Virus record (IMG/VR): IMGVR_UViG_3300017917_000400 | Coordinates: 40,076 to 104,075 of that record | Direction: 5' to 3' (one strand) | From: a virus | DNA: 64,000 nt | Part shown: positions 1 to 64,000 of the stretch, in pieces | Position numbering within the stretch: the stretch's first letter is position 1 | Layout: every line of letters starts with the position of its first letter | Position numbers and translations under genes: made by a program | The notes under the pieces: generated by a model | What the model saw: only the letters and a program-made list of their open reading frames with translations | Told to the model about the DNA's origin: nothing | Databases searched by the model: none

Positions 1-1952
1 GCAATATTAACATTCTGTGTTAGATTAGTACTTGTGCTTGCGGCTAGTAATTTTACGTCTCCTGCTAAACTTTCAATTGTATTGCCTGCAATCTTTAAAT
101 TGCCTGTAGTGATAAAATCTTTGTTAATAACTGTAACTTCTGATCCTGTGGTAACAGTCAGTCCGGTTGCACCAGTAGATGCTAATCCACTAGCATCAAA
201 ACTTACTGTACCTTGTTCAAAGTCAACATAAAAAATATCGCCCACTCGGAATGTGCCGGTGTGATCTTGACTTTGATAATAAATTTTTCCAGAGTTTAAT
301 TCAACTGTTTCGTTGGCCTGTACAACTAGGGTTTTATCGTTGCTAACATCTTTGCCTGTGCCTGTATAGGCAAAGTTATGCTGAATAAGATACATTAGCG
401 TGTTTGCGCCGTCTGCTACTGCACCGTAATTTCCGTAAACGTTTGCGGATCCGATACTGCGAATTTCAGCACCGTATGCTAGTGTACTACCGTCTTGTGT
501 TAATCTTCCAGTACCTTGTGTAGCATATAATCCTCTATTGGCAAAATATGTAAATGAGTTTAACCATTCAACTCTAACACCATTTGTCATAGTTAGAGCA
601 TCAACACCGGGTGTGATAAATGTTACACTATGGAATAACATTGAGGCTTCATTAGTTAGGTAAGTTGCTTCGCTACCGTCTACTAGTGCTCCACGACCTG
701 CATCGCCGCTGGCAAATCCCCTTGGATCGTCTACTGTGGTTGTTGTTCCCTGTGTAATAACTGTAACGTTTTGAACATACGGACTACGTGAAGTAACTGT
801 AAATCCAGGAGCAAATCTAAAAGCATAACCTTTGTCATTAATACTGTCATAATAAAAATCTTTAATAGTTAAATCTGATACTGTAGTTTCGCCATTCATA
901 TGAAACACGTCTTCACTTTGACTAGCAGTATCTGGAACAATTATAACAGAACGTAAATCGTGTCCACGAACAGCGACGCCTTGTGGTACTACCAGTGGTA
1001 GTAGTTCATAATATGTTCCTGGAAAAATTTTAACCGTGTCGCCCGGTACTGCTACACTTAATGCTTTTTCAATTGTACCAAACGGCCCGTTTTCATGATT
1101 GCCTTGATTTGTATTGTCGCCGTTGGTTGCTACAAACCAAATGTTTCCTGGACGTAGTGCATAATTAACACCGCTAGGTGTTTGCAGAGAAGACGTTGTT
1201 ATTGAAGAACCATTAACTAAATTAGTATATAAACTGTTCCACCTTTTTGTAGATGAGGAACCTAATTTATACAAATTATCTTGGTCTGGGATTATATTAC
1301 TGTTTACATCTGCGTTAAAATCAATGTTATCATCAGAGTTACTACCAAATTGTATGTTTCCGTCTAATGTAATATCATTTGTAGAATGTAAGTTTCCAGT
1401 GACATTAAAATTGCTATAAACTGTTAATTGCCCTGTTCCGTTAGGACGTATTTCTAAATTAGTATTAGACAACGTTTCTGTTAAGAATGCATCACCTAAA
1501 TCAATACTATCAACAAAAGACACAGTAGATGCTGAACCTAAATCTAATTCAGACAATGCTGTAATAAATGCATTACCACCGTCGATGTCGTCAAGTAAAC
1601 TTCCGCTGGTTGTTGATATTACATTGTTATTGATGCTTATATCGTTTGTCTGTATTTCTGAAGCAAACACACGATCAACTGCGGTAATGTTTAGCGGCCC
1701 TAATGCTGTAGTAATTCGAGAAGTATCAACAGTAATATCACCGTTGCTATAGGATAAATCAATTAGAAGATTTGTAGTTCTAATTGTACCTGCTACATCT
1801 AATGGTACAGTAGGCGACGATGTTTTAATACCTATTTGATTAGTGTTTACATCAAGGTATATTAAATCAGTTTCAAAGGCAAGATCAACCCCATCTCGTG
1901 TGAGGTTATCTTTGAGCATTATACCTGAAATTCTACCAATATCTGCGGGCAT
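1..1952 (-). CDS. Virion structural/fibre-like protein with a right-handed beta-helix (pectin-lyase-like) region; truncated by the left window edge, absent from the ORF track
   Basis: ATG at 1952 with GGAGA at 1961-1965 and ATAAATA at 1971-1977; reads MPADIGRISGIMLKDNLTRDGVDLAFETDLIYLDVNTNQIGIKT...; later GPFGTIEKALSVAVPGDTVKIFPGTYYE, typical of beta-helix N-caps. Confidence 0.75.
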   Translation of the reverse strand, partial: MPADIGRISGIMLKDNLTRDGVDLAFETDLIYLDVNTNQIGIKTSSPTVPLDVAGTIRTTNLLIDLSYSNGDITVDTSRITTALGPLNITAVDRVFASEIQTNDISINNNVISTTSGSLLDDIDGGNAFITALSELDLGSASTVSFVDSIDLGDAFLTETLSNTNLEIRPNGTGQLTVYSNFNVTGNLHSTNDITLDGNIQFGSNSDDNIDFNADVNSNIIPDQDNLYKLGSSSTKRWNSLYTNLVNGSSITTSSLQTPSGVNYALRPGNIWFVATNGDNTNQGNHENGPFGTIEKALSVAVPGDTVKIFPGTYYELLPLVVPQGVAVRGHDLRSVIIVPDTASQSEDVFHMNGETTVSDLTIKDFYYDSINDKGYAFRFAPGFTVTSRSPYVQNVTVITQGTTTTVDDPRGFASGDAGRGALVDGSEATYLTNEASMLFHSVTFITPGVDALTMTNGVRVEWLNSFTYFANRGLYATQGTGRLTQDGSTLAYGAEIRSIGSANVYGNYGAVADGANTLMYLIQHNFAYTGTGKDVSNDKTLVVQANETVELNSGKIYYQSQDHTGTFRVGDIFYVDFEQGTVSFDASGLASTGATGLTVTTGSEVTVINKDFITTGNLKIAGNTIESLAGDVKLLAASTSTNLTQNVNI

Positions 1953-1970
1953 GTGATTAGTCTCCAATAA

Positions 1971-1977
1971 TATTTAT
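1971..1977 (-). promoter_or_regulatory. T4-type late promoter (ATAAATA)
   Basis: Matches gp55-type TATAAATA core, just upstream of the SD/ATG of the 1..1952 gene. Confidence 0.6.
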
Positions 1978-2007
1978 TGGATCCTGGAAGATTAAAAGTA
2001 TGGGTGT

Positions 2008-2751
2008 TTAACGGTCAAAACCGTGGATTACAGTAACAGGCTTACCGTAGGGAACTGCGCTGGTAAATTCAACAAAGCGACCATCTCTAGTTACTGTAAT
2101 AGAAACAGTTCCTGTGCCAACGGCATTATCAGTAACAGTTAAACTTACACCCGGTATAACACCTGTAACTGTTCCCGATACGCCAGTACCAGACACTGTA
2201 GCGCCTATCATACTGTCAGTTGCTTCACTAGTAATTAGTGTAGGATTTCCGTTTGTCTTTGCCACGGATATAGTACTAACAGGATTATCTGCCAGTGTAT
2301 AGTTTGTTGTTGATATTTGAAAAACGTTTTCAATAAGCACAACAATATTTTGAGGATTTAATAGTTCTGGATATGGGTAATCTGTGTTGCCAGAGTCTAA
2401 AGGACCAAAGTAGATTTCGGCAGCATCTCCGTTACCTAAATTTTGCTGTTTAATCAATACTGGTTCTTTATATCTAATTCTTCTCCATGCTTCTGCTACA
2501 GGCAATCCGGTAGCAGGATCTAAGCCACCACCTTGACGCACTTCAAATTCTTGATCGTCTGTGTTGTATCGCATGTGTCCAACTTTTGGACTAGTAATAG
2601 TTCCCACTTCGCCTGGACGATTTACTGTAGGGCCATTAGGTATTAATACTGCATTTAAAGTATCCAACAAAACTTCATCTGTAATTTCAACAGCAATTCG
2701 ATTGTCTTTGACATTACGATAATTTAATTGATTACGTTTTAAAAATTTCAT
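2008..2751 (-). CDS. Virion structural protein (247 aa; start revised to MKFLKRNQLN)
   Basis: TAATG overlap with the upstream gene stop at 2751; G.MRYNTD..EFE motif and Thr/Gly-rich beta segments common in T4-like virion proteins. Confidence 0.6.
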   Translation of the reverse strand: MKFLKRNQLNYRNVKDNRIAVEITDEVLLDTLNAVLIPNGPTVNRPGEVGTITSPKVGHMRYNTDDQEFEVRQGGGLDPATGLPVAEAWRRIRYKEPVLIKQQNLGNGDAAEIYFGPLDSGNTDYPYPELLNPQNIVVLIENVFQISTTNYTLADNPVSTISVAKTNGNPTLITSEATDSMIGATVSGTGVSGTVTGVIPGVSLTVTDNAVGTGTVSITVTRDGRFVEFTSAVPYGKPVTVIHGFDR

Positions 2752-3089
2752 TAACTTACTCTCATCGCTGTTACAGATACGCTTAATCTTGTATTTGCAC
2801 TGGCTTCTGCCCAAACTCTTTCACCTGTGGCTAACACTAATTTTTCTGTATCAAATGTAAATGTTTCACCTGCAGGTATAGTTAGTTCGTGTATAATTTT
2901 AGTTGTGTTAGATATTGTTGCTGGAAGAGGTGCTAACAGATATAAATCCAATGTTACATCATTAGTTGGATCATAGTTACAGAACATCATACAAGTAACA
3001 GCGTATTCTCTGTCGTCTGATCCAATAGTGCCGGGAGCAGTATAAATCGCTAGTCCCGCAGTTGTTACTAAGTTACTTGTGATTGCCAT
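2751..3089 (-). CDS. Small virion structural protein (112 aa)
   Basis: Beta-rich; IPAGETFTFDTEKLVLATGE motif; lies in structural operon with SD. Confidence 0.55.
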   Translation of the reverse strand: MAITSNLVTTAGLAIYTAPGTIGSDDREYAVTCMMFCNYDPTNDVTLDLYLLAPLPATISNTTKIIHELTIPAGETFTFDTEKLVLATGERVWAEASANTRLSVSVTAMRVS

Positions 3090-3098
3090 TTTTTATCC

Positions 3099-4115
3099 TT
3101 AAAATATCATGCTATAAGCAAGAGCTTTACGTCTACTTATAAGCTCGTCTTTGGTGTTTTCTGTATTTACAAAATACAATCCGGTGCCACCTTGTGCTTC
3201 GGCTTTAGCATACATTTTAACACCGTTTGCTACACTTGCCGGATCTGTGGCTTGTACGTATAATTTAAAATGATCGTCTACTCCCACGCATCCGGTACCA
3301 TCACTGCGTAATACTAAATCTTCATTACTTAATCTACTTTCAATTGTAGCATTATAAAATTTTAAATCTTGTACTTCAAAACGATCTGTAAAGAAAGCCG
3401 CATTGACAACATTGTCTAATGTTAATGTAAGATTACTCGGACCACCGTCTGCTTCAAAATCACTAATTTCTAAATAAGAATCATATAACACAGTAGTACC
3501 GCCAATAATAGCACTGTCCTGAATCTTATATGGAGGATTTAACGTAAAATAATTTCCAACATAGTCAATAACTGCTTTAATGTTAGGTATAATGTCTGGA
3601 TCAATTGCTGGCAGTCCTGGAGCAGTATAATCTAGAACTTGTTCTTCGTAGTTAACTGTACCAGTTACATTAACTACTGCTGTGCCGACACCGATTAAAT
3701 TTAAATCATATCCGTTGGTTGTAATAGAGTTAGTCTGCAACCCCATAAGTTCATCGTTTTCATTTCTTAAAACAAATAAACCACTGCGTGTTTCGCCGAT
3801 CTGAGTGTCATTCCAACTTCTGGCTTCATCAAATAATAAAAATGCATCCGGTCTTGACCCTCTACTGATCTGTATACCAGAACTGCCTGCTCCGCCGGGA
3901 GCAATACCGGCACCAACTTCTCCTCTGTTTAATAAAATAATTTTATCTTCTATTTCAACGTTGGCTGTTTGTATGCTGGTGGTATTACCTAAGACTGTTA
4001 GGTCTCCTGTTATAAGAACCGTACCAATTTGATCTCCGGTGTTTAGAGTAATCGTTCCGCCAGAGTTAACTGATAATTTATAGGCTGTATCCTGTACTTT
4101 TACTATTCTTGCCAT
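3099..4115 (-). CDS. Virion structural/fibre-like protein (338 aa)
   Basis: ITGDLTVLGNTTSIQTANVEIEDKIILLN, a motif also seen in the 45330 fibre (IAGDLYVGGETVTLQTTTLEVEDKNIVL). Confidence 0.6.
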   Translation of the reverse strand: MARIVKVQDTAYKLSVNSGGTITLNTGDQIGTVLITGDLTVLGNTTSIQTANVEIEDKIILLNRGEVGAGIAPGGAGSSGIQISRGSRPDAFLLFDEARSWNDTQIGETRSGLFVLRNENDELMGLQTNSITTNGYDLNLIGVGTAVVNVTGTVNYEEQVLDYTAPGLPAIDPDIIPNIKAVIDYVGNYFTLNPPYKIQDSAIIGGTTVLYDSYLEISDFEADGGPSNLTLTLDNVVNAAFFTDRFEVQDLKFYNATIESRLSNEDLVLRSDGTGCVGVDDHFKLYVQATDPASVANGVKMYAKAEAQGGTGLYFVNTENTKDELISRRKALAYSMIF

Positions 4116-4127
4116 TTATAATCCTTA

Positions 4128-4149
4128 ATAAGGGACCTAAGTCCCTTAT
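4128..4149 (-). terminator. Stem-loop after the 140-aa gene (terminator or processing hairpin)
   Basis: ATAAGGGAC-TTAG-GTCCCTTAT, 9-bp perfect stem; weak U tract. Confidence 0.55.
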
Positions 4150-4150
4150 A

Positions 4151-4573
4151 TTATACTGCAATTAAAACTAATACGTCTGCTGACGAATCGTTATCTAAGT
4201 ACCACTTGTACTTGTTACCGCTGAAGTCATATGCAAGACGCTTAGTTAGTTTAGCAATAGCAATATCTCCAGGTGTTTGACCTGTTGTAGAACCAAGGAT
4301 GCGAATTTCTCCGTTGGCTGCTGGCTCGCCGGAAACTAGTTTACCTGTTTTTAAATTAGTACCAGTAATAGAACTAATGCTTTCTGCTTCTGTAAATGCA
4401 TCTGTAGAAGTCTTTAGAACAACGTATGTGCTTTTACCACGTTGCTTAACAATTTGATAGTCACTGGCTAGTGAGCCGCCAAAGTAACCTTGAACTACGA
4501 TGCCTGCTTGTGATGTTGTAAATGAACGGGTAACTTTAGTACCGTATACATCTTTCTTTAATGGACGTCCCAT
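4151..4573 (-). CDS. Probable capsid-associated/decoration protein (140 aa)
   Basis: Directly downstream of gp23 with its own late promoter and AAGGAG SD; function inferred from position. Confidence 0.5.
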   Translation of the reverse strand: MGRPLKKDVYGTKVTRSFTTSQAGIVVQGYFGGSLASDYQIVKQRGKSTYVVLKTSTDAFTEAESISSITGTNLKTGKLVSGEPAANGEIRILGSTTGQTPGDIAIAKLTKRLAYDFSGNKYKWYLDNDSSADVLVLIAV

Positions 4574-4664
4574 TTGTTTTCTCCTTATGTTGACGTTTTA
4601 GGTCTACGCAGAGGGATTCTGCATAAGTTCGCTACTGCGAATATAATTTAGACATTGTATTTAG
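4574..4664 (-). promoter_or_regulatory. Late promoter (CTAAATA, 4664-4658) plus structured 5' leader with alternative SD-sequestering pairing
   Basis: Hairpins UUCGC-AGUA-GCGAA and UAUGCAGA-AUCCC-UCUGCGUA; CUUAUG (4627-4622) complementary to CAUAAG (4589-4584), which overlaps the SD. Confidence 0.55.
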
Positions 4665-4668
4665 CCGC

Positions 4669-4698
4669 AAAAGAAAAAGGACTCCGAAGAGTCCTTTT
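4669..4698 (-). terminator. Rho-independent terminator after gp23
   Basis: AAAAGGACTC-TTCG-GAGTCCTTTT-TCTTTT: cUUCGg tetraloop and U tract. Confidence 0.9.
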
Positions 4699-4724
4699 CT
4701 TAGTTCTAATTTAAGTAATGTTGA

Positions 4725-5891
4725 TTACTGGAATGTAGCATTAGAAATGCTTACAGTTCCTAGGTAGTCAGCGGCATTACCTAAAGAGCTTGCTGTGTTG
4801 CTTAGTTCAACATAACCATAACGTGTCATGAATGATACGACTGGTTCAAATGTTGCTGGATCTAACACAACGCCAGAGCTCATTAGAGGAATGTATGGGC
4901 AATAGAATGCTGCCGCATCACTCTCGCTTGAACCTTTGTAGCCAACTAAAACGTCTGCATTGTCGGCTGCGTATGTGTTTACATACACCTTCATTGCATT
5001 GTTTAGTGTACCAACAAACTTAGTATTTGTTGGGGCTTCAAATGTACCTTCTGTTGTACGAGCAAATGCAGAAGTAGTTGCGCTTTGTAGAATTGTCAAA
5101 GCGTATGGGCTAACAACTGCCCAGTTACCTGCACCACGACGTGTACGCTGAGCGATAACGTTTGCGGCACGGTTGATTAGAACTGCCAATGCGGCATGCT
5201 CGTCACCAACGAATGTTGCTGTACCAGATACTGTTGCCTGGTCAAATGCTTGGTTGTTACCGTTAGAACCTGCAAGAGTTGCTAGGGAACCTAGAACTTC
5301 TTGGTCGATTTCAGCAGTAATTTCTTGAGCCAAAGCAGCCATGATTTCTGCTTCGATGTCAATACCTTGTTGGGCTTGTGCATCTTGTGCAGCCTCGAAT
5401 GTCCAACGTGCAGACAATTTACGAGTTTTGGCTTCAACTGTTTGTTTCAAGATTTGAATGCTCATCTTCTTACCAGCAACACCTTCTAGTGCGGCTGTAG
5501 CGGCAGCGCGAGCTGTGCTAGATGATGAGTTAGCAGAATAACCCTGAGCGATTGCAAATGGGCTTAATGCTTCTGTACCAGCGGCAAATTCACCAGCCTC
5601 TGCGTAACGAACACGTAGAGTATGGATTTGACCAACTGGACCAGTCATTGGTTGTACACCAACCAACTCGTTAGCAATAACGGTTGGCATAACACGACGG
5701 ATCACTGGGAGGATCACGCGGTTAAGGGTTGCGACGTTACCGGCAGAAGTAGCACCTGCGCTTGCACTTTCAGAAAGATACTTACGAGTATTCTCTAAAG
5801 TAACTCCCATGTTTGTGCGCTTGGTACCTTGAAGGCCTTCTAATAGTGCCTCTTTAGTTTCTTGCCAGCGGCTTTCTAGTAGTTCTGACAT
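4725..5891 (-). CDS. gp23: Major capsid protein (T4 gp23 family)
   Basis: LVGVQPMTGPVGQIHTLR, VEAKTRKLSARWTFEAAQD, FYCPYIPL, FEPVVSFMTRYG motifs. Confidence 0.97.
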   Translation of the reverse strand: MSELLESRWQETKEALLEGLQGTKRTNMGVTLENTRKYLSESASAGATSAGNVATLNRVILPVIRRVMPTVIANELVGVQPMTGPVGQIHTLRVRYAEAGEFAAGTEALSPFAIAQGYSANSSSSTARAAATAALEGVAGKKMSIQILKQTVEAKTRKLSARWTFEAAQDAQAQQGIDIEAEIMAALAQEITAEIDQEVLGSLATLAGSNGNNQAFDQATVSGTATFVGDEHAALAVLINRAANVIAQRTRRGAGNWAVVSPYALTILQSATTSAFARTTEGTFEAPTNTKFVGTLNNAMKVYVNTYAADNADVLVGYKGSSESDAAAFYCPYIPLMSSGVVLDPATFEPVVSFMTRYGYVELSNTASSLGNAADYLGTVSISNATFQ

Positions 5892-5902
5892 TTAAATTCT
5901 CC

Positions 5903-6994
5903 TTATTTTATTCCAGCAAGGCGACGAATATCAATGACTTCCGCCTGGCTTGTAGCACTACTAATGCTATGAGTTTCTTTATTGCCTGTTATTTCTTTTG
6001 CCTCGACAAGTGCCTTCTTCTTCTCCGGTGTGCTGCCACTCAAAACTGCTGGTAGGTACTTGTCAAAACTAGTACGTAGTTTTGCAGTTTGCACACTTTC
6101 TAGTAACTCGCTCATAATTTCTTTTTGGTCCTTAGATAAAGGATTTAGAAGTTCACTCATTACTTCTTTACGCTCAGCAGTTTCTTGTGCGCGAGCAACT
6201 TCTTGCTCTTTGCTTTCAACTAACTGTTGCTTCTCAGAAATAATGCTCTGTGCTTCTGCGAGTTTTTGATCTTTTTCTGCAATTACCTTTAGAAGTTTAC
6301 TAGTCTCACTCTTTTCATTGTGTAGACTATTTTGGTATTCTGTGGTAAATGCTTCAAAAATCTTGCGACCAAAGTCGTTTTGACGAGCTTGGTCAATATC
6401 TTCTTTAAGTTGATTAATTTCTGTTTCAAGACTTTGTTTAACAGTAGATTCAACAAGTTCTGCTGAAGTCTTGATAAATTTGCTCTTAAGTTGAGCAAAT
6501 TGTTCTTTTGCTTCTTTGATAAGACGAACTTTGGTTTCTGCCAAATCTTTCTTATCTTCGTAAAAGTCTGCAATTTCCTTCGCCAATGCTTCAACGATAA
6601 ACTGCTCTAACTTAGCGAAATTCTCAGCCATGACTTTCTGATCTTCGTGAAGTTCAGAAATTTCGTTAGCCAATGAATGTAATACGAACTCGTTTAGTTT
6701 GCTTGAGTGTTCGCGAATAGCCACAGCATAGCGAGCTTTTGCTTCTGCTAACTGTGTACGATCTTCTGCAAATTCTTGGATTTCGATTGACAAACGATCT
6801 TCGATCATTGCATCAATTGCTTCGATCATTGTTTGTTTGTCGTGTTCGTATTTTTGTGCGAATTCTTCGCGTAGTTGTTGAGTAGCCTGTTCGCGGTTTT
6901 CAGCGATTTTGGCATTCCAAGCAGATTCGATGTCTGCTTTGATTTCCTCGGAAATCACATTGTTCTCGAATAATGATTTAAGTGCATCCAACAT
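5903..6994 (-). CDS. gp22: Prohead core scaffold protein (gp22-like)
   Basis: Long acidic coiled-coil protein between protease and capsid genes. Confidence 0.85.
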   Translation of the reverse strand: MLDALKSLFENNVISEEIKADIESAWNAKIAENREQATQQLREEFAQKYEHDKQTMIEAIDAMIEDRLSIEIQEFAEDRTQLAEAKARYAVAIREHSSKLNEFVLHSLANEISELHEDQKVMAENFAKLEQFIVEALAKEIADFYEDKKDLAETKVRLIKEAKEQFAQLKSKFIKTSAELVESTVKQSLETEINQLKEDIDQARQNDFGRKIFEAFTTEYQNSLHNEKSETSKLLKVIAEKDQKLAEAQSIISEKQQLVESKEQEVARAQETAERKEVMSELLNPLSKDQKEIMSELLESVQTAKLRTSFDKYLPAVLSGSTPEKKKALVEAKEITGNKETHSISSATSQAEVIDIRRLAGIK

Positions 6995-7006
6995 TGTGAT
7001 TCTCCC

Positions 7007-7642
7007 TTATGATTGGAGTCCACCTATTATTTTTAATAGGCTTTCTTTTAAGTATTGCTGTGCCTTTTTATCGCCTTGTACTTCTTGAGCTATTCTAAAT
7101 GCCTGGTTACCGCCCCTGGTATTCATGAGATGCTCATAAATTGGTGTTGGATATGCACCTGGGGCTGATGGTTGAGCTACTACATCAACTGTAATAATCT
7201 CGAAATCGCTCACTTCACCGGAACCGTCTTCTTTGACGTTTCCGGATCCGCGACTACTAACTCCTAACTTAACACCCGATTCCAACATAGTTTTCACTAA
7301 TTGTCCCATTGGGGTTGGAAGAATTTTAAGTTTTCCATAACCGTTTGGACCATCCATCCACATTTCTGTGATCATATGGCTTACACGATCTAGATTAATT
7401 TTTAGGTCATCTGGATGATCTACTTCGCCGAGAATTGAATATCCGCCTTCTTTCTGGTCGTTTAGTGTTTTGACAGCCCTTGCGATTTCGCTCACAGGAT
7501 ACACACGCTGATTTGCGTTACGGATACCACCTTGGATAAAAATACCTTTCATGTAAAGATTTTTACCGTCAGTGCCTTCCGACTCCACAACCATCCGGGC
7601 TTGATCGAATGTTAAATTCTCTCTTAAGTAAAGATTACTCAT
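7007..7642 (-). CDS. gp21: Prohead protease (gp21 family)
   Basis: GIFIQGGIRNANQRVYP, GEVDHP, LGVSSRGSG, DVVAQPSAPGAY. Confidence 0.96.
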   Translation of the reverse strand: MSNLYLRENLTFDQARMVVESEGTDGKNLYMKGIFIQGGIRNANQRVYPVSEIARAVKTLNDQKEGGYSILGEVDHPDDLKINLDRVSHMITEMWMDGPNGYGKLKILPTPMGQLVKTMLESGVKLGVSSRGSGNVKEDGSGEVSDFEIITVDVVAQPSAPGAYPTPIYEHLMNTRGGNQAFRIAQEVQGDKKAQQYLKESLLKIIGGLQS

Positions 7643-7664
7643 CTAGTTAGACCCTATATTAATC

Positions 7665-8435
7665 TTACTTGCTACCAATAATGCTTTTAGTAGCGGCACC
7701 GCTTTCGGCGGAACCTTTCTTCTCTGCGCCATGACCTTTCGCTACGCTACTTAGTTTTGTCGCATTTTTTGAACCTGGTGTATTAACATTACCAGAATTC
7801 AAATCCTTTGTTGCTGGGTTTAATAAACCGCCTTTAGTACCTTCGCCTTTGCTTTCTCCGCCTTTAGCGATGTTAGCAGTTGTACCACCCATATCGTTCT
7901 TACCGGCTACAACAGATTTTTTGTTGTCACCGTCGTCACCCATTTTTGGTGAACCAACTTTTTCTACATATTCTACAACGAAGTCTTCTTTAGTTTCTTC
8001 TTCGCCTTCTTCACCTGCTGGCTCTTCTGGACCTTCTTCGGCACCACCTGCTGGGATTTCTTCACCCTTGTCACCGCCCATCATTTGTTCAAATTCTGCG
8101 GTTAATGCATCAATGATGTCTTGTTTCATTAGGTCTAGGTCGCCTACAGTTGCTGGCTCTTCATCGCCACCTTCCATGTCGCCCATATCGTCCATACCGC
8201 CTTCATCGTCGTCGGCTTCAATATCACCTAGTAGGTCGTCTGCTGGCTCGTCTGCGGCTTCTAAACCTAGATCTTCTTCTGTTGGTTGATCAAATGTTAG
8301 ATCATCGTCTAACAAATTTTCATAAATTTCGCGAGATTTTGCTACCACTAATTCGTGGAACAATTCTTCGGCTTTTTGTTTGTCTTCATTAATTAGATAT
8401 TCAAGCATCTGCTCGAACTTTGCGCGATCAGTCAT
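7665..8435 (-). CDS. Acidic prohead core/internal protein (positional gp67/gp68 analogue)
   Basis: Very D/E-rich low-complexity middle; located between portal and protease; own late promoter. Confidence 0.55.
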   Translation of the reverse strand: MTDRAKFEQMLEYLINEDKQKAEELFHELVVAKSREIYENLLDDDLTFDQPTEEDLGLEAADEPADDLLGDIEADDDEGGMDDMGDMEGGDEEPATVGDLDLMKQDIIDALTAEFEQMMGGDKGEEIPAGGAEEGPEEPAGEEGEEETKEDFVVEYVEKVGSPKMGDDGDNKKSVVAGKNDMGGTTANIAKGGESKGEGTKGGLLNPATKDLNSGNVNTPGSKNATKLSSVAKGHGAEKKGSAESGAATKSIIGSK

Positions 8436-8485
8436 GTTATTCTCCTATAAGTTGTGGGGCAATTCTGCCCGCAAGGCTGTCGATG

Positions 8486-8492
8486 TATTTAA
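8486..8492 (-). promoter_or_regulatory. Late promoter (TTAAATA) for the core-protease-scaffold-capsid operon
   Basis: nTAAATA just downstream of a terminator; leader carries GGGCA-GAAT-TGCCC hairpin and AGGAG SD. Confidence 0.6.
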
Positions 8493-8501
8493 TATGCACA
8501 T

Positions 8502-8525
8502 AAAAAAAACCGGTATAAACCGGTT
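8502..8525 (-). terminator. Rho-independent terminator
   Basis: AACCGGT-TTAT-ACCGGTT followed by a U run. Confidence 0.75.
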
Positions 8526-8539
8526 CAAAATACGAAATT

Positions 8540-9115
8540 TTAATAAAATATTACAGATTTAAACTCATCATAAGTGAGTGTACTGTAGTTTTCATATTTC
8601 TTCCAACCAAACTCAATACTACCTGGTTCAGTTACTCTAATGTATTTAGTATTAGGAAATTCTTTTATAACACTTTCGGTCTGTCTTTGCCAGTTTCCGT
8701 GAAAGGTTGCAGGTTCTACACTGCGTCTATAATTGTGTGTATCAGCATAGACATTGTTTAATTTGTTATTAATTCCAACATAATCAAAACCTAAAATATA
8801 GATAGTTTCATAACCGTGTGTGCTGGCTAACCATAGTGCTGTTGGGCCACTACTCCAACCTTTACTTGGTTCAAAAAAGTTTAATCCGTGGATATTTTTT
8901 ATTTTTGTATTGAGATTAGTGTACACAGGAATACGTCTGTGTACTGCATTATCTGTTAATTCTAGAACCATTTTTGGATCTACAGCCACAAGATAATCCG
9001 GGTCGCAGTCCCTATATAGTGCGTTACAACCGTATAATTTTCCTAGAGATTTTAATCTATTAGGCTCAACGGCCATACGGCTACGTCCGTTGCCTAATAC
9101 AAAGGCGTGATTCAT
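8540..9115 (-). CDS. Maf/DUF115-CstII-like nucleotide-sugar transferase-fold protein
   Basis: AFVLGNGRS, YGCNALYR, DYLVAVD, SSGPTALWLA, IYILGFD motif series. Confidence 0.6.
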   Translation of the reverse strand: MNHAFVLGNGRSRMAVEPNRLKSLGKLYGCNALYRDCDPDYLVAVDPKMVLELTDNAVHRRIPVYTNLNTKIKNIHGLNFFEPSKGWSSGPTALWLASTHGYETIYILGFDYVGINNKLNNVYADTHNYRRSVEPATFHGNWQRQTESVIKEFPNTKYIRVTEPGSIEFGWKKYENYSTLTYDEFKSVIFY

Positions 9116-9126
9116 GTATTAATTTA

Positions 9127-9366
9127 TCAAGCGGCTGGGGGAGGGGCCGCGTACATTCGAGCAATAAATTCTAGCTCTGCTTGAGTTTCTTTGATGTGTT
9201 GATCTGATGCTCTACGCAATTCGTTAATTTGACCTAAGGTCAAACGAGTTTTGCGTGTATCGTCTAAACCGTCAAGACGATCTGTATCACGATCTGCAAT
9301 ATAGTTGTCATCCTGCTCTAATTCAGCAGTGTCACGATTAAAATAAAATAATTCACGTAGGATCAT
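9127..9366 (-). CDS. Conserved-looking small head-module protein (79 aa)
   Basis: Clean ORF after portal; own late promoter 5 nt upstream of ATG. Confidence 0.6.
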   Translation of the reverse strand: MILRELFYFNRDTAELEQDDNYIADRDTDRLDGLDDTRKTRLTLGQINELRRASDQHIKETQAELEFIARMYAAPPPAA

Positions 9367-9374
9367 GATATTAT

Positions 9375-11087
9375 TTATGCTGGAGGTGCGCCTGCCGGAG
9401 CGGCTGCTCCTGGTTCTGCTGGTGCTCCACCTTCTGCACCTGCCTCTGGAGCCATACCTTCTGGTGCTGGTTCTGCACCTGCCATTGCTGAAGCATCAGC
9501 GGCGATGCCAGTTGGGCTTACGCCGGCGGTACGTAATTCGCCTGCGGCATCTTGTGATGTGCTCTTAGCCATACCGCTTTCTTCTTTCCACAGGCGTTCG
9601 TTTTCTGCTAGGTCTTCGTCTGTCATACCTAGGAATCGTTTTAATGCAAAACGTTTAGCAATAAACGGTAATGCAACTACCTGTGCAAATGTTGAAATGC
9701 GCTGATTATCTAACTCTGCTTGACGATATGCGGCAAAGTTTTGTGGGCTTTGAAAGCGAATATCAAATAAACTAAAGTCAATGTTTACACCTTTGTTATA
9801 CAAGAATAATTTAAATTCTGTATCAAAAGTTTCAATCATTGCTGTTTGCAAACGCTCGCAATATTTGTTAAATCTTAGTTCTTGAATATATGCTGTGCCA
9901 ACACGACCGTCATTAAATGCGGCTTGACTGTCATCTGCACCTGTAGGCAAATAACTACTAGGAATACGCAGAGCTCGCATTAGTTTGTTGGTAAAATATT
10001 TTAAATCGTCAATCTCGCCCAGGTTAGTGCCGCCTGGTAATGTTTCAACTTTTGATCCACGACCTTCTGCTGTCTGAGGAAAGAAGTAGTCTTCATTGAT
10101 AGACAACGGATTATAAGCACTATCGATAGCACTGCCACCGCCTGTGCTACTAGGAATACGACGTTGATGAATTTCATTTTTTACTCTTTCAACGAACCCC
10201 ATGGCTAAGTGGCTAGGCATATTACCAACATCAATGTAGAAAATTCTACGCTCTGGAGCACGTTGTATGCGATAGATAATGATCGCATCTTCTAATAATT
10301 CTTTTTGTTTATAAACTTTGAATACAGATTCTAATAAACTGTTACCAAACGGATAATTGTTATCTAAGCCTTCGCTTAGGCTTAGATGCACTACATGTTT
10401 GGCTTCAACTGCAAATTCATTTTGACTGCGACTAAATCTTGTACCTGACTGTTGAGGATATGCGCCTGTCATGCCTCGTGCGCCACCGCCACCTTGAACA
10501 TAGGCAGCACCGCCTGGTTGTACATTTTGTGTGTTAGGATTGATCTGTGTTACTACTAGATCTTGTAGATTAATGTTTAAATCACGAATAACATACTGCT
10601 CAGGTTTTTTACCTTCGCTTTCGTTGACGATAATCTTAACTACTTTGCCTGGATCAACGTAGTACCATTTTTGTGTTTCTGGATCTCTAACAAAAAACCC
10701 GTCGCCATACTTAAACAAGTTACGTGCAATACGGAACATTCTTTGATCTAATTTCTGTAGTTTACTCCACTGCTGTAGATATTCTTTTAGAATTTTAACT
10801 TCAGAATTAGTTGCTCGATTTCTAAATTGTAGAGTAAATGGAGTGCCGTTTTCTTTGTTTTTCTGTGTGCAGAATTCTGCTAGAATGTCCAGTGCGGCAT
10901 TAACTTCACTGTCCCAGTCCATAGTATCGTACTGCATATAACGTTCGACACGATTTGGACTACCAGTGTAGACATCTGGAAGATAAGAACTGTAGTTACT
11001 GCGAGCTGGTCCGGGTTTACCGCCAGCACCAGATATTGGGCTAATATTGCCTGTGGTTACCGGTGAAAAGTGTCTTTTCCAACTCAT
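9375..11087 (-). CDS. gp20: Portal vertex protein (gp20 family)
   Basis: LLEDAIIIYRIQRAPERRIFYIDVGNMP, EDYFFPQTAEGRGSKVETLPGGTNLGEIDDLKYF. Confidence 0.97.
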   Translation of the reverse strand: MSWKRHFSPVTTGNISPISGAGGKPGPARSNYSSYLPDVYTGSPNRVERYMQYDTMDWDSEVNAALDILAEFCTQKNKENGTPFTLQFRNRATNSEVKILKEYLQQWSKLQKLDQRMFRIARNLFKYGDGFFVRDPETQKWYYVDPGKVVKIIVNESEGKKPEQYVIRDLNINLQDLVVTQINPNTQNVQPGGAAYVQGGGGARGMTGAYPQQSGTRFSRSQNEFAVEAKHVVHLSLSEGLDNNYPFGNSLLESVFKVYKQKELLEDAIIIYRIQRAPERRIFYIDVGNMPSHLAMGFVERVKNEIHQRRIPSSTGGGSAIDSAYNPLSINEDYFFPQTAEGRGSKVETLPGGTNLGEIDDLKYFTNKLMRALRIPSSYLPTGADDSQAAFNDGRVGTAYIQELRFNKYCERLQTAMIETFDTEFKLFLYNKGVNIDFSLFDIRFQSPQNFAAYRQAELDNQRISTFAQVVALPFIAKRFALKRFLGMTDEDLAENERLWKEESGMAKSTSQDAAGELRTAGVSPTGIAADASAMAGAEPAPEGMAPEAGAEGGAPAEPGAAAPAGAPPA

Positions 11088-11099
11088 TATTAATTCCTA

Positions 11100-13493
11100 T
11101 TATACAATGTTTCCAGTGGCTTGTCTAGTGTATTTGGCTGTCTTGCTTAAGAAATCATTAGCATCAGATTGATGTGATACTAACTGTCCCATGTTCATAT
11201 TTAACTGATTTAACAAGGTAACCATTTCTTTTTCCATTCCCGGACCAAGTGCTGTTGGTGTTTTTAATTCTGGTTTTGGCTGTGTAGTTTGTTTTTCAAC
11301 TGCTGAACTTAATTTACTAATGCTGTCATTTAATGTGTTTAAGTTTACATTATTAAGGTCTTTAAATGCAGATGTAGTTACACTGATAGTATCTTTAAGT
11401 GTTTTTAATTTGATTACACTTTGATCAATACTAGTTCCTACAGATTCAGGTATGGCTAATTTAGAGAAATCGACACTCTTAAGTGCAGTATTAAGTTCGT
11501 TAACATCCTTTGACATTTGACCTGTAACCGCCTGTGCATTAGACGCTGCCTGCATATTTTGGGGAATATTTGCGCCCGCTGTTGGGGTCGCTGGAGCGAC
11601 AACAGTGTTAGTTCCGCCTGTTTCAAATGCTTTTCTTGCTTTTAAGAAATCTGGAGTAACCATATCCATTAGATCGTCTGCAAAATAAACAGCGGCACCC
11701 GCGGCAGTAGTTCCCATTAATACATATTTGTTTTTCTTGGCGGCGCCCATAATCTTTTGCCACCAACTTGGCTTTTCACCTATTTCTTCTGCACCTTCTT
11801 TTAAAATTTTACCAGGTGTAGTTCCAGGTTTTTCAGGAGTTCCTGGCTTTTTGCTATCAGGCTTGCTAGGTTCAGTTGTTGGTGCAGTTGTTGGGGCTTT
11901 ACCGTCTCTGTATTTGTCATAGGCCATGCCTGCGGCCTTAGCACCTACATAAGTTGCGGCTGCGGCACCCCCAACCTTAATAAGATCGTTAATTAGTACT
12001 TTAGCAGTTTCAGCACCAAATAGAGTTATCATTCTACGTGAGGGATCAATTTCTGCAAACTTGTCAGCGGCTGCCATACCAGCATCGGCAGCCATTTTCA
12101 TTCCTTTGGCTGTTAAATCTAATGTGCCTGTTTCAATAAAAGATTTTTTAAACGAATTTTGAATCTGAGTTAATGTTTGATCTAAACCAGCGGCAGCTCT
12201 TGTTGGATCTGTTGATTTTAATTTGTCTGCTTGTTCTTTGGCAGCGGCATCCATGGCTGCATTAGTATCCTGCATACCCTGCATCACTGCTTTACCTAAT
12301 GCTGGAGTAAAATTACCCATTGTGGCCATAGAACCCGCAAGTCTACGTTCACCTTCTGTTAACTGTTCGCCTGCTCGACCTGCTTTAGCAAATCCTTCAT
12401 TCATTCCTCTTACAGCATCTTTACTACCGTTGAACAGATCTCTACCCATTTTACCTGCATCAACACCTGCACTGGCCATGGTCATTGTAAAGTTACGTGC
12501 TTCTTTAGTTACTGCAACACCGCCAGATGCTATTAAATCTTTAAAGCCCGCTGCCATTTGACCGGTTGGATCTAATTGATTTAACTGTGCAATCTTAGCG
12601 TTGACTGCGGTACGTTCTTCTTCACTAAGTTTACCAAGAGCTAGTTTCATTCTAGCATCTCTCTGTGCGGCTTTGTTCTGTTCGTCTAATTGCTGTCTAG
12701 ATATACCAGTAGCCTTGGCCATCTTATCTAGTTCTTCGTTGTACTTGGCGGCACCTTCTGCAACTTCTGCATCGCTCATTGAGCGAAGTCTTCCACTTCT
12801 TTGCAGTTGTTCCATGTAACTAGCATTATAGTTAGCCAGTTCGTCCATGCTAAAGCCAAGTGAGGCAAATTTCTGTCCAGACTTATCCATGAATTTGCCT
12901 TGTATGGAAGCAAATTTATCAGCACCTTGGCTGGCTGTACCAAATGCCATAGATAACGTTGTAGAGTTTTCTTTGATTGTACGTGCAAAGATTTCTAAAG
13001 GAAGCCTTGCTTCACCGGCTTTTAATTGAGCAGTTAGTAATGAGTCGCCTAGATCAATACCTGACTGAGATAACTGTCTAAAAATCTGTACTTGATCGTC
13101 AAGAACTCCGCCAAACTGTGTTATTACATCACTGACACCTTTAAGATTAGCCAACGGCATTGAAGCCAAGTAGCCAGTAAAGTCTCTAATAGCCGGTGTT
13201 GTGTTAGTAAATGCTTTGCCAAATGTCTGTGCAGTGCCTTGTAGAGCATCGCCGAATACATTTATAGATTCTGTAAAGCCCTTTTCTGCTTGCGCTCCTT
13301 TTGCTCTAGCGTCGTCTGCCGCAGTTTTTGTAGCACCTGCATCACCACCGGCGGGTATACCACTAGGCTTGGCTCCCGATGTTTGACCTGCACCTTTGTT
13401 CAACTGCGCCAATATCTGGCGCATTGTAGATTCTTCGGCGGCTCCTTCAACTAATACTGTACCGTACTGCGGTATGGTGACTTTTATTGCCAT
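11100..13493 (-). CDS. Probable tail tape measure protein (797 aa)
   Basis: Ala/Gly/Met-rich helical protein, ELDKMAKATGISRQQL motif, two hydrophobic Ala/Gly segments, head-to-head with frameshifting chaperone gene. Confidence 0.7.
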   Translation of the reverse strand: MAIKVTIPQYGTVLVEGAAEESTMRQILAQLNKGAGQTSGAKPSGIPAGGDAGATKTAADDARAKGAQAEKGFTESINVFGDALQGTAQTFGKAFTNTTPAIRDFTGYLASMPLANLKGVSDVITQFGGVLDDQVQIFRQLSQSGIDLGDSLLTAQLKAGEARLPLEIFARTIKENSTTLSMAFGTASQGADKFASIQGKFMDKSGQKFASLGFSMDELANYNASYMEQLQRSGRLRSMSDAEVAEGAAKYNEELDKMAKATGISRQQLDEQNKAAQRDARMKLALGKLSEEERTAVNAKIAQLNQLDPTGQMAAGFKDLIASGGVAVTKEARNFTMTMASAGVDAGKMGRDLFNGSKDAVRGMNEGFAKAGRAGEQLTEGERRLAGSMATMGNFTPALGKAVMQGMQDTNAAMDAAAKEQADKLKSTDPTRAAAGLDQTLTQIQNSFKKSFIETGTLDLTAKGMKMAADAGMAAADKFAEIDPSRRMITLFGAETAKVLINDLIKVGGAAAATYVGAKAAGMAYDKYRDGKAPTTAPTTEPSKPDSKKPGTPEKPGTTPGKILKEGAEEIGEKPSWWQKIMGAAKKNKYVLMGTTAAGAAVYFADDLMDMVTPDFLKARKAFETGGTNTVVAPATPTAGANIPQNMQAASNAQAVTGQMSKDVNELNTALKSVDFSKLAIPESVGTSIDQSVIKLKTLKDTISVTTSAFKDLNNVNLNTLNDSISKLSSAVEKQTTQPKPELKTPTALGPGMEKEMVTLLNQLNMNMGQLVSHQSDANDFLSKTAKYTRQATGNIV

Positions 13494-13518
13494 TTATTTT
13501 TCCATGAAAAACTGCGTA

Positions 13519-13551
13519 TATAAATAATAAGACGAGCAGTATATTATTTAG
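13519..13551. promoter_or_regulatory. Pair of oppositely oriented late promoters: TATAAATA (+, 13519-13526) and CTAAATA (-, 13551-13545)
   Basis: Exact T4 late consensus on + ahead of the chaperone gene; nTAAATA on - ahead of the tape measure. Confidence 0.7.
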
Positions 13552-13567
13552 TGGAGTTAAAAAACAC

Positions 13568-14434
13568 ATGGAAAACCAAGAACAACAAGGAATGAATCCT
13601 TTAAAGAAATATTTCAGACAACCAAAGATATATCTTAAATTACCTAGTAGCGGTAATTTTTATCCCAAGGGTTCAATTGAATTTACACAAAATATGGAAT
13701 TTCCTGTGTATGCCATGACTGCTAGAGATGAAATCGCAATTAAAACTCCAGATGCACTAATGAATGGTCAAAGCACAGTTGACGTTATACAAAGTTGCAT
13801 TCCAAATATTAAAAATGCTTGGATGATTCCAAGTATCGACATTGATGCTATTCTTATCGCTATCCGTATTGCTACCTACGGAGAGCAAATTGATCTTGAT
13901 ATCAGTATTCCAAATACCACTATAACTAAGACATATACCACAGATCTAAGATTGGCCTTAGATAAACTACTTACTGCTGTCTACGATTCAGAAATTAAAA
14001 TAAATGATGAATTAACTGCGTTTATACGCCCTATTAACTATGAAGAATTTACTAAAAATTCAATTAAAACCTTAGAGGAACAAAGAATATTCAGCATAGT
14101 TAACAGTCAAGAAATGTCAGAACACCAAAAAATTGAGCAGTTTAATAAAAGTTTTAAAATTTTAACAGAAATTAATGTTGGTTCTATTGTTAAAAGTATT
14201 GTTAAGATTGTTACTCCTGACGGAGAAGTAACAAATATTGATCATATTAATGAATTTGTCAACAATTCGGACACAGAGTTTTTTAACAAAGTCACAGATC
14301 ATTTAGAAAAACAACGTGACAAGTTTACAATGCCTATGTTTAAAATTGTTACTACTCAAGAAGAGCGCGAACAAGGCGCTCCAGACGAATTTGAAACACC
14401 AGTATCGTTGGATGCTTCAAATTTTTTCGCATAA
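13568..14434 (+). CDS. Baseplate hub/tail assembly chaperone (gp26-like), 288 aa
   Basis: NPLKKYFRQPKIYLKLPSSG, MTARDE, DIDAILIAIRIATYGE; ends ..SNFFA on a slippery run. Confidence 0.75.
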   Translation: MENQEQQGMNPLKKYFRQPKIYLKLPSSGNFYPKGSIEFTQNMEFPVYAMTARDEIAIKTPDALMNGQSTVDVIQSCIPNIKNAWMIPSIDIDAILIAIRIATYGEQIDLDISIPNTTITKTYTTDLRLALDKLLTAVYDSEIKINDELTAFIRPINYEEFTKNSIKTLEEQRIFSIVNSQEMSEHQKIEQFNKSFKILTEINVGSIVKSIVKIVTPDGEVTNIDHINEFVNNSDTEFFNKVTDHLEKQRDKFTMPMFKIVTTQEEREQGAPDEFETPVSLDASNFFA

Positions 14435-14484
14435 AGCTCTTCAACCTTAACCTCGAAGACGCACTGCGAGTCGTTGAAGGGCTT
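14419..14484 (+). promoter_or_regulatory. Putative -1 programmed ribosomal frameshift signal
   Basis: In-frame A_AAT_TTT (14419-14425) and T_TTT_TTC (14422-14428); 12-bp stem AAGCUCUUCAAC (14434-14445)/GUUGAAGGGCUU (14473-14484). Confidence 0.75.
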
Positions 14485-14658
14485 GATAAAGAAGTTAAAG
14501 CGATTCGTACAGATCTACTAAAAATTACCTGGTACATGAGAGGTGGTATCACATTAGATGATGCCTTTGCTCTTACAGTTGAAGATCGTGAGATCATATC
14601 AGAGATTATCAAAGATAATCTAGAAACTACTAAGAAATCAGGATTACCTTTCTTTTAA
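14428..14658 (+). CDS. gp51-like C-terminal extension in the -1 frame (76 aa; predicted fusion about 363 aa); not in ORF track
   Basis: Frame open 14395-14658: RIKLFNLNLEDALRVVEGLDKEVKAIRTDLLKITWYMRGGITLDDAFALTVEDREIISEIIKDNLETTKKSGLPFF*; only ATG (14536) is internal and lacks an SD. Confidence 0.7.
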   Translation, partial: RIKLFNLNLEDALRVVEGLDKEVKAIRTDLLKITWYMRGGITLDDAFALTVEDREIISEIIKDNLETTKKSGLPFF

Positions 14659-14659
14659 T

Positions 14660-15101
14660 ATTATAGATGAACTGCGTTCATCTGTTCTTCGCTATCGCTC
14701 GAACTATTTGTTTCTTTTTAATAATAGAGCATTATTAAGTGCGAAGCACTTTAGCATTATCCAGATTGTTCAGTCACACTTTGCCCGCACAGGGCAAAGA
14801 AATGAACATTATCCGAGTTGCACAATGTCACACAGCAGTAGAGCATTACAGTGGCGGTTGACCGGTACCACGAGCTCCGTCTTCATTCAACGGCGGCATA
14901 CATTAATCTGCTATCACTAGTGTATGCGTGAGGTTTTTCTCCTCTCTTTGGGCCTTTATTCTTTCAAACAGCAAAACTTGGGCAGTTTCAAGTCGTCGTC
15001 CTGTTAAGGATAGTTGCTGAGTACTCTTTACGGCGAGAGATTTCCGTCCCTGCGACCCGCGGTCCAGGTATAAGGGCGCATGAAGTTAGCCTGCGCGAGC
15101 T
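14660..15101 (-). ncRNA. Candidate large structured non-coding RNA downstream of GIY-YIG gene
   Basis: About 440 nt without a credible ORF, GC-richer than flanks, more than 12 helices, two pseudoknots; G-U pairs work on the minus strand only. Confidence 0.65.
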
Positions 15102-15545
15102 TTAACCGTTTGATTTGGCCTGTGCTTGCTCTTGAAGACGTTGCCTTAGAATGTTTGAGCCGCCTACTCTGACGTTAATGATACCATTATAGTAATCATC
15201 TGTTTCTAATACTCTGCGTTCAAACTGTTCTCTTGCCTCTAGATATGACATTTCTGCCTTGGACTTGCAATAATAAAGTATTTCTCTAGTGAATTTTTCT
15301 GGACCTAATGCTTGTACATCTGCATTTAATCTGTCAGAAGAACCCCAATAGTCGCGCCAATCGCTTTCTACGGTACTTCTTCTTTTAAGTTTACGGCCTT
15401 TGAGTGGTGGTTTAGTGCGTTTAAACTGTGCTAGTTTTTTGCCTATGTACTTTTGCCCGGTTGTAAGATTGGTTATAAGATAAACAAAACCTATATAACC
15501 TTCGGGAATTTCTTCGACTAAACTGTTTTGATAGTGCCATGACAT
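15102..15545 (-). CDS. Small stand-alone GIY-YIG endonuclease
   Basis: GFVYLITNLTTGQKYIGKK, SDWRDYWGSS, FTREIL, YLEAREQF, YYNG. Confidence 0.85.
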   Translation of the reverse strand: MSWHYQNSLVEEIPEGYIGFVYLITNLTTGQKYIGKKLAQFKRTKPPLKGRKLKRRSTVESDWRDYWGSSDRLNADVQALGPEKFTREILYYCKSKAEMSYLEAREQFERRVLETDDYYNGIINVRVGGSNILRQRLQEQAQAKSNG

Positions 15546-15579
15546 GCACTTATATACCGGTTAGTCACTGCCTGTGTCT

Positions 15580-15780
15580 TTAGTTTTGGTTTTTTTTACG
15601 TGAAGCCTGTATTTCCATTCGCCTTTTTTTACATAGATCTCTAATTGTTCTTAGATATTCTCTTGCCTGTACGCTAGATCCGTGATAGCCGTAACGTTCA
15701 TATCGTTCGTTCCAGCGAGAGTACTCAATAAACGCTTTAACTAAAGAGTCGTGAGTGTCGTCTTTGATATCATCAGTCAT
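15580..15780 (-). CDS. Small basic helical protein, possibly Hc1/histone-H1-like DNA-binding
   Basis: SSVQAREYLRTIRDLCKKRRMEIQ resembles the RARK.L..L.KL.K.RR.EIQ pattern. Confidence 0.4.
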   Translation of the reverse strand: MTDDIKDDTHDSLVKAFIEYSRWNERYERYGYHGSSVQAREYLRTIRDLCKKRRMEIQASRKKNQN

Positions 15781-17554
15781 AAACTTCTATATCGTTAGCG
15801 TAACTAGTGAACCCGTTTTCTTTTATTACCTTGAGCACGTTGTTCACTCGACCCACTAATTCATCCCTATGAGAAATTAGATAGATGTTCTTATTGCGTT
15901 CACGGCCCATCTTTTTCAAGATTCCTAAGGAGTTTTCAACTCCTGCGGCGTCCATGCCCGAATCAATAAGTTCATCTATGAATAAGAGATTGATGTTCTG
16001 GTATAACGACTCCCAGACATCGCGGAATGCCCAACTTAATCCTAAGATTAATCGATTCCTTTCTCCTCGTGACAGGTTATCAAAATCTAAGTCCTGCCCG
16101 AGTTGGGTTATTTCTACCGTTAGGTCATTTTGGAATACAACGGTGTGAGGTAGACCCACCTTATCAAGGTAATAAGTGAGACGATTATTCAAATAAGCAA
16201 GATTCTGATCAATAATCTTCTTACGAATAAACGAATCTTTGTTAGTTAACAGTTTTAATAAGAACTCTTGATGTTCCTTCATAGAATTTAAACTGTTAAC
16301 TGAATCCCAAGACACTTCTTGTAGAGCAGTATTTTCTAATTCAACAATCTGTTCTTGATAAGTGTCAACTTCGTCTTGTTTATTTTTTAATTGAACTGCA
16401 AGACTTTCTAAATTGCTTCGATGATTGTATGCTTCGTTTAAGGTGTCGTAGAACGTTGCGGGTCTGCCGTTGATATCTCCAATACTGTCTAATTCTTTGA
16501 CAATCAACTCTAGGTCCCCTGTGACTTTGGACAAGTATATATCTGCATCAACGAGATTTTTTTCTGCCGCTTTAATCATTTCTCCGTGCTTATGATCGTG
16601 CAATTCTTGTTCGCAGGCTGGACAAGTTTTATTTTCTAGTTGTTCAACTTCTTTACGATATTTTTTTACACTTTTATCTGCTTGCATCACAGCAGTTTCT
16701 AATGTTGCACGTTCTTTATTAAGACTTTTAATCTTTGCTGATTGCTCGTCATAAATTTTAACTAATTCATGTTGTGCAATTTCTTGATCAATGTCTACTT
16801 TAGCCAACTCGTCTATAGCACTTTGAATTTTTGCAATATCTACATCTTTATTTTTCTGCCACACAGATTGTTTTAATTTTAAACTGTTAATACTCTCTTG
16901 AATTTTATCGTTAGATTTTTTAACAGCATCAATTCTTGCACTTTCCTGTGTAATTTCGTCTTTGGTAATACGAATTTGTTCTTTAAGTTCCTCTGCCTTT
17001 TCGCTCAACAGAGTAATACCTAACAGTTGTTCAATAATAACACGTTGATCGTTAGATTTCATACTTAAAAAAGGTTCAGTATATGTGTTCAATGCTACAA
17101 CGTGTTTGAACATGTCGTGACTTAGCCCTAATAATTCGTCAATGTCTTTTTGTGTTTCGCGACTATCGCCTTGGCCTTCGTCGTCAACATCTGCGTTTTC
17201 CTGTTCTTGTTCGTCTACATAAAACTTTAGTACATTAGGTTTACGACCACGTTCAATTCTATACAGTCTTCCGTCTTTTTCAAACTCAACAGTGACTAAC
17301 ATGTTCTTATTGTTAATTTTATTAATAAGATTATCTTTTTTGATGTTAGTCAGTGCTTGTCCGTAAAGCGCATAACTTAATGCGTTTACAATAGTGGTCT
17401 TACCCGTGCCGTTTCGAGAGCCGGAATCGTCACCTCCTTGGTCCAAGTTCTCGCCTAAGACTAGGGTAAGTTGCTCTTTATTAAAATCTACTGCCTGCGT
17501 AGCATTACCTACGCTCATAAAATTTTTAACTGTTAGATCTTTTATTTTTATCAT
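15773..17554 (-). CDS. gp46: Recombination endonuclease ATPase subunit (gp46/Rad50/SbcC)
   Basis: Walker A NGTGKTT, zinc hook CPAC, signature LSRGE, Walker B LLFIDE, ISH. Confidence 0.95.
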   Translation of the reverse strand: MIKIKDLTVKNFMSVGNATQAVDFNKEQLTLVLGENLDQGGDDSGSRNGTGKTTIVNALSYALYGQALTNIKKDNLINKINNKNMLVTVEFEKDGRLYRIERGRKPNVLKFYVDEQEQENADVDDEGQGDSRETQKDIDELLGLSHDMFKHVVALNTYTEPFLSMKSNDQRVIIEQLLGITLLSEKAEELKEQIRITKDEITQESARIDAVKKSNDKIQESINSLKLKQSVWQKNKDVDIAKIQSAIDELAKVDIDQEIAQHELVKIYDEQSAKIKSLNKERATLETAVMQADKSVKKYRKEVEQLENKTCPACEQELHDHKHGEMIKAAEKNLVDADIYLSKVTGDLELIVKELDSIGDINGRPATFYDTLNEAYNHRSNLESLAVQLKNKQDEVDTYQEQIVELENTALQEVSWDSVNSLNSMKEHQEFLLKLLTNKDSFIRKKIIDQNLAYLNNRLTYYLDKVGLPHTVVFQNDLTVEITQLGQDLDFDNLSRGERNRLILGLSWAFRDVWESLYQNINLLFIDELIDSGMDAAGVENSLGILKKMGRERNKNIYLISHRDELVGRVNNVLKVIKENGFTSYANDIEVYD

Positions 17555-18555
17555 AGATTATTATAGATAGCCAACAGAACTTTAGGATCGTAACTGTCGC
17601 TTTGAATACTGGCAATTTGATTGCTAACAATTTGATCTACACTTTCAAACTGTTGCACGTCTAAGTTAGTGTTAATTTCTACATCTTTCTTTTCAGGTAT
17701 CAACGTAAGTTCTCTAATATTTTCTTGCGCCATATACGTTTCTTTAATAAAACTAGCCTCTTCAAAACTAATATCAATATCAATGCCTACTCGTAGATAT
17801 GTTTTAGGCAGTATTAGTTTTTCAGAATTATCAATCAACTCGCTGAGCTTTATAGTCTTAAATTTAGGAGCACCCTCCCATATTTTATAAACAGGAGTCT
17901 TGCCGTGTTCTAAAATCATCATACCCCTATCGTCATCCCACGCATCTGCGTAGTTGTGCGGAAAAGCATTTCCAATATAGACAATATTTTGTTTGGCCTG
18001 TCGCTTGTGAAAGTGTCCGCTGAATACATATTCGGGATTTTTAAAATGATGTGCTTGTAATTCTCCATGGTCTGGCATCTGCACCATAGCATTCATCATA
18101 AACAACGGAAGTTCAAAGTGTCCAAATATGTAACGACTCTTTAATTTCTCCATTTTTTTCCACTCGTCACCTACTAGCCACGGAACCATAGTAACATCAT
18201 CTATAGTAGTAATGTCGCTGACAATAGTGACACCCGGTATATGACGTCCCCAATCAACAGAATGTACATCACGTTTATCTTTGTAATATAAATCGTGATT
18301 ACCTGGGAAGAAATAAAACTGATCAAATGCTTTGCCTAATTTTTCTAAACTACGAATGCTACTAACCATAGTCAGCATATTTAGGCTGTTACGATTGTGA
18401 TGCCAGTCGCCTAGAAATATTCCAGTGTCACAACCTTCTTTTTTGGCTTCGGCAATAAACCAATCTACGAAATCCTCGCAGTCTTGATTGTGTACAGCAG
18501 AATTTGATTTTAGTCCAAAGTGTATATCTGTAAAACAGGCTATCTTTTTAAACAT
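17551..18555 (-). CDS. gp47: Recombination nuclease subunit (gp47/Mre11/SbcD)
   Basis: DIHFG, GDWHH, GNHD, GHFE, SGHFH metallophosphoesterase motifs. Confidence 0.95.
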   Translation of the reverse strand: MFKKIACFTDIHFGLKSNSAVHNQDCEDFVDWFIAEAKKEGCDTGIFLGDWHHNRNSLNMLTMVSSIRSLEKLGKAFDQFYFFPGNHDLYYKDKRDVHSVDWGRHIPGVTIVSDITTIDDVTMVPWLVGDEWKKMEKLKSRYIFGHFELPLFMMNAMVQMPDHGELQAHHFKNPEYVFSGHFHKRQAKQNIVYIGNAFPHNYADAWDDDRGMMILEHGKTPVYKIWEGAPKFKTIKLSELIDNSEKLILPKTYLRVGIDIDISFEEASFIKETYMAQENIRELTLIPEKKDVEINTNLDVQQFESVDQIVSNQIASIQSDSYDPKVLLAIYNNL

Positions 18556-18577
18556 TCTTTACCTTTTTGATTGATAT

Positions 18578-18606
18578 AGTGTAACAAATAATTTACTATA
18601 GGTCAA
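18578..18606 (-). promoter_or_regulatory. Sigma70-type promoter for gp47/46
   Basis: TTGACC-17 nt-TACACT with TGn extension. Confidence 0.6.
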
Positions 18607-19439
18607 TCTTCTCCGGTGATTGTGGGCAAATTTTCTCGTTTCATTGCATTATCGTACTCTTGATTAATCATACGAGTATAACTTGGATTCATTCCGTTTT
18701 CTTGCAAGATATCGTCTCGAATATTTTGCATTTTCTTTTCAATATTGATAACTCTAACAAATGAGTTGGTTACTGCGGCAGTAAAGTAGGCAAATGGGTT
18801 ATCCGATTTACTTTCGTCAAATTGTAATCCAATTTGTGTAAGTTGCAAAATAGCCTGTCCTTTCATTTCGTCGTTATAGGTATAACCTCGAACGTTGCCA
18901 CGGGTAGCATAACGCTCACAGAGTTTGATGTACATGCGAGCCAGTGTGTCTGTGATCTGTCCATGATCCTTACTAAATTTGCCTTTGATCATTCCTCCGC
19001 GCCAGTGGCTTTTTCCTACGCAGACAAGCTCATCGTTTTCGTCAAATTTCCAATGTTGGAAGGCAGGAAAGTTTATTTTTTCTCTGTGATCTGCTTGACT
19101 CTTTGGTGTGCGTTTACGACCCGGTTCTAAAGGAATGTGATCGTAAGTCATGATGCGAAATACTAAATCTGTTTTTTCAATTTTTTTGTAATCAACTTCA
19201 AATTCTGCTAGTTTGACCTTAGTATTTTCTGCTTTGGCTACTTCATATGCCTGCTGTGCTAGACGCTTTGCTCTAGATCTTTTTGCTTCTGCTATAGTTC
19301 TAATATTAATTTTTTCTAAACTAGGTAGAATTAGATCGTATTGATGATATTCTGGTTTGACAAAACTACAGTAGGTATTTTTACTTTTGTGTATTTCTGC
19401 TAGTAAATCTTTGTTGTTTAAGTAGTTTACTTTTTTCAT
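18603..19439 (-). CDS. gp55: Late-transcription sigma factor (gp55 family) with large insertion
   Basis: NYLNNKDLLAEI, GYTYNDEM, FDESKSDNPFAYFT, FVRVINIEKK. Confidence 0.88.
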   Translation of the reverse strand: MKKVNYLNNKDLLAEIHKSKNTYCSFVKPEYHQYDLILPSLEKINIRTIAEAKRSRAKRLAQQAYEVAKAENTKVKLAEFEVDYKKIEKTDLVFRIMTYDHIPLEPGRKRTPKSQADHREKINFPAFQHWKFDENDELVCVGKSHWRGGMIKGKFSKDHGQITDTLARMYIKLCERYATRGNVRGYTYNDEMKGQAILQLTQIGLQFDESKSDNPFAYFTAAVTNSFVRVINIEKKMQNIRDDILQENGMNPSYTRMINQEYDNAMKRENLPTITGED

Positions 19440-19463
19440 TATAATTATGACTCCTCAATATAA

Positions 19464-19498
19464 ATTATAAACTCAGCACTTTATAAAGTCAATAAATA
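19464..19498. promoter_or_regulatory. Sigma70 promoter of gp55 (-) back-to-back with a late promoter of the baseplate operon (+)
   Basis: Minus: TTGACT (19492-19487)-17 nt-TATAAT (19469-19464). Plus: ATAAATA 19492-19498. Confidence 0.7.
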
Positions 19499-19520
19499 TG
19501 TTTAATAAGGATAACCAAAT

Positions 19521-20414
19521 ATGCCAGTAGACTTTAATAATTTTGTAAGTGGTGCAAGATCAATTGCCGGGTCAGCCGCTAATACTCTAGGTACAATTAC
19601 AAACACTGTAAACACATTGAAAACACAGGGATTTGGTGCGGCACTACGTAGCATAAATTTAATCCCAGGAGGGGAAACTGGTTCTAGTTCTAATCCAGCA
19701 TCGGCAATTTTTAGTTCTTCTGCTAGTAGAGACTGGCGGGTTAAATTAAGTTTACCTAATAACCCGGTGTATAAAAGTAGTGCGATATTGAGACCTCTGG
19801 TAGAAACGAATGGTCTAGTGTTTCCTTACACACCAGCAATTCAGATGACACATACGGCAAACTATCAGCCAATGAATCCTGTACACAATAATTATCCTTT
19901 TTTGTCATATGAAAATAGCAAAATTGACGCTATGACAATTAACGGAACGTTTTACTGCGAAGACAGCACAGAAGCCGCATACTGGATTGCCGCAGTGCAT
20001 TTTTTAAAATCTGTAACAAAAATGTCTTTTGGAAAAGATACAAACGCCGGCGCTCCTCCGCCTGTGTTAAAATTAAACGGGTACGGTGACTATGTGTTTA
20101 AAGATGTGCCTGTAGTAGTTACAAACTTTATGATAGATTTGCCTAACGATGTTGACTACATTTCTACAGGATTGTCAGCCAATGCTCCTACAACTGCTAG
20201 TAGAGTTTCTGCCGCAGTGGCCGCAGTGACAGGCTTTCAAATTCCTGGTTCATCTTTAGGACAGGGCGTAGCATGGGCACCAGTAAAGAGCTCAATAAAC
20301 GTTACAGTACAGCCTCTATACAGTAGAGACCAAGTTCGTAATTTCAGTCTTGATAAATTTATCAAAGGAGATTACGTATTAGGCTCTGGCGACAATAAAG
20401 CAGGATTTATTTAA
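19521..20414 (+). CDS. Baseplate tail-tube cap/initiator (gp48/gp54-like)
   Basis: LVFPYTP, GAPPPVLKLNGYG..VF..VPVVVTNF tube-initiator-like motifs; first gene of baseplate operon. Confidence 0.65.
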   Translation: MPVDFNNFVSGARSIAGSAANTLGTITNTVNTLKTQGFGAALRSINLIPGGETGSSSNPASAIFSSSASRDWRVKLSLPNNPVYKSSAILRPLVETNGLVFPYTPAIQMTHTANYQPMNPVHNNYPFLSYENSKIDAMTINGTFYCEDSTEAAYWIAAVHFLKSVTKMSFGKDTNAGAPPPVLKLNGYGDYVFKDVPVVVTNFMIDLPNDVDYISTGLSANAPTTASRVSAAVAAVTGFQIPGSSLGQGVAWAPVKSSINVTVQPLYSRDQVRNFSLDKFIKGDYVLGSGDNKAGFI

Positions 20415-20713
20415 TGGCAAACTATACTAACAAAAGTCCTTGGTTTAAAACAAAAGAGTTGCCTGGATATTTGGCACCAATCAATGTTAGACCAGTAAGC
20501 GCAGAACCCGATGACTGGGTCTATACAGTTGAACCTCAGTACAACTACCGGCCAGATCTATTAGCCAATGACTTATACGGATCTTCAAAGTTGTGGTGGG
20601 TGTTTATGCAACGCAATATGGACATAATCAAAGATCCAGTTTTTGATTTTCGTTCTGGTGTAAAAATTTACATTCCTAAAAAATCTAGTCTTTTCCTTGT
20701 GTTAGGATTGTAA
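20414..20713 (+). CDS. Baseplate wedge subunit (gp53-like, LysM-like)
   Basis: YRPDLLANDLYGSSKLWWVF...G.KIYIP. Confidence 0.75.
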   Translation: MANYTNKSPWFKTKELPGYLAPINVRPVSAEPDDWVYTVEPQYNYRPDLLANDLYGSSKLWWVFMQRNMDIIKDPVFDFRSGVKIYIPKKSSLFLVLGL

Positions 20714-20714
20714 A

Positions 20715-23012
20715 ATGCCATTAGCAGACAGCATTGGAATTCAGCCTAACATACTGGAACTATTCACTTCCTATACTACACTGTTTACAGTTAGTGCGCT
20801 GACCAGCGATCAAATAAATTTTCCTGAATCTAGTTATAAAAACAATCAGTTAGGAAAAATAATTTTAAGAAGTGCCGCAGGTAAACCTGATAACAGAATT
20901 GCTACCGCTTACAAAACATCTGCTAATCCTTCAGGAAAATATGATTTTTATATTGACAATATAGAAATAGGAAGTTTAATAACCTATGATAAAAGAACTA
21001 AAGGTACAAATTCAACTAACATTAGTTTTAATGTATTTGAACCTTATAGTTTAGGTATGTTTTTACAGGCACTACAAATTGCCGCCGCAGAAGTAGCCGA
21101 CAACGGCATAGCAGTAAATTACACAGAGATCCCATATCTTCTAACAATAGAATTTATTGGCTATGATAAAAACGGAAATATTATACCTATAGGAGATGTA
21201 CTGAACAGACATATCCCATTTACCTTTGGTAACATCGATATGGACATTACCGCGTCTGGTTGTAGGTACAGCGTAACAGCAGTTCCTTATAATGAATCTG
21301 CTCTAGCAGATGCAGTAAACATTTTAAAATCAGATATTAAGATTAGCGGAACAACAGTTCAAGAGATTTTGCAATCTGGCGAAAATAGTTTACAGCGATG
21401 GTTAAATGAACGTACAAAGGAGATGGCTAAACAGGGCAGTGAAACAGGCAAAGAAGAATATGTGCCGGATGAAATTGTTATTATTTTTCCTAAAGACGGC
21501 GCTCGTATTTCTTCAACAGAACTACCAGATGACTCGGGGCAGTCAGTGACTGAAAACCCAAATAATTCTGGATCGCAGTCAAAAATAGAAAATAAACTTA
21601 CACTAAACAAAACGTCTGTAGCATCTGCAAGTTCCATAACCTTATTAGTACAGAATTCTGAATCTTTAAATGCTATTGGCACTTCTAAGATGGGGTTCAC
21701 TCTTAATACTGGGGGCGAAAGTCAGTTAAAGCCTAAAGATCAAATACAAAAAGATCCAGATAAGCCAAACTCTAGAAAAGACAATGTCTACGACCCTAAG
21801 GATAAAGTTTTTAAATTTGCCAAGGGTAGTTCTATTATCAATGCTATTACAGAAGTTTTGTTAATGAGTGAATACTGTAAAACTAATGTAACTGCACCGT
21901 CAGATAGTTCAGGTTTAAAAAAATGGTTTAGAGTAGAGACTCAAGTTTATAATTTAAAACCTACGGTTGGTAATAATAATAGAGCAAAAATTCCTAGGTT
22001 ATATGTTTTTAAAGTAGTAGAATATCTAGTACACGAGCATAGATTTAAACCACCTTCATCGCAGCCGCAAGGGTATGAACAATTAAAGAAAAATGCTGTA
22101 AAAGAATATAATTATATCTACACTGGTAAAAATGTAGATATTCTTACTTTTAATATACAATTAAAAGCCGGTATGTTTACCACAGCCTATGCTGATAGAA
22201 ATGCATTATCTGGTTCAGCATATGGTCAAATTAATGGTCAAGGATTAGAAAAAACCGGACAGCCAACTAGCGATGAATCTAATAAAGTATCTACTGATAA
22301 AGGAATACCTAATCAACCAGTAGGCGAACTAGCCTCAAGATACAAAAACGCCGGCGGCGGCCCTAACGACGATTATCGAAGTTTAATTGCTAAAAATTTC
22401 TATGAAGCATTATTAAACAGCCAGGGCGATATGTTAACGGCAGAAATTGAGATTATAGGAGATCCTTATTATATTGCTGACAGTGGCATGGGAAATTTTA
22501 GCGATATTCCTGTTAACTTTAACGAAAACGAAAACGGTTCAATGAATTATCAAAGCGGGGAAGTTGACATTATTGTAAATTTTCGAACACCTGTTGACTA
22601 CAATGGTTTAACAGGTGGTATGGATTTTATTAACGGTGTTGAAAATACAGGATTCAGTGGGTTGTATAATGTACAAGAAGTTATTAACAGTTTTAAGAGC
22701 GGAAAGTTTACGCAAACATTAAAAGCAATTAGAAGACCAATTCAGGAACCTTCTAAAGAAGTACAAAATCCGTCAAGTTCTCCAATACGTGATGAAACAG
22801 GAAAAATAAGCAACATTAGAAGAAATGAGGAAACTGGAGAATTGTATGATGCTACTGGATTATACGAAGATGATGGAAAAACATTGACTAAGAAACCAGG
22901 AGAGGCTGATAAGAAATCAATTGATTCTGTCAGCAGAGGAACAAGAGAAAGTCAAGTTGAATATACAAACTCAGGAATACCAGTTCCTGGACGTCCTAGA
23001 GGTGGTACATAA
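20715..23012 (+). CDS. Baseplate hub protein (gp27/GpD-like)
   Basis: AEIEIIGDPYY and FSGLYNVQEVINSFKSGKFTQTL C-terminal hub motifs; directly upstream of gp5. Confidence 0.65.
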   Translation: MPLADSIGIQPNILELFTSYTTLFTVSALTSDQINFPESSYKNNQLGKIILRSAAGKPDNRIATAYKTSANPSGKYDFYIDNIEIGSLITYDKRTKGTNSTNISFNVFEPYSLGMFLQALQIAAAEVADNGIAVNYTEIPYLLTIEFIGYDKNGNIIPIGDVLNRHIPFTFGNIDMDITASGCRYSVTAVPYNESALADAVNILKSDIKISGTTVQEILQSGENSLQRWLNERTKEMAKQGSETGKEEYVPDEIVIIFPKDGARISSTELPDDSGQSVTENPNNSGSQSKIENKLTLNKTSVASASSITLLVQNSESLNAIGTSKMGFTLNTGGESQLKPKDQIQKDPDKPNSRKDNVYDPKDKVFKFAKGSSIINAITEVLLMSEYCKTNVTAPSDSSGLKKWFRVETQVYNLKPTVGNNNRAKIPRLYVFKVVEYLVHEHRFKPPSSQPQGYEQLKKNAVKEYNYIYTGKNVDILTFNIQLKAGMFTTAYADRNALSGSAYGQINGQGLEKTGQPTSDESNKVSTDKGIPNQPVGELASRYKNAGGGPNDDYRSLIAKNFYEALLNSQGDMLTAEIEIIGDPYYIADSGMGNFSDIPVNFNENENGSMNYQSGEVDIIVNFRTPVDYNGLTGGMDFINGVENTGFSGLYNVQEVINSFKSGKFTQTLKAIRRPIQEPSKEVQNPSSSPIRDETGKISNIRRNEETGELYDATGLYEDDGKTLTKKPGEADKKSIDSVSRGTRESQVEYTNSGIPVPGRPRGGT

Positions 23013-24349
23013 TGGGTATTGAAAATAATCGATCAGTTGAAAAAAGTAGTCGAAGCACGATTGATCCAGGGCCGCATCTTGCTCGAGTTATTAGAACAGA
23101 AGATAACAAATACATGGGAACTCTCCATGTACAGTTATTGCGAGACATTGGCAATATTCCTAACAGCGAAGCCAGCACATATCCAGTTCAGTATCTTAGT
23201 CCGTTCTATGGTGTAACAAATGTTGAACTCATAGGTAAAAATAATACATTTAATGATACACAAAAAAGTTATGGTATGTGGATGGTACCGCCAACTGAGG
23301 GCGGAGTTGTTGTTGTGATGTTTATTAATGGCGATGTTAGTTTAGGTTTTTGGATTGGATGCGTACAAGACGAATACATGAACTTTATGGTACCAGGATT
23401 AGCCGCAACAGAAATAAACACAAAACTTCCTTCATCTAAACAACCTGTCGCAGAATTTAACAGACTAATAGTTGAAGGAAATCAACCAGACTCTACACAA
23501 ATTAAAAAACCAGTACATCCATTTTCTGAAGTGTTGTTGCAACAAGGACTGTTAGAAGACGAGACTAGAGGAATTACAACCAGCAGTGCTCGCCGAGAAA
23601 GTCCAAGTAATGTATTTGGAATATCTACTCCTGGTCCAGTTGATAGAACTCAAGGTGCTCCTCGAGGAAAAACTGGCTCAAAAGAAAATCCGTCTACTGG
23701 AACATTTTACAGCAGACTTGGTGGTACAACGTTTGTTATGGACGACGGTGATGATAATTTTTTAAGAAAAACACTAGCAAGTGATGGCCCGCCAGAATAT
23801 GCTAGTGTAGAAAACGATCAAAAGGGAGGCATTCCTAATATTCCTCATAATGAGTTATTTCGTATTCGTACTAGAACTGGTCATCAAATACTATTACACA
23901 ACAGCGAAGACTTAATCTATATAGGTAATTCCAAAGGCACAACTTGGATAGAATTAACTAGCAACGGAAAAATTGATATTTTTGCTAAAGACAGCATTAG
24001 TATTCATACTAAAAACGATTTAAACATTACTGCTGACAGAGATATTAATTTAACAGCAGGCAGGCATATTAATACAAATGCCGGCGGACATATATGGGAA
24101 ACATCTGTTGGAACTAATGAAACTAAAGCAGGCGGAAATATTGTTGAAACAGCACCAAATATTCATATGAATGGACCAACAGCATCTACAGCACCAACTG
24201 CCTCAAGAATACCTCAAGCAGAACCGTGGAACGGCCATGAAAATTTAAATCCAACAGCACATACTCCAGATAAAACGGTAGCAGGATCTACTGCTGGTAC
24301 GGGAGTTTTAAAGAAAATATTAGACACATTTAAAAAAATAGGAAAATAA
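23012..24349 (+). CDS. gp5: Baseplate central spike (gp5/VgrG-like), OB-fold plus short beta-helix, no lysozyme domain
   Basis: SYGMWMVPP..G..VVVMFING....GFWIGC; RIRTRTGHQILLHNSEDLIYI; repeat INLTAG. Confidence 0.8.
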   Translation: MGIENNRSVEKSSRSTIDPGPHLARVIRTEDNKYMGTLHVQLLRDIGNIPNSEASTYPVQYLSPFYGVTNVELIGKNNTFNDTQKSYGMWMVPPTEGGVVVVMFINGDVSLGFWIGCVQDEYMNFMVPGLAATEINTKLPSSKQPVAEFNRLIVEGNQPDSTQIKKPVHPFSEVLLQQGLLEDETRGITTSSARRESPSNVFGISTPGPVDRTQGAPRGKTGSKENPSTGTFYSRLGGTTFVMDDGDDNFLRKTLASDGPPEYASVENDQKGGIPNIPHNELFRIRTRTGHQILLHNSEDLIYIGNSKGTTWIELTSNGKIDIFAKDSISIHTKNDLNITADRDINLTAGRHINTNAGGHIWETSVGTNETKAGGNIVETAPNIHMNGPTASTAPTASRIPQAEPWNGHENLNPTAHTPDKTVAGSTAGTGVLKKILDTFKKIGK

Positions 24350-24359
24350 ATATTAAACT

Positions 24360-24803
24360 ATGGCAACATATAATGCAGTTTCTGGTAAAAGCGTAATAGC
24401 CCAAAATGGGATATCTGATCCCGTACCTACAGGCAGAGCCTATCGAGGTGTTAGCACTGTTGCTAGTCCTACTGGTAGTTTTACTCTATACGATTTAAGT
24501 TTAATCAAGCAAGATCTGATAAATCATTTACACATTCGTCAAGGCGAAAAATTAGAAAATCCAGAGTTTGGGTGTATTATTTGGGATCTTTTGTTTGATC
24601 CGCTTACAGAAGAATTAAAAGACGCTATAGCAGAAAATGTCACAGAAATAATGAACTACGACCCTAGAGTCAAAGTAGATAGTTTAATCGTCAGCGAGTA
24701 TGAAAGCGGCATACAAGTTGAATGCGAATTAACTTACCTTCCTTATAACATATCAGAACAGTTACGTTTCAAATTTGACAACGATAACAACATCCTCAGT
24801 TAA
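24360..24803 (+). CDS. gp25: Baseplate wedge/sheath initiator (gp25 family)
   Basis: LIKQDLINHLHIRQGEKLENPEFGCIIWDLLFDP, YDPRV. Confidence 0.9.
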   Translation: MATYNAVSGKSVIAQNGISDPVPTGRAYRGVSTVASPTGSFTLYDLSLIKQDLINHLHIRQGEKLENPEFGCIIWDLLFDPLTEELKDAIAENVTEIMNYDPRVKVDSLIVSEYESGIQVECELTYLPYNISEQLRFKFDNDNNILS

Positions 24804-24827
24804 TAATCTACGCACATTTTAAATACG

Positions 24828-24834
24828 ATAAATA
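24828..24834 (+). promoter_or_regulatory. Late promoter (ATAAATA) for gp6
   Basis: Core motif upstream of GAGGG SD and ATG 24853. Confidence 0.55.
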
Positions 24835-24852
24835 GTTTATCGAGGGCTAATT

Positions 24853-27800
24853 ATGGCAAGTGTAGATAGACAAAATAAACTTATTGCGGCAGAAGACTGG
24901 AAAAAAGTATACCAGAGTTTTAAAAACGCAGACTTTAAATCGTACGACTTTGACAACCTTCGTCGTACAATGATCACGTATCTACGTGAAAATTATCCAG
25001 AAGATTTTAACGATTATATTGAGTCAAGTGAGTACTTGGCCCTTATTGATCTCATCGCATTTTTAGGTCAAAACCTAGCATTCCGCTTTGACTTAAATGC
25101 TCGTGATAACTTCCTTGAACTAGCAGAACGTCGTGAAAGCGTACTACGTTTAGCACGTCTATTAAGTTATAATCCTAAGCGTAATCAGCCAGCCAACGGA
25201 CTTTTAAAGTTTACCTCTATATCTACAACAGAAACTGTACTAGACAGTAATGGCAGAAATCTATCTAATCAAACTATTGTTTGGAATGACAGTGCAAATG
25301 CTAACTGGTACGAACAATTTATTAAAGTATTAAATGCATCTTTACCAGAAACTAGTCAATTTGGTAAACCGTTAGCCAGCGCAACAATCAGTGGTGTTCC
25401 TTGTGAACAATATAGATTTAATGCATCAAACACAGAAGTTCCAATTTACGGTTTTAGTAAAAACATCGACGGCCGCAACGTAGATTTTGAAGCAGTGTCA
25501 ACTACATTTTCTGGATCTGATTCAATTTATGAAGAAGCACCTTTTCCAACAAATAGTCTAGCGTTCTTATATAGAGACGACGGCGGCGGCCCACCAAGTA
25601 GCAACACAGGTTTCTTTGTTCACTTCCGTCAAGGAACATTACAAGAAAGCACATTTACAATTGATCGTCCTAGTACCAGCGAAACATTAGATATTGATAG
25701 TCCTAATATTAACAATTCTGATGTGTGGCTATACGGATTAGATAGTATTGGATTTGAAACAACACTGTGGACTAAAGTAGATGCTGTTGAAGGCAACAAT
25801 GTCATTTATAATAGTGTAAACAAAAATATTAGAAACATTTATAGTGTATTAACTCGATCGCTTGATCGTGTAAGATTAATTTTTGCAGACGGTACATTTG
25901 GTAATTTGCCTCAAGGCAACTTTAAAGTATATTATAGAATTAGCAATGGATTATCTTATTCTATCAATCCGGCGGACGTTAGAAATGTTTCTATTGATAT
26001 TCCTTACATTAGTAGATCTGGAAAAAAAGAAATTGTAACTATTGCACTAGGTTTAAAATATACAGTTACAAATGCTACAATCGCAGAAACAACTGATAGT
26101 ATTAAAACCAATGCACCTGCAACATACTACACACAAAGTCGTATGATTACAGGCGAGGATTACAACGTCTATCCTTTAAGTATCAACCAAGAGATTGTAA
26201 AAGTAAAATCAATCAATAGAATTAGCAGTGGTATCAGTCGATACTTTGACTTAAAAGACAGTTCAGGAAAATATAGCGCAACAAATTTATTTGGCACAGA
26301 CGGTGTTCTGTATAAAGAGCCAACAACAAATTCTTTTACATTTAGTGTAAGCACACGAACTGATATTGAAAACGTAGTTTTAAATCAAGTTATACCAATT
26401 TTATCTGATAGAAAAACTGTTGATTTTTACCTTGACAAATATCCTAAGATTATATTAGATCCAGTTTTCAGTTCTTTCTATCAGCAGACTAGTGCAGTAA
26501 ATCTTTCTACAGGTTATATAGGAGATGTAGATGATGCATCTACTAAAAAATTAGGAGCATTTACAAGTTCTAATTTACGATACATAGTTCCAGGGTGTTT
26601 GATAAAATTTACTCCCGAAGCGGGAAAAGTATTTGATAAAGATAATAATATTATTGATCTAGCAAATGCCGATGCAGACTCAAAAACTTATGTTTGGAGT
26701 AAAGTAATTAATGTTATTTCAGATGGCACAGCCTCAAATACTGGAGTACTTGCAGACGGAACTGGACCTGTAATCCTAAACGATATAATTCCAACTGGCG
26801 CTAATTTAAATTCAATATTACCTAAATTTGTTACTGGATTAGAATCTAGTGTTATTACAAGAATAGTAGATTTAATTTTTGCTAATAAAGAGTTTGGACT
26901 ACGCTACGATGCAAATCAAACCACATGGAAAATTATTTCAGACACAAACGTAGATAAGAAAAATGATTTTAGTTTAGGTAAAGCCGGCGATGTAAGCAAT
27001 CAACAATTAGATGCTAGTTGGATAATCTTGTTTGAAACCAACGGAGAAGTCTACACAGTTACTAGCAGAGGAACACGATACGTGTTTGAAAGTGAAAAAG
27101 AAATTAGATTCTTCTATGACAGCAGTGACAAAGTTTATGACACAAGCTCAGGAAAAATTATACGAGATAGTATTACAGTTTTAGGAATTAATACAGAGCC
27201 AGATACTACCAGTCCTATAGATCAAGATATCAAATGGGAAATTGTTGACGACTATAAAGGCGCCGACGGCTACATTGATTCAAAGAAAATTTCAATTAGT
27301 TTTTATGACAATGACGAAGACGGTGTTGTAGATAACCCAGAAATTTTTGATATCGTTGTTGCACCTAGTGTAAATCCAGCAGAAAAATTTATTTTTCAAA
27401 AGAGTAGAATTAGCATTGATGGCGTAACAGATTATTATTACATCAGTAATAACAACGACTTAATTAAAATTTATGCATCTCAAGGTGCAATAGATTCAAA
27501 TGTTTTAGCAGATCAGCAGTTAGTTTATATTATAGATGAAGATGTAGTTAAGGTATTCTACAAAGAAAGTGTAACCTTTGTTATTACAACAGAATATCGT
27601 GCCTTTGTAGGAAGAGATTTATTAAAATTTCAATACGTACACGCCGCAGACGAAAGTGCAAGAATTGATCCTGCCGCAACTAATATCATTGATGTCTTTA
27701 TGTTAACTAAGTCTTATGATGCTCAATACAGACTATGGTTAAGCGGTGAACTGGCAACTAGACCGTTGCCTCCAAGCAGTGATGCATTGTATATTAATTT

Positions 27801-28284
27801 TAATAGCAGTCTGGGAAAAATTAAAGCGATCAGTGATGAAATCATTTATCATCCTGTAAAATATAAAAATTTATTTGGATCAAAAGCAGACATGAGTTTA
27901 CAAGCAACATTTAAAGTTGTAAAGAATACATCGCTAGTTATCAGCGATAACGATATTAAAACTGGCGTAGTAAATGCAACTAAAGAATTTTTCGCTATTG
28001 AAAACTGGGACTTCGGGGATACGTTTTATTTTGGTGAACTAGCAACATATATTATGACCAAGATGAGTCCTAAGATTGCAAATATTGTTTTAGTACCAAA
28101 TAATCAAAATTTAGCATTTGGTAGTTTATACGAAATCAAATCTAATCCTGATGAGATTTTTGCTACTTCAATTTCTGTAGATAACGTTGAAATTATATCA
28201 GAAATAACTGCGGCAAGATTAAACACTACAGGAGTAGTTTTAACATCTAGCTCAATGTCAGCCAACGGTGTGGTTAGTAATTAA
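24853..28284 (+). CDS. gp6: Baseplate wedge protein (gp6-like), extended to 1143 aa
   Basis: YDFDNLRRTMITYLRENYPEDFNDY, AERRESVLRLARLLSYNPKR, FADGTFGNLP, QSRMITGEDY. Confidence 0.88.
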   Translation: MASVDRQNKLIAAEDWKKVYQSFKNADFKSYDFDNLRRTMITYLRENYPEDFNDYIESSEYLALIDLIAFLGQNLAFRFDLNARDNFLELAERRESVLRLARLLSYNPKRNQPANGLLKFTSISTTETVLDSNGRNLSNQTIVWNDSANANWYEQFIKVLNASLPETSQFGKPLASATISGVPCEQYRFNASNTEVPIYGFSKNIDGRNVDFEAVSTTFSGSDSIYEEAPFPTNSLAFLYRDDGGGPPSSNTGFFVHFRQGTLQESTFTIDRPSTSETLDIDSPNINNSDVWLYGLDSIGFETTLWTKVDAVEGNNVIYNSVNKNIRNIYSVLTRSLDRVRLIFADGTFGNLPQGNFKVYYRISNGLSYSINPADVRNVSIDIPYISRSGKKEIVTIALGLKYTVTNATIAETTDSIKTNAPATYYTQSRMITGEDYNVYPLSINQEIVKVKSINRISSGISRYFDLKDSSGKYSATNLFGTDGVLYKEPTTNSFTFSVSTRTDIENVVLNQVIPILSDRKTVDFYLDKYPKIILDPVFSSFYQQTSAVNLSTGYIGDVDDASTKKLGAFTSSNLRYIVPGCLIKFTPEAGKVFDKDNNIIDLANADADSKTYVWSKVINVISDGTASNTGVLADGTGPVILNDIIPTGANLNSILPKFVTGLESSVITRIVDLIFANKEFGLRYDANQTTWKIISDTNVDKKNDFSLGKAGDVSNQQLDASWIILFETNGEVYTVTSRGTRYVFESEKEIRFFYDSSDKVYDTSSGKIIRDSITVLGINTEPDTTSPIDQDIKWEIVDDYKGADGYIDSKKISISFYDNDEDGVVDNPEIFDIVVAPSVNPAEKFIFQKSRISIDGVTDYYYISNNNDLIKIYASQGAIDSNVLADQQLVYIIDEDVVKVFYKESVTFVITTEYRAFVGRDLLKFQYVHAADESARIDPAATNIIDVFMLTKSYDAQYRLWLSGELATRPLPPSSDALYINFNSSLGKIKAISDEIIYHPVKYKNLFGSKADMSLQATFKVVKNTSLVISDNDIKTGVVNATKEFFAIENWDFGDTFYFGELATYIMTKMSPKIANIVLVPNNQNLAFGSLYEIKSNPDEIFATSISVDNVEIISEITAARLNTTGVVLTSSSMSANGVVSN

Positions 28285-28294
28285 AGGATAATAC

Positions 28295-31200
28295 ATGGCA
28301 TTCTCTAAAGATCAAAAAGAACCAAGTCTTCCAACTAGTAGCACAGACACTACTAGAAGTGCGGTTAATTTTTTACCTAGATATTTTAGAACTAGTACTA
28401 ACCAAAAATTCTTAAATGGTACATTAGATCAATTAATTTCTGTAGGCAATGTTGATAAGATCAATGCTTACATTGGCAGAAAAACAAACAAAGCCTATTC
28501 ACCTACTGACAACTATGTAGAAGAAATTTCACTAGAAAGATCTGCCTACCAATTAGAGCCAGCAATTTTAGTCAAAGATTCTTTAGATAATGTAACGTTT
28601 TTTAGCGACTATAACGATTATATTAATCAATTAAAATACTTTAATTCTTCAACAACTGATCACAATAAGATTAACAGTCAAGAGTCCTACTCATGGGATC
28701 CTCATATTGATTGGGATAAGTTCATCAATTACAGAGAATACTATTGGCTTCCAAAAGGTCCGCAAGTAATTGCAATTAAAGGCCAAAGCAAAAACATAAT
28801 CAGTACCTATACAGTAACATTAATTAACGATGTAGACAATATTGCATATTTGTTTACACCAGATGGCCTTACAAGAAATCCTTCAATTAAGTTGTACAGA
28901 GGACAAACTTATAAGTTTGAAATTAATTGTCCAGGAAGACCAATTGCATTTAAAACTGTTAGAGATTTAGATAATGCCTTTATATACGACGACGGCGTTA
29001 CTAGCGATACACCATATGTTGAGGATGGTACAATTACATTCACTATTCCCGACAATGCTCCTGATGTCTTGTATTATGTCAGTCAAAATGACATTAACAC
29101 ATCTGGCTTCTTTAAAATTTATGACATTGAAGAAAATACATTTATTGATGTAGAAAAAGAAATATTAGGTAAAAAGACTTATAATATTGATGGGACATTA
29201 GAACTTTCAAACGGTATGAAAGTTAATTTTATTGGAAACGTTACACCTGAAAAGTATTCAACAGACAATTGGTATGTAGAGGGAGTAGGTGACAAAATAC
29301 GATTAGTAGCAGAAGACTCTCTTCAAACCCCGTTAAGTTTTACATTAGATAAAGATATTGAATTTGACACAGAAAACTTTGATACGCAAGGTTTTGATGT
29401 TAATAACAATTATCCAGATAAAAAAGATTATATTACAATCAATAGATCTAGCAGAGATGGCAACCACTGGAGTAGATATAACAGATGGTTCCATAAATCT
29501 GTTATTGAAACGTCGGCAAATTATAATGATCAGCCTATAGACATTGATCAAACAGCAAGAGCTAAACGACCAATCATTGAATTTAAGCCAGATATCCAAC
29601 TATGGAATTTTGGTACCGAAGCCAAAAAAAGTGTTGACCTAGTTGATTTGTTTACTAAAGATATTTTTTCAACCATTGAAGGAAGTCTAGGATATACTAT
29701 TGACGGTGTATTTTTATTAGAGGGAATGCGAGTTTTATTTGCAGTTGATACCGATACGACCGTTAATGGAAGAATTTTTAAAATTGGATTTGTTACACAC
29801 CTGGGTGTAAAACGAATAACTCTGTTAGAAGAAGATGACACTGATCCAATAGACGGACAATCTGTATTAATCAAGGATGGAGATAATTTTAAAGGAAAGA
29901 TGTTCCATTACTCTAGCGGAGCATGGACAGAAAGCCAAGATAAAACTAACGTTAATGTGCCCCCGTTATTCGATGTTGTTGATGTAAATTCTGTTAGTTA
30001 TGGTGACAGAACAACTTATATTGGTTCTTCGTTTATAGGAACTAAGTTATTCAGTTATCAAGAAGGTGATACTTATGATAACGAATTAGGTTTAAACATT
30101 TCTTATAGCAACATTGGAAATATTGGCGATATACTTTTTGACTTTAATTTGCAAAAAGATTCTTTTACCTTTCAAGGTGAAGTTGAGTTAATTGAAAGAA
30201 ATTTAGACAAGGGTTACTTAAAAATAAATGACAGTATCTCTTCTAGCAGAAGACTAAACGGTTGGATCAAAACAGAATTCCTAACAAGACAGCCAATTAT
30301 TCGACAATATAATGTTACTGCTAATTTACTAAATTTATTTCCTATTGATGTTTACAAGAAAAGCGGAACGCTTGATGATTTAGAAATTAAAGTTTTTGTA
30401 AACAATAAGAAAAGATCTGATTACGAAGTCTACAGACAAAACAGCGTAGCATATATTCAATTTATAACCGACCTTTCAGTTAATGATGTATTAATCATCG
30501 AAACTATTTCTTCAGCAGAAAAAGTAAGCACTGAAGGTTATTACAAATTTCCAAGTAATTTAGAAAGTAATCCTCAAAATTTAAGTTTATACAATTTAAC
30601 ATTAGGACAAATTTCTAATCACGTTAAAACTATAGTTGATAATGTTTCATCTTTTGAGGGGTCCTTACCTGGCACAAGTAATTTAAGAGACCTTGGCGAT
30701 GTTTCAGGATATGGAACACAAGTGGTGCAACACTCTGGACCACTGGCACCAATCATTTATTCTTTTACAAATAAAAATGTAAACATAGTTAAAAGTTTAA
30801 GATATGCTCAAGATGAGTATTCTAAATTTAAAAGAAACTTAATTAGAACCGCAACCACATATGGCTACGACGGTATTACTAGAACACACTTAGATCTAAT
30901 CCTTAAGGAAGTGACTAAGGATACTACAATAGAAGCACCGTTTTATTTGAGCGATATGGTTCCGTTTGGAATTAATTTTGTCTACGAACAAGAAATTATA
31001 GATGATTCGTTTACTGATTATCCGTTAACATTTGATTTTAATCTAGACGAAGCCAGCTCAAAAGCAGTATTAGTCTATGTCAACGACGAACTACTATTGC
31101 ACGGTCGAGATTACATTTTTATAAACACTAGTTTTATAAAAATTCTATCTACAATTCAAACAGGCGACAATTTAAAAATAATACAATACGAGGAAACAGC

Positions 31201-34200
31201 CGGATGCTGTGTCCCGCCAACTCCTACTAAGTTGGGATTATATCCACTGTTTGAACCAAAAATATTTGTTGATAACACCTATCAAGTGCCTACTAAAGTA
31301 ATTCAAGGGCATGATGGTAGTATTACAGTTGCTTTCTCAAATCCAGGTGAACCAGACGAATTTAGAGATCAATTGTTGTTAGAATTAGAAATGAGAATTT
31401 ATAACAACATTAAGATTCGTTATGATGCCGAATTGTTTAATCTTGACAGTATGATTCCTGGTTATTTTAGAAATGCAGATATTTCTTTATCAGAATTAAA
31501 TTCTACTCTAAGACAAGAATTCTTAAATTGGACTGGCTTGATCAATGAAGATTACACAAAACATACATTCCTTGATCGAAACAATCCATTTACCTTTAAT
31601 TATAAATCTTTTGTTGATCCATCTGGAGAACAGTTATTAGGTTTTTGGAGAGGTATCTACAAATATTTTTACGACACCGACCGTCCTCACACACATCCGT
31701 GGGAGATGTTAGGATTTAGCATCAAACCAACATGGTGGGAAACAACTTACGGGCCTGCACCTTATACTAAAGATAATTTATTACTATGGAATGATTTAGC
31801 GGAAGGAACTATCAGAATTCCGGGAGAGTTTCCTAGAAAAAATAATCTATATGCTAGAGCAGACCTATTAAAATTTATTCCTGTTGACGGTGAAGGACAA
31901 TTAATTGATCCTTTAGAAACAGGTTTAGTTTCTGAATTTATTTCAGTCTTTACAGAAAAAGAATTTACCTTCGGTGATCATGCACCTATTGAAACTGCAT
32001 GGAGACGTAGTAGCCACTATCCGTTTGCTCTTATCACAACACTAACATTATTGCGACCAGCAAAGATGTTTGCACTTGGATTTGACAGAATTCGTCAATA
32101 CAGAGACGAAACAGGACAAATTGTCTATAAAACTCCAACAGGAAATTCTCGATTTAATCTAAGCAATTTAATATTTCCAAGTACAGTTAAAGACTCAACA
32201 AGAGTTTTTGCCAGCGGTCTAGTTAATTATTTGATTAGTTATGCCGTAAGCAAGTCCTTTACTATTGTTGATAATTTTAAATCTGATCTAAGTTCATTGC
32301 AGATTAAAATATCTAGTAAACTTGCTGGATTTACAACTAAAGAAAAATTTAAATTAATTTTAGATAGTCGTAGTCCGTTAAATCAAGGAAATGTTTTCAT
32401 TCCTCAAGAAAACTACGATATAATCTTAAATTCAAGTACACCTGTGACTACTATCAGTTATAGCGGTGTCATTATTGAAAAGTCTGCCAGCGGATTTATT
32501 CTCAAAGGTTATAATAAGACTATTTCAGAATTTAAGTATAATAAGCCCGTAGAAACAGTATCTGATCCAATTATTAGCGTTGGCGGAATATCAGAAACAT
32601 ACACTGAATGGCAGTCGTCAAAATATTATGCTAAAGGGTTAATAGTTAAGATCGATCAAAACTATTTTAGAGTTACAACCGGCCATACAAGTACCACAGC
32701 ATTTGAATCTAAGTATTTTGCCAAGTTACCGTCATTGCCTGTAATAGGCGGCCGAGAAATAATTTTAAGAAGAAATTTTGAATCTGAAATTAGTTCGTTG
32801 CACTATGGTGCGGAATTAAGAACAGTACAAGAAGTTGTAGACTTTTTGCTAGGTTATGGAAAGTATCTTACCGATGCAGGATTTGTTTTTGAATATTTTA
32901 ATCCAGCACTTAAAACAGTTACTGACTGGCAGACCAGTGCAAAAGAATTTACATTCTGGACCACACAAAATTGGGCAGAAGGCTCAGTTATTTCATTGAG
33001 TCCATCTGCTGAAGAATTAATTTACAATAAAGAATATTCTATTGTTGACAGCATATATGATCCATTCTATGAATATTCAATATTCAAACAAGATGGTGTT
33101 GAACTAGAACCTTCATTTACAAACTCTATCAGAGAAAATAATAATTTTAGCCTAAGACCAAAAAATACCGCAGACGGGTTGTATCATGCTACATTAAATC
33201 TTGTGCAAAAAGAGCATGTTTTAATTTTAGATGACGTAACAATCTTTAATGATATCATCTATGATCAAATACAGGGATACAGACAAGATAGAATAAAAGT
33301 AGTTGGTTATAAAATCAGCGACTGGACCGGCAATTTTAATATTCCAGGATTTGTTTATGACCGTGCAATAGTAACCGAGTGGAAACCATGGAAAGACTAT
33401 GCGCTTGGCGAAACTATAAAATATAAAGAATTTTATTATAGTGCTAGAAAAAATGTTTCTGGTGCAGAAACATTTGATGACAACGAATGGTATAAACTTT
33501 CTGATCGACCTGAGAGTAAATTAATTCCTAACTGGGATTATAGAGCAACACAGTTTGAAGATTTTTATGACCTAGATACAGACAGTTTTGACGTTGATCA
33601 GCAAAAATTTGCACAGCATTTGATCGGATATCAAAAGCGTCAATACCTTGAAAATATTATCAACGATGACGTAAGTCAGTATAAGTTTTATCAAGGTATG
33701 ATTCAGGAAAAGGGTACACAGAATAGCCTTTCAAAATTATTTGACGCATTGAATTCTGCTGATCAAGACAGTTTAGAATTCTTTGAAGAGTGGGCAATAC
33801 GTTTGGGTCAATACGGAGCCAGCGGAGGATTTGAGGAAGTTGAATACGTTCTTAACGAAGAAAAGTTCTTAATTAACCCACAGCCAATTGAACTAGTTAA
33901 TCAAATTCCGTTTGGCGTAAACGATTTTGTATATCGTATAACTCCAGATCAAGTATATTTAAAACCCGATGATTATTTACATGCTCCATTCCCAACTGTG
34001 TCATCACAGAACGAGTATATTAGAACAGCCGGTTATGTAAATTATGAAGATGTTGATTATATAATTTCTTCAAAGGACGAATTTGCAGATTATAATATCA
34101 AAGATCTAGTTGAAGGACAATATTTCTGGTTAGGATTTGACAGGAGTTCATGGAACGTTTATCGATTTACTAATTTTGCTAAATCAATTAAACGTGTTGA

Positions 34201-37200
34201 AGAAACTGATAATTTTAGAATTGTTTTAAATTTTAAATTACCTTTAGATATTGTGATAGGTAGTTATGTTGGTATTAATAATACCAACACATCGGTAGAA
34301 GGAATCAAACAAGTTATTGATGTTGGCTTAGATTGGTTTGAGATAACAATGCCTGCAGACATTGACACTGCGGCTATCATAGAAATTAATACAGCATTAA
34401 ACATTAATTTGTTTAAATTTACGTCTCAAAGATTATCTAGCATTAATGATTTAAATTCATTACCTATATCTGGTAAGAAAAATAATGAACTAGTGTGGAC
34501 CGACGGTACTAATAATAACTGGAGTGTATGGAAATTTAAAAAAACATATACTAGCAGTGAAATTTCTAATGAAGAAAATTATTTTAGTAAAGTCGTTGCT
34601 GTCAGCGACAATGAAACAGTATTAGCAGCCTCAGCATCAAATACTGTAATATATTACACACGACCAACTACTAATTTTGGTTGGGCTCTGCAGGATGTAT
34701 TAGCGCCATTATCTACAGAAACATTTGTTGACACTAACGGAAGTTTTGGCGAAAGTCTATGTTTTAATGCTGACGGATCTTATCTATTTGTTGGTGCTCC
34801 TAGATACGGTATAACATCGGTACCCGGAGTTCTACCAACAGATCCTCCAATAATAACCGAAGTTAATATTGGTTATGTTGCACAGTATACTAAAAATATC
34901 TATGGAAACTACGAATTTACTAGAGTTATACAAAATGCTACACCAACACAATTTCAAGAATTTGGTTCTAAAATTCAAGTAAACGGAAACACGCTTTATA
35001 TTGTTTCTGCTGGCGGAGTAGCACTTGATGGTAGCACATTAATTCCTGCATCATTAACTGCTTATAGTTTAATTTCAAATACTGTATTAGCATCATTAAC
35101 ATTTACTCCGGGTATTTCAGTAACTGATTTTAATGTTTCACAGAATAATACTATTGTAATTTCTAAAGATGACGAATCGGTATCGGTAATTCGATTAAGC
35201 AGTTCAACATTTGTTACAGTATCAGAAATTAATCTCAGCGACTTTGTTTCTATAGAACAAATTGAAACTGGCAGTAATTTTGCAACATCGGCAGCAATTT
35301 CTAAAGATGGAAATTATGTTGCTATTGGTATACCTGGTTATTCTAAATTAGCCTCAAATCAAGGCGCCGTGGCTCTGTTTAAATTATCCGGAGCAACGTA
35401 TCTAGCAGACGATTTAATAACTAGTCCGTTAAATCAAGACAGCGAAAAATTTGGTTATAGAATTAGATTCAACGCAGGCAGCGACAGACTAGTAGTCTAC
35501 AGTTTTGGCGGTAGTCAAACAGTTGAAACAGTTATTGATAGCGGAGAAACAACATTTGATTTAAATGTTACTAAATTTATCGAAGTTGAAGAATTTACCG
35601 GAAGTATTCGTGTATATGAAAAATATGATACTAAGTTTTTAATTGGTGATGAGTTAGAACCACAAAGCATTTTAGGAAATAATTACGGAGATGCTTTTGT
35701 AGTCGTTAATAGTGTTTACGTTAATGATCAAACAATTACAAACGGTGCATTTTATGAATTTAAAGGTCTAGATAAATCTTGGACAAAATATCGTAGTCCT
35801 GAACCTTCAGTTGACCTTTCAAAGATAAAATCTCTGTTCTTATACAATACAAGAACTAACAGTGTAGTTGCAAATCTTGATTTTATTGATCCAATTAACG
35901 GAAAGATTTTAGGTATAGCAGAACAAGAATTAAGTTACAAAACTTATTATGATCCGGCTGTTTACAATGTAGGCACTGAAACTGTAGTAGTAGATTCCTT
36001 AACATCCTGGACTAACAGAAACGTTGGAAAACTATGGTGGGATTTAAACACAGTTAAATTTGCAAATCCGTTACAAGGCTCTGTTGTTTACAAAGCAAAT
36101 ACATGGAATACAGTTTATAATGAATCAACAGTTGATATCTATGAATGGGTAGAAACTGAATACTTGCCAGCAGAGTGGGACAGTCTTGCAGATACCGAAA
36201 CCGGGCTAGCCTTGGGCATTAGCGGTCAATCTAAATATGGAAATCTTGCTTACAGTTTGACACAGAGGTACGATAACGTAAGTAAGACATTTAGAAACAT
36301 TTACTATTTCTGGGTTAAAAATAAAGTTACTGTTCCTGATGTAAGTTTTAGAAAAACATCAGCCAACGATGTTGCTAATTTAATAGCCAATCCAAAAGGT
36401 CAGGGAATACAGTACATAACTTTATTAGGTGCAAATCAATTAGCATTAGTGAATTGTAAAGATTTAATCGTAGGCAAAGATGTTGCATTGAATGTTCGTT
36501 ATTGGACTATTTCTAATACTGAACAAAATATTCATGCACACTATCAACTTCTAGCCGAAGGAAATACAAATAAAAAATTAAACAAATATGTTGAACAAAA
36601 ATGGTTTGATAGTTTAGTTGGATATGATATTAATGGCGGTGAAGTACCAGATCCAAGATTGCCTGCAAAACTAAAGTATGGTATTCTTAACAAACCTCGT
36701 CAGGGAATGTTTATTAACAGACTTGAGGCATTAAAACAATTTATTGAAAGAGTCAATTCTGTATTAATTACTAGATCAATTATTGATGATTTAAATCTTT
36801 CAAAATTAAATTCTAAAGAAGATCCTCCAAGCGAAATTTCTGGAAAATATGATATAGCAATAGACACTCAGAGTCAGATAAGATTTGTTGGTTCGACTGG
36901 ATTCCAGCAAGCATCTGTTTCTCCTGTAGTTGAAGCCGGTAAGATTGTTCGCGTAATTGTAACTAGTGCAGGCCGCGGCTACAAACTACCTCCAGAAATT
37001 ACAATAGTAGGCACAGGTTCTGGAGCAAAATTAACAGCAGTAATTAATTCAATTGGAGAAATTACTAGTGTAACTGTAAATAATTCTGGTCAAGATTATT
37101 TAGATACAACTGTATTATCAGTTCGACCATTCACAATCTTAGTTAACAGCGACGAAACTGCGGCTAACAAGTGGAGTTTATACATCTGGAATACTGCAAC

Positions 37201-40200
37201 TAGTAGTTGGTTTAGATCTAAAACACAGACCTACGACGTAACCAAACATTGGAATTATGTTGACTGGTATGCAGATGGATACACAGCATTTACAAAAATT
37301 GATTACCAGGTTGATTTTTCTTATGAAATGAGTTTTATTGATATTGCCATCGGCGATTTAATAAAAATTAAAAATGAAAAATCTGGTGGTTGGATATTAT
37401 TAGAAAAAATTAATAATCTTTCTACTGATAACGTTTCTTTAAATTATAAAACAGTAGGCAGACAAAGCGGCACAATTCAATTTAATTCTAATCTTTACAA
37501 GTTTACAAATAGTAACATTGGATTTGATAGTTTTACCTACGACAGCGATGTGTACGATGACGAACCAAAAGAAGAATTAAGAATTATTTTAGATGTAATT
37601 AAAAACAACATTTTAGTTGACGATTTAGAAATAGAATATAACAAATTATTCTTTGCAAGTCTTCGTTATGTATTCTCAGAACAAACATTTGTTGACTGGG
37701 CATTTAAGACAAGTTTTGTTAAGAGTCAACATAATCTTGGAACACTACAACAAAAAGTTAATTACAAAAATGATAACCTAGCCAGTTACGAAGAATATAT
37801 TAATGAAGTTAAACCTTACCGTAGTAAAGTAAGAGAATTTATCAGCAATTATAATGCAATAGATAATACCAACACTGGTGTAACTGACTTTGATCTTTCT
37901 GCAAAATATAACATAGAAGAAGGAAAAATACTACCCTTTGATGTAAAGGTTAGAAATGATGCAATCGTTTACTCAGATTCTTCAATTTTGAGCGAACCAT
38001 ACAGTGATTGGTTAGATAATGTAGGACACAGTGTAACAGAAATTATTGTTACAAATGGCGGTTCTGGTTACCAAGCACCTCCGTCTGTAGAGATTATCGG
38101 AAATTGTAAGTTACAGGCTACAGCCCAGGCCTACATATCCAGCGGATCTGTGACACGAATTATTGTTAAAAATTTAGGACAAGGATACATTACTACACCT
38201 TCTGTAGTTATAACTGGTTCAACTGGAACTACGGGTACCACAGCAACTGCCTACGCAGTATTGGGTAATAGCCTTTCTAGAACTAACACAATTGGTGTAA
38301 AATTTGATAGAACAATTCCTGAATACAAAATTAGTTCTATTACAGTTTCTCAAACTTTTAATGGCACAGGATCAAGAACTTTATTTGAGTTGACCTGGCC
38401 CATTGACGTTAGAACTAATAAGACATCTGTAATCGTTTCCAACGAAGAATTATTGTCTACAGACTTCACAGTCTATAACAAAAAAGATACTTCAAAAGGA
38501 TACACAAGATATATTGGAGTTCTAGAACTAGACACAGCCGCAGAAATTGGCACAGCCAATGTTGTTATTACCTATACAAAAGACATTAATCTTCTAAGTG
38601 CCGCAGATAGAATTCAGTATTATTACAATCCTAAGACTGGGCAATTAGGTAAAGACCTTGGACAGTTAATGCAAGGCGTCGATTATGGCGGTGTTGAAGT
38701 TACTGGTCTAGGATTTGAGATTGGATCAGGTTGGGACGGCCTACCATGGTTTACTTCAGGTTGGGACGATTTTGACGAAGCATATACTGATAACTTATTT
38801 GTTTCTGACGGAACATCTAGATCATTCAGCCTTCCATACATTCCCGAAGATGGAGAATTAATTACAGTATACCTAAACGGTGTTAGAATTGATGATCCTA
38901 ACTATGATGAATATACAGCCGCAGAAGAAGCATATAATACATCTGCCGCGGAACTAGCAACATTAACCGCAGAGAGAGATTTACTGCAAACACAGACTGA
39001 TGCTAAACAAGACGAACTTGACGGGTTAACTCAGGATCTAATCGATACACAGGCAGTCATTGCAGATCTTGAAGCTCAACTAGCAGTTACACCGCCAAGT
39101 AATCCATTATATTTTACTTTACAAACTTTATTAGCAGAAAACGAAGCGCAAGAAGCAGAATTAATTGACGACATTAACACAGTCAACGGAGAATTGTTAG
39201 ATTTACAAGCAGACTTAGCCGCTAAACAAATTCAAGTAACTGCTAAAACAACTGAAGTTGCAGACAATCTTGCAACATTAAATTCTGCTCCTGAAATTGT
39301 AAATGAAGATGCACAGATGAATACATTTGTAGGCGACGGTAGTACTGATATTCCTATTGTAATACCTGCCTACGTTGATTTAAACGAAGGCGACACAATA
39401 ATTTTACGTAAGAGTACTAGCGACGGAAGTTTTAGACCAAACCGACAATTCTTTGATTCTGAAATTACAGGCGGCGACTTTACTTACACTTCTGCTCGAG
39501 GAATTCGAGCAGAAGAAATTATTATTGATGGTGATAATTTTGTAACACCTACTACAAACTATGCTCCTGAAGAAGTAGTTACTGGACAGGTTGTAGATTC
39601 AGTAGCAATCACAGTGTTCCATACAGTTGAAGACGGCGCACCAGTAATTGTTACAAGACATTATATTACTACAGAACCTGAAAATGAATTCTTAATTGGT
39701 CAGCGACCTAACAGTACTCAGGCCGCATTTGTTAAAGTAGACGGCTTAATCAAAAAACAAGATGTAGATTATACATTAAATTTTGCTCAATCAAAGATTG
39801 TTTTCCTAACAAATCTTCCAATTAACAGCGAAGTTGTTGTTACATCAATGAGCAAAAATGGTTTAAATGTTTTAGATTCGGATACATTTATTGGAGACGG
39901 TGTTACAACTGAATTCGTAACAGTTGCTCGCTGGGCAGGAGATTATTCTGTATTAGTATCAGTTAATGGTAATTCCGCTACTGTTACAACTTTCGTCACT
40001 GACGAAACTTATGCTGAAGTTGGAAATATTGGTATACGTTTTTCAACAGCACCAGCAAATACAGCAATCATAGATTATACAGTTTTAAGTTCGTTAATAG
40101 ATACTGTAAGTCGAGTTTCTGCTGAAACAGTAATCTATGATGGCACTAGTCAAGTCTACGAGTTAAACAACTTACCAGCCAACTTAGAACCGTTTGATAA

Positions 40201-42379
40201 TAATGTAATTGTTGAGCATCAAGGAAAAATACTACGTCCTGCTGACACTGTTTATTTTGACGTTGTTGGCACAGTTAGAACTTACACAGTAAGCGTAGTT
40301 GACTATGCTATCAATACAATTGATGCTAACAAAGTTCGCGTATACAAAAACGGTATTGAATTAGCAATTTCAAAAGAATTTACTTGGAAATCTTCTAATA
40401 ACCAATTAACTATTAAGCGCGGTGTTGCAGTTACTGGAGACAAAATTGCATTAGTTATTTTAGAAAATGCAGAATACTACATAGAAAAGGATTCAACAGG
40501 TGTACAACTTCGATTGTTGGATTCTTATTCTGTAAATGATAAGTTTGTAGTAACAACATTTACTAACCATGATATTTTAGATATTGAACGATCTAATGAT
40601 TATATTAAATCAGAAAGTACAATCACAGAAGGATCAGTTGATTACTACAGATTTAACCAGTTATTAGCGGGCCGCATAGAACTTAGAAACACCGCTATTG
40701 GTGCTGAATATGTATGGTTAACTCTTAATGGAGAATTGCTAACTCCGGAGATTGATTACATCTTAGAAGATAATTTAAACTATATTCAAATTGATAAAAA
40801 TAGAACATTGTTGTCAACAGACGTAATTGAATTAATAGTCTTTAGCAGTGACGTTACATTTAATAAACCATTTGGATATAAAATATTCAAAGATTTAATG
40901 AATAGAACTTTCTATAAGAGATTAGATGCTAGTGCATCAACTGTACTAGCACAACCTTTAAATTACTATGACACATCTATCGCGTTGGAAGACGCAGGTA
41001 ACTTACCAGTTCCATTACGCAGTCAAAATCAACCAGGCATCATATTCATCGATAGAGAGCGTATTGAATATCTTGAAAAAGATGGAAATACATTAAGATA
41101 TCTAAGAAGAGGAACATTAGGAACCGGAATACCTACTACACACCCTGCAGGAACTGTAGTAACAGATTCTAGCGTTGGGCAAACAATTCCTTATAAGGAC
41201 GAAACACAGACTGTGGTGTTAATTGCAGGTGGATATGATCAAGCATCTACAATATTTGAAAACAGTCTAGGCATGAGTGTAACTTCGTTAAAATATAATT
41301 TTAACAATAACACAGCGTTTCCGTTGGGTACACAAATTGCCACAGTTACAGGAACAGGCTTTAAAGAAAATGTACAAATACTTGTAGGAGATCCAACACT
41401 AACAATTAATTTTACCGCTACTGAAATTAATTCTGCAGGAGAAATTATTGTAAGTTCAATTGACAGAATTTATGAAGGTAAGGAAATAGTATTTTCAGAT
41501 ACAGTATTTGGTGGCATTGAATTAGAAACATCTTACTATGTTCTAACTTACGGACAAGATCCAACTACAGAAGAATATTACATTACAGTCAGTGAAGAAA
41601 TTAATGGAACTCCTGTTTCACTTTCTGTAAGCAGTGGATCTATGATAGGCACTCATAGTAGAGCAAAATGCAAGACAACATACATTAGTAGCACAGAGTT
41701 AACCTTTATAACTCAGGCTGAAGTAGTTGGTGCATACGACTTAATTGTACAGAATCCGTCATTTACAGTTGGACCAGTGACAGTAGCAGAAACTAGTTAT
41801 GTAGCACCAGAAGCAGTGCGTTATGTTCAGATATTGCTGCCATTTGCACCACTTCCAAATCCAAGAACAGCCACTGGTTGGTATAAAAACACTTCAGAAA
41901 TTAGTGTTTCAAATATTCAGCCAGGACGAGGATATACTATTAGTTCTGTTGGCACATCAGACTTTATGAGTATTGGCGCAACATCTAACACTGTTGGTAC
42001 AGAATTTATTGCTACAGCAGTAGGATCCGGCACTGGCACTGTGCTAGATTATACAAGTATTCCTTTAGAGTATTGGGAAGGTATGGACATAGAGGTATTT
42101 GTTGCAGGCCGCAGATTACGCAAAGCGCCAATCACAGTTTGGGATGAAAGTTTAGGTCCAGATAGCCCAAGCGGTGACAAACAATTACAGGCAGAATTTG
42201 CTGTAAACAAAAACGTTGGTGCTTATGTACGTTTAACAGAGCCCCCAATGAAGGGTTCCAAAGTTATAGTGCAAAAGAAAATAGGTCAAACATGGGTAGC
42301 AGAAGGGCAAAGCCTTGTAGATGCTCAAACAGACCAAGCAAAATTCGTTCGTGCAAAGAGTGCGGATTTGCCTCGATAA
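28295..42379 (+). CDS. Giant baseplate wedge/structural protein (gp7-like position), 4694 aa
   Basis: Single 14-kb ORF after gp6; N-terminal FLPRYFRT; EVKPYRSKVRE; propeller-like repeats, V..GGSGY..PP.V.I repeats, Ig-like domains, coiled-coil insert. Confidence 0.75.
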   Translation: MAFSKDQKEPSLPTSSTDTTRSAVNFLPRYFRTSTNQKFLNGTLDQLISVGNVDKINAYIGRKTNKAYSPTDNYVEEISLERSAYQLEPAILVKDSLDNVTFFSDYNDYINQLKYFNSSTTDHNKINSQESYSWDPHIDWDKFINYREYYWLPKGPQVIAIKGQSKNIISTYTVTLINDVDNIAYLFTPDGLTRNPSIKLYRGQTYKFEINCPGRPIAFKTVRDLDNAFIYDDGVTSDTPYVEDGTITFTIPDNAPDVLYYVSQNDINTSGFFKIYDIEENTFIDVEKEILGKKTYNIDGTLELSNGMKVNFIGNVTPEKYSTDNWYVEGVGDKIRLVAEDSLQTPLSFTLDKDIEFDTENFDTQGFDVNNNYPDKKDYITINRSSRDGNHWSRYNRWFHKSVIETSANYNDQPIDIDQTARAKRPIIEFKPDIQLWNFGTEAKKSVDLVDLFTKDIFSTIEGSLGYTIDGVFLLEGMRVLFAVDTDTTVNGRIFKIGFVTHLGVKRITLLEEDDTDPIDGQSVLIKDGDNFKGKMFHYSSGAWTESQDKTNVNVPPLFDVVDVNSVSYGDRTTYIGSSFIGTKLFSYQEGDTYDNELGLNISYSNIGNIGDILFDFNLQKDSFTFQGEVELIERNLDKGYLKINDSISSSRRLNGWIKTEFLTRQPIIRQYNVTANLLNLFPIDVYKKSGTLDDLEIKVFVNNKKRSDYEVYRQNSVAYIQFITDLSVNDVLIIETISSAEKVSTEGYYKFPSNLESNPQNLSLYNLTLGQISNHVKTIVDNVSSFEGSLPGTSNLRDLGDVSGYGTQVVQHSGPLAPIIYSFTNKNVNIVKSLRYAQDEYSKFKRNLIRTATTYGYDGITRTHLDLILKEVTKDTTIEAPFYLSDMVPFGINFVYEQEIIDDSFTDYPLTFDFNLDEASSKAVLVYVNDELLLHGRDYIFINTSFIKILSTIQTGDNLKIIQYEETAGCCVPPTPTKLGLYPLFEPKIFVDNTYQVPTKVIQGHDGSITVAFSNPGEPDEFRDQLLLELEMRIYNNIKIRYDAELFNLDSMIPGYFRNADISLSELNSTLRQEFLNWTGLINEDYTKHTFLDRNNPFTFNYKSFVDPSGEQLLGFWRGIYKYFYDTDRPHTHPWEMLGFSIKPTWWETTYGPAPYTKDNLLLWNDLAEGTIRIPGEFPRKNNLYARADLLKFIPVDGEGQLIDPLETGLVSEFISVFTEKEFTFGDHAPIETAWRRSSHYPFALITTLTLLRPAKMFALGFDRIRQYRDETGQIVYKTPTGNSRFNLSNLIFPSTVKDSTRVFASGLVNYLISYAVSKSFTIVDNFKSDLSSLQIKISSKLAGFTTKEKFKLILDSRSPLNQGNVFIPQENYDIILNSSTPVTTISYSGVIIEKSASGFILKGYNKTISEFKYNKPVETVSDPIISVGGISETYTEWQSSKYYAKGLIVKIDQNYFRVTTGHTSTTAFESKYFAKLPSLPVIGGREIILRRNFESEISSLHYGAELRTVQEVVDFLLGYGKYLTDAGFVFEYFNPALKTVTDWQTSAKEFTFWTTQNWAEGSVISLSPSAEELIYNKEYSIVDSIYDPFYEYSIFKQDGVELEPSFTNSIRENNNFSLRPKNTADGLYHATLNLVQKEHVLILDDVTIFNDIIYDQIQGYRQDRIKVVGYKISDWTGNFNIPGFVYDRAIVTEWKPWKDYALGETIKYKEFYYSARKNVSGAETFDDNEWYKLSDRPESKLIPNWDYRATQFEDFYDLDTDSFDVDQQKFAQHLIGYQKRQYLENIINDDVSQYKFYQGMIQEKGTQNSLSKLFDALNSADQDSLEFFEEWAIRLGQYGASGGFEEVEYVLNEEKFLINPQPIELVNQIPFGVNDFVYRITPDQVYLKPDDYLHAPFPTVSSQNEYIRTAGYVNYEDVDYIISSKDEFADYNIKDLVEGQYFWLGFDRSSWNVYRFTNFAKSIKRVEETDNFRIVLNFKLPLDIVIGSYVGINNTNTSVEGIKQVIDVGLDWFEITMPADIDTAAIIEINTALNINLFKFTSQRLSSINDLNSLPISGKKNNELVWTDGTNNNWSVWKFKKTYTSSEISNEENYFSKVVAVSDNETVLAASASNTVIYYTRPTTNFGWALQDVLAPLSTETFVDTNGSFGESLCFNADGSYLFVGAPRYGITSVPGVLPTDPPIITEVNIGYVAQYTKNIYGNYEFTRVIQNATPTQFQEFGSKIQVNGNTLYIVSAGGVALDGSTLIPASLTAYSLISNTVLASLTFTPGISVTDFNVSQNNTIVISKDDESVSVIRLSSSTFVTVSEINLSDFVSIEQIETGSNFATSAAISKDGNYVAIGIPGYSKLASNQGAVALFKLSGATYLADDLITSPLNQDSEKFGYRIRFNAGSDRLVVYSFGGSQTVETVIDSGETTFDLNVTKFIEVEEFTGSIRVYEKYDTKFLIGDELEPQSILGNNYGDAFVVVNSVYVNDQTITNGAFYEFKGLDKSWTKYRSPEPSVDLSKIKSLFLYNTRTNSVVANLDFIDPINGKILGIAEQELSYKTYYDPAVYNVGTETVVVDSLTSWTNRNVGKLWWDLNTVKFANPLQGSVVYKANTWNTVYNESTVDIYEWVETEYLPAEWDSLADTETGLALGISGQSKYGNLAYSLTQRYDNVSKTFRNIYYFWVKNKVTVPDVSFRKTSANDVANLIANPKGQGIQYITLLGANQLALVNCKDLIVGKDVALNVRYWTISNTEQNIHAHYQLLAEGNTNKKLNKYVEQKWFDSLVGYDINGGEVPDPRLPAKLKYGILNKPRQGMFINRLEALKQFIERVNSVLITRSIIDDLNLSKLNSKEDPPSEISGKYDIAIDTQSQIRFVGSTGFQQASVSPVVEAGKIVRVIVTSAGRGYKLPPEITIVGTGSGAKLTAVINSIGEITSVTVNNSGQDYLDTTVLSVRPFTILVNSDETAANKWSLYIWNTATSSWFRSKTQTYDVTKHWNYVDWYADGYTAFTKIDYQVDFSYEMSFIDIAIGDLIKIKNEKSGGWILLEKINNLSTDNVSLNYKTVGRQSGTIQFNSNLYKFTNSNIGFDSFTYDSDVYDDEPKEELRIILDVIKNNILVDDLEIEYNKLFFASLRYVFSEQTFVDWAFKTSFVKSQHNLGTLQQKVNYKNDNLASYEEYINEVKPYRSKVREFISNYNAIDNTNTGVTDFDLSAKYNIEEGKILPFDVKVRNDAIVYSDSSILSEPYSDWLDNVGHSVTEIIVTNGGSGYQAPPSVEIIGNCKLQATAQAYISSGSVTRIIVKNLGQGYITTPSVVITGSTGTTGTTATAYAVLGNSLSRTNTIGVKFDRTIPEYKISSITVSQTFNGTGSRTLFELTWPIDVRTNKTSVIVSNEELLSTDFTVYNKKDTSKGYTRYIGVLELDTAAEIGTANVVITYTKDINLLSAADRIQYYYNPKTGQLGKDLGQLMQGVDYGGVEVTGLGFEIGSGWDGLPWFTSGWDDFDEAYTDNLFVSDGTSRSFSLPYIPEDGELITVYLNGVRIDDPNYDEYTAAEEAYNTSAAELATLTAERDLLQTQTDAKQDELDGLTQDLIDTQAVIADLEAQLAVTPPSNPLYFTLQTLLAENEAQEAELIDDINTVNGELLDLQADLAAKQIQVTAKTTEVADNLATLNSAPEIVNEDAQMNTFVGDGSTDIPIVIPAYVDLNEGDTIILRKSTSDGSFRPNRQFFDSEITGGDFTYTSARGIRAEEIIIDGDNFVTPTTNYAPEEVVTGQVVDSVAITVFHTVEDGAPVIVTRHYITTEPENEFLIGQRPNSTQAAFVKVDGLIKKQDVDYTLNFAQSKIVFLTNLPINSEVVVTSMSKNGLNVLDSDTFIGDGVTTEFVTVARWAGDYSVLVSVNGNSATVTTFVTDETYAEVGNIGIRFSTAPANTAIIDYTVLSSLIDTVSRVSAETVIYDGTSQVYELNNLPANLEPFDNNVIVEHQGKILRPADTVYFDVVGTVRTYTVSVVDYAINTIDANKVRVYKNGIELAISKEFTWKSSNNQLTIKRGVAVTGDKIALVILENAEYYIEKDSTGVQLRLLDSYSVNDKFVVTTFTNHDILDIERSNDYIKSESTITEGSVDYYRFNQLLAGRIELRNTAIGAEYVWLTLNGELLTPEIDYILEDNLNYIQIDKNRTLLSTDVIELIVFSSDVTFNKPFGYKIFKDLMNRTFYKRLDASASTVLAQPLNYYDTSIALEDAGNLPVPLRSQNQPGIIFIDRERIEYLEKDGNTLRYLRRGTLGTGIPTTHPAGTVVTDSSVGQTIPYKDETQTVVLIAGGYDQASTIFENSLGMSVTSLKYNFNNNTAFPLGTQIATVTGTGFKENVQILVGDPTLTINFTATEINSAGEIIVSSIDRIYEGKEIVFSDTVFGGIELETSYYVLTYGQDPTTEEYYITVSEEINGTPVSLSVSSGSMIGTHSRAKCKTTYISSTELTFITQAEVVGAYDLIVQNPSFTVGPVTVAETSYVAPEAVRYVQILLPFAPLPNPRTATGWYKNTSEISVSNIQPGRGYTISSVGTSDFMSIGATSNTVGTEFIATAVGSGTGTVLDYTSIPLEYWEGMDIEVFVAGRRLRKAPITVWDESLGPDSPSGDKQLQAEFAVNKNVGAYVRLTEPPMKGSKVIVQKKIGQTWVAEGQSLVDAQTDQAKFVRAKSADLPR

Positions 42380-42382
42380 ATA
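42376..42382 (+). promoter_or_regulatory. Late promoter (ATAAATA) overlapping stop of the giant gene
   Basis: Core motif upstream of AGGTG SD and ATG 42404. Confidence 0.55.
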
Positions 42383-42403
42383 TAGAATACAGGTGACTTT
42401 AAT

Positions 42404-43018
42404 ATGACAAACAATCCAAAAGAAAATTCAGGTTTTTTAGTACAAGGGCATATCAAAATACATGATCCTAGCACTAAAGAAGTGTTTATTGATAAGAAAA
42501 ATGCTATTCATTATGAAAATATGAGTATAGCAATGGCTGAAAGTTTAGCCAATGCTGGCCAAGGATTCATATATGAGATGGTATTTGGTAACGGCGGTAC
42601 ATCAGTAGATCCCACAGGAGTTATTACATATCTAACTCCTAATAGTACAGGATCTAATGCTAGTTTATATAACGAAACATATACTAAGGTAGTTGATGAT
42701 CGTAGTACTAATAACTTAGATCCTACGAGAAATAAGATTGAAACACGTCATGTTACTGGTACAAACTATACAGATATTTTAATTACTTGTTTATTAGATT
42801 ACGGTGAACCTTCAGATCAAGATGCATTTGATAATGCAACATATACAGATGGTGAATATGTGTTTGATGAGCTAGGTTTGCGAAGTTACAGTCCTACTGG
42901 TACAGGCAGATTGCTAACTCATGTTATTTTTCACCCAGTACAAAAGAGTCTAAACAGATTAATTCAAATTGATTATACTGTTCGTGTACAGAGTTTAACT
43001 GGTTTTAACGAGGCTTAA
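42404..43018 (+). CDS. Baseplate/fibre attachment protein (204 aa)
   Basis: FGNGG, FDELGL, HPVQKSLNRLIQIDYTVRVQ; located between wedge and fibres. Confidence 0.6.
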   Translation: MTNNPKENSGFLVQGHIKIHDPSTKEVFIDKKNAIHYENMSIAMAESLANAGQGFIYEMVFGNGGTSVDPTGVITYLTPNSTGSNASLYNETYTKVVDDRSTNNLDPTRNKIETRHVTGTNYTDILITCLLDYGEPSDQDAFDNATYTDGEYVFDELGLRSYSPTGTGRLLTHVIFHPVQKSLNRLIQIDYTVRVQSLTGFNEA

Positions 43019-43020
43019 TC

Positions 43021-45330
43021 ATGGCATACCAAGTAAGATATACAGATTCAACTAATTTAGATAAACCAGCACTGACGGTTGAAGACAATACTATTAATAA
43101 TTCAACTAGTCTTCAATTTCCAGGAAGAAACGTTACCGGTTACGGAACAATTATCGCTGAAAACTTTTTACATTTACTTGAGCATTTTGCTAACGACAGT
43201 TCTCCTGAAAACCCAGTCGAAGGACAGTTATGGTATGACAACACACCAGGTGTTAATCAATTAAAAGTTTATGACGGCACATCATGGTCTAGCGCAGGCG
43301 GACTAAAGAAGGGCAACTCTGAACCAGAATTAGCAACAAGTTTGCCTGGTGATTTATGGGTTAATACTGATACACAGCAATTATATTTGTATACAGGTTC
43401 AGGTTGGATCTTAGTTGGTCCAAGATTTAGTACAGGTGCTCGTACAGGAGCAGAACCTGAATTTATTGAAGATACATTAAGTAATCTTCAACCAGTAGTT
43501 AGTAACTATGTTAATGGTGAACGTGTTTGCATAGTAGCCAGCGAAACATTTACTCCTAAAACTCTAATAACAGGGTTCCAAACAATCAAAGCAGGTGTTA
43601 CTTTAAACTCTAATTATAATACCTATTGGGGGACAGCAGAAAAAGCCGCTGCCTTATTAGTAGGAACTACAACTGTATCTGCTAGTAACTTTTTAAGAAG
43701 CGACGCTACTAGTAATACAAACTTCCCAATTAATGTGCGAACCTCCCAAGGTGTTGCAATTGGTGAAGATACACAATTAAATTTAAGCATTGACGGTACT
43801 GCTGGTGTAATTTTCCACAAGACATCGGGTAGTAATTTAGATATTCGTATGAATAACAACGGTTCGATACGAACAGTTGTTCGTATTGATAGTTCAGAAC
43901 GTGTTGGTATTAATAATATTAATCCGCAGACAGATTTAGACGTTGGTGGAGGCATCAATGCATCTGGAGATATCTCTGCAGATGGTAATGCTGCCTTCGG
44001 TGGCGACCTAACAGTAGACGGAACAGTCAATATTTCAGGAGATGTATCATTCGGTACAGATAATACTAATACAGTAACAGTTGCGGGTGTTATTTTACCA
44101 GACGTTAACTTAGGTGCAGACATTGGCACAGTAGATAAAAAATTCCAAAGAATTTGGAGTTCAAGATTTGACGGTGATTTTTATGGAAACGTTTTTGGTT
44201 CATTGACAGGTAATGCCAGCGGATCTTCAACTAAACTAGCATCACCTACTATCTTTGACTTAGACGGTGATATTACCAGTAATGAAGTTGAATTTGACGG
44301 ACAAACTGGTACACCTACATTAAACACATTGACGGCTTCGGGTAACGGTGTTGAAGCAACATTAACATTTACAGCGCAAACTGTTGCTCCTTACCCAACA
44401 GGATCACAAATTGTTGTTAGTGGTATTGCTCCAACAGGATATCGCGGAACTTATACAGTTACAGATGGTGGCCTAAGTTATGTAAAATTTGCCAGCACAC
44501 AAACCGGATCACAAACTACAGTTGGTGCAATTTCTAGATTTGGTCTAAGTGGTAATAGAAAACGTTTCTTTACACAATTAAGCGAAACCTTTATTGCAGA
44601 TAAACCTGAAATTACAACTATTGCAGAAGGTGATACATTTGTTGTACAACGTGGGGCAGAAGGTCTAAAGAAGATTACCAAGCAAAGTCTATGGACAGCA
44701 ATTCCAGTTACACCCACAGGTGTTGTATTACCGTTTGCAGGACTAACAGCACCAACTGGATGGTTGTTCTGCGATGGCTCAGAAGTATTAGTTTCAGATT
44801 ATCCAGAATTATTTGATATTATTGGTTATCAGTTCGGTGATATTACCACATTGTTGGGATTAGGTACATTTAAACTTCCTGATATGAGAGGTAGAATGGC
44901 ACTGGCTATGGATAGTATGAACAATGGTGTAACTGTTCCTAGTAAGTTAGACCCAACACAACAAATTTCTACAGGCGGAGGCTCTGCAAATAGAGTCACA
45001 GACGCTGCCGCAGATATTGTTGGCCAAGGTGCTGGAGTTGAAAAGAAACTCATTGCTTCGGATGAAATTCCAGATCACGTACACAATATGCAAGGTAACG
45101 ATGACAATCAATATTATGCTTTTAGAAACGTACCTGGAGATCCTTCAGACACTAACGCAATCAGCGGAGAAGGGTCAACTGTAACAGCAAGAGGACAATA
45201 CATGTCGGATTCGGGAAGAATTTTTGGTTATCCAAGAACCCCGGGCGGCGATTCTATACAGTCTCAATTCAATGTTATGAACCCTTACTTAACATTGAAC
45301 TATATTATTAACACTGGAAAACTTTCATAA
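43021..45330 (+). CDS. Tail fibre with tail-collar domain (short-fibre-like)
   Basis: PTGVVLPFAGLTAPTGWLFCDG...FKLPDMRGR collar; C-terminal NVMNPYLTLNYII. Confidence 0.8.
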   Translation: MAYQVRYTDSTNLDKPALTVEDNTINNSTSLQFPGRNVTGYGTIIAENFLHLLEHFANDSSPENPVEGQLWYDNTPGVNQLKVYDGTSWSSAGGLKKGNSEPELATSLPGDLWVNTDTQQLYLYTGSGWILVGPRFSTGARTGAEPEFIEDTLSNLQPVVSNYVNGERVCIVASETFTPKTLITGFQTIKAGVTLNSNYNTYWGTAEKAAALLVGTTTVSASNFLRSDATSNTNFPINVRTSQGVAIGEDTQLNLSIDGTAGVIFHKTSGSNLDIRMNNNGSIRTVVRIDSSERVGINNINPQTDLDVGGGINASGDISADGNAAFGGDLTVDGTVNISGDVSFGTDNTNTVTVAGVILPDVNLGADIGTVDKKFQRIWSSRFDGDFYGNVFGSLTGNASGSSTKLASPTIFDLDGDITSNEVEFDGQTGTPTLNTLTASGNGVEATLTFTAQTVAPYPTGSQIVVSGIAPTGYRGTYTVTDGGLSYVKFASTQTGSQTTVGAISRFGLSGNRKRFFTQLSETFIADKPEITTIAEGDTFVVQRGAEGLKKITKQSLWTAIPVTPTGVVLPFAGLTAPTGWLFCDGSEVLVSDYPELFDIIGYQFGDITTLLGLGTFKLPDMRGRMALAMDSMNNGVTVPSKLDPTQQISTGGGSANRVTDAAADIVGQGAGVEKKLIASDEIPDHVHNMQGNDDNQYYAFRNVPGDPSDTNAISGEGSTVTARGQYMSDSGRIFGYPRTPGGDSIQSQFNVMNPYLTLNYIINTGKLS

Positions 45331-47183
45331 TGACCTACCGAATTAATAAAACCGATGGAAATCAATTAGTTGATTTACCAGACGGCACCTTTGATACAAA
45401 TACAACGTCCCTAACATTAATTGGGCGAAATGTAACGTCATTTGGCGAAGCGTTAAATGAAAATTTTATTAAATTATTAGAAAACTTTGCCAGTACTAGC
45501 GCACCAGAGTCGGCACTAAAGGGACAACTATGGTATGATGCAAGTAGCGGACGTTTAAATGTCTACGACGGAACAAACTTTAGAGCAGCCGGCGGCCCAG
45601 TAATAAGCAGTAGAGAACCATCAAACTTAGTTGCTGGTGACCTATGGATGAATAGTGAAACAAATCAATTATGGTTTTATGATGGTACAGATTTAACCCT
45701 TGCAGGTCCTATATATAATAATATTCAAGGTACTACGGGGTTTGTGGTAGAAACAGTATTAGATAATTTTAATAGAGGACATACTGTAGCAAAGTTATAT
45801 GTTGCTAGTACTTTATTAGGATTATTCAGCAAAGATGAATTTACTCCAGCACAGCCTATTGTTGGTTATGCAGAGGATATTAAACTTATCAAAGTCGGAT
45901 TTAATGTAGGATCTTTAACTAATGTAAAGTTTGATGTTATTGTTACTCGAGCAGAAAATATTTTAACATCAACTGGTGATTTAAAATCTGCAGAACAAAT
46001 TGTTTACAATGACGGTGATCAAGTTATTTTTGGATCTTTAACAATACAATCAGACGACGGTTTAATTATTGGTTCGTCAGAAGACGTTGATTTAAAAATC
46101 GTCAGCGGAAAATTTGTAATAGAACATAAATTAACAAATCAAGATATTGGAATTAAGATCAAATCTCCAACCGGCACGCAAGAGGCTGTTACAATAGATG
46201 CTATTAATTCTAGAGTTGGAATTTTTAAAGAAGTACCAGAACAAACTTTAGATGTAAATGGTAATGTTAAAATTGCGGGCGATTTATATGTGGGCGGCGA
46301 AACAGTAACATTACAAACAACAACTTTAGAAGTAGAAGATAAAAATATTGTTCTTGGTAAAACATTGTCAATTCCTACAGATGCAGCCGCAGATGGTGGG
46401 GGCATTACTCTTAAAGGTACAACTGATAAAACAATCGTTTATGATGATGCCGGCACTAATTGGAATTCAAATATTAATTTCAATTTAGCATCAGGTAATA
46501 CTTATAAAATTAATAATGTTGATGTACTAAGCAATAATACATTAGGTGCCGGCGTTATAAATTCTAGTTTACAGGTATTGGGTGCATTACAAAGTCTTAA
46601 TGTTGATAATTTAACCTATATCAACAATACAACTATAAGCACTTCTGCAAATAATTTAATTTTAAGTCCAAATTTAAACATTGATGTTAGCGCAAAACGT
46701 ATCACTAACATGGCAGATGCTATAGATGAACAAGATGCTACTACTAAAAATTACGTTGATGCTCGAGTATTTGATCGAGGAATTGCACTTAGTATGGATA
46801 TTACTGGTTTGTCTAATAATCAGATAGCCGCAATTTTAGACAATATTGCTCCTTTCTATGATCCAGTATTGGCCCCAGAGGGAATGGCCATTGACGGAAC
46901 AAGATGCAGAGTACATGGAACTACATTATCTGTATCAGTAGGCGATATTACTTATAGTCCAGATGTGGGAGTTGAATATTCGACAGTAATGGTAGATAAA
47001 AATGGAACAGAAAATGAGTCGGTCGTTAAGAGTCTTGCTTTGGGACAAACAATCGCTGGACCTAGTGCGATTATTAATGTACTAAGACAGGATAAATTGT
47101 TTGTTATGGGCGGCGGATTAAGCCCAACATCAGGACAATGGGGATTTGAGAGCGATATCAATGCACCTTATACTACACCGTAA
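45330..47183 (+). CDS. Tail fibre/baseplate-attached structural protein (paralog 2)
   Basis: Shared N-terminal ENF..LLENFA...GQLWYD module; DATTKNYVD repeat. Confidence 0.7.
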   Translation: MTYRINKTDGNQLVDLPDGTFDTNTTSLTLIGRNVTSFGEALNENFIKLLENFASTSAPESALKGQLWYDASSGRLNVYDGTNFRAAGGPVISSREPSNLVAGDLWMNSETNQLWFYDGTDLTLAGPIYNNIQGTTGFVVETVLDNFNRGHTVAKLYVASTLLGLFSKDEFTPAQPIVGYAEDIKLIKVGFNVGSLTNVKFDVIVTRAENILTSTGDLKSAEQIVYNDGDQVIFGSLTIQSDDGLIIGSSEDVDLKIVSGKFVIEHKLTNQDIGIKIKSPTGTQEAVTIDAINSRVGIFKEVPEQTLDVNGNVKIAGDLYVGGETVTLQTTTLEVEDKNIVLGKTLSIPTDAAADGGGITLKGTTDKTIVYDDAGTNWNSNINFNLASGNTYKINNVDVLSNNTLGAGVINSSLQVLGALQSLNVDNLTYINNTTISTSANNLILSPNLNIDVSAKRITNMADAIDEQDATTKNYVDARVFDRGIALSMDITGLSNNQIAAILDNIAPFYDPVLAPEGMAIDGTRCRVHGTTLSVSVGDITYSPDVGVEYSTVMVDKNGTENESVVKSLALGQTIAGPSAIINVLRQDKLFVMGGGLSPTSGQWGFESDINAPYTTP

Positions 47184-47199
47184 AGACAGGGTGGGTTCG

Positions 47200-47206
47200 A
47201 TAAATA
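47200..47206 (+). promoter_or_regulatory. Late promoter (ATAAATA) for third fibre gene
   Basis: Core motif upstream of ATG 47229. Confidence 0.55.
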
Positions 47207-47228
47207 ACATATATTAGGGGTTATAAGA

Positions 47229-49172
47229 ATGGCGTATACAATAAACCGATGGGACGGAACAGCGATTGCAGTAATTGAAGACGGTACCGTCAATCAACAG
47301 TTAGACGTTAAATTAATCGGTAAAAATTATGCTGGCTACGGCGAAATACAAAACGAAAATTTTATCCATATACTTGAAAATTTTGCTGGAGCAACTAGCC
47401 CTGCAAATGCAGTTCGTGGACAACTTTGGTATGACAGTGCAAATAAACGATTAAAGATTTATACAGGCGATATAGTAGGTGCTGTAAAACAGTGGAAACC
47501 TATCGGTGGCGCCGAATATAGCACCGTAGAACCAACATATCCAAACAATGGTGATTTTTGGTTCGATAGAAATAGAGATCAACTTAAAGTTAGAAACGGA
47601 GATAGTTGGCTAGCAATTGGTCCTCAAAGTGCAGGCTCTGGCACAACACAGATGATCAGTAAACAGGTAAGAGGATTTCCTATAGGAAGTTCTACACCGC
47701 AGACCTATTCTATTATTATTGCTAGTATTAACGATGTTCCAGTTTATGTCATTGCTAGAGAAGAGTTTACATTAGATATTAGCGACCCTGATTCTGTAAT
47801 TGTTGGATTTAATCTAATTAAAAAGGGATTAACACTTCAGCAAGTTGATGATGAAACTGGTGTTAGCGGTACACCTACATTTTTATATTGGGGCACAGCC
47901 AGCAACTCATTACGTCTAGGCGGATTTTTAGCCAGCGAATATGTTCGTTCAGGAAGTTCAAATTTTACATCAACTGTACGTTTTAGCGATTTAGGTTACA
48001 CAGTCGGCGACAGTAACGACCTAGCAGTATTCATTGAAACAGGTACAGAACCAGTTATTCAAAACGTAACAGGTCCAAGAATTTATTTTAGAGTTCGTGA
48101 CGGTGCTACTGTTAAAAATCCTTTAACAATTAATGCAACTAAATTAGAACCAGGTATTGATGACACATTTAGTATTGGTACTAGTGTTAAAAAATGGAAA
48201 GAAGTTTATGCTACAAACTTTTACGGTATTGCAGATAATGCAAATGCTCTTCAAGTTGAAGCAGGTGTATATCGTGTAGCCAGCACAAATGCAGGTGTTA
48301 ATACTATTGCCGCACGTGACAGTAGTGGTAATTTAACAGCAAATACTTTTAACGGTAATGCTACTAGTGCTACTAAATTGGCAACTATTAGAACTATTAA
48401 CGGTGTAAATTTTGATGGTACTACAAATATCATCATTGAGGATAGTACAAAAGTAAGATTAGATGGCAGCACAATGACAGGGTTTTTAACTCTAAGTGCT
48501 GACCCAACATCTGGATTACATGCCGCTACTAAGAGTTATGTTGATGCACAATTCGGCGTAGGTGGTACTCTAAGTATTGCTCGAGGTGGTACAGGTGCAA
48601 GCACAGCGGCAAATGCTAGAACAAATTTAGATGTTCCGACTCGTGCAGGCGGCGACGCATCGGGGACTTGGAATATTGATATTTCTGGATCATCTGCACA
48701 ACTTAATGGATTTGCATCATCAACTTCGGCAGTGGCTAATACTATTGCTAGAAGAGACGGCAGTGCAAACTTAACAGCAAACGTGTTTAGTGGTACTGCT
48801 ACAAGTGCTCGTTATGCTGACTTAGCAGAAAAATATTTGACTGACAACGAATACGAAGTTGGAACTGTAGTAATGGTAGGCGGAGAAAAAGAAGTTACTG
48901 CTTGTAAATTTGGCAGTAGAGCAGTTGGCGCAATTTCTGGAAATCCAGCATACATGATGAACAGCGGACTAGAAGGTGGACAATACGTAGCACTTAAAGG
49001 TCGTGTTCCAGTTAAAGTAATAGGCAGTGTTAAGAAAGGCGATAGAATGATAGCCAGCGATGGCGGTGTTGCTATTGCAGGTCAGCATCATACAGCCGCT
49101 GATACATTTGCTATTGCTTTAGAAGATAATACTAATACAGATATTAAATTAGTGGAGTGTTTAGTTCTTTAA
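47229..49172 (+). CDS. Tail fibre with C-terminal intramolecular chaperone/autocleavage domain (peptidase G2-like)
   Basis: Shared N-terminal module; RTINGVNFDGT, HAATKSYVD; ARYADLAEKY...PAYMMN...VALKGRVPVKV. Confidence 0.75.
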   Translation: MAYTINRWDGTAIAVIEDGTVNQQLDVKLIGKNYAGYGEIQNENFIHILENFAGATSPANAVRGQLWYDSANKRLKIYTGDIVGAVKQWKPIGGAEYSTVEPTYPNNGDFWFDRNRDQLKVRNGDSWLAIGPQSAGSGTTQMISKQVRGFPIGSSTPQTYSIIIASINDVPVYVIAREEFTLDISDPDSVIVGFNLIKKGLTLQQVDDETGVSGTPTFLYWGTASNSLRLGGFLASEYVRSGSSNFTSTVRFSDLGYTVGDSNDLAVFIETGTEPVIQNVTGPRIYFRVRDGATVKNPLTINATKLEPGIDDTFSIGTSVKKWKEVYATNFYGIADNANALQVEAGVYRVASTNAGVNTIAARDSSGNLTANTFNGNATSATKLATIRTINGVNFDGTTNIIIEDSTKVRLDGSTMTGFLTLSADPTSGLHAATKSYVDAQFGVGGTLSIARGGTGASTAANARTNLDVPTRAGGDASGTWNIDISGSSAQLNGFASSTSAVANTIARRDGSANLTANVFSGTATSARYADLAEKYLTDNEYEVGTVVMVGGEKEVTACKFGSRAVGAISGNPAYMMNSGLEGGQYVALKGRVPVKVIGSVKKGDRMIASDGGVAIAGQHHTAADTFAIALEDNTNTDIKLVECLVL

Positions 49173-49996
49173 ACAGCCATGTCTGCTTTAATAGCAGGAT
49201 CTGGATTATAGTTTTCTAATACAAAATCGTCGACTACATAGTCGGCGATTTTTTTTCCTACTGTAATAAACAATGTTGGTAATTGCTTAGGTGTACGAAC
49301 TAACTGTTCATTAACTGCATCAATGTGATTATTATAGATATGGCAATCTCCGCCAGTCCAAATGAAGTCTCCAACCTTTAATCCGCACTCGCGAGCGATA
49401 ATGTGTGTAAGCAATGAATAACTGGCTATGTTAAAGGGTACTCCTAAAAACATATCGCAACTACGCTGATACATTTGACAACTTAGATGTCCGTCTGTGA
49501 CATCAAATTGACTCATTACATGACATGGCGGCAAAGCCATATCAGATAATTCTGCTGGATTCCAAGCACTGACAATATGTCTACGTCCACTAGGATCGTT
49601 CTTAATACCGTCAATTAGTTGTTGTATTTGATCAACACCCATAAAGTCGCGCCATTGTACTCCGTAGACACGACCCAAGTCGCCTTCATAGTGTGCTTTT
49701 GGTAGCCAGTAGTCTGCTTTGGCGTTAGCAGTCCAAATAGTAGTTTTAGAAATATCTCTAGTGCCATGTAGGATTTCCGCAAGTCGGCGTTCGTCACCGC
49801 TCCCTTCTAAGAACCAAAGAAGTTCCGAAACTACTGCTCGCCAGGCGAGCTTCTTAGTAGTGACGGCTGGGAAGCCTTCTTGCAGATTAAAACGCATTTG
49901 ATAACCAAACACGCTACGGGTTCCTACCCCCGTTCTATCACTCTTGTTCTTTCCGTTTTTGAGTATGTGCTCTAGTGCTTCGTGATATTGCTTCAT
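49169..49996 (-). CDS. thyA: Thymidylate synthase
   Basis: DRTGVGT, ELLWFL, YGVQWR, MALPPCH, YQRSCDMFLGVPFNIASY, HIY. Confidence 0.97.
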   Translation of the reverse strand: MKQYHEALEHILKNGKNKSDRTGVGTRSVFGYQMRFNLQEGFPAVTTKKLAWRAVVSELLWFLEGSGDERRLAEILHGTRDISKTTIWTANAKADYWLPKAHYEGDLGRVYGVQWRDFMGVDQIQQLIDGIKNDPSGRRHIVSAWNPAELSDMALPPCHVMSQFDVTDGHLSCQMYQRSCDMFLGVPFNIASYSLLTHIIARECGLKVGDFIWTGGDCHIYNNHIDAVNEQLVRTPKQLPTLFITVGKKIADYVVDDFVLENYNPDPAIKADMAV

Positions 49997-50471
49997 TGTG
50001 ATATTCTTCTACTGTGCAAGAACCTAAATTGAGTGTTTGATGCAATTTCATACCATCTAAAAATTCATTTAGGTTAATATGTACATCGTTGAGGTATTCG
50101 CCTTTTATTTTTGTAATATAAACTTTGTCTAGTACAGGCTTACTTTGTAATAACAAATTTAGGCCGCCTATGACAAAAATATTTTTACGACGATTGTTTT
50201 GTTTTAAACTTTTAAGTGCTTCGCAGACATCTCCTCTAATTTGTTCGATGTCATCTCGTTCAATAAACTTATTAGTAAACAGCACATTAAAACGTCCAGG
50301 CAACGGACTAGGCATGTCTGGACTGTCCCAAGTTTTTTTACCCATAACTACAATTTGATCTTGTGTTACAGTTTTAAACCATTTCATATCGTCTTTATTA
50401 TGCGGCCATGGTAACGATCCCTTCCATCCCATACCGCCTATATCGTCTACTGCAAATAATCCTGCTATCAT
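49938..50471 (-). CDS. folA: Dihydrofolate reductase
   Basis: GMGWKGSLPW, DMKWFK, VVMGKKTWDS, PLPGRFN, FVIGG; adjacent to thyA. Confidence 0.92.
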   Translation of the reverse strand: MIAGLFAVDDIGGMGWKGSLPWPHNKDDMKWFKTVTQDQIVVMGKKTWDSPDMPSPLPGRFNVLFTNKFIERDDIEQIRGDVCEALKSLKQNNRRKNIFVIGGLNLLLQSKPVLDKVYITKIKGEYLNDVHINLNEFLDGMKLHQTLNLGSCTVEEYHNEAISRSTRAHTQKRKEQE

Positions 50472-50474
50472 AAA

Positions 50475-50789
50475 TTATTTTTTTGGTTTTTTAAGAAAAC
50501 TCTTAGTTTTTTTAATTACATCTTTCTTTACACGTTCAACATCTAATCTGAAGTCGATATGTTCAATATCGTCCTCGTAGTCGCTAATCAGTTCAGAAAG
50601 ATGTGACTCAAGATCGTCTATGTTGTTTTTCTTAGCGTGATCATCAATGTTAACGTCCCATACTTTACCATTCTTGAAAATAATCCTCATAGAATGAAGA
50701 TATGGTATAGGTACTGCTTTTACATCTACATCGCTGAAAACCTCTGGCCATTGATCTACAACATCTTTTGGCAGAGATTTTTTCTTCAC
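50475..50789 (-). CDS. Hypothetical protein (104 aa)
   Basis: Tightly packed in operon. Confidence 0.6.
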   Translation of the reverse strand: MKKKSLPKDVVDQWPEVFSDVDVKAVPIPYLHSMRIIFKNGKVWDVNIDDHAKKNNIDDLESHLSELISDYEDDIEHIDFRLDVERVKKDVIKKTKSFLKKPKK

Positions 50790-51400
50790 GCTTCAGCCGT
50801 TGCCTTCTTCTTACTTGGTGCTAATTTTTCTGCTTCAGCACGTAAACGAGCCGCTTCTTTATACATAGCATCCGCTTGACTGCGGAATTGCTTTGCTAAG
50901 TCGGCATCGCTGAGAGGTTCATTAGACGGTTTAGTAACTACCTTCTCTTCTGTAGCGGCTGGCTTGCTTTCTGGAATTTCTTTAACAGTAGCCACTTCGG
51001 TAGCCTCCGCACCATTACCTAACGCTAAGTCATTAACACTAATACCGCGTTGTTCTGCGATCAATTGATTAAGTTGATCTAAACTAACGGTTGATTGTAG
51101 CGTTGGAGTCATTTCAACTTCACTGGTTTTAACTTTAATAAGTTTACCATTAAAGTGTAAATTGGCCAGCATAACACTGCCGTCAGGAAAATTAGTACGA
51201 GCCATGGCTTCTGCAAATTCATATGCACTCTGGCCTGCATTACTTTCAACTAATTTAATGATAGTGTCGTGTTGTTCGGGTAACAATGTTGCAGTATCGA
51301 CAACTAATGCAGAATCGCTCTCACCTGGCAAAGTTCGATATGCAACGATAACTTTGCGTCCGTTTGTTTTGATACGTCCTACGTGTTTTAAATTAACCAT
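50786..51400 (-). CDS. Hypothetical protein (204 aa)
   Basis: Operon-packed ORF, globular N-terminus and helical C-terminus. Confidence 0.65.
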   Translation of the reverse strand: MVNLKHVGRIKTNGRKVIVAYRTLPGESDSALVVDTATLLPEQHDTIIKLVESNAGQSAYEFAEAMARTNFPDGSVMLANLHFNGKLIKVKTSEVEMTPTLQSTVSLDQLNQLIAEQRGISVNDLALGNGAEATEVATVKEIPESKPAATEEKVVTKPSNEPLSDADLAKQFRSQADAMYKEAARLRAEAEKLAPSKKKATAEA

Positions 51401-51623
51401 TTTGTTGTTGTCCTTGTTTAGCGACGCCCTCTAAAAATCCATTGAGCTTATTATATACGCTTCCTACAGCGGCCATTTCAGCGGCTTTAAATGCGCCTCT
51501 TGAACTGGCAAGATCAATGATGCTCCTTAGCATGTTCAAATCTTGAACATTTAAGTCTACGGATTGTTGTGCCGGCGCCTCTGGCGTCTTAGCAACTTCT
51601 TGTGTTTCGGTTTTTTCGGTCAT
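51393..51623 (-). CDS. Hypothetical protein (76 aa)
   Basis: AGGAG SD; IIDLASSRGAFKAAEM motif. Confidence 0.65.
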   Translation of the reverse strand: MTEKTETQEVAKTPEAPAQQSVDLNVQDLNMLRSIIDLASSRGAFKAAEMAAVGSVYNKLNGFLEGVAKQGQQQNG

Positions 51624-51655
51624 AATTATACTCCTTTGTATTATTATATATCCAG

Positions 51656-51940
51656 TTAATTATTTAGATATTTTAAATGTGAACAAGCCAGTAAAAAGAA
51701 ACTGGCTTCTTTGGGTTCTTCAAACCCTATTTTTATTTTGGTTTTATATTGATTATTTTCTAGTACTAGACTTTCACCTATATAAAATCTGTACTTGAGA
51801 TTTTCGTAGATCCACTCTCTTATAGATGCTACCATATTATATCTAAGATCTAAGTATTGATAATGGAAGTAGGGAGGCGGATCTTTAACCTCCCTACAAC
51901 CTAATACATTAAGTGGATTAATTTTTACATCATCGATCAT
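51656..51940 (-). CDS. Hypothetical protein (94 aa)
   Basis: ATGA overlap with the vWA gene. Confidence 0.6.
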   Translation of the reverse strand: MIDDVKINPLNVLGCREVKDPPPYFHYQYLDLRYNMVASIREWIYENLKYRFYIGESLVLENNQYKTKIKIGFEEPKEASFFLLACSHLKYLNN

Positions 51941-53112
51941 TTTTTCTTTTCTGGAAACTCGTAGTAAGCATAAGTTCCAAATGGTGGAACAATACTATCA
52001 TTTCCATGAATAATAAAAATGGTGTCGCAGTAATCTTCGTCACCCCAACTGTCCCAAGGATAACCGTCTGTAAACATGATAAACTTTTTAGGGTTAATAT
52101 CATGCTCTTTCATGTATTCCCAGTTACACACAAAGTCAGTACCACCACCGCCCATTAATTCGTACTCAGAAATTTCTTCGGCAGTGTAACCATTGAAATC
52201 TGCTTCGTTGTAGACTTTAGTATCAAAGCACCAAATTTTAATATTAAAATCTTTGAACTCTTCCATAATGCCCTTAATCTCACTAAGGAAGTCTGCGCCC
52301 ATTTCGTCTGTAATAGAACCAGACATATCTAAACTAACACAGATGTCGATAGTAGTGTCAAAATTGCACCCGGGCAATACAGCACCGGTCATTTGACCTT
52401 TACGGCTAGGACGACTCCAACTAAAATCATTTTTAATTGTGCTTTGGATTTGTTGACGTAATAGTTCACGCCAATTCATCTTAGGCTCAGTCATCTCTTT
52501 AATCATACGTGCAATATCTCCAGGTACATTACCTGCACCTGCGGCCTGTGCGGCTTGAATCATTGCTTCTTTGATCTCATCGCGAATTTTGCGAAGTTCT
52601 TCTTTGCTGTGTTTTGGACCGTTGCCTTCTTTATCTGGATCCAAATGTTCATCTAACAATTCGCCTAGCGCGGCTAATTGCTCTTCGTCGTATTTGTTGT
52701 AGATTTCGTCGTAGACTTGTTCAGCACTCCAACTGTCATATTTACGATCATAGAAAAACTTAACTGGCGGATCGTCACCAATACGCTCACGTTTTAAAAG
52801 ACCGTTAACACAATAGTCTGCGGCAATGTTCCAAATTTGTTTGTCTCTGCCTTCGTTACGCATCATGTGATCGTAGACGCAGTGTAAAATTTCGTGTGCA
52901 ACAACAAATTCTACTTGTCGAGGAGTCATCTTTTCAAAGAACTCTCGATTATAATAAAAGTTACGAAAGTCCGTTGCGGCAGTAGGAAGCCAATCGCTGG
53001 CATCAACTAATTTCATTCGGGTAGCCATATTACCAAAAAATGGATGGCGAAGTAATAGGCCTACTCTGGCTACAACAATCTTATCAACGATTGGATCTAG
53101 TGAATGTGACAT
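51937..53112 (-). CDS. HExxH metallopeptidase-like plus vWA domain protein (DUF2201-like)
   Basis: TAATD, HEILH, WNIAADYCVN; MIDAS DMSGS, GGGTDF, FTDG. Confidence 0.88.
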   Translation of the reverse strand: MSHSLDPIVDKIVVARVGLLLRHPFFGNMATRMKLVDASDWLPTAATDFRNFYYNREFFEKMTPRQVEFVVAHEILHCVYDHMMRNEGRDKQIWNIAADYCVNGLLKRERIGDDPPVKFFYDRKYDSWSAEQVYDEIYNKYDEEQLAALGELLDEHLDPDKEGNGPKHSKEELRKIRDEIKEAMIQAAQAAGAGNVPGDIARMIKEMTEPKMNWRELLRQQIQSTIKNDFSWSRPSRKGQMTGAVLPGCNFDTTIDICVSLDMSGSITDEMGADFLSEIKGIMEEFKDFNIKIWCFDTKVYNEADFNGYTAEEISEYELMGGGGTDFVCNWEYMKEHDINPKKFIMFTDGYPWDSWGDEDYCDTIFIIHGNDSIVPPFGTYAYYEFPEKKK

Positions 53113-53140
53113 TTTTGCTCCGTTTGTTTACTATATGTAT

Positions 53141-53169
53141 ATTATACAATCGTTTCTATACTTTGTCAA
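53141..53169 (-). promoter_or_regulatory. Consensus sigma70 promoter
   Basis: TTGACA-17 nt-TATAAT upstream of the vWA gene. Confidence 0.85.
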
Positions 53170-53171
53170 GG

Positions 53172-53197
53172 ATAGAGGTGCATTTCTGCACCTCTAT
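53172..53197 (-). terminator. 11-bp GAAA-tetraloop hairpin after MoxR gene
   Basis: ATAGAGGTGCA-GAAA-TGCACCTCTAT. Confidence 0.65.
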
Positions 53198-53202
53198 TTT
53201 GA

Positions 53203-54303
53203 TTATCGCTTGTCCTGAGCGGCCGCGATATACTTACCAAACTTTTCGTGGAACTCATCGAAGCATTCAATTTCGTCTGGATCCAACGGCAGTTGATATT
53301 GGGTAAGTGCAAGTTTGGTACCCATAACAACCAATTCAGTTTCAAAATTATCCATCATAAAACGGAAGAAGTGATTAACCTTTTCGTCAAACTTCTTATC
53401 GTTTTTGTCAGACGCATCTTTGAGTTCATAACACATAGAAACAGTCAAAGAATACATAGCCGAGATTTCAATTTTGGAATCTAACTTTTTAACCTTACCA
53501 GCCAAAATGTCTTCAGGCTTAGGCAGTTTGCTAGAAACTTTGCGGTGAGCCATAAACTTGATAGCAAGACCTTCACCGATAGCACCAGCAACCAAATCAG
53601 TCAATGTGTCGTTGTCAGTGTCATCGTCCTCTAACAGTTCGCTAACAAAGGACCAACTACGAGGAGTAGCAAATGCACGGCTTGAAGATTTTGGATCAAA
53701 ATCGTATAAGTCTTTCTTAGCAAAAGTAACATAACCTACGACATCTTTGTGTACACGGTTATTAGTAGCCCACATTGACCAGTCATCGAAATCTACACGC
53801 ATTTCCAAGTGAACGAAACGGTTAGCCAACGGTGCCGGCATGCGATAAGTAACACCTTTATCTGCTTCACGGTTACCGGCGGCAACAATTAGAACGTTGT
53901 CTGGTAAGTGATATTGTCCAACACGACGATTCAAAATAAGTTGATATGCCGCCGCTTGCACACTAGGGGCCGCAGAGTTCATCTCGTCTAAGAACAAAAT
54001 TACATAGGGATATTTACTAGCCAAATCTTCGCTAGGAAGTTCACTTGGACTACCCCAAACCATAGTACCAGTGTTTGAATCAAAATAAGGAATACCTTTG
54101 ATATCTGTAGGTTCCCAAAGACTCAAACGGATATCAATTACATGGGCATCCATTTCTTCACCTAGTTGGTGAATAATATCGGACTTACCAATACCTGGAG
54201 GACCCCAAAGAAATAAAGGACGCTTTTTCTTAAACGCCTTGCGGATTGCGTTTTTCGCTCCGTTAGGGCTAACTTGACGATTGACTACTTCTGCTTTTGC
54301 CAT
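53203..54303 (-). CDS. MoxR-type AAA+ ATPase
   Basis: Walker A GPPGIGKS, Walker B LFLDE, AAGNR, PLANRF, TPRSW. Confidence 0.9.
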   Translation of the reverse strand: MAKAEVVNRQVSPNGAKNAIRKAFKKKRPLFLWGPPGIGKSDIIHQLGEEMDAHVIDIRLSLWEPTDIKGIPYFDSNTGTMVWGSPSELPSEDLASKYPYVILFLDEMNSAAPSVQAAAYQLILNRRVGQYHLPDNVLIVAAGNREADKGVTYRMPAPLANRFVHLEMRVDFDDWSMWATNNRVHKDVVGYVTFAKKDLYDFDPKSSSRAFATPRSWSFVSELLEDDDTDNDTLTDLVAGAIGEGLAIKFMAHRKVSSKLPKPEDILAGKVKKLDSKIEISAMYSLTVSMCYELKDASDKNDKKFDEKVNHFFRFMMDNFETELVVMGTKLALTQYQLPLDPDEIECFDEFHEKFGKYIAAAQDKR

Positions 54304-54351
54304 TACATGCTCCTGTTAAAAATGATTTGCAATTAATTTCGCAGTATCATT

Positions 54352-54380
54352 AGTATAACGCCGCTCCGCAGATATGTCAA
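54352..54380 (-). promoter_or_regulatory. Sigma70 promoter for MoxR gene
   Basis: TTGACA-17 nt-TATACT. Confidence 0.8.
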
Positions 54381-54388
54381 CTAGAAAG

Positions 54389-54790
54389 TTAAAATGTTTT
54401 GTGGGTTTTTGGTAATTCGCGTTTCATTGCTTTAATCAAACCATATTTTCGGACATCGCCCGAAAATAAGTGTAATTCTATGGCTTTTCTTTCGCCCAAA
54501 ACAGTGATAGCGTTTTCTGTAAGATGATATGGACAATCCAAAAATTTGTCCAAATATAATAAGACTTGAGGTTTTAAATCTAAATCGGATGGAAACGGAA
54601 CTTCGTAAACTTTAATATCCAAAACTTCAGTAATGTATCTAAGACCTTCATCGGTGAGTCTGAGACTTTCTCTATCTTTAGACCTGTTGTTTTTCCACCA
54701 CAGTCTTGTTTTAATTTTAATATTTTCTTCACTCAAAGCCTCTCCAGATTCTTTTATAAAGATTTTGGTATAGGCTTGTTTTGTGTTCAT
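54389..54790 (-). CDS. Hypothetical protein (133 aa)
   Basis: ATGA overlap; SLRLTDEG motif. Confidence 0.6.
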   Translation of the reverse strand: MNTKQAYTKIFIKESGEALSEENIKIKTRLWWKNNRSKDRESLRLTDEGLRYITEVLDIKVYEVPFPSDLDLKPQVLLYLDKFLDCPYHLTENAITVLGERKAIELHLFSGDVRKYGLIKAMKRELPKTHKTF

Positions 54791-55071
54791 TTAAGTTCTT
54801 CGCCGGTAGTTAATTTGTAAACAGAAAAATCTTTGCAGTTAAAAAGTGAATTTAATTTCTTTGCCAAATTGTGTGCATGGCCAGGATTTGAAAAAGAAAC
54901 TTTTTTATACTTACTTCCAGGATAACCGCCAAGACTATTTTGACTTTTCAAATTAAAAGGCTTGCCCTGATAAAAAACAGCCCAGATGGCTTCCGCCTCT
55001 AAAATTTGATCACTTTTAAAAGTCTTCTTGTTTATTTTTTCAAGTACTACCGTTGGCTTTGGACGACTCAT
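54787..55071 (-). CDS. Hypothetical basic protein (94 aa)
   Basis: GAGG SD; ATAAATA at 55102-55096; KYKKVSFSNPGHAHNLAKKLN. Confidence 0.65.
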   Translation of the reverse strand: MSRPKPTVVLEKINKKTFKSDQILEAEAIWAVFYQGKPFNLKSQNSLGGYPGSKYKKVSFSNPGHAHNLAKKLNSLFNCKDFSVYKLTTGEELK

Positions 55072-55112
55072 ATACGTTCCTCAATTATATACGTATATTT
55101 ATCCAAAGTTTA

Positions 55113-55355
55113 CTAGTTTTTGTCCCAGTTGCCTCCGTCCATTTCTATGGACACTACACTAGTATCTTTTTGTATTTCTTGTATAAGACCTTCGTAATTG
55201 CCGGCTAATCGAGTCATAACAAGGCCTAAAGTATGGGATAGATTTTTAGCAGTTGCGATGTCTAACCTAACTTCTCGTTGATTGCTCATATCTGCGGCTT
55301 TAATAGTACTCATGACTTGAGTAATAACTGATGTATTAATATTATTTTGTGACAT
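55113..55355 (-). CDS. Hypothetical protein (80 aa)
   Basis: Operon-packed ORF. Confidence 0.55.
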   Translation of the reverse strand: MSQNNINTSVITQVMSTIKAADMSNQREVRLDIATAKNLSHTLGLVMTRLAGNYEGLIQEIQKDTSVVSIEMDGGNWDKN

Positions 55356-55824
55356 TTGATAACCTATGTTTCATTTCAAATTCAGTTTTAAATGGTCCTT
55401 CGTAGTCGTATCTTTCAATAGTGATTAATTTTGGACAAAAACTTCTGACCCATCCTTTATCAAATTTAATAATGTAATACCCGGCACAATAAACTGATTT
55501 TGATTTATTACTTTTGGTAAACAAAGGTAGATGTCTTTTAACATCAAACAATGGATTGAACGGTGTAGTGCTTGTTGGATAATCGTAGACAGTATTATCT
55601 TTTACTGTATTTTTGTTTTCAATCGAGATTGTTTTTTTAATAAAAAATTCTGGACCAAATTGTTCAACAATTTTTTTCTTATTTTCAAATGTAGTGATTT
55701 TATCTTTACTACTGAACACATATTTTTTTTGTTCTGTAATTTTTAATACACCTACCTTGTTTCCATTTTGTTCAACAATCCAAAACTTTCCATCTACTAC
55801 TGGCTTGGCGTGAATTTCAGTCAT
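55342..55824 (-). CDS. Hypothetical protein (160 aa)
   Basis: ATGA overlap with RNase H; PLFTKS..SKS.YCAGYY, FCPKLIT. Confidence 0.65.
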   Translation of the reverse strand: MTEIHAKPVVDGKFWIVEQNGNKVGVLKITEQKKYVFSSKDKITTFENKKKIVEQFGPEFFIKKTISIENKNTVKDNTVYDYPTSTTPFNPLFDVKRHLPLFTKSNKSKSVYCAGYYIIKFDKGWVRSFCPKLITIERYDYEGPFKTEFEMKHRLSNVTK

Positions 55825-56789
55825 TGGTGATACCTCGCATTAAGTGGTTCTGCATACTGTTGTGCTTGATCAGAAATCTTTTTCAAGTCGTATAATTGAC
55901 AAAACTTCAAAAGTCTAATTCCAACTTGACTAACATTTTTTTCTTTGTCAATATTTTCTTTGATAGTTTCAAAAATTTTACTTTTAATATCGTCGGGCTG
56001 ATGACTCAAATCTATTAATCTGCGATTGCGTTCGTAGTCATCTAATACACGATGCTCTTCACCATTATGGTCAACCCAACGCTGAAGCATGAGATTGTTC
56101 CAAGCAAATCCTTTTGAGTCCTTGTCTTTAAATGCGTCTTCTAACTTATTCTTACGAACCTTAGGAAATGCACTAAACACGTTATCTGTAGAATCCCCAC
56201 GGATACATTTTTCAAATAATAGCCATTTAGGATCTGGAATGGCCTTAGGTTCTTTAGTTTTATTATCTATAACTAACTTACCCTTTTTATCAAAAATACC
56301 TTCGTGTGTAATATGATGTTCCTGGACACCGTTATACTGACTAACATTGGGTGCAATGAGTTGTACAAAATCGCTGTCTGTGCTGATAATTACATGTTTT
56401 GAATCTGGATGGCTTTGTATCCAACCAGCAATTAAATCATCTGCTTCTAACTCAGAATGCTGTAAAACAGTACAGTTAGTTTTATCTGTGATAAATTCTT
56501 TAAATTTATCAAAACTTTCCCAAAATAGTTGATCTTCTTCTTGCTCTTTTGGAGTCAATGCGGCACGAGCATCACTGCGATTACGCTTATAAGGCTCGTA
56601 GTAATCCTTACGCCATGATCGCCCCTCAAGACAGAACACAACATGGCTACCACCAAAATCTTGCCAAGCCTTTTTGATACTGTTTAATGTGATATGGAAA
56701 GCCATGCCAAGTTTAATATCAGCATCGCCTTTGATTACGTGTCTAGCACGAAAGAATGTGTTAGCAGTATCTACTAAAATATATGTCAT
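55821..56789 (-). CDS. rnh: T4-type RNase H / 5'-3' flap exonuclease
   Basis: ILVDTAN, SWRKDYY..YK.NR, EADDLIA, ISTDSDFVQL, RGDSTDNV. Confidence 0.92.
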   Translation of the reverse strand: MTYILVDTANTFFRARHVIKGDADIKLGMAFHITLNSIKKAWQDFGGSHVVFCLEGRSWRKDYYEPYKRNRSDARAALTPKEQEEDQLFWESFDKFKEFITDKTNCTVLQHSELEADDLIAGWIQSHPDSKHVIISTDSDFVQLIAPNVSQYNGVQEHHITHEGIFDKKGKLVIDNKTKEPKAIPDPKWLLFEKCIRGDSTDNVFSAFPKVRKNKLEDAFKDKDSKGFAWNNLMLQRWVDHNGEEHRVLDDYERNRRLIDLSHQPDDIKSKIFETIKENIDKEKNVSQVGIRLLKFCQLYDLKKISDQAQQYAEPLNARYHQ

Positions 56790-57217
56790 GAAACCTCAGA
56801 CTTGCCTTCGGCAATCTTTTTCACGTTAATGTAACCAGCACCTCTATCAGTCATATCGATGCCATCTTCACCGGCTATGTTTTTACATAGTTCTCTAAAC
56901 CAACGACCCACAATTTCTTCGTCTGGATCACCATCAAAACCATAACCCGCTTGTTTTAATTGTACAACAAATTGTTCGTTCCAGTCAAGTTCTAAGAATC
57001 CATTTCGTAAATTTTCTTTGTTTACATGAGTATCTAAAACGGCAACCCAAGGTTCGTCTAATGCAGTGGCACGCTCTTTTGGAGTCATCTTAGCCAACTC
57101 TTCTTCTTTTTTGGCTGCTTCTGCTCTAGCACTAGCCAAAGTTGCTTCGACTGTTAGTCTTTCTTTTTCATCTTCTAACTTTTTAATACCTGTTATCTTT
57201 TTAAACCATTCTTTCAT
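56786..57217 (-). CDS. Hypothetical protein (143 aa; start revised to MKEWFKK)
   Basis: TAATG overlap with queE stop; ELDWNEQF motif. Confidence 0.6.
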   Translation of the reverse strand: MKEWFKKITGIKKLEDEKERLTVEATLASARAEAAKKEEELAKMTPKERATALDEPWVAVLDTHVNKENLRNGFLELDWNEQFVVQLKQAGYGFDGDPDEEIVGRWFRELCKNIAGEDGIDMTDRGAGYINVKKIAEGKSEVS

Positions 57218-58071
57218 TATGTTCCCCACTCGTTTTTAAATAGCGGAACTTGTAATCTGTCGCTGTAGCGTAAACCATTTTTCATGGCCAGTTCCGCAAC
57301 TCTGCGATTATTTAAATTATAAACACTCTCAACACCGCCAACAGGCATTAAGTAACAAGATCCTGTAAAACCGTTTTCACGATATATGTCTAATGTCTCG
57401 ATGGCTTCTTCAGCATCCTCTTCTGTGGCCACTACAAATTTTAAATAGGTGTGACCGATATCTTGATATTGATTTATAACATCTGGTTGTATTGCTTCTT
57501 CTCTAGATTCGCCACTACAACTCAACTTTGCACTAACGCTAAATGTAATTTCTCGATCAAAGTCTAAGTTAGGCATTTGCCAGCCAATTAGATAATCTGC
57601 AAATTCTGGTGTTAATTTTTGAGTACCATTTGTTTCAAAAGTAATTTCTTTTAAGCCCGCCATCTTAGGATGATTGAGTAAGTCTGGATAAGCACGTTGC
57701 CAACCTAGCAATGGCTCGCCGCCTGTAATTACAAGGTGTTCGTCCTGCCATTCATTAAATGGGAGGATTTCGCAGATACGTTCTGCAATGGCATCGCTAG
57801 TTAGCATGGGACTTAGATTTTTAAAATCTGGATGCCAACTAGCATAACTATCACAGCCGGTAGTGACTAACGGAAGTTCTTCATACTTATTATATAGATG
57901 TGCAACCTCGGCAAGTTCATCTGCTTCGCGACTTAGTTCCCCTTTAGGCATGCCAAACCCGGCACACTTAAAGTTACAACCAAATGTACGTAAGAACACG
58001 GACGGTACACCCATGTAACGTCCTTCGCCTTGAACACTATAAAATAGTTCTGCTATTTTAATTTTACTCAT
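57217..58071 (-). CDS. queE: 7-carboxy-7-deazaguanine synthase (radical SAM)
   Basis: ELFYSVQGEG...PSVFLRTFGCNFKC...GCDS, ITGGEPLL, ETNGT; start revised to MSKIKIAE (ATGA overlap). Confidence 0.9.
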   Translation of the reverse strand: MSKIKIAELFYSVQGEGRYMGVPSVFLRTFGCNFKCAGFGMPKGELSREADELAEVAHLYNKYEELPLVTTGCDSYASWHPDFKNLSPMLTSDAIAERICEILPFNEWQDEHLVITGGEPLLGWQRAYPDLLNHPKMAGLKEITFETNGTQKLTPEFADYLIGWQMPNLDFDREITFSVSAKLSCSGESREEAIQPDVINQYQDIGHTYLKFVVATEEDAEEAIETLDIYRENGFTGSCYLMPVGGVESVYNLNNRRVAELAMKNGLRYSDRLQVPLFKNEWGT

Positions 58072-58532
58072 ACACAATCACCTTGTTCTGCTATTCTTGT
58101 TGTTGTTGTCTTTTCAGATCGTTCTTTTCTAAATTGTGAAACATCTTTAACGGCTAATTTTAAAGTTTCTGCATAATTAAATGCCTGTTGTTCTGTCATA
58201 CTAATAGTCGTTTCATAATCTACATAACCTTTGACCCAAATAGATTTAGTAAGTTTTAGTCGTCTTACTAAACCATTATATAATCCCTTCCAGAAAAAGT
58301 CAAATTCCTGTAACCAAATACTTTCTTTATTGTAATCTGGCTTAACGGTTTCACTCCAAAAATCAGTTTTTACAGTAACATAGACATTTACATTAACACT
58401 ACCATCGTCGGCTTCTATCCAAACATTATGTTCGTGATCTGGCTGGTCGCATTCACAGACAATTTTATAAACTCTAGAATTCCCCCAGTCGTGAGTTTTT
58501 AGAATTCCTTCTGCTGGTATCTGTGATTTCAT
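58068..58532 (-). CDS. Hypothetical protein (154 aa) with CxC...H motif
   Basis: VCECDQPDHEH; operon-packed. Confidence 0.55.
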   Translation of the reverse strand: MKSQIPAEGILKTHDWGNSRVYKIVCECDQPDHEHNVWIEADDGSVNVNVYVTVKTDFWSETVKPDYNKESIWLQEFDFFWKGLYNGLVRRLKLTKSIWVKGYVDYETTISMTEQQAFNYAETLKLAVKDVSQFRKERSEKTTTTRIAEQGDCV

Positions 58533-58852
58533 TGTTTAAACATCTCCAAGTTTATAATTTTAGCAACACGCTCGCCAATATCTTCTCCATTAGGAATAAC
58601 ATAAGTTTGACTGTCGTGTCTATCTTTACGTTCGTCGTAGTGTCTTACATTTAAAATTTTACCACCAACGGCTGTACTCAACTCAAAGGTGATACGATTT
58701 TCGCCTTCTGCTCGACCTTTTTCAATTGCCATTGCTGTTCCCATTTGTAATCCTCTTTGAGCTTTGTTAACATAAACATCTTCTTCGTATTTGTGACGAT
58801 TATCCCACATGTCACGTACTTTGCCATAGAGCCAACGGTCGAACCAACTCAT
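58529..58852 (-). CDS. Hypothetical protein (107 aa; start revised to MSWFDRW)
   Basis: ATGA overlap with the upstream stop. Confidence 0.55.
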   Translation of the reverse strand: MSWFDRWLYGKVRDMWDNRHKYEEDVYVNKAQRGLQMGTAMAIEKGRAEGENRITFELSTAVGGKILNVRHYDERKDRHDSQTYVIPNGEDIGERVAKIINLEMFKQ

Positions 58853-59064
58853 GCTCGATCCTTTAACCATGCGTCAACTTGTGCTTCTGCTTCTTCCTGT
58901 GTAACAGCATAAGCATAGATCCAATAGCAGTCGTCCTTGCCTTTGATATCAAATGGTACAGGACCATTAAACAAGATGCCGTCTTCTAGCATACGTTTGA
59001 CTTCAAACTTTTTTAAATTTTTAGCACGATTGATTAAATCGTTAGCCATATCTACTGAATTCAT
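58849..59064 (-). CDS. Hypothetical protein (71 aa)
   Basis: ATGA overlap with folE stop. Confidence 0.55.
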   Translation of the reverse strand: MNSVDMANDLINRAKNLKKFEVKRMLEDGILFNGPVPFDIKGKDDCYWIYAYAVTQEEAEAQVDAWLKDRA

Positions 59065-59756
59065 CTTGGGGCAAACTCCTGTTGTAATTTAATATTATCC
59101 ATAAACTCTTTTTTAGTTCCTGGATCATCTTTAAACGCACCTTTAAGTACGGTGGTCTGTGTAAGACTGCTATGTGCCATAATACCTCTGTTCTCACAAC
59201 AACCATGTGTTGCTTGAATGTATACTCCTAGATCTTTGGCTCCTGTGGCTTTTTCGATCTCCCTAGCAATATCATTGCAAAGTTCCTCCTGGAGAGTGCC
59301 ACGTCGGGCACACCACTGAGCGATGCGTGTGTATTTACTGAGTCCAATAAGTTTCTCAGCGGCAATAATGCCAATATAAGCAACGCCACTAACGGGTTGG
59401 TGATGATGGCTACACATACTGCGAAGCTCACTACGAACAACCAGCATACCTTCGTAACGATCCTGCGAGTCGTTTGGAAATGCTGTTGCGTCTGGTGCTG
59501 GGTCATATCTACCTGCCATTATTTCATTAAAATACATCTTGGCAAGCCTACGTGCTGTACCATGACTATTCGGATCTGTTTCACGATCAATTAAAAGTGC
59601 GTCTAAAACTTTTTCAAACGCTACAGTTGCTTCATCAATTAGGATTTGTTTTTGATCTTCGTCAACATAATCGCTAATGTTATCTCCTGCCCAAAAGCGT
59701 TTTCCCTGCGAACGCATTTGCTGGCGGATTACTTGTGCTAGATTCTTTTCACTCAA
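59061..59756 (-). CDS. folE: GTP cyclohydrolase I
   Basis: TARRLAKMY, SMCSHHHQP, IGLSKYTRIA, LQEEL, ATHGCCENRG; TTG start with GGAG SD. Confidence 0.95.
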   Translation of the reverse strand: MSEKNLAQVIRQQMRSQGKRFWAGDNISDYVDEDQKQILIDEATVAFEKVLDALLIDRETDPNSHGTARRLAKMYFNEIMAGRYDPAPDATAFPNDSQDRYEGMLVVRSELRSMCSHHHQPVSGVAYIGIIAAEKLIGLSKYTRIAQWCARRGTLQEELCNDIAREIEKATGAKDLGVYIQATHGCCENRGIMAHSSLTQTTVLKGAFKDDPGTKKEFMDNIKLQQEFAPR

Positions 59757-59798
59757 TTTATAATTCTCCGATGTTAAGGCAGTGGATTGCCATATATT

Positions 59799-59826
59799 AT
59801 TATACAGATATTTAGGTTTTTGTCAA
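59799..59826 (-). promoter_or_regulatory. Nested sigma70 and late promoters for folE operon
   Basis: TTGACA (59826-59821)-16 nt-TATAAT (59804-59799) with CTAAATA (59815-59809) inside the spacer. Confidence 0.65.
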
Positions 59827-59831
59827 TGGAT

Positions 59832-60065
59832 TTATGCTCTAATAGTTTTCTTTTCATGAACTTTATTTTGTTCTTTTTGCCATTCTTCATATTTTAATCG
59901 TCGACATTCTTCTTTAACGCTATTTGGTATGTCTGGATGCCATTCTGCCATGCCACAGTCATAGACTCTGCCCTGTGTCTGCGATAGATCGGAAGACATA
60001 ATAAGCATTACTGCAAGGAAAAAAATTAAGATTACACCAATCTTTCCGATAATAGAATCCGACAC
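59832..60065 (-). CDS. Small membrane-anchored hypothetical protein
   Basis: N-terminal hydrophobic helix; YDCGMAEWHPDIP..VKEECRR. Confidence 0.55.
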   Translation of the reverse strand: MSDSIIGKIGVILIFFLAVMLIMSSDLSQTQGRVYDCGMAEWHPDIPNSVKEECRRLKYEEWQKEQNKVHEKKTIRA

Positions 60066-60253
60066 AGATTTGCATCCTTAGTTGATTTAAAAATAAAAGT
60101 CATAGAATCGTGATCTGGATGGCTAGTATAACGACCCCCTGGCAATCCAAATACTTCTAAAACTATAGCACAAGTTTCATTCCACCAGAATCCATTCTGG
60201 TTATTCCAGTGAATACAGATCTTATTTTGATCTAGGACTGGTGCAACTATCAT
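60032..60253 (-). CDS. Hypothetical protein (73 aa)
   Basis: WNETCA.VLEVFGLPGGRY motif; operon-packed. Confidence 0.55.
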   Translation of the reverse strand: MIVAPVLDQNKICIHWNNQNGFWWNETCAIVLEVFGLPGGRYTSHPDHDSMTFIFKSTKDANLCRILLSERLV

Positions 60254-60446
60254 TCCAGAGTTCCTGTGCTTGTTTTTTATATTCTTCTAATTCTTGATCT
60301 TTTTTAAGTTGTTCTTCCAACCACAGCATTTTTTGATGCTGATACATTTCTTCAGATAGTCCATGCCAACCGATGCAATCCCCTGTAGGAGATCGACCAC
60401 AGCCGCAAGTTCCAATCTTTCCTTCAGGATTAGCTCTTACTTGCAT
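60222..60446 (-). CDS. Small CDGSH-like Fe-S/zinc-finger protein (start revised to MQVRAN)
   Basis: [15 protein letters not shown] resembles C-x-C-x2-S...C-D-G-S-H. Confidence 0.55.
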
Positions 60447-60813
60447 TTTTATAATTTCCTTTGCTTGGTATAACGTGGCGAACCCCGCCACGAGGGTCTT
60501 CCATATCTCCTGTTCTGCGAGGAATCATATGTATGTGGGGATACATTACGGTTTGGCCAGCAGCCTCGCCACAGTTTTGCCCGATGTTGAAGGCGTCCCA
60601 TCTTTCCGAGACAACCCCTTCGTAGCCGAATTTATATGCGGCTCTGTAGCATTCCATAATGTTTTCAAAACGTTCGTAGGTTGGCACAAATAACAGATGT
60701 CCTTCCGTAACTGCGTAAGCGTCTCTGAAGACCCAAAAGTCTTTTGTTCGGTATTCAATTCCTGTCCACGGTGCTCTGCGTTCATCTAGTGCCCTTTCTA
60801 AGTCAGAATTCAT
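60430..60813 (-). CDS. HIT-family nucleotide hydrolase (start revised to MNSDLE)
   Basis: [42 protein letters not shown]. Confidence 0.88.
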
Positions 60814-61388
60814 TTCCAATATTCCTCCCATGGGTAAACTAACCAGCAGTCTTCTTCTGCTTTGTTCACTTCCCATGCGTAATAATCTATGTCTGCCTTA
60901 CTAGCCAGATTATTTGTTAGTACAGCGAATCGAACATTTTGATGCCAAATATCGTGATCCCACGACGGATCATTAGGCATACATCCACTGCGCCAATCTT
61001 CTTTAATCCAGTTAATTGTAGCACCGGTATCGTTGATATCATCTACAATTAGAATATTTTTATAACTGTCACCGTTTTCTAGCAGATCAGCCGCCGCTCG
61101 AAATACACCCTCAACATCATTTTCATCTTCAACAAATCGTTCAGATTGATATCCAAAAGCATCTTCGGCCATTCCTAAATCGCTGACAGTTTGTCCACCG
61201 TCTCTAAGACTAACTTCTAATGGACGCATGGGAACCCCTAAAAATTGACTAAGCATTACCGCAGGAATAGCCCCGCCTCTGGTAATACCAACAACATAAT
61301 CAGGGCGCCAGCCGCTAGTGATTACACTTCTGGCAATTTCTAAACAAGCACCTTCAACATCGGACCAACTGTAGTAGATTTTTTTCAT
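60810..61388 (-). CDS. Type I phosphoribosyltransferase (xanthine/guanine PRTase-like; start revised to MKKIYY)
   Basis: YVVGITRGGAIPA, PRPP motif ILIVDDINDTGAT, WLVYPWE. Confidence 0.88.
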   Translation of the reverse strand: MKKIYYSWSDVEGACLEIARSVITSGWRPDYVVGITRGGAIPAVMLSQFLGVPMRPLEVSLRDGGQTVSDLGMAEDAFGYQSERFVEDENDVEGVFRAAADLLENGDSYKNILIVDDINDTGATINWIKEDWRSGCMPNDPSWDHDIWHQNVRFAVLTNNLASKADIDYYAWEVNKAEEDCWLVYPWEEYWK

Positions 61389-61615
61389 ACAGTTAATCCA
61401 TATGCTAGGGTCTGACATTCTTCTTTGGTCATAAAAAAGTTATATGTTTCTGTACTAATAACTTCACCGTCTTTAAGACCTTCTTGAACCATATTAATAC
61501 TAAAAAGTCCTTTAGGATTTATTACTTCATATTTTTTTAATGTGAGTCTAAATCCATCGGTTTCCTTAATAATCATTTCTTTGTAAGTTGGTTTAACTGA
61601 TTCATGTATTTCCAT
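61385..61615 (-). CDS. Hypothetical protein
   Basis: AGGAGA SD 5 nt before ATG 61615. Confidence 0.5.
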   Translation of the reverse strand: MEIHESVKPTYKEMIIKETDGFRLTLKKYEVINPKGLFSINMVQEGLKDGEVISTETYNFFMTKEECQTLAYGLTV

Positions 61616-62039
61616 TGTCATCTCCTTTAATTGCTTCCCATGTACGATATTTTCCTAATGCTTTGATGTAGTCATCGTACATCTTTTTAAGATTAGGATG
61701 CTTTTTTTCTAGTTTAACATCTCTTTCAGGAATATGCAATACTGTTTCAATTGTTTTTAACCGTTCTTCTAAATCAAGTCCGTTTATAACAACATTACCT
61801 TTTACATCTAATGTGGGAGGATTTTGACTGACACTCATTACTGTATCGTTTGATGTAGCCCAATTATAACTGTATCCGTTGCTGGCAAGAGTAGATCCTC
61901 CTGTAATGTTAGTAATAGGAATAGTAGTAGACATGGTTACAGGACTAGTCAGAGTATAACTACTACTGCTAGATCCTGTTCCTGTTATGGTTATAGTATT
62001 GCTAGTTGTTGAGTTTCCTGGATTGTAGGTAGTTGTCAT
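61602..62039 (-). CDS. Hypothetical protein with Ser/Thr-rich N-terminus
   Basis: Low-complexity S/T head; helical tail LEERLKTIETVLHIP. Confidence 0.55.
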   Translation of the reverse strand: MTTTYNPGNSTTSNTITITGTGSSSSSYTLTSPVTMSTTIPITNITGGSTLASNGYSYNWATSNDTVMSVSQNPPTLDVKGNVVINGLDLEERLKTIETVLHIPERDVKLEKKHPNLKKMYDDYIKALGKYRTWEAIKGDDNGNT

Positions 62040-62457
62040 TATGAATCCATTTATTATTAACGAGAAATCCCCATTCTCTCTTTTGCGGACCCGGCATAAA
62101 AAGTGTCCAGGCTGTTACGCCTTCTTTTAATTCTATACGATGATATGAAGTAGGACTACATACACGAAAATGACCAGGACCACGCCACTTTCTAACTTCA
62201 CACGTCTTTTTGCCTTCGGAGTCAAACTGCGGTATCCACTCGTAATATCCTCCTTTAAGGATAAGAGTTGCATAAGGCCACGGGTGATCATGGACATCGT
62301 CTGGATCTCCTTTTAGAAATTTATGTAGAAAAATATTAAAAGGAAAGCGATTCCTTTCCTTTAAAAACAAATAATATCTTTCTAAATATGGTTCGTTGTA
62401 CTGTCGATCCATAATAATGCGTTTGCGACCAAGACGTTCAAGAAGTTTTAATATCAT
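62002..62457 (-). CDS. Cupin-fold protein
   Basis: LHKF...HDHPW...ILKGGYYE...HRIEL...WTLF metal-binding cupin pattern. Confidence 0.7.
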   Translation of the reverse strand: MILKLLERLGRKRIIMDRQYNEPYLERYYLFLKERNRFPFNIFLHKFLKGDPDDVHDHPWPYATLILKGGYYEWIPQFDSEGKKTCEVRKWRGPGHFRVCSPTSYHRIELKEGVTAWTLFMPGPQKREWGFLVNNKWIHNDNYLQSRKLNN

Positions 62458-63527
62458 ACAAGATTCTCAAATAAAACATTTGCTGAAAAGAAGTGTTCAG
62501 TTAAATCGTGTGTTTGTTTTCTAAGTTGAGGTAAGAATTTATCATAATTGTCCATGTACTGAATAATTTTATGACAAATTTCTTGTCTATTGGCTACATA
62601 GTGATCCCAACTTTCAGTCCACACACTCGGATACTTAAATGTATCGTAATACATCTCTGTGTAACTGAGTCTATCTGGAACCATAGGAATTGCATCCACA
62701 ACCGCGCCTTCATAACAAGAAATACCAAGCGTCTCTTGTAAGTTAGCACTAAACACAATTTTAGCCTCGCCTAACAAGTTATGATATTCATTCTTTGTTA
62801 GTTGTTGATCCTGACACACAATAAATTCATACTGTGGTAGATGTTGTTTGAGATCTCTAAAGATCTCAACTTGCTTCTCGGGTGCGATGCGATGTGGAAA
62901 CAATATTAGATCTCGTTTTGACATATTTTTATATGGAGTCAATGTAGTGTCCATATATTCCATAGGCCAACCGGATCTTATAATTTTCTTATTTTTTACA
63001 TAGGTGTGTTCTACTGTTTCTTTATCAAGACCAATTAAGTTTAATCCAAACATCTCAATGTGAAAGTCTGTGGCAAAATAATTATAGTCTACTGCATGAA
63101 AGAAACTTTTCTCAGCATGTCTAACCCATTTAGCGTTACCAATGAGACGTCCTAAGAAATCTTGAGGATCGTATGATCCAGCATGCCATAATGCGTGAAT
63201 TTTAATAGGAACTCCGAGGAGCTCACTCATGTACTTTAAATTTATGATACCAGGATGCCAAGCATCAGTAAAGATGAAGTGATCATTAGGAGCCACTGAT
63301 CCGGCGCAAAACAACCGGCCCATTTGCTCAACTTGGGCAGACTTATATATATTGGTGCCACCAAAATTAAGAAAAGCGCCAGGAGTGGTTGCACTAGGAA
63401 TATCTGTAGGGCCAGATATAACTTGAACATCATGTCCTCTCTTTCTTAGAACTGCCGGTAGGTGGGTTTTCCACTGCGCTGTATAGCGTGTTTCTACCGG
63501 CTCAAGGTCTACTAGGTAGACGGTCAT
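62454..63527 (-). CDS. GT-B (GT4-like) glycosyltransferase
   Basis: FPHRIAPEKQ, FSANLQETLGISCYEG (Ex7E), PDRLSYTEM. Confidence 0.8.
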   Translation of the reverse strand: MTVYLVDLEPVETRYTAQWKTHLPAVLRKRGHDVQVISGPTDIPSATTPGAFLNFGGTNIYKSAQVEQMGRLFCAGSVAPNDHFIFTDAWHPGIINLKYMSELLGVPIKIHALWHAGSYDPQDFLGRLIGNAKWVRHAEKSFFHAVDYNYFATDFHIEMFGLNLIGLDKETVEHTYVKNKKIIRSGWPMEYMDTTLTPYKNMSKRDLILFPHRIAPEKQVEIFRDLKQHLPQYEFIVCQDQQLTKNEYHNLLGEAKIVFSANLQETLGISCYEGAVVDAIPMVPDRLSYTEMYYDTFKYPSVWTESWDHYVANRQEICHKIIQYMDNYDKFLPQLRKQTHDLTEHFFSANVLFENLV

Positions 63528-63742
63528 TGACGACCATTCCTGTAATTGTTGTTACCTCTTGGACGATTTTCAAATCGTCTATCGTTGTTATAACGACGAG
63601 GACGCTTACTTGCCTCGTAGGCTTGCCAGACCTTGCTCTGGCGGTTATACAAATCTGCCGGATTAAACGGCAGGAGTTCAAATCTGCAAAAATTTTGCAG
63701 AGAGTCAAGATCATCGAAAATCTTAACAACTTCGGGTTTCAT
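63524..63742 (-). CDS. Hypothetical protein (72 aa) with Arg/Asn-rich tail
   Basis: AAGGA SD; ATGA overlap with the GT gene. Confidence 0.55.
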   Translation of the reverse strand: MKPEVVKIFDDLDSLQNFCRFELLPFNPADLYNRQSKVWQAYEASKRPRRYNNDRRFENRPRGNNNYRNGRQ

Positions 63743-63760
63743 CTTTGTGTTTCCTTTAAG

Positions 63761-64000
63761 TTAATATTTGATGAATGAACCATTTTCTCCGTCTTCGGAG
63801 ACCTCAATCCAAATCTCACGACCTGGATACTTTAGTGAAATAATGTTAAACAAATCGTCTGACATCATCTCACAACTCTTGTAGTCAAGGCTTAGAACGG
63901 AACCTTGACCATTATACAGCGACTCGAGCCATCGTTTGAATTGGATGAATTCGATGTCCCTGTCATTGTGTTGCACACTGATCCACACCCTGAAATGAAA
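63761..64000 (-). CDS. QueD-like T-fold protein (DpdL-type), truncated by right edge
   Basis: Frame open to window end: FHFRVWISVQHNDRDIEFIQFKRWLE...SCEMMSDDL...IEVSEDGENG; the track's GTG start is internal. Confidence 0.7.
   Translation of the reverse strand, partial: FHFRVWISVQHNDRDIEFIQFKRWLESLYNGQGSVLSLDYKSCEMMSDDLFNIISLKYPGREIWIEVSEDGENGSFIKY

Follow-up and report, generated by a model that had tools for sequence, protein, structure and literature searches.

A conserved −1 frameshift is reportedly present in tail assembly chaperone genes, where Xu, Hendrix and Duda are said to have described it in 2004 (Mol Cell 16:11; lambda G/GT; P2 E/E+E′). In T4, gp26 and gp51 are hub assembly chaperones, and gp51 is not found in the particle (PMC3004832, Table 2). 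According to the sentence in PMC10885494 that cites Vladimirov, Gautam and Davidson (2022, Virology 566:9), frameshifting is replaced in some T4-like phages by a short gene together with a longer, fused one; as far as its title and this citing sentence show, the G/GT analogy for the T4-like gp26/gp51 chaperone genes has thus already been published. No description of a frameshift in gp26/gp51 (PF12322) was found in the literature, which in the case of Vladimirov et al. means the title and the citing sentence.

The locus described here lies in a stretch of 64,000 nucleotides of viral DNA (IMG/VR record IMGVR_UViG_3300017917_000400, positions 40,076 to 104,075), the whole of which is hereafter referred to as the window. 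The features relevant to the analysis are as follows, in window coordinates:

11100..13493, − strand: divergent neighbouring gene of 797 aa, possible tape measure protein; context, not part of the cassette
13568..14434, + strand: 0-frame gene of 288 aa, encoding the short product (PF12322 T4_baseplate, the gp26/gp51 family; phrog_150 baseplate hub; hhalign, AF2)
13568..14658, + strand: composite long product, predicted to have 363 aa, made of residues 1-287 (0 frame) and 76 residues of the −1 frame; junction ..S-N-F-F/R-I-K-L-F..
14419..14425, + strand: overlapping second heptamer A_AAT_TTT, in 0-frame phase, not conserved; a slip there would give the same product
14422..14428, + strand: slippery heptamer T_TTT_TTC (P-site TTT = F286, A-site TTC = F287)
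14428..14658, + strand: −1 frame extension, 76 codons and stop; helical C-terminal domain with a W-Y-M-R-G-G motif and an LPFF end
14432..14434, + strand: 0-frame stop TAA, one codon past T_TTT_TTC
14434..14484, + strand: stem-loop, putative frameshift stimulator; 12-bp stem (14434-14445/14473-14484, one G-U) around a small inner hairpin

Sequence comparison points, with a probability of about 0.87, to a cassette for programmed −1 ribosomal frameshifting, located at the 3′ end of the apparently single PF12322 hub/tail assembly chaperone gene of this phage, from which two isoforms would be produced. A first-pass annotation of this DNA had proposed a programmed −1 frameshift with products of 288 and 363 aa, and this proposal is strongly supported by the comparative evidence: an invariant heptamer, selection on the −1 frame, downstream structure and fused homologues. 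The details given in that annotation also held. The open reading frame of 288 aa ends in TCA AAT TTT TTC GCA TAA, with two overlapping X_XXY_YYZ heptamers, both in 0-frame phase. The open stretch of the −1 frame covers 14395-14658 in the ORF listing, and its first ATG, GTG or TTG is found only at 14536, the codon of an internal Met. The 12-bp stem with one G-U pair corresponds to the minimum-energy fold of 14429-14490 and begins 5 nt past T_TTT_TTC.

According to the proposed mechanism, most ribosomes would terminate after reading ..AAT TTT TTC GCA TAA, yielding a 288-aa product built like T4 gp26. The others, a fraction, would pause on T_TTT_TTC, held by the stem-loop 5 nt downstream, and the two tRNA-Phe would slip back by one base, with translation then continuing on CGC ATA AAG.. 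as far as 14658. The 363-aa product would consist of the same body plus the 76-aa helical C-terminal domain, an architecture like that of T4 gp51, and both isoforms would cooperate in hub and tape-measure assembly, like lambda G and GT. We infer the ribosomal nature of the shift and its efficiency; the chaperone role of the PF12322 product is likewise suggested by the T4 literature (PMC3004832) and by the citation of Vladimirov et al. (2022) in PMC10885494.

Three scans of IMG/VR yielded 163 readable loci with a tail of the window type, 145 of them distinct. TTTTTTC was found exactly at the junction in all 80 loci recovered with a profile of the tail. The scan with a profile of the fused proteins described below recovered a further 80 loci, 75 of which were split, and the heptamer was present in every one of these 75. 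Over the distinct loci, for which protein identity ranged from 30 to 90%, TTTTTTC occurred in the same phase in 145/145, an arrangement far beyond chance. The first-pass annotation had suggested examining homologues for a conserved slippery F-F end and −1 register, and this is the pattern obtained. The AAT codon needed for A_AAT_TTT was present at only 74 of the 145 loci, so conservation is restricted to T_TTT_TTC. The 0-frame stop followed the heptamer after one codon (79 loci), three (1), four (56) or six (9). Among cultured phages, the nearest relatives were two jumbo phages, Atu_ph07 and Phosso of Sinorhizobium (about 32% identity), both of which have CAT TTT TTC GNA TGA GGCTCTT, with a homologue of the tail in the −1 frame. 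A blastn search of phage genomes with the window region gave no match.

The evolution of the tail identifies the frame under selection. The first −1 codon encoded arginine at all 145 loci, with a free wobble base (CGC 58, CGG 32, CGT 30 and CGA 25), whereas any of A, G, V, E or D occurred as the 0-frame residue overlapping it. At only 11 of the 145 loci was the second tail codon ATG, the others having ATA, CTA, GTA, CAA, ACC and so on, and at 74 loci there was no ATG, GTG or TTG in the first 12 tail codons. This CGN pattern, together with the scarcity of start codons, indicates that selection on the −1 frame sets in with the first base past the heptamer, ahead of every potential start codon. 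Homologues with variable frame relationships and an upstream ATG of their own, which the first-pass annotation had named as evidence against a frameshift, were not what we observed, the phase being constant and ATG rare at the second codon. When the window was compared with locus L004 over tail codons 1-36, synonymous changes outnumbered non-synonymous ones by 12 to 5 in the −1 frame, versus ratios of 1/19 and 3/18 in the other two frames. Between the window and its close relatives, the changes in these codons, which lie ahead of the internal Met, were mostly synonymous in the −1 frame. The 76-aa tail was maintained without indels among homologues, and a search of 1.8 billion representative proteins with the tail profile returned 436 matches.

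The fold of 14429-14490 had a minimum free energy (MFE) of −19.7 kcal/mol (z −3.39), and one of 200 dinucleotide shuffles was as good. RNAalifold provided no consensus structure for 82 aligned sites. Counts of pairs at fixed register showed no significant excess for the register of the window (54.4% paired vs 52.9% in shuffled data), and only a moderate signal for the commonest register. Given that no pairing register was conserved, each sequence was tested against synonymous-codon resamples preserving the tail protein, for 90 representatives with less than 70% tail identity. The 101 nt past the heptamer had a mean MFE of −22.8 kcal/mol, as against −15.5 kcal/mol for the resamples (replicate means −16.3 to −14.7). 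The family-wide median z was −2.43, with 68% of the sequences below −1.64, and the control region, codons 36-69 of the same ORF, displayed no excess stability (median z −0.08). The window's own z in this test was modest (−1.69). The best uninterrupted helix starting 3-10 nt past the heptamer had a mean length of 8.9 bp, versus 5.65 bp for the resamples. The 5′ arm of the stem always began within this 3-10 nt interval, whereas the distance to the 3′ arm differed between lineages. The first-pass annotation had suggested looking for compensatory stem changes in homologues; an excess of downstream stability was seen across the family, without a shared pairing register. No Rfam family was found at the locus; the only match, a sub-threshold one to Ocean-VII RNA at 14362-14386 (+), shortly ahead of the slip site and within the coding sequence (20 bits vs a gathering threshold of 53.5, E 0.0015), is probably due to chance.

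The 288-aa protein matched Pfam family PF12322 (T4_baseplate) at 30.9 bits, above the cut-off of 24.5, and phrog_150 (baseplate hub); PF12322 was matched by 80 of 82 homologues. T4 gp26 (208 aa) and T4 gp51 (249 aa) are both full-length members of PF12322/phrog_150. They span positions 14-235 and 13-280 of phrog_150, respectively, from which gp51 can be described as a gp26-like body with about 48 aa added at the C-terminus. At the end of T4 gp26, an F-F pair is followed by three residues (..K-E-F-F-E-L-L), and the F-F pair of the window protein is followed by one. The C-terminal extensions of gp51 from Straboviridae aligned plainly with the −1 tails of Kyanoviridae. The 76-aa tail of the window matched no PHROG or Pfam family on its own, and the similarity of the window-type tail profile to the gp51 extensions was moderate (hhalign probability 50%, P 1.6e-4, colinear over 54 columns); the −1 tail of the window may correspond to the C-terminal extension of T4 gp51. 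AF2 models had a pLDDT of 91 for a fused protein and 92.8 for the window protein, the tail being predicted to form a helical hairpin. Foldseek gave no PDB match for the fused model, a profile search of the PDB gave no sequence match, and the Pfam tail-assembly-chaperone families were not matched by the window protein or the homologues searched. VIA-align returned only generic helical-hairpin matches: the HK97 chaperone 2ob9_B had a Z of 4.3 (97/104 residues aligned to the fused model), below noise level, and 2ob9 was not among the top 50 matches of the window model.

Some homologues carry the tail without a change of frame. Among the best 150 of the 436 tail-profile matches, 18 were proteins of 319-351 aa with the tail in frame at the C-terminus and PF12322 in the first ~255 residues. 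The heptamer was absent from all five fused loci in IMG/VR, the junctions of which read ..x-F-R-x-[KR]-L... Alignment of the window protein with the fused proteins (hhalign, 99.95% probability) placed F287 on F267 of fused protein P0040, in which the next residue is R. As there is no indel at this position, the predicted trans-frame product ..S-N-F-F/R-I-K-L.. is colinear with an ordinary single-ORF protein. Two CxxC zinc-ribbon motifs are common in the family and invariant in the fused homologues (C102, C105, C248 and C251 of P0040); both have been lost from the window protein and its closest relatives.

The arrangement extends to other T4-like phages. In the cyanophages P-SSM2 and S-PM2, gp26 ends in AGT/TCT TTT TTC GNA TAA. 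The 57-aa protein annotated as gp51 is encoded in the −1 frame, and this frame stays open upstream as far as the heptamer and through it. In P-SSM2, gp26 covers positions 5-232 of phrog_150 and the −1 piece positions 230-278, the two being colinear across the slip site; the −1 piece also matches phrog_634 ("baseplate hub assembly catalyst"), with a value of 1.6e-29 for the Kyanoviridae tails. A T_TTT_TTY end and −1 tail were also found in pelagiphages HTVC008M and Mosig, in Syn9, ACG-2014e and S-N03, in the KVP40-like Vibrio phage VH7D and in Sinorhizobium phage phiM12. In all, the slip-site arrangement was present in more than 160 independent assemblies and about 10-11 cultured-phage genomes; the cyanophage-type tail was found in 591 phage records by tblastn, and the window-type tail in at least 578 IMG/VR contigs. 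The tail of ACG-2014e has no Met ahead of ..ALMQ... None of the phage records examined contained a joined CDS annotation. For ACG-2014e (L190, NC_026928.1 5509-5689) and VH7D (L191), no gp51 is annotated, and the −1 tail of ~180 nt appears in RefSeq as an intergenic gap after gp26. The earlier suggestion, by which the small genes annotated as gp51 in T4-like phages represent extensions made by frameshifting, held at every cyanophage, pelagiphage, vibriophage and rhizobiophage junction examined.

PF12322 was then searched for in whole genome records. A single PF12322 gene was present in each of 13 frameshift-type genomes (Atu_ph07, Phosso, a 322-kb contig rated 100% complete, two large partial contigs, P-SSM2, S-PM2, HTVC008M, VH7D, phiM12, Syn9, ACG-2014e and S-N03), and two in T4, RB49, 44RR2.8t, RB16, Acinetobacter phage Octan and Proteus phage Pm5461. 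The five contigs of the fused type all had two, adjoining PF12322 genes; in the two inspected (L098 and L100), the second copy was short and stopped at the position of the junction. The record of the window's own genome is ~28% complete, and its single PF12322 copy refers to that part only. This split between one and two genes argues that short and long isoforms may both be needed, the frameshift supplying both from one gene. Two other arrangements were recorded. One contig (L101, IMGVR_UViG_3300029922_000874, 11717-13198) has two PF12322 domains in a single open frame of 678 aa, which may represent a head-to-tail fusion of the short and long paralogues, or two genes not separated by a stop in that frame. 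In Escherichia phage RB16 (L186, HM134276.1), the genes follow one another as 54-51-26 on the same strand, and 51 and 26, which share 8 nt, form a tandem long/short pair, whereas 26 and 51 are divergent in T4.

The 797-aa gene adjoining the locus had been taken, in the first-pass annotation, for the tape measure gene. The adjacency was confirmed, the gene being divergent, but its identity is no more than a lead, because it rests on language-model similarity with no family match. The protein had no Pfam or PHROG function and no similarity to T4 gp29; 29 of its 30 named Atlas feature matches, which are language-model features, were tape-measure clusters, at 0.93. It displayed weak similarity (27% identity over 179 aa) to a 927-aa protein encoded by the divergent neighbour of the fused gene in L098 (153-2936, −). 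Near the C-terminus of this 927-aa protein there is a VanY D-Ala-D-Ala carboxypeptidase domain, so that it probably combines a tape measure with a lytic function. In P-SSM2, S-PM2 and Syn9, a large gene directly follows the cassette, and in HTVC008M an annotated tape measure gene follows after one small gene. The depositors of Acinetobacter phage Octan (L187, MT409116.1) annotate gp51 as "tape measure protein assembly chaperone". Elsewhere in the window, a single ORF of 4694 aa (28295-42379, +) follows an ORF of 1143 aa in a structural region.

The same fused protein would be made if RNA polymerase, rather than the ribosome, slipped at this site, adding one U in the T6 run such that some mRNAs encoded it directly. 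The site is a homopolymer, and the predicted protein is identical in the two cases. Efficient transcriptional slippage requires a run of about 8-9 or more, however, and the T run was exactly 6 at 145/145 loci, never longer. The selected structure 3-10 nt downstream also has the geometry of a ribosomal stimulator, and we know of no role for downstream RNA structure in polymerase slippage. The T6 run and this structure favour the ribosome, and polymerase slippage is considered quite unlikely. Still less probable is the existence of two separate genes, the tail being an independent "gp51" translated by termination-reinitiation at an ATR codon overlapping the stop, or from the Met at 14536. This is how annotators treat the tail, as a separate gene, and an ATG does overlap or follow the stop (ATGA) in Atu_ph07, Phosso and some cyanophages. 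The rarity of ATG as the candidate start codon (11/145) and the selection acting in the −1 frame on the Arg codon ahead of it argue against such a start, as does the synonymous evolution of tail codons 1-36 in that frame, where there is no start codon. In-frame fused homologues, and the lack of an annotated gp51 in ACG-2014e and VH7D, together with the absence of a Met before ..ALMQ.. in the former, point in the same direction. An assembly or sequencing error in the homopolymer, also envisaged in the first-pass annotation, or a decaying gene, has a negligible probability: homopolymers are prone to errors, but the same arrangement recurs in the independent assemblies and cultured-phage genomes counted above, and the downstream frame is under purifying selection.

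A different question is whether the frameshift is real but only its long product matters, the 288-aa form being a by-product, or shifting being near-complete, unlike the situation for G/GT. The 0-frame stop comes almost immediately, and the short form therefore carries nothing unique. Nevertheless, a separate short paralogue is present in every lineage that has lost the frameshift (the five fused-type contigs, T4 and five other Straboviridae), and this retention argues that the short form is needed. We consider a role for the long product alone to be unlikely, and favour a programmed ribosomal frameshift in which both products, as we infer from the distribution of paralogues, are required.

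A broader interpretation, to which we give an even chance, is that the T4 superfamily started out with the −1 frameshift of the gp26/gp51 family and that this is still much its most frequent arrangement, shared by the Kyanoviridae cyanophages, pelagiphages, KVP40-like vibriophages, relatives of phiM12 and Atu_ph07 and uncultured jumbo phages in their hundreds. The frameshift would have gone undescribed, being mis-annotated as a separate "gp51" or left unannotated, and lineages would have switched between the frameshift and a pair of short and long paralogues. If so, these switches would show, as an experiment made by nature, that neither isoform is dispensable, with frameshifting and gene duplication as interchangeable genetic routes to the same pair. 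The annotation of a core structural-assembly gene would be corrected in several hundred phages, including model marine cyanophages, in which the "57-aa gp51" would be the C-terminal domain of a frameshift product of ~300 aa. The long-puzzling gp26/gp51 pair of T4 would be tied to the short/long chaperone scheme that long-tailed phages universally share, and the U_UUU_UUC sites, natural, numerous and followed by diverse stems, could be used in studies of frameshift efficiency.

The cassette resembles those of several known systems. As in E. coli dnaX (tau/gamma), a −1 shift on a homopolymeric heptamer followed by a stem-loop would give isoforms sharing an N-terminal body; in dnaX, however, the shifted frame terminates at once and the shifted product is the short one, whereas it is the long one here. 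The gene belongs to the same PF12322/phrog_150 family as T4 gp26 and gp51, and the extension of gp51 aligns with −1 tails, although the window-type tail is longer (76 aa, vs ~48 aa). Unlike T4, with its pair of genes, the window phage, the Kyanoviridae, VH7D, phiM12 and the Atu_ph07-like phages have one gene and a −1 frameshift. In its logic the cassette resembles lambda G/GT, in which a slippery heptamer near the end of the chaperone gene also gives a short and a C-terminally extended product with a shared N-terminus; as for G and GT, neither predicted product is expected in the virion, and the gene adjoins a tape-measure-like gene, immediately upstream of it in the cyanophages. It differs from lambda in its PF12322 family, in a body of ~290 aa that is much larger than gpG, in a 0-frame stop only 1-6 codons past the slip site and, in the window, in its orientation, the gene being divergent from the putative tape measure gene rather than upstream of it on the same strand. 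With these differences, the predicted cassette joins a known class, that of tail assembly chaperone genes with a conserved frameshift, to which it would add a case from the PF12322 family.

What the first reader, a model, noticed from the sequence alone, without database searches (positions are those of the whole stretch)
14660..15545. GIY-YIG nuclease followed immediately by a ~440-nt pseudoknotted RNA: candidate nuclease-RNA system
Seen: in a genome with almost no intergenic space, 440 nt of ORF-free, GC-richer sequence begins right at the GIY-YIG stop. Minus-strand helices in order: GCGCA/UGCGC (15096-15076); CCUG-GACC/GGUC-G-CAGG (15068-15049); H-type pseudoknot ACGG/CCGU + CUCU/AGAG (15047-15024); three-way junction CAGCAA/UUGCUG with UCCU/AGGA and ACUUG/CAAGU (15019-14969); GAGG/CCUC; GCAUACA/UGUAUGC whose loop AUAGCAG (14914-14908) pairs long-range with CUGCUGU (14838-14832); CCGU/ACGG; nested GAGC-GUGG-CGG helix; long arm CGGAU-UGUUCA-CUUUGCCC/GGGCAAAG-UGAACA-AUCUG (14815-14762). 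G-U pairs favour the minus strand. The nuclease seems to have its own leaderless late-type promoter, so ORF and RNA would be one transcript. I could not match it to tmRNA, RNase P or intron cores. Inference: a ribonucleoprotein (RNA-guided or RNA-regulated nuclease, by analogy to TnpB/IscB omega RNAs), a ribozyme, or a large ornate phage RNA. The protein appears to lack the extra DNA-binding domain of homing endonucleases and has a basic insert (KRTKPPLKGRKLKRR) that could bind RNA.
Basis: partly seen in the sequence, partly recalled or inferred. Interest (0 to 1): 0.88.

Follow-up and report, generated by a model that had tools for sequence, protein, structure and literature searches.

The report
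Twin-box phage RNA beside nuclease gene
The gene-free stretch behind a small nuclease gene of this uncultured T4-like water phage encodes a real, multiply knotted RNA of about 440 bases. Its first third is the catalogued but unexplained Polynucleobacter-1 motif, and it looks like a self-standing RNA gene of unknown function, not a guide for the nuclease.

Summary
The 442-nt gap after the GIY-YIG ORF (14660-15101, minus strand) is a real structured RNA. Its first 136 nt match Rfam RF01718 (Polynucleobacter-1) full length at 108 bits. The other ~300 nt are uncatalogued.

In 38 non-redundant homologues, 113 proposed pairs are 91.7% paired and 67 show compensatory changes (0/500 shuffles). They include three covariation-supported pseudoknots. 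Its outer 'long arm', its CCGU/ACGG helix and its late promoter do not.

A nuclease-RNA partnership is not supported:
- The locus is syntenic (gp47, gp46, small ORF, nuclease, RNA) in uncultured T4-like aquatic phages.
- Of ~202 RNA loci, 185 have the GIY-YIG gene, 5 have a PD-(D/E)XK nuclease in its slot, 8 have an extra gene in between, and at least one has none.
- The same GIY-YIG family sits in 539 cultured phage records; none of seven checked has the RNA.
- Identical nucleases accompany RNAs only 77% identical.
- No guide-like segment exists.

The RNA carries two single-stranded 7-nt boxes 52 nt apart. They are identical in 118 of 121 homologues although the word varies. I found no reader. 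This scan found the same 'twin-box' RNA before on other DNA.

Best reading: a self-standing phage ncRNA beside a Seg-like endonuclease gene, as T4 segB lies beside tRNA genes.

The parts
14660..15101 (-). Full-length structured RNA (~440 nt), 'extended Polynucleobacter-1 / twin-box RNA'
   Evidence: Nucleotides are conserved 60-88% over the whole length in homologues whose GIY-YIG is only 53-60% identical. In the covariation test, 113 pairs are 91.7% paired and 67 have two-sided changes, 0/500 shuffles.
14966..15101 (-). 5' domain D1 = Rfam RF01718 Polynucleobacter-1. It holds P1 15096-92/15080-76, P2 15067-61/15057-50, P3 15039-36/15027-24, and the three-way junction P4 15019-14/14974-69, P5 15010-07/15002-14999 and P6 14994-89/14980-75.
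   Evidence: cmscan gives 108.4 bits (gathering score 37), model positions 1-141 of 141. P1, P4 and P6 have 3-5 covarying pairs each.
15089..15100 (-). Pseudoknot PK0: 5' tail GC (15100-15099) with the P1 loop GC (15090-15089)
   Evidence: MI pair 15100-15089 is GC 88 / AU 15. Helix 1 is 98.7% paired.
14896..14944 (-). Hairpins H7 (14944-41/14933-30) and H8+H8b (14927-16/14907-14896). The H8b loop holds one strand of PK1.
   Evidence: Pairs with two-sided changes: 4/4, 7/7 and 5/5 (helices 9-11).
14832..14914 (-). Long-range pseudoknot PK1: 14914-14908 with 14838-14832
   Evidence: 6 of 7 pairs have two-sided changes and 99.6% are paired (helix 12).
14841..14890 (-). H10 (14877-74/14844-41), H11 (14871-62/14857-51) and pseudoknot PK2 (14890-87 with hairpin loop 14861-58)
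   Evidence: H10 covaries at 4/4 pairs. PK2 pair 14889-14859 is UA 66 / CG 41, and 14888-14860 is GC 78 / AU 22.
14805..14832 (-). Repeat unit 1: UGUGAC (14832-27) ... box B1 with the 7-nt word GGAUAAU (14814-14808)
   Evidence: It co-varies by identity with unit 2 at a constant offset of 52 nt.
14779..14799 (-). Hairpin H12 between the two boxes
   Evidence: 8 pairs, 94% paired, 3 with two-sided changes (helix 19).
14753..14778 (-). Repeat unit 2: UGUGAC (14778-73) ... box B2 with the same word GGAUAAU (14762-14756)
   Evidence: 14814/14762 is GG 64, AA 56, with no discordant pair. 14813/14761 is GG 105, CC 13. 14810/14758 is AA 89, GG 31. The word is identical in both boxes in 118 of 121 homologues.
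14665..14749 (-). 3' hairpins: H13 with a UUCG-type loop (14749-39), H14/H14b (14704-14684, inner GNRA-type hairpin 14698-91) and the terminal hairpin H15 (14683-14665)
   Evidence: H13, H14b and H15 covary (helices 20, 22, 23). H15 is followed only by a short A/U tail and was not called a terminator by the scan tool.
15102..15545 (-). GIY-YIG endonuclease gene, 147 aa, single domain plus a C-terminal helix
   Evidence: Pfam PF19835, E 3e-35. Invariant G19, Y22, Y33, G35, E103, N120 in 37 homologues. The fold matches I-TevI, PD-T4-3 and UvrC GIY-YIG domains at Z 8.6-5.6.
15580..18555 (-). Upstream genes of the same strand: conserved small ORF (15580-15780, 66 aa, no family), gp46-like (15773-17554) and gp47-like (17551-18555)
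   Evidence: The same gene order is seen in nearly all related loci.
13568..14658 (+). Convergent genes that end the unit: baseplate protein (13568-14434, PF12322) and a 40-aa ORF (14536-14658)

Best explanation
The region encodes a self-standing, ~440-nt, multiply pseudoknotted non-coding RNA on the minus strand. It is the full-length form of the orphan Rfam motif Polynucleobacter-1.

How it is made: it is the last element of the gp47 - gp46 - small ORF - nuclease transcription unit of a clade of uncultured T4-like (Kyanoviridae-like) aquatic myophages. It starts at the nuclease stop codon and ends in a conserved hairpin. That it is made by read-through or processing of that transcript is inferred, not shown.

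The nuclease: the GIY-YIG gene is a neighbour, not a partner. It is a Seg-like free-standing endonuclease gene parked beside a conserved stable-RNA gene, as T4 segB lies among the T4 tRNA genes.

How it acts: the RNA folds into three domains. Between helices it presents two single-stranded copies of one 7-nt word. I infer that these twin boxes are its business end. They would dock by base pairing on two copies, or two sites, of a nucleic-acid partner that carries the matching word and is encoded elsewhere, so that word and partner change together. The partner and the biological role are not identified.
For: A real RNA:
- RF01718 matches at 108 bits over its full length.
- The whole 440 nt is conserved more strongly than the neighbouring protein.
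- 67 of 113 pairs have compensatory changes; the covariation score is 0.336 against 0.146 shuffled and 0.05-0.08 slid.
- MI recovers the helices and pseudoknots independently.

Independent of the nuclease:
- The synteny is fixed.
- Upstream ORF typing of ~202 RNA loci gives 185 GIY-YIG, 5 PDDEXK_15 (PF24608) in the same slot, about 8 with a 260-360-aa accessory ORF between nuclease and RNA, and L212 behind an amidoligase-like gene with no nuclease or gp46.
- The same small GIY-YIG family is in 539 cultured phage records, beside tRNA-Arg, RNR, thyA, recA or ferrochelatase genes. The seven homologue loci examined have no RNA match.
- L119 and L122 share 2.7 kb of identical DNA, including 100% identical GIY-YIG. 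They diverge to 50-70% from RNA position +138 and have different words.
- Pairwise identity of GIY-YIG and RNA domains correlates weakly (rho 0.17-0.33).

Twin boxes under selection:
- 118 of 121 homologues have the same word in both boxes, across 9 different words.
- L011 and L013 are 97% identical in the RNA but differ A/G in both boxes.
- Fixed differences right beside the boxes (8th letter G versus A; CUC versus UCU) argue against simple gene conversion.

Precedent: T4 SegB homing endonuclease lies in the tRNA gene cluster (Brok-Volchanskaya 2008, PMC2330249, cited in PMC10055350). Nuclease genes sit at boundaries of genetic exchange (PMC10055350).
Against: - Expression, ends and processing are therefore inferred.
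- A nuclease gene of one fold or another precedes the RNA in almost every locus, and no 'empty' gp46-RNA junction was seen. That also fits a functional link, or non-orthologous replacement within a system.
- The GIY-YIG ORFs are intact and conserved rather than sporadic or decaying, which is unlike a typical selfish homing gene.
- No partner for the boxes was found within +/-6 kb or in the 104-kb record. The base-pairing-partner idea is unproven.
- The terminal hairpin lacks a canonical U-run.
Confidence: 0.6

Rival explanations
1. Nuclease-RNA system. The RNA binds the GIY-YIG protein, which lacks a DNA-binding domain, and guides, regulates or scaffolds it. Here the twin boxes would act as the targeting word, by analogy with TnpB/IscB omega RNAs.
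For: - Adjacency is seen in 185 of ~202 loci, and another nuclease fold (PDDEXK_15) sits in the same slot in 5.
- The RNA begins at the stop codon.
- The protein is a single catalytic domain without a separate DNA-binding domain.
- The box word varies between phages like a specificity determinant.
Against: - The same protein family (35-67% identity) is found in 539 cultured phage records, and none of the seven homologue loci checked has the RNA.
- Accessory ORFs can separate the gene and the RNA, and L212 has the RNA without a nuclease.
- 100% identical nucleases go with different words and 77%-identical RNAs.
- There is no hypervariable constant-length guide and there are no transposon ends. 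The locus is syntenic, not mobile.
- A 7-nt word is too short to aim a DNA nuclease uniquely.
Confidence: 0.08
2. Cis-acting element of the operon: a large 3' UTR or leader. It would stabilise or process the gp47-gp46-nuclease mRNA. Alternatively it would control the variable genes that follow it on the same strand in most relatives.
For: - It is contiguous with the upstream ORF; in some relatives the ORF even runs 67 nt into the RNA.
- In most loci a same-strand ORF starts right after the terminal hairpin.
- Weinberg 2010 scored the motif as possibly cis-regulatory.
Against: - The downstream gene is absent in this window and in L011, L013 and L014, and it belongs to many unrelated clusters elsewhere, with no link to the word.
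- The upstream gene can also be swapped.
- 440 nt with three covariation-supported pseudoknots and invariant single-stranded stretches is far more than known stabilisers need.
Confidence: 0.12
3. A new ribozyme, for example self-processing or acting at the two identical boxes as twin substrate sites of one active site. It would excise or rejoin the 52-nt hairpin segment.
For: - The size, the pseudoknots and the many invariant unpaired nucleotides resemble large ribozymes.
- Two identical words flanking a hairpin would suit one guide or active site reading both.
Against: - No Rfam ribozyme or intron model matches, even at E up to 10.
- No internal guide complementary to the word exists or covaries.
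- No homologue lacking exactly the 52-nt unit was seen.
Confidence: 0.08
4. A DNA-level feature. The twin boxes would be paired recombination or endonuclease sites that must share an identical core, as the overlap regions of site-specific recombination sites must. The RNA gene would merely be the conserved landing zone.
For: - Identity in direct repeats whose sequence is free to vary is what recombination cores show (established knowledge for tyrosine recombinases).
- A recombination breakpoint lies in the RNA in L119/L122 and one lies just after box B2 in the L016/L094 groups.
Against: - No inverted binding arms flank the words.
- 52 bp is too short for excision between the sites.
- No recombinase gene is nearby.
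- Only a handful of breakpoints were found, with no clear hot spot.
- The surrounding helices covary as RNA.
Confidence: 0.05

Closest known systems
Polynucleobacter-1 RNA motif (Rfam RF01718; Weinberg et al. 2010, Genome Biol 11:R31, PMC2864571)
   Same: Window 14966-15101(-) matches the whole 141-position model at 108 bits. As the 2010 supplement noted, it lies downstream of a conserved phage-like gene (family GOS11034, like P-SSM2 locus 218) and is found in fresh-water and estuary samples. Its function is unknown.
   Different: The catalogued motif is only the first third. The conserved, covarying RNA runs ~300 nt further (domains D2 and D3, pseudoknots PK1 and PK2, twin boxes, terminal hairpin). 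In the one library paper that names the motif, the upstream gene is not called a GIY-YIG nuclease and the carriers are not called T4-like phages.
T4 segB (GIY-YIG homing endonuclease) inside the T4 tRNA / stable-RNA gene cluster (Brok-Volchanskaya et al. 2008, PMC2330249)
   Same: A small Seg-type GIY-YIG gene lies directly beside stable-RNA genes in a T4-like phage. Cyanophage homologues of this very protein sit 200 nt upstream of tRNA-Arg (S-RIM8, P-RSM1).
   Different: Here the RNA is one 440-nt orphan RNA, not tRNAs. The nuclease has no DNA-binding domain. It is nearly fixed at the locus rather than sporadic, and homing was not shown.
OMEGA systems: TnpB/IscB with omega RNA (HEARO RNA)
   Same: A nuclease ORF is contiguous with a large structured RNA on the same strand.
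   Different: A different nuclease fold, no transposon ends, no 3' or 5' guide segment, the RNA and nuclease are separable and do not co-evolve, and the protein family mostly occurs without the RNA.
Large 'ornate' RNAs of unknown function found by comparative genomics (GOLLD, ROOL, OLE, raiA)
   Same: Several hundred nucleotides, many covarying helices and pseudoknots, phage association (GOLLD, ROOL), no known function.
   Different: No sequence or model similarity. It is smaller, and the identity-covarying twin boxes have no counterpart that I know of in those RNAs.
T4 gene 60 translational bypass (matched take-off and landing codons around a ~50-nt gap)
   Same: Two identical words ~50 nt apart flank a hairpin. 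Letters 4-6 of each word always read as a stop codon (UAA or UGA) after a sense triplet.
   Different: No conserved ORF runs into the first box (median 7 open codons, ATG in 27 of 121). A stop also follows the second box. So the resemblance is formal only.

Membership tests
Rfam RF01718 Polynucleobacter-1 RNA | Covariance-model score at or above the curated gathering score (37 bits) over the full model | tested here: met
   108.4 bits, E 1.5e-22, model positions 1-141 of 141 at 14966-15101(-).
Rfam RF01718 Polynucleobacter-1 RNA | Consensus helices kept by compensatory change in homologues | tested here: met
   P1 has 3 of 5, P4 has 4 of 6 and P6 has 5 of 6 pairs with two-sided changes. P2 is invariant.
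Rfam RF01718 Polynucleobacter-1 RNA | Location downstream of the GOS11034 / P-SSM2_218-like gene family (Weinberg 2010 supplement) | tested here: inconclusive
   A conserved GIY-YIG gene lies upstream (53 of 54 pattern-found loci), and homologues abound in cyanomyophages. Identity with GOS11034 itself could not be checked.
GIY-YIG nuclease superfamily (Pfam PF19835 SegE_GIY-YIG) | Profile match above the curated cut-off | tested here: met
   121.5 bits against a cut-off of 25, profile positions 1-123 of 123.
GIY-YIG nuclease superfamily (Pfam PF19835 SegE_GIY-YIG) | Conserved GIY and YIG tyrosines, catalytic Glu and metal-binding Asn | tested here: met
   Y22, Y33/G35, E103 and N120 are invariant in 37 homologues of 55-93% identity. 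Assigning them to the catalytic roles rests on knowledge of I-TevI.
GIY-YIG nuclease superfamily (Pfam PF19835 SegE_GIY-YIG) | GIY-YIG alpha/beta fold | tested here: met
   AF2 model with pLDDT 89.6. The top 7 structural matches are all GIY-YIG domains: I-TevI Z 8.6 (rmsd 2.6, 82 aligned), PD-T4-3 Z 7.3, UvrC Z 6.1. The next match has Z 3.8.
Free-standing homing endonuclease (Seg type) | Catalytic domain joined to a separate DNA-binding domain | tested here: not met
   147 aa: one domain (residues 1-126) plus one C-terminal helix.
Free-standing homing endonuclease (Seg type) | Sporadic presence or absence between related genomes, varied insertion contexts | tested here: inconclusive
   It is nearly fixed at this locus (185 of ~202, with no empty site). 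The family sits in varied contexts in cultured phages, and another nuclease fold can occupy the slot.
Free-standing homing endonuclease (Seg type) | Cleaves the nuclease-free allele and drives its own inheritance | not testable with these tools
   This needs cleavage and co-infection assays.
RNA-guided nuclease systems (TnpB/IscB-omega RNA type) | Nuclease and RNA obligately linked and co-evolving | tested here: not met
   Found in 539 cultured phage records, with no RNA at any of the seven homologue loci checked. The RNA occurs with PDDEXK, with intervening genes, or with no nuclease. Identical protein goes with 77%-identical RNA; rho is 0.17-0.33.
RNA-guided nuclease systems (TnpB/IscB-omega RNA type) | A variable guide segment of fixed length at one end of a conserved scaffold | tested here: not met
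   Both ends are conserved structure (PK0/P1 and hairpin H15). The variable stretches are A-rich linkers of varying length. The only 'word' is 7 nt with few alleles.
Known ribozymes and introns (group I/II, hammerhead, twister, RNase P, tmRNA and others in Rfam 15) | Covariance-model match | tested here: not met
   cmscan of 14300-15900 at E up to 10 lists only RF01718 plus chance-level hits. There are no tRNA or tmRNA genes.
Intrinsic terminator | G+C-rich hairpin followed by a U-run | tested here: inconclusive
   Hairpin H15 is conserved and covaries (6 of 8 pairs). The tail is AUAAUAUU, and the scan tool did not call it a terminator.

The most novel reading that the evidence does not exclude
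The twin boxes are a programmable 7-nt specificity word. On this reading the RNA is a trans-acting effector, RNA-only or working with a nuclease encoded next to it. It docks twice on a matching nucleic acid encoded elsewhere in the phage, or in a competing phage. That would give phages of one 'word' a way to recognise self or exclude relatives: a new class of base-pairing phage RNA.
Probability: 0.12. Interest if true: 0.85.

Novelty: new variant of a known kind. Interest (0 to 1): 0.6.

Why it matters
Polynucleobacter-1 has been an orphan entry in Rfam since 2010. This locus shows four things:
- The catalogued 141 nt are only the head of a ~440-nt RNA with three covariation-supported pseudoknots.
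- Its carriers are a large clade of uncultured T4-like phages of lakes and seas.
- The gene it follows is a GIY-YIG nuclease.
- It holds two copies of a 7-nt word that are kept identical while the word itself changes.

That last pattern is not ordinary base-pair covariation. It points to an unknown reader. It gives RNA biologists a concrete, testable handle (swap one box or both) on a large phage RNA of unknown function.

The result also warns against reading every nuclease-plus-structured-RNA neighbourhood as a guide-RNA system.

Tried and rejected
1. RNA-guided or RNP reading: rejected as the main explanation (see the rivals).
2. Mobile cassette: rejected. The flanks are syntenic in all loci but one.
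3. Group I intron, ribozymes, tRNA, tmRNA: no model match.
4. Hidden small ORF or translational bypass at the boxes: no conserved frame or start.
5. Third copy or complement of the word near the locus: none within +/-6 kb.
   - The 10-mer copies in three late genes of the window are NYPE/NYPD-type codons.
   - The complement in gp46 'LTYYLDK' varies freely with synonymous codons.
6. Internal guide for the word: no segment pairs better with its own word than with shuffled words, and no MI partner exists.
7. GIY-YIG or the upstream small ORF as word-specific reader: identical proteins go with different words.
8. Link between the word and the downstream gene type: none.
9. Gene conversion as the cause of box identity: unlikely, because fixed differences lie right next to the boxes.
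10. Recombination hot spot in the RNA: only about 5 independent breakpoints, so no conclusion.
12. Host assignment: the strict RNA pattern hit no reference genome. The loose one hit only MAG contigs, one of them binned as Polynucleobacter.
14. Single-sequence folding energy: z is only -1.77, so it is not used as evidence.
Full report
**What is there.**
- The window is part of a 104-kb IMG/VR virus record, estimated 28% complete.
- On the minus strand lie gp47-like (17551-18555), gp46-like (15773-17554), a conserved 66-aa ORF (15580-15780) and a 147-aa ORF (15102-15545).
- After that come 442 nt without a conserved ORF, down to the convergent plus-strand genes: a 40-aa ORF at 14536-14658 and a baseplate protein at 13568-14434.
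- The gap is GC-richer than its flanks, 0.40-0.47 against 0.30-0.38.
- There are no tRNA or tmRNA genes in the window or in the whole record.

**The protein.**
- The 147-aa ORF matches Pfam PF19835 (SegE_GIY-YIG) end to end, E 3e-35.
- In 37 homologues of 55-93% identity, G19, Y22, Y33, G35, E103 and N120 are invariant.
- An AlphaFold2 model (pLDDT 89.6) aligns best to the catalytic domain of I-TevI (Z 8.6, rmsd 2.6 A, 82 residues). Next come the GIY-YIG domains of PD-T4-3 and UvrC, with a gap to Z 3.8 for unrelated chains.
- The 'basic insert' is a beta-hairpin that belongs to the family profile. It is not an insertion peculiar to this protein.
- The supposed leaderless late promoter (TATATAAG) is found in only 4 of 165 distinct homologous upstream sequences.

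**The RNA is real and partly known.**
- cmscan finds a full-length match to RF01718, Polynucleobacter-1 RNA, at 14966-15101(-): 108.4 bits against a gathering score of 37.
- The rest (14660-14965) matches nothing in Rfam 15, even at E up to 10.
- I collected homologues in three independent ways:
  - by the protein (80 loci);
  - by a strict pattern of the RNA 5' core (54 loci);
  - by a pattern of a 3'-domain hairpin (120 stretches, about 17 of them chance hits).
- The whole 440 nt is conserved at 60-88% identity to the window, even where the nuclease is only 53-60% identical.

**Covariation.** I tested a hand-built structure on an alignment of 38 sequences, all less than 93% identical to each other (A1).
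- 113 pairs form 23 helices and are 91.7% paired, against 81.1% after shuffling.
- 67 pairs have changes on both sides, against 42 after shuffling.
- The covariation score is 0.336, against 0.146 shuffled and 0.05-0.08 when partners are slid. No shuffle of 500 reached the observed values.
- Mutual information on 121 distinct sequences recovers the same helices.
- G-U pairs fit only the minus strand.
- The single-sequence folding energy is unremarkable (z -1.77). The case rests on comparison.

**Is it a nuclease-RNA system?**
- The association is striking at first sight. 53 of the 54 loci found by the RNA pattern alone have a GIY-YIG homologue (42-93% identical) directly upstream, and the 54th is cut by the contig end.
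- But the locus is not a mobile cassette. The order gp47, gp46, small ORF, nuclease, RNA, (variable genes), convergent baseplate genes is the same nearly everywhere. The linkage can therefore be simple vertical inheritance in one phage clade.
- Typing the ORF upstream of the RNA in about 202 loci with enough sequence gives:
  - 185 GIY-YIG;
  - 5 with a non-homologous PD-(D/E)XK nuclease (PF24608) in the same slot;
  - about 8 with an extra 260-360-aa gene, methyltransferase-like or unknown, between the GIY-YIG gene and the RNA;
  - one divergent RNA (L212) behind an amidoligase-like gene, with neither nuclease nor gp46.
- Conversely, tblastn finds this small GIY-YIG family, widely mislabelled 'NAD synthetase', in 539 cultured phage records. 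There it sits beside tRNA-Arg (S-RIM8, P-RSM1), RNR genes, thyA, recA or ferrochelatase.
- None of the seven cultured-phage homologue loci I examined has the RNA.
- L119 and L122 share 2.7 kb of identical DNA, including 100% identical nuclease and upstream ORF. They fall to 50-70% identity from RNA position +138 and carry different box words.
- Pairwise identities of the nuclease gene and the RNA domains correlate weakly (rho 0.17-0.33). That is no better than gp46 with the RNA.
- Both RNA ends are conserved structure, and no hypervariable fixed-length segment exists.
- I therefore read the nuclease as a neighbour. Known parallels are T4 segB, a GIY-YIG homing endonuclease inside the tRNA gene cluster (PMC2330249), and nuclease genes at boundaries of genetic exchange (PMC10055350).
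- Against a plain selfish-gene reading, the gene is intact and nearly fixed here, and no empty site was seen. A functional tie cannot be excluded; I give it about 8%.

**The twin boxes.**
- Two junction strands repeat each other at a constant offset of 52 nt. One lies between PK1 and hairpin H12, the other between H12 and the UUCG hairpin.
- Each has UGUGAC, a 7-9-nt linker, then a 7-nt word. In the window the word is GGAUAAU, at 14814-14808 and 14762-14756.
- The two copies co-vary by identity, not complementarity:
  - 14814/14762: GG 64, AA 56, none discordant;
  - 14813/14761: GG 105, CC 13;
  - 14810/14758: AA 89, GG 31;
  - 14808/14756: UU 110, AA 8.
- 118 of 121 homologues have the same word in both boxes, across 9 words (AGAUAAU 43, GGAUAAU 31, GGAUGAU 13, GCAUAAU 13 and others). 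The divergent L212 has AGUUGAA twice.
- L011 and L013 are 97% identical in the RNA yet differ in both boxes.
- Fixed differences directly beside the words (8th letter G versus A) argue against gene conversion.
- The hunt for a reader found nothing:
  - no cis partner by MI or by a word-specific pairing scan;
  - no third copy or complement within +/-6 kb;
  - apparent matches in gp46 and in three late genes are codon coincidences;
  - identical nuclease and small-ORF proteins go with different words;
  - no link to the type of downstream gene.
- Letters 4-6 of the word are always UAA or UGA, and the layout recalls the take-off and landing sites of T4 gene 60. But no conserved ORF enters the first box, so bypassing is rejected.
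- The boxes remain unexplained. I infer a base-pairing partner encoded elsewhere.

**Earlier work.**
- The 2010 supplement already said that most Polynucleobacter-1 RNAs lie downstream of gene family GOS11034, with possible homology to P-SSM2 locus 218, and that none was found in a purified phage.
- Only that paper in the library names the motif.
- This scan has met the same RNA at least ten times on other genomes and reached the same picture: extended Polynucleobacter-1, twin boxes, unknown reader, not a guide.
- My analysis was done before I read those notes, and it agrees.
- It adds the PD-(D/E)XK replacement, the identical-nuclease/different-RNA pair, the tRNA-Arg neighbourhood of cyanophage homologues, and the rejection of bypassing.

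**Verdict.** The window holds a genuine, complex phage RNA of unknown function. Its head is a known orphan motif and the rest is undescribed. The observation largely stands. The nuclease-guide interpretation does not.

Noticed in passing
window 4571-4642 (-): A match to Rfam RF02980 freshwater-2 RNA: 53.8 bits, gathering score 49.9.
   Followed up: no
window 28295-42379 (+): A single open reading frame of 4694 aa. It is flanked by ORFs of 1143 aa (24853-28284) and 769 aa (43021-45330), presumably giant structural or fibre genes.
   Followed up: no
L175:3963-4484 (+); L232:8819-9385 (+): In a few related phages a PD-(D/E)XK endonuclease (Pfam PF24608 PDDEXK_15) occupies exactly the slot of the GIY-YIG gene, between the small ORF and the RNA.
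   Followed up: partly
related loci, e.g. L094, L101, L107, L123 (ORF starting ~430-480 nt after the nuclease stop): The variable genes that follow the RNA belong to many unrelated clusters but begin alike, with MK(I/V)(Y/T)EI(I/V). This recalls, from my own knowledge, the capsid-targeting sequence of T4 internal proteins. The window itself lacks such a gene.
   Followed up: no
L119 / L122, RNA position +138 (equivalent to window ~14965): A sharp recombination breakpoint: 2.7 kb of ~100% identical DNA up to the end of RNA domain 1, then 50-70% identity.
   Followed up: partly
L007 versus L024: L007 is a natural deletion variant of the RNA. It lacks positions +56 to +180 (P3-P6 and the linker) in an otherwise 99.9% identical locus.
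   Followed up: no
window 15580-15780 (-): A conserved basic 66-aa ORF between gp46 and the nuclease gene. It is present in nearly all related loci (65-100 aa) and has no Pfam or PHROG family.
   Followed up: partly
L008, L009, L010, L027, L029, L036, L042, L053 and others: Many metagenomic contigs end inside or just after the nuclease gene or RNA. This suggests that assemblies break at the hypervariable region downstream.
   Followed up: no
L260:3409-3609 and L263:1864-2063: In cyanophages S-RIM8 and P-RSM1 the homologous GIY-YIG gene is followed by a ~200-nt unannotated gap and then tRNA-Arg. The gap did not match the RNA profiles.
   Followed up: partly
window 14362-14386 (+): A partial, sub-threshold match to Rfam Ocean-VII (20 bits, gathering score 53.5, E 0.006) inside the end of the baseplate gene. 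It is probably chance.
   Followed up: no
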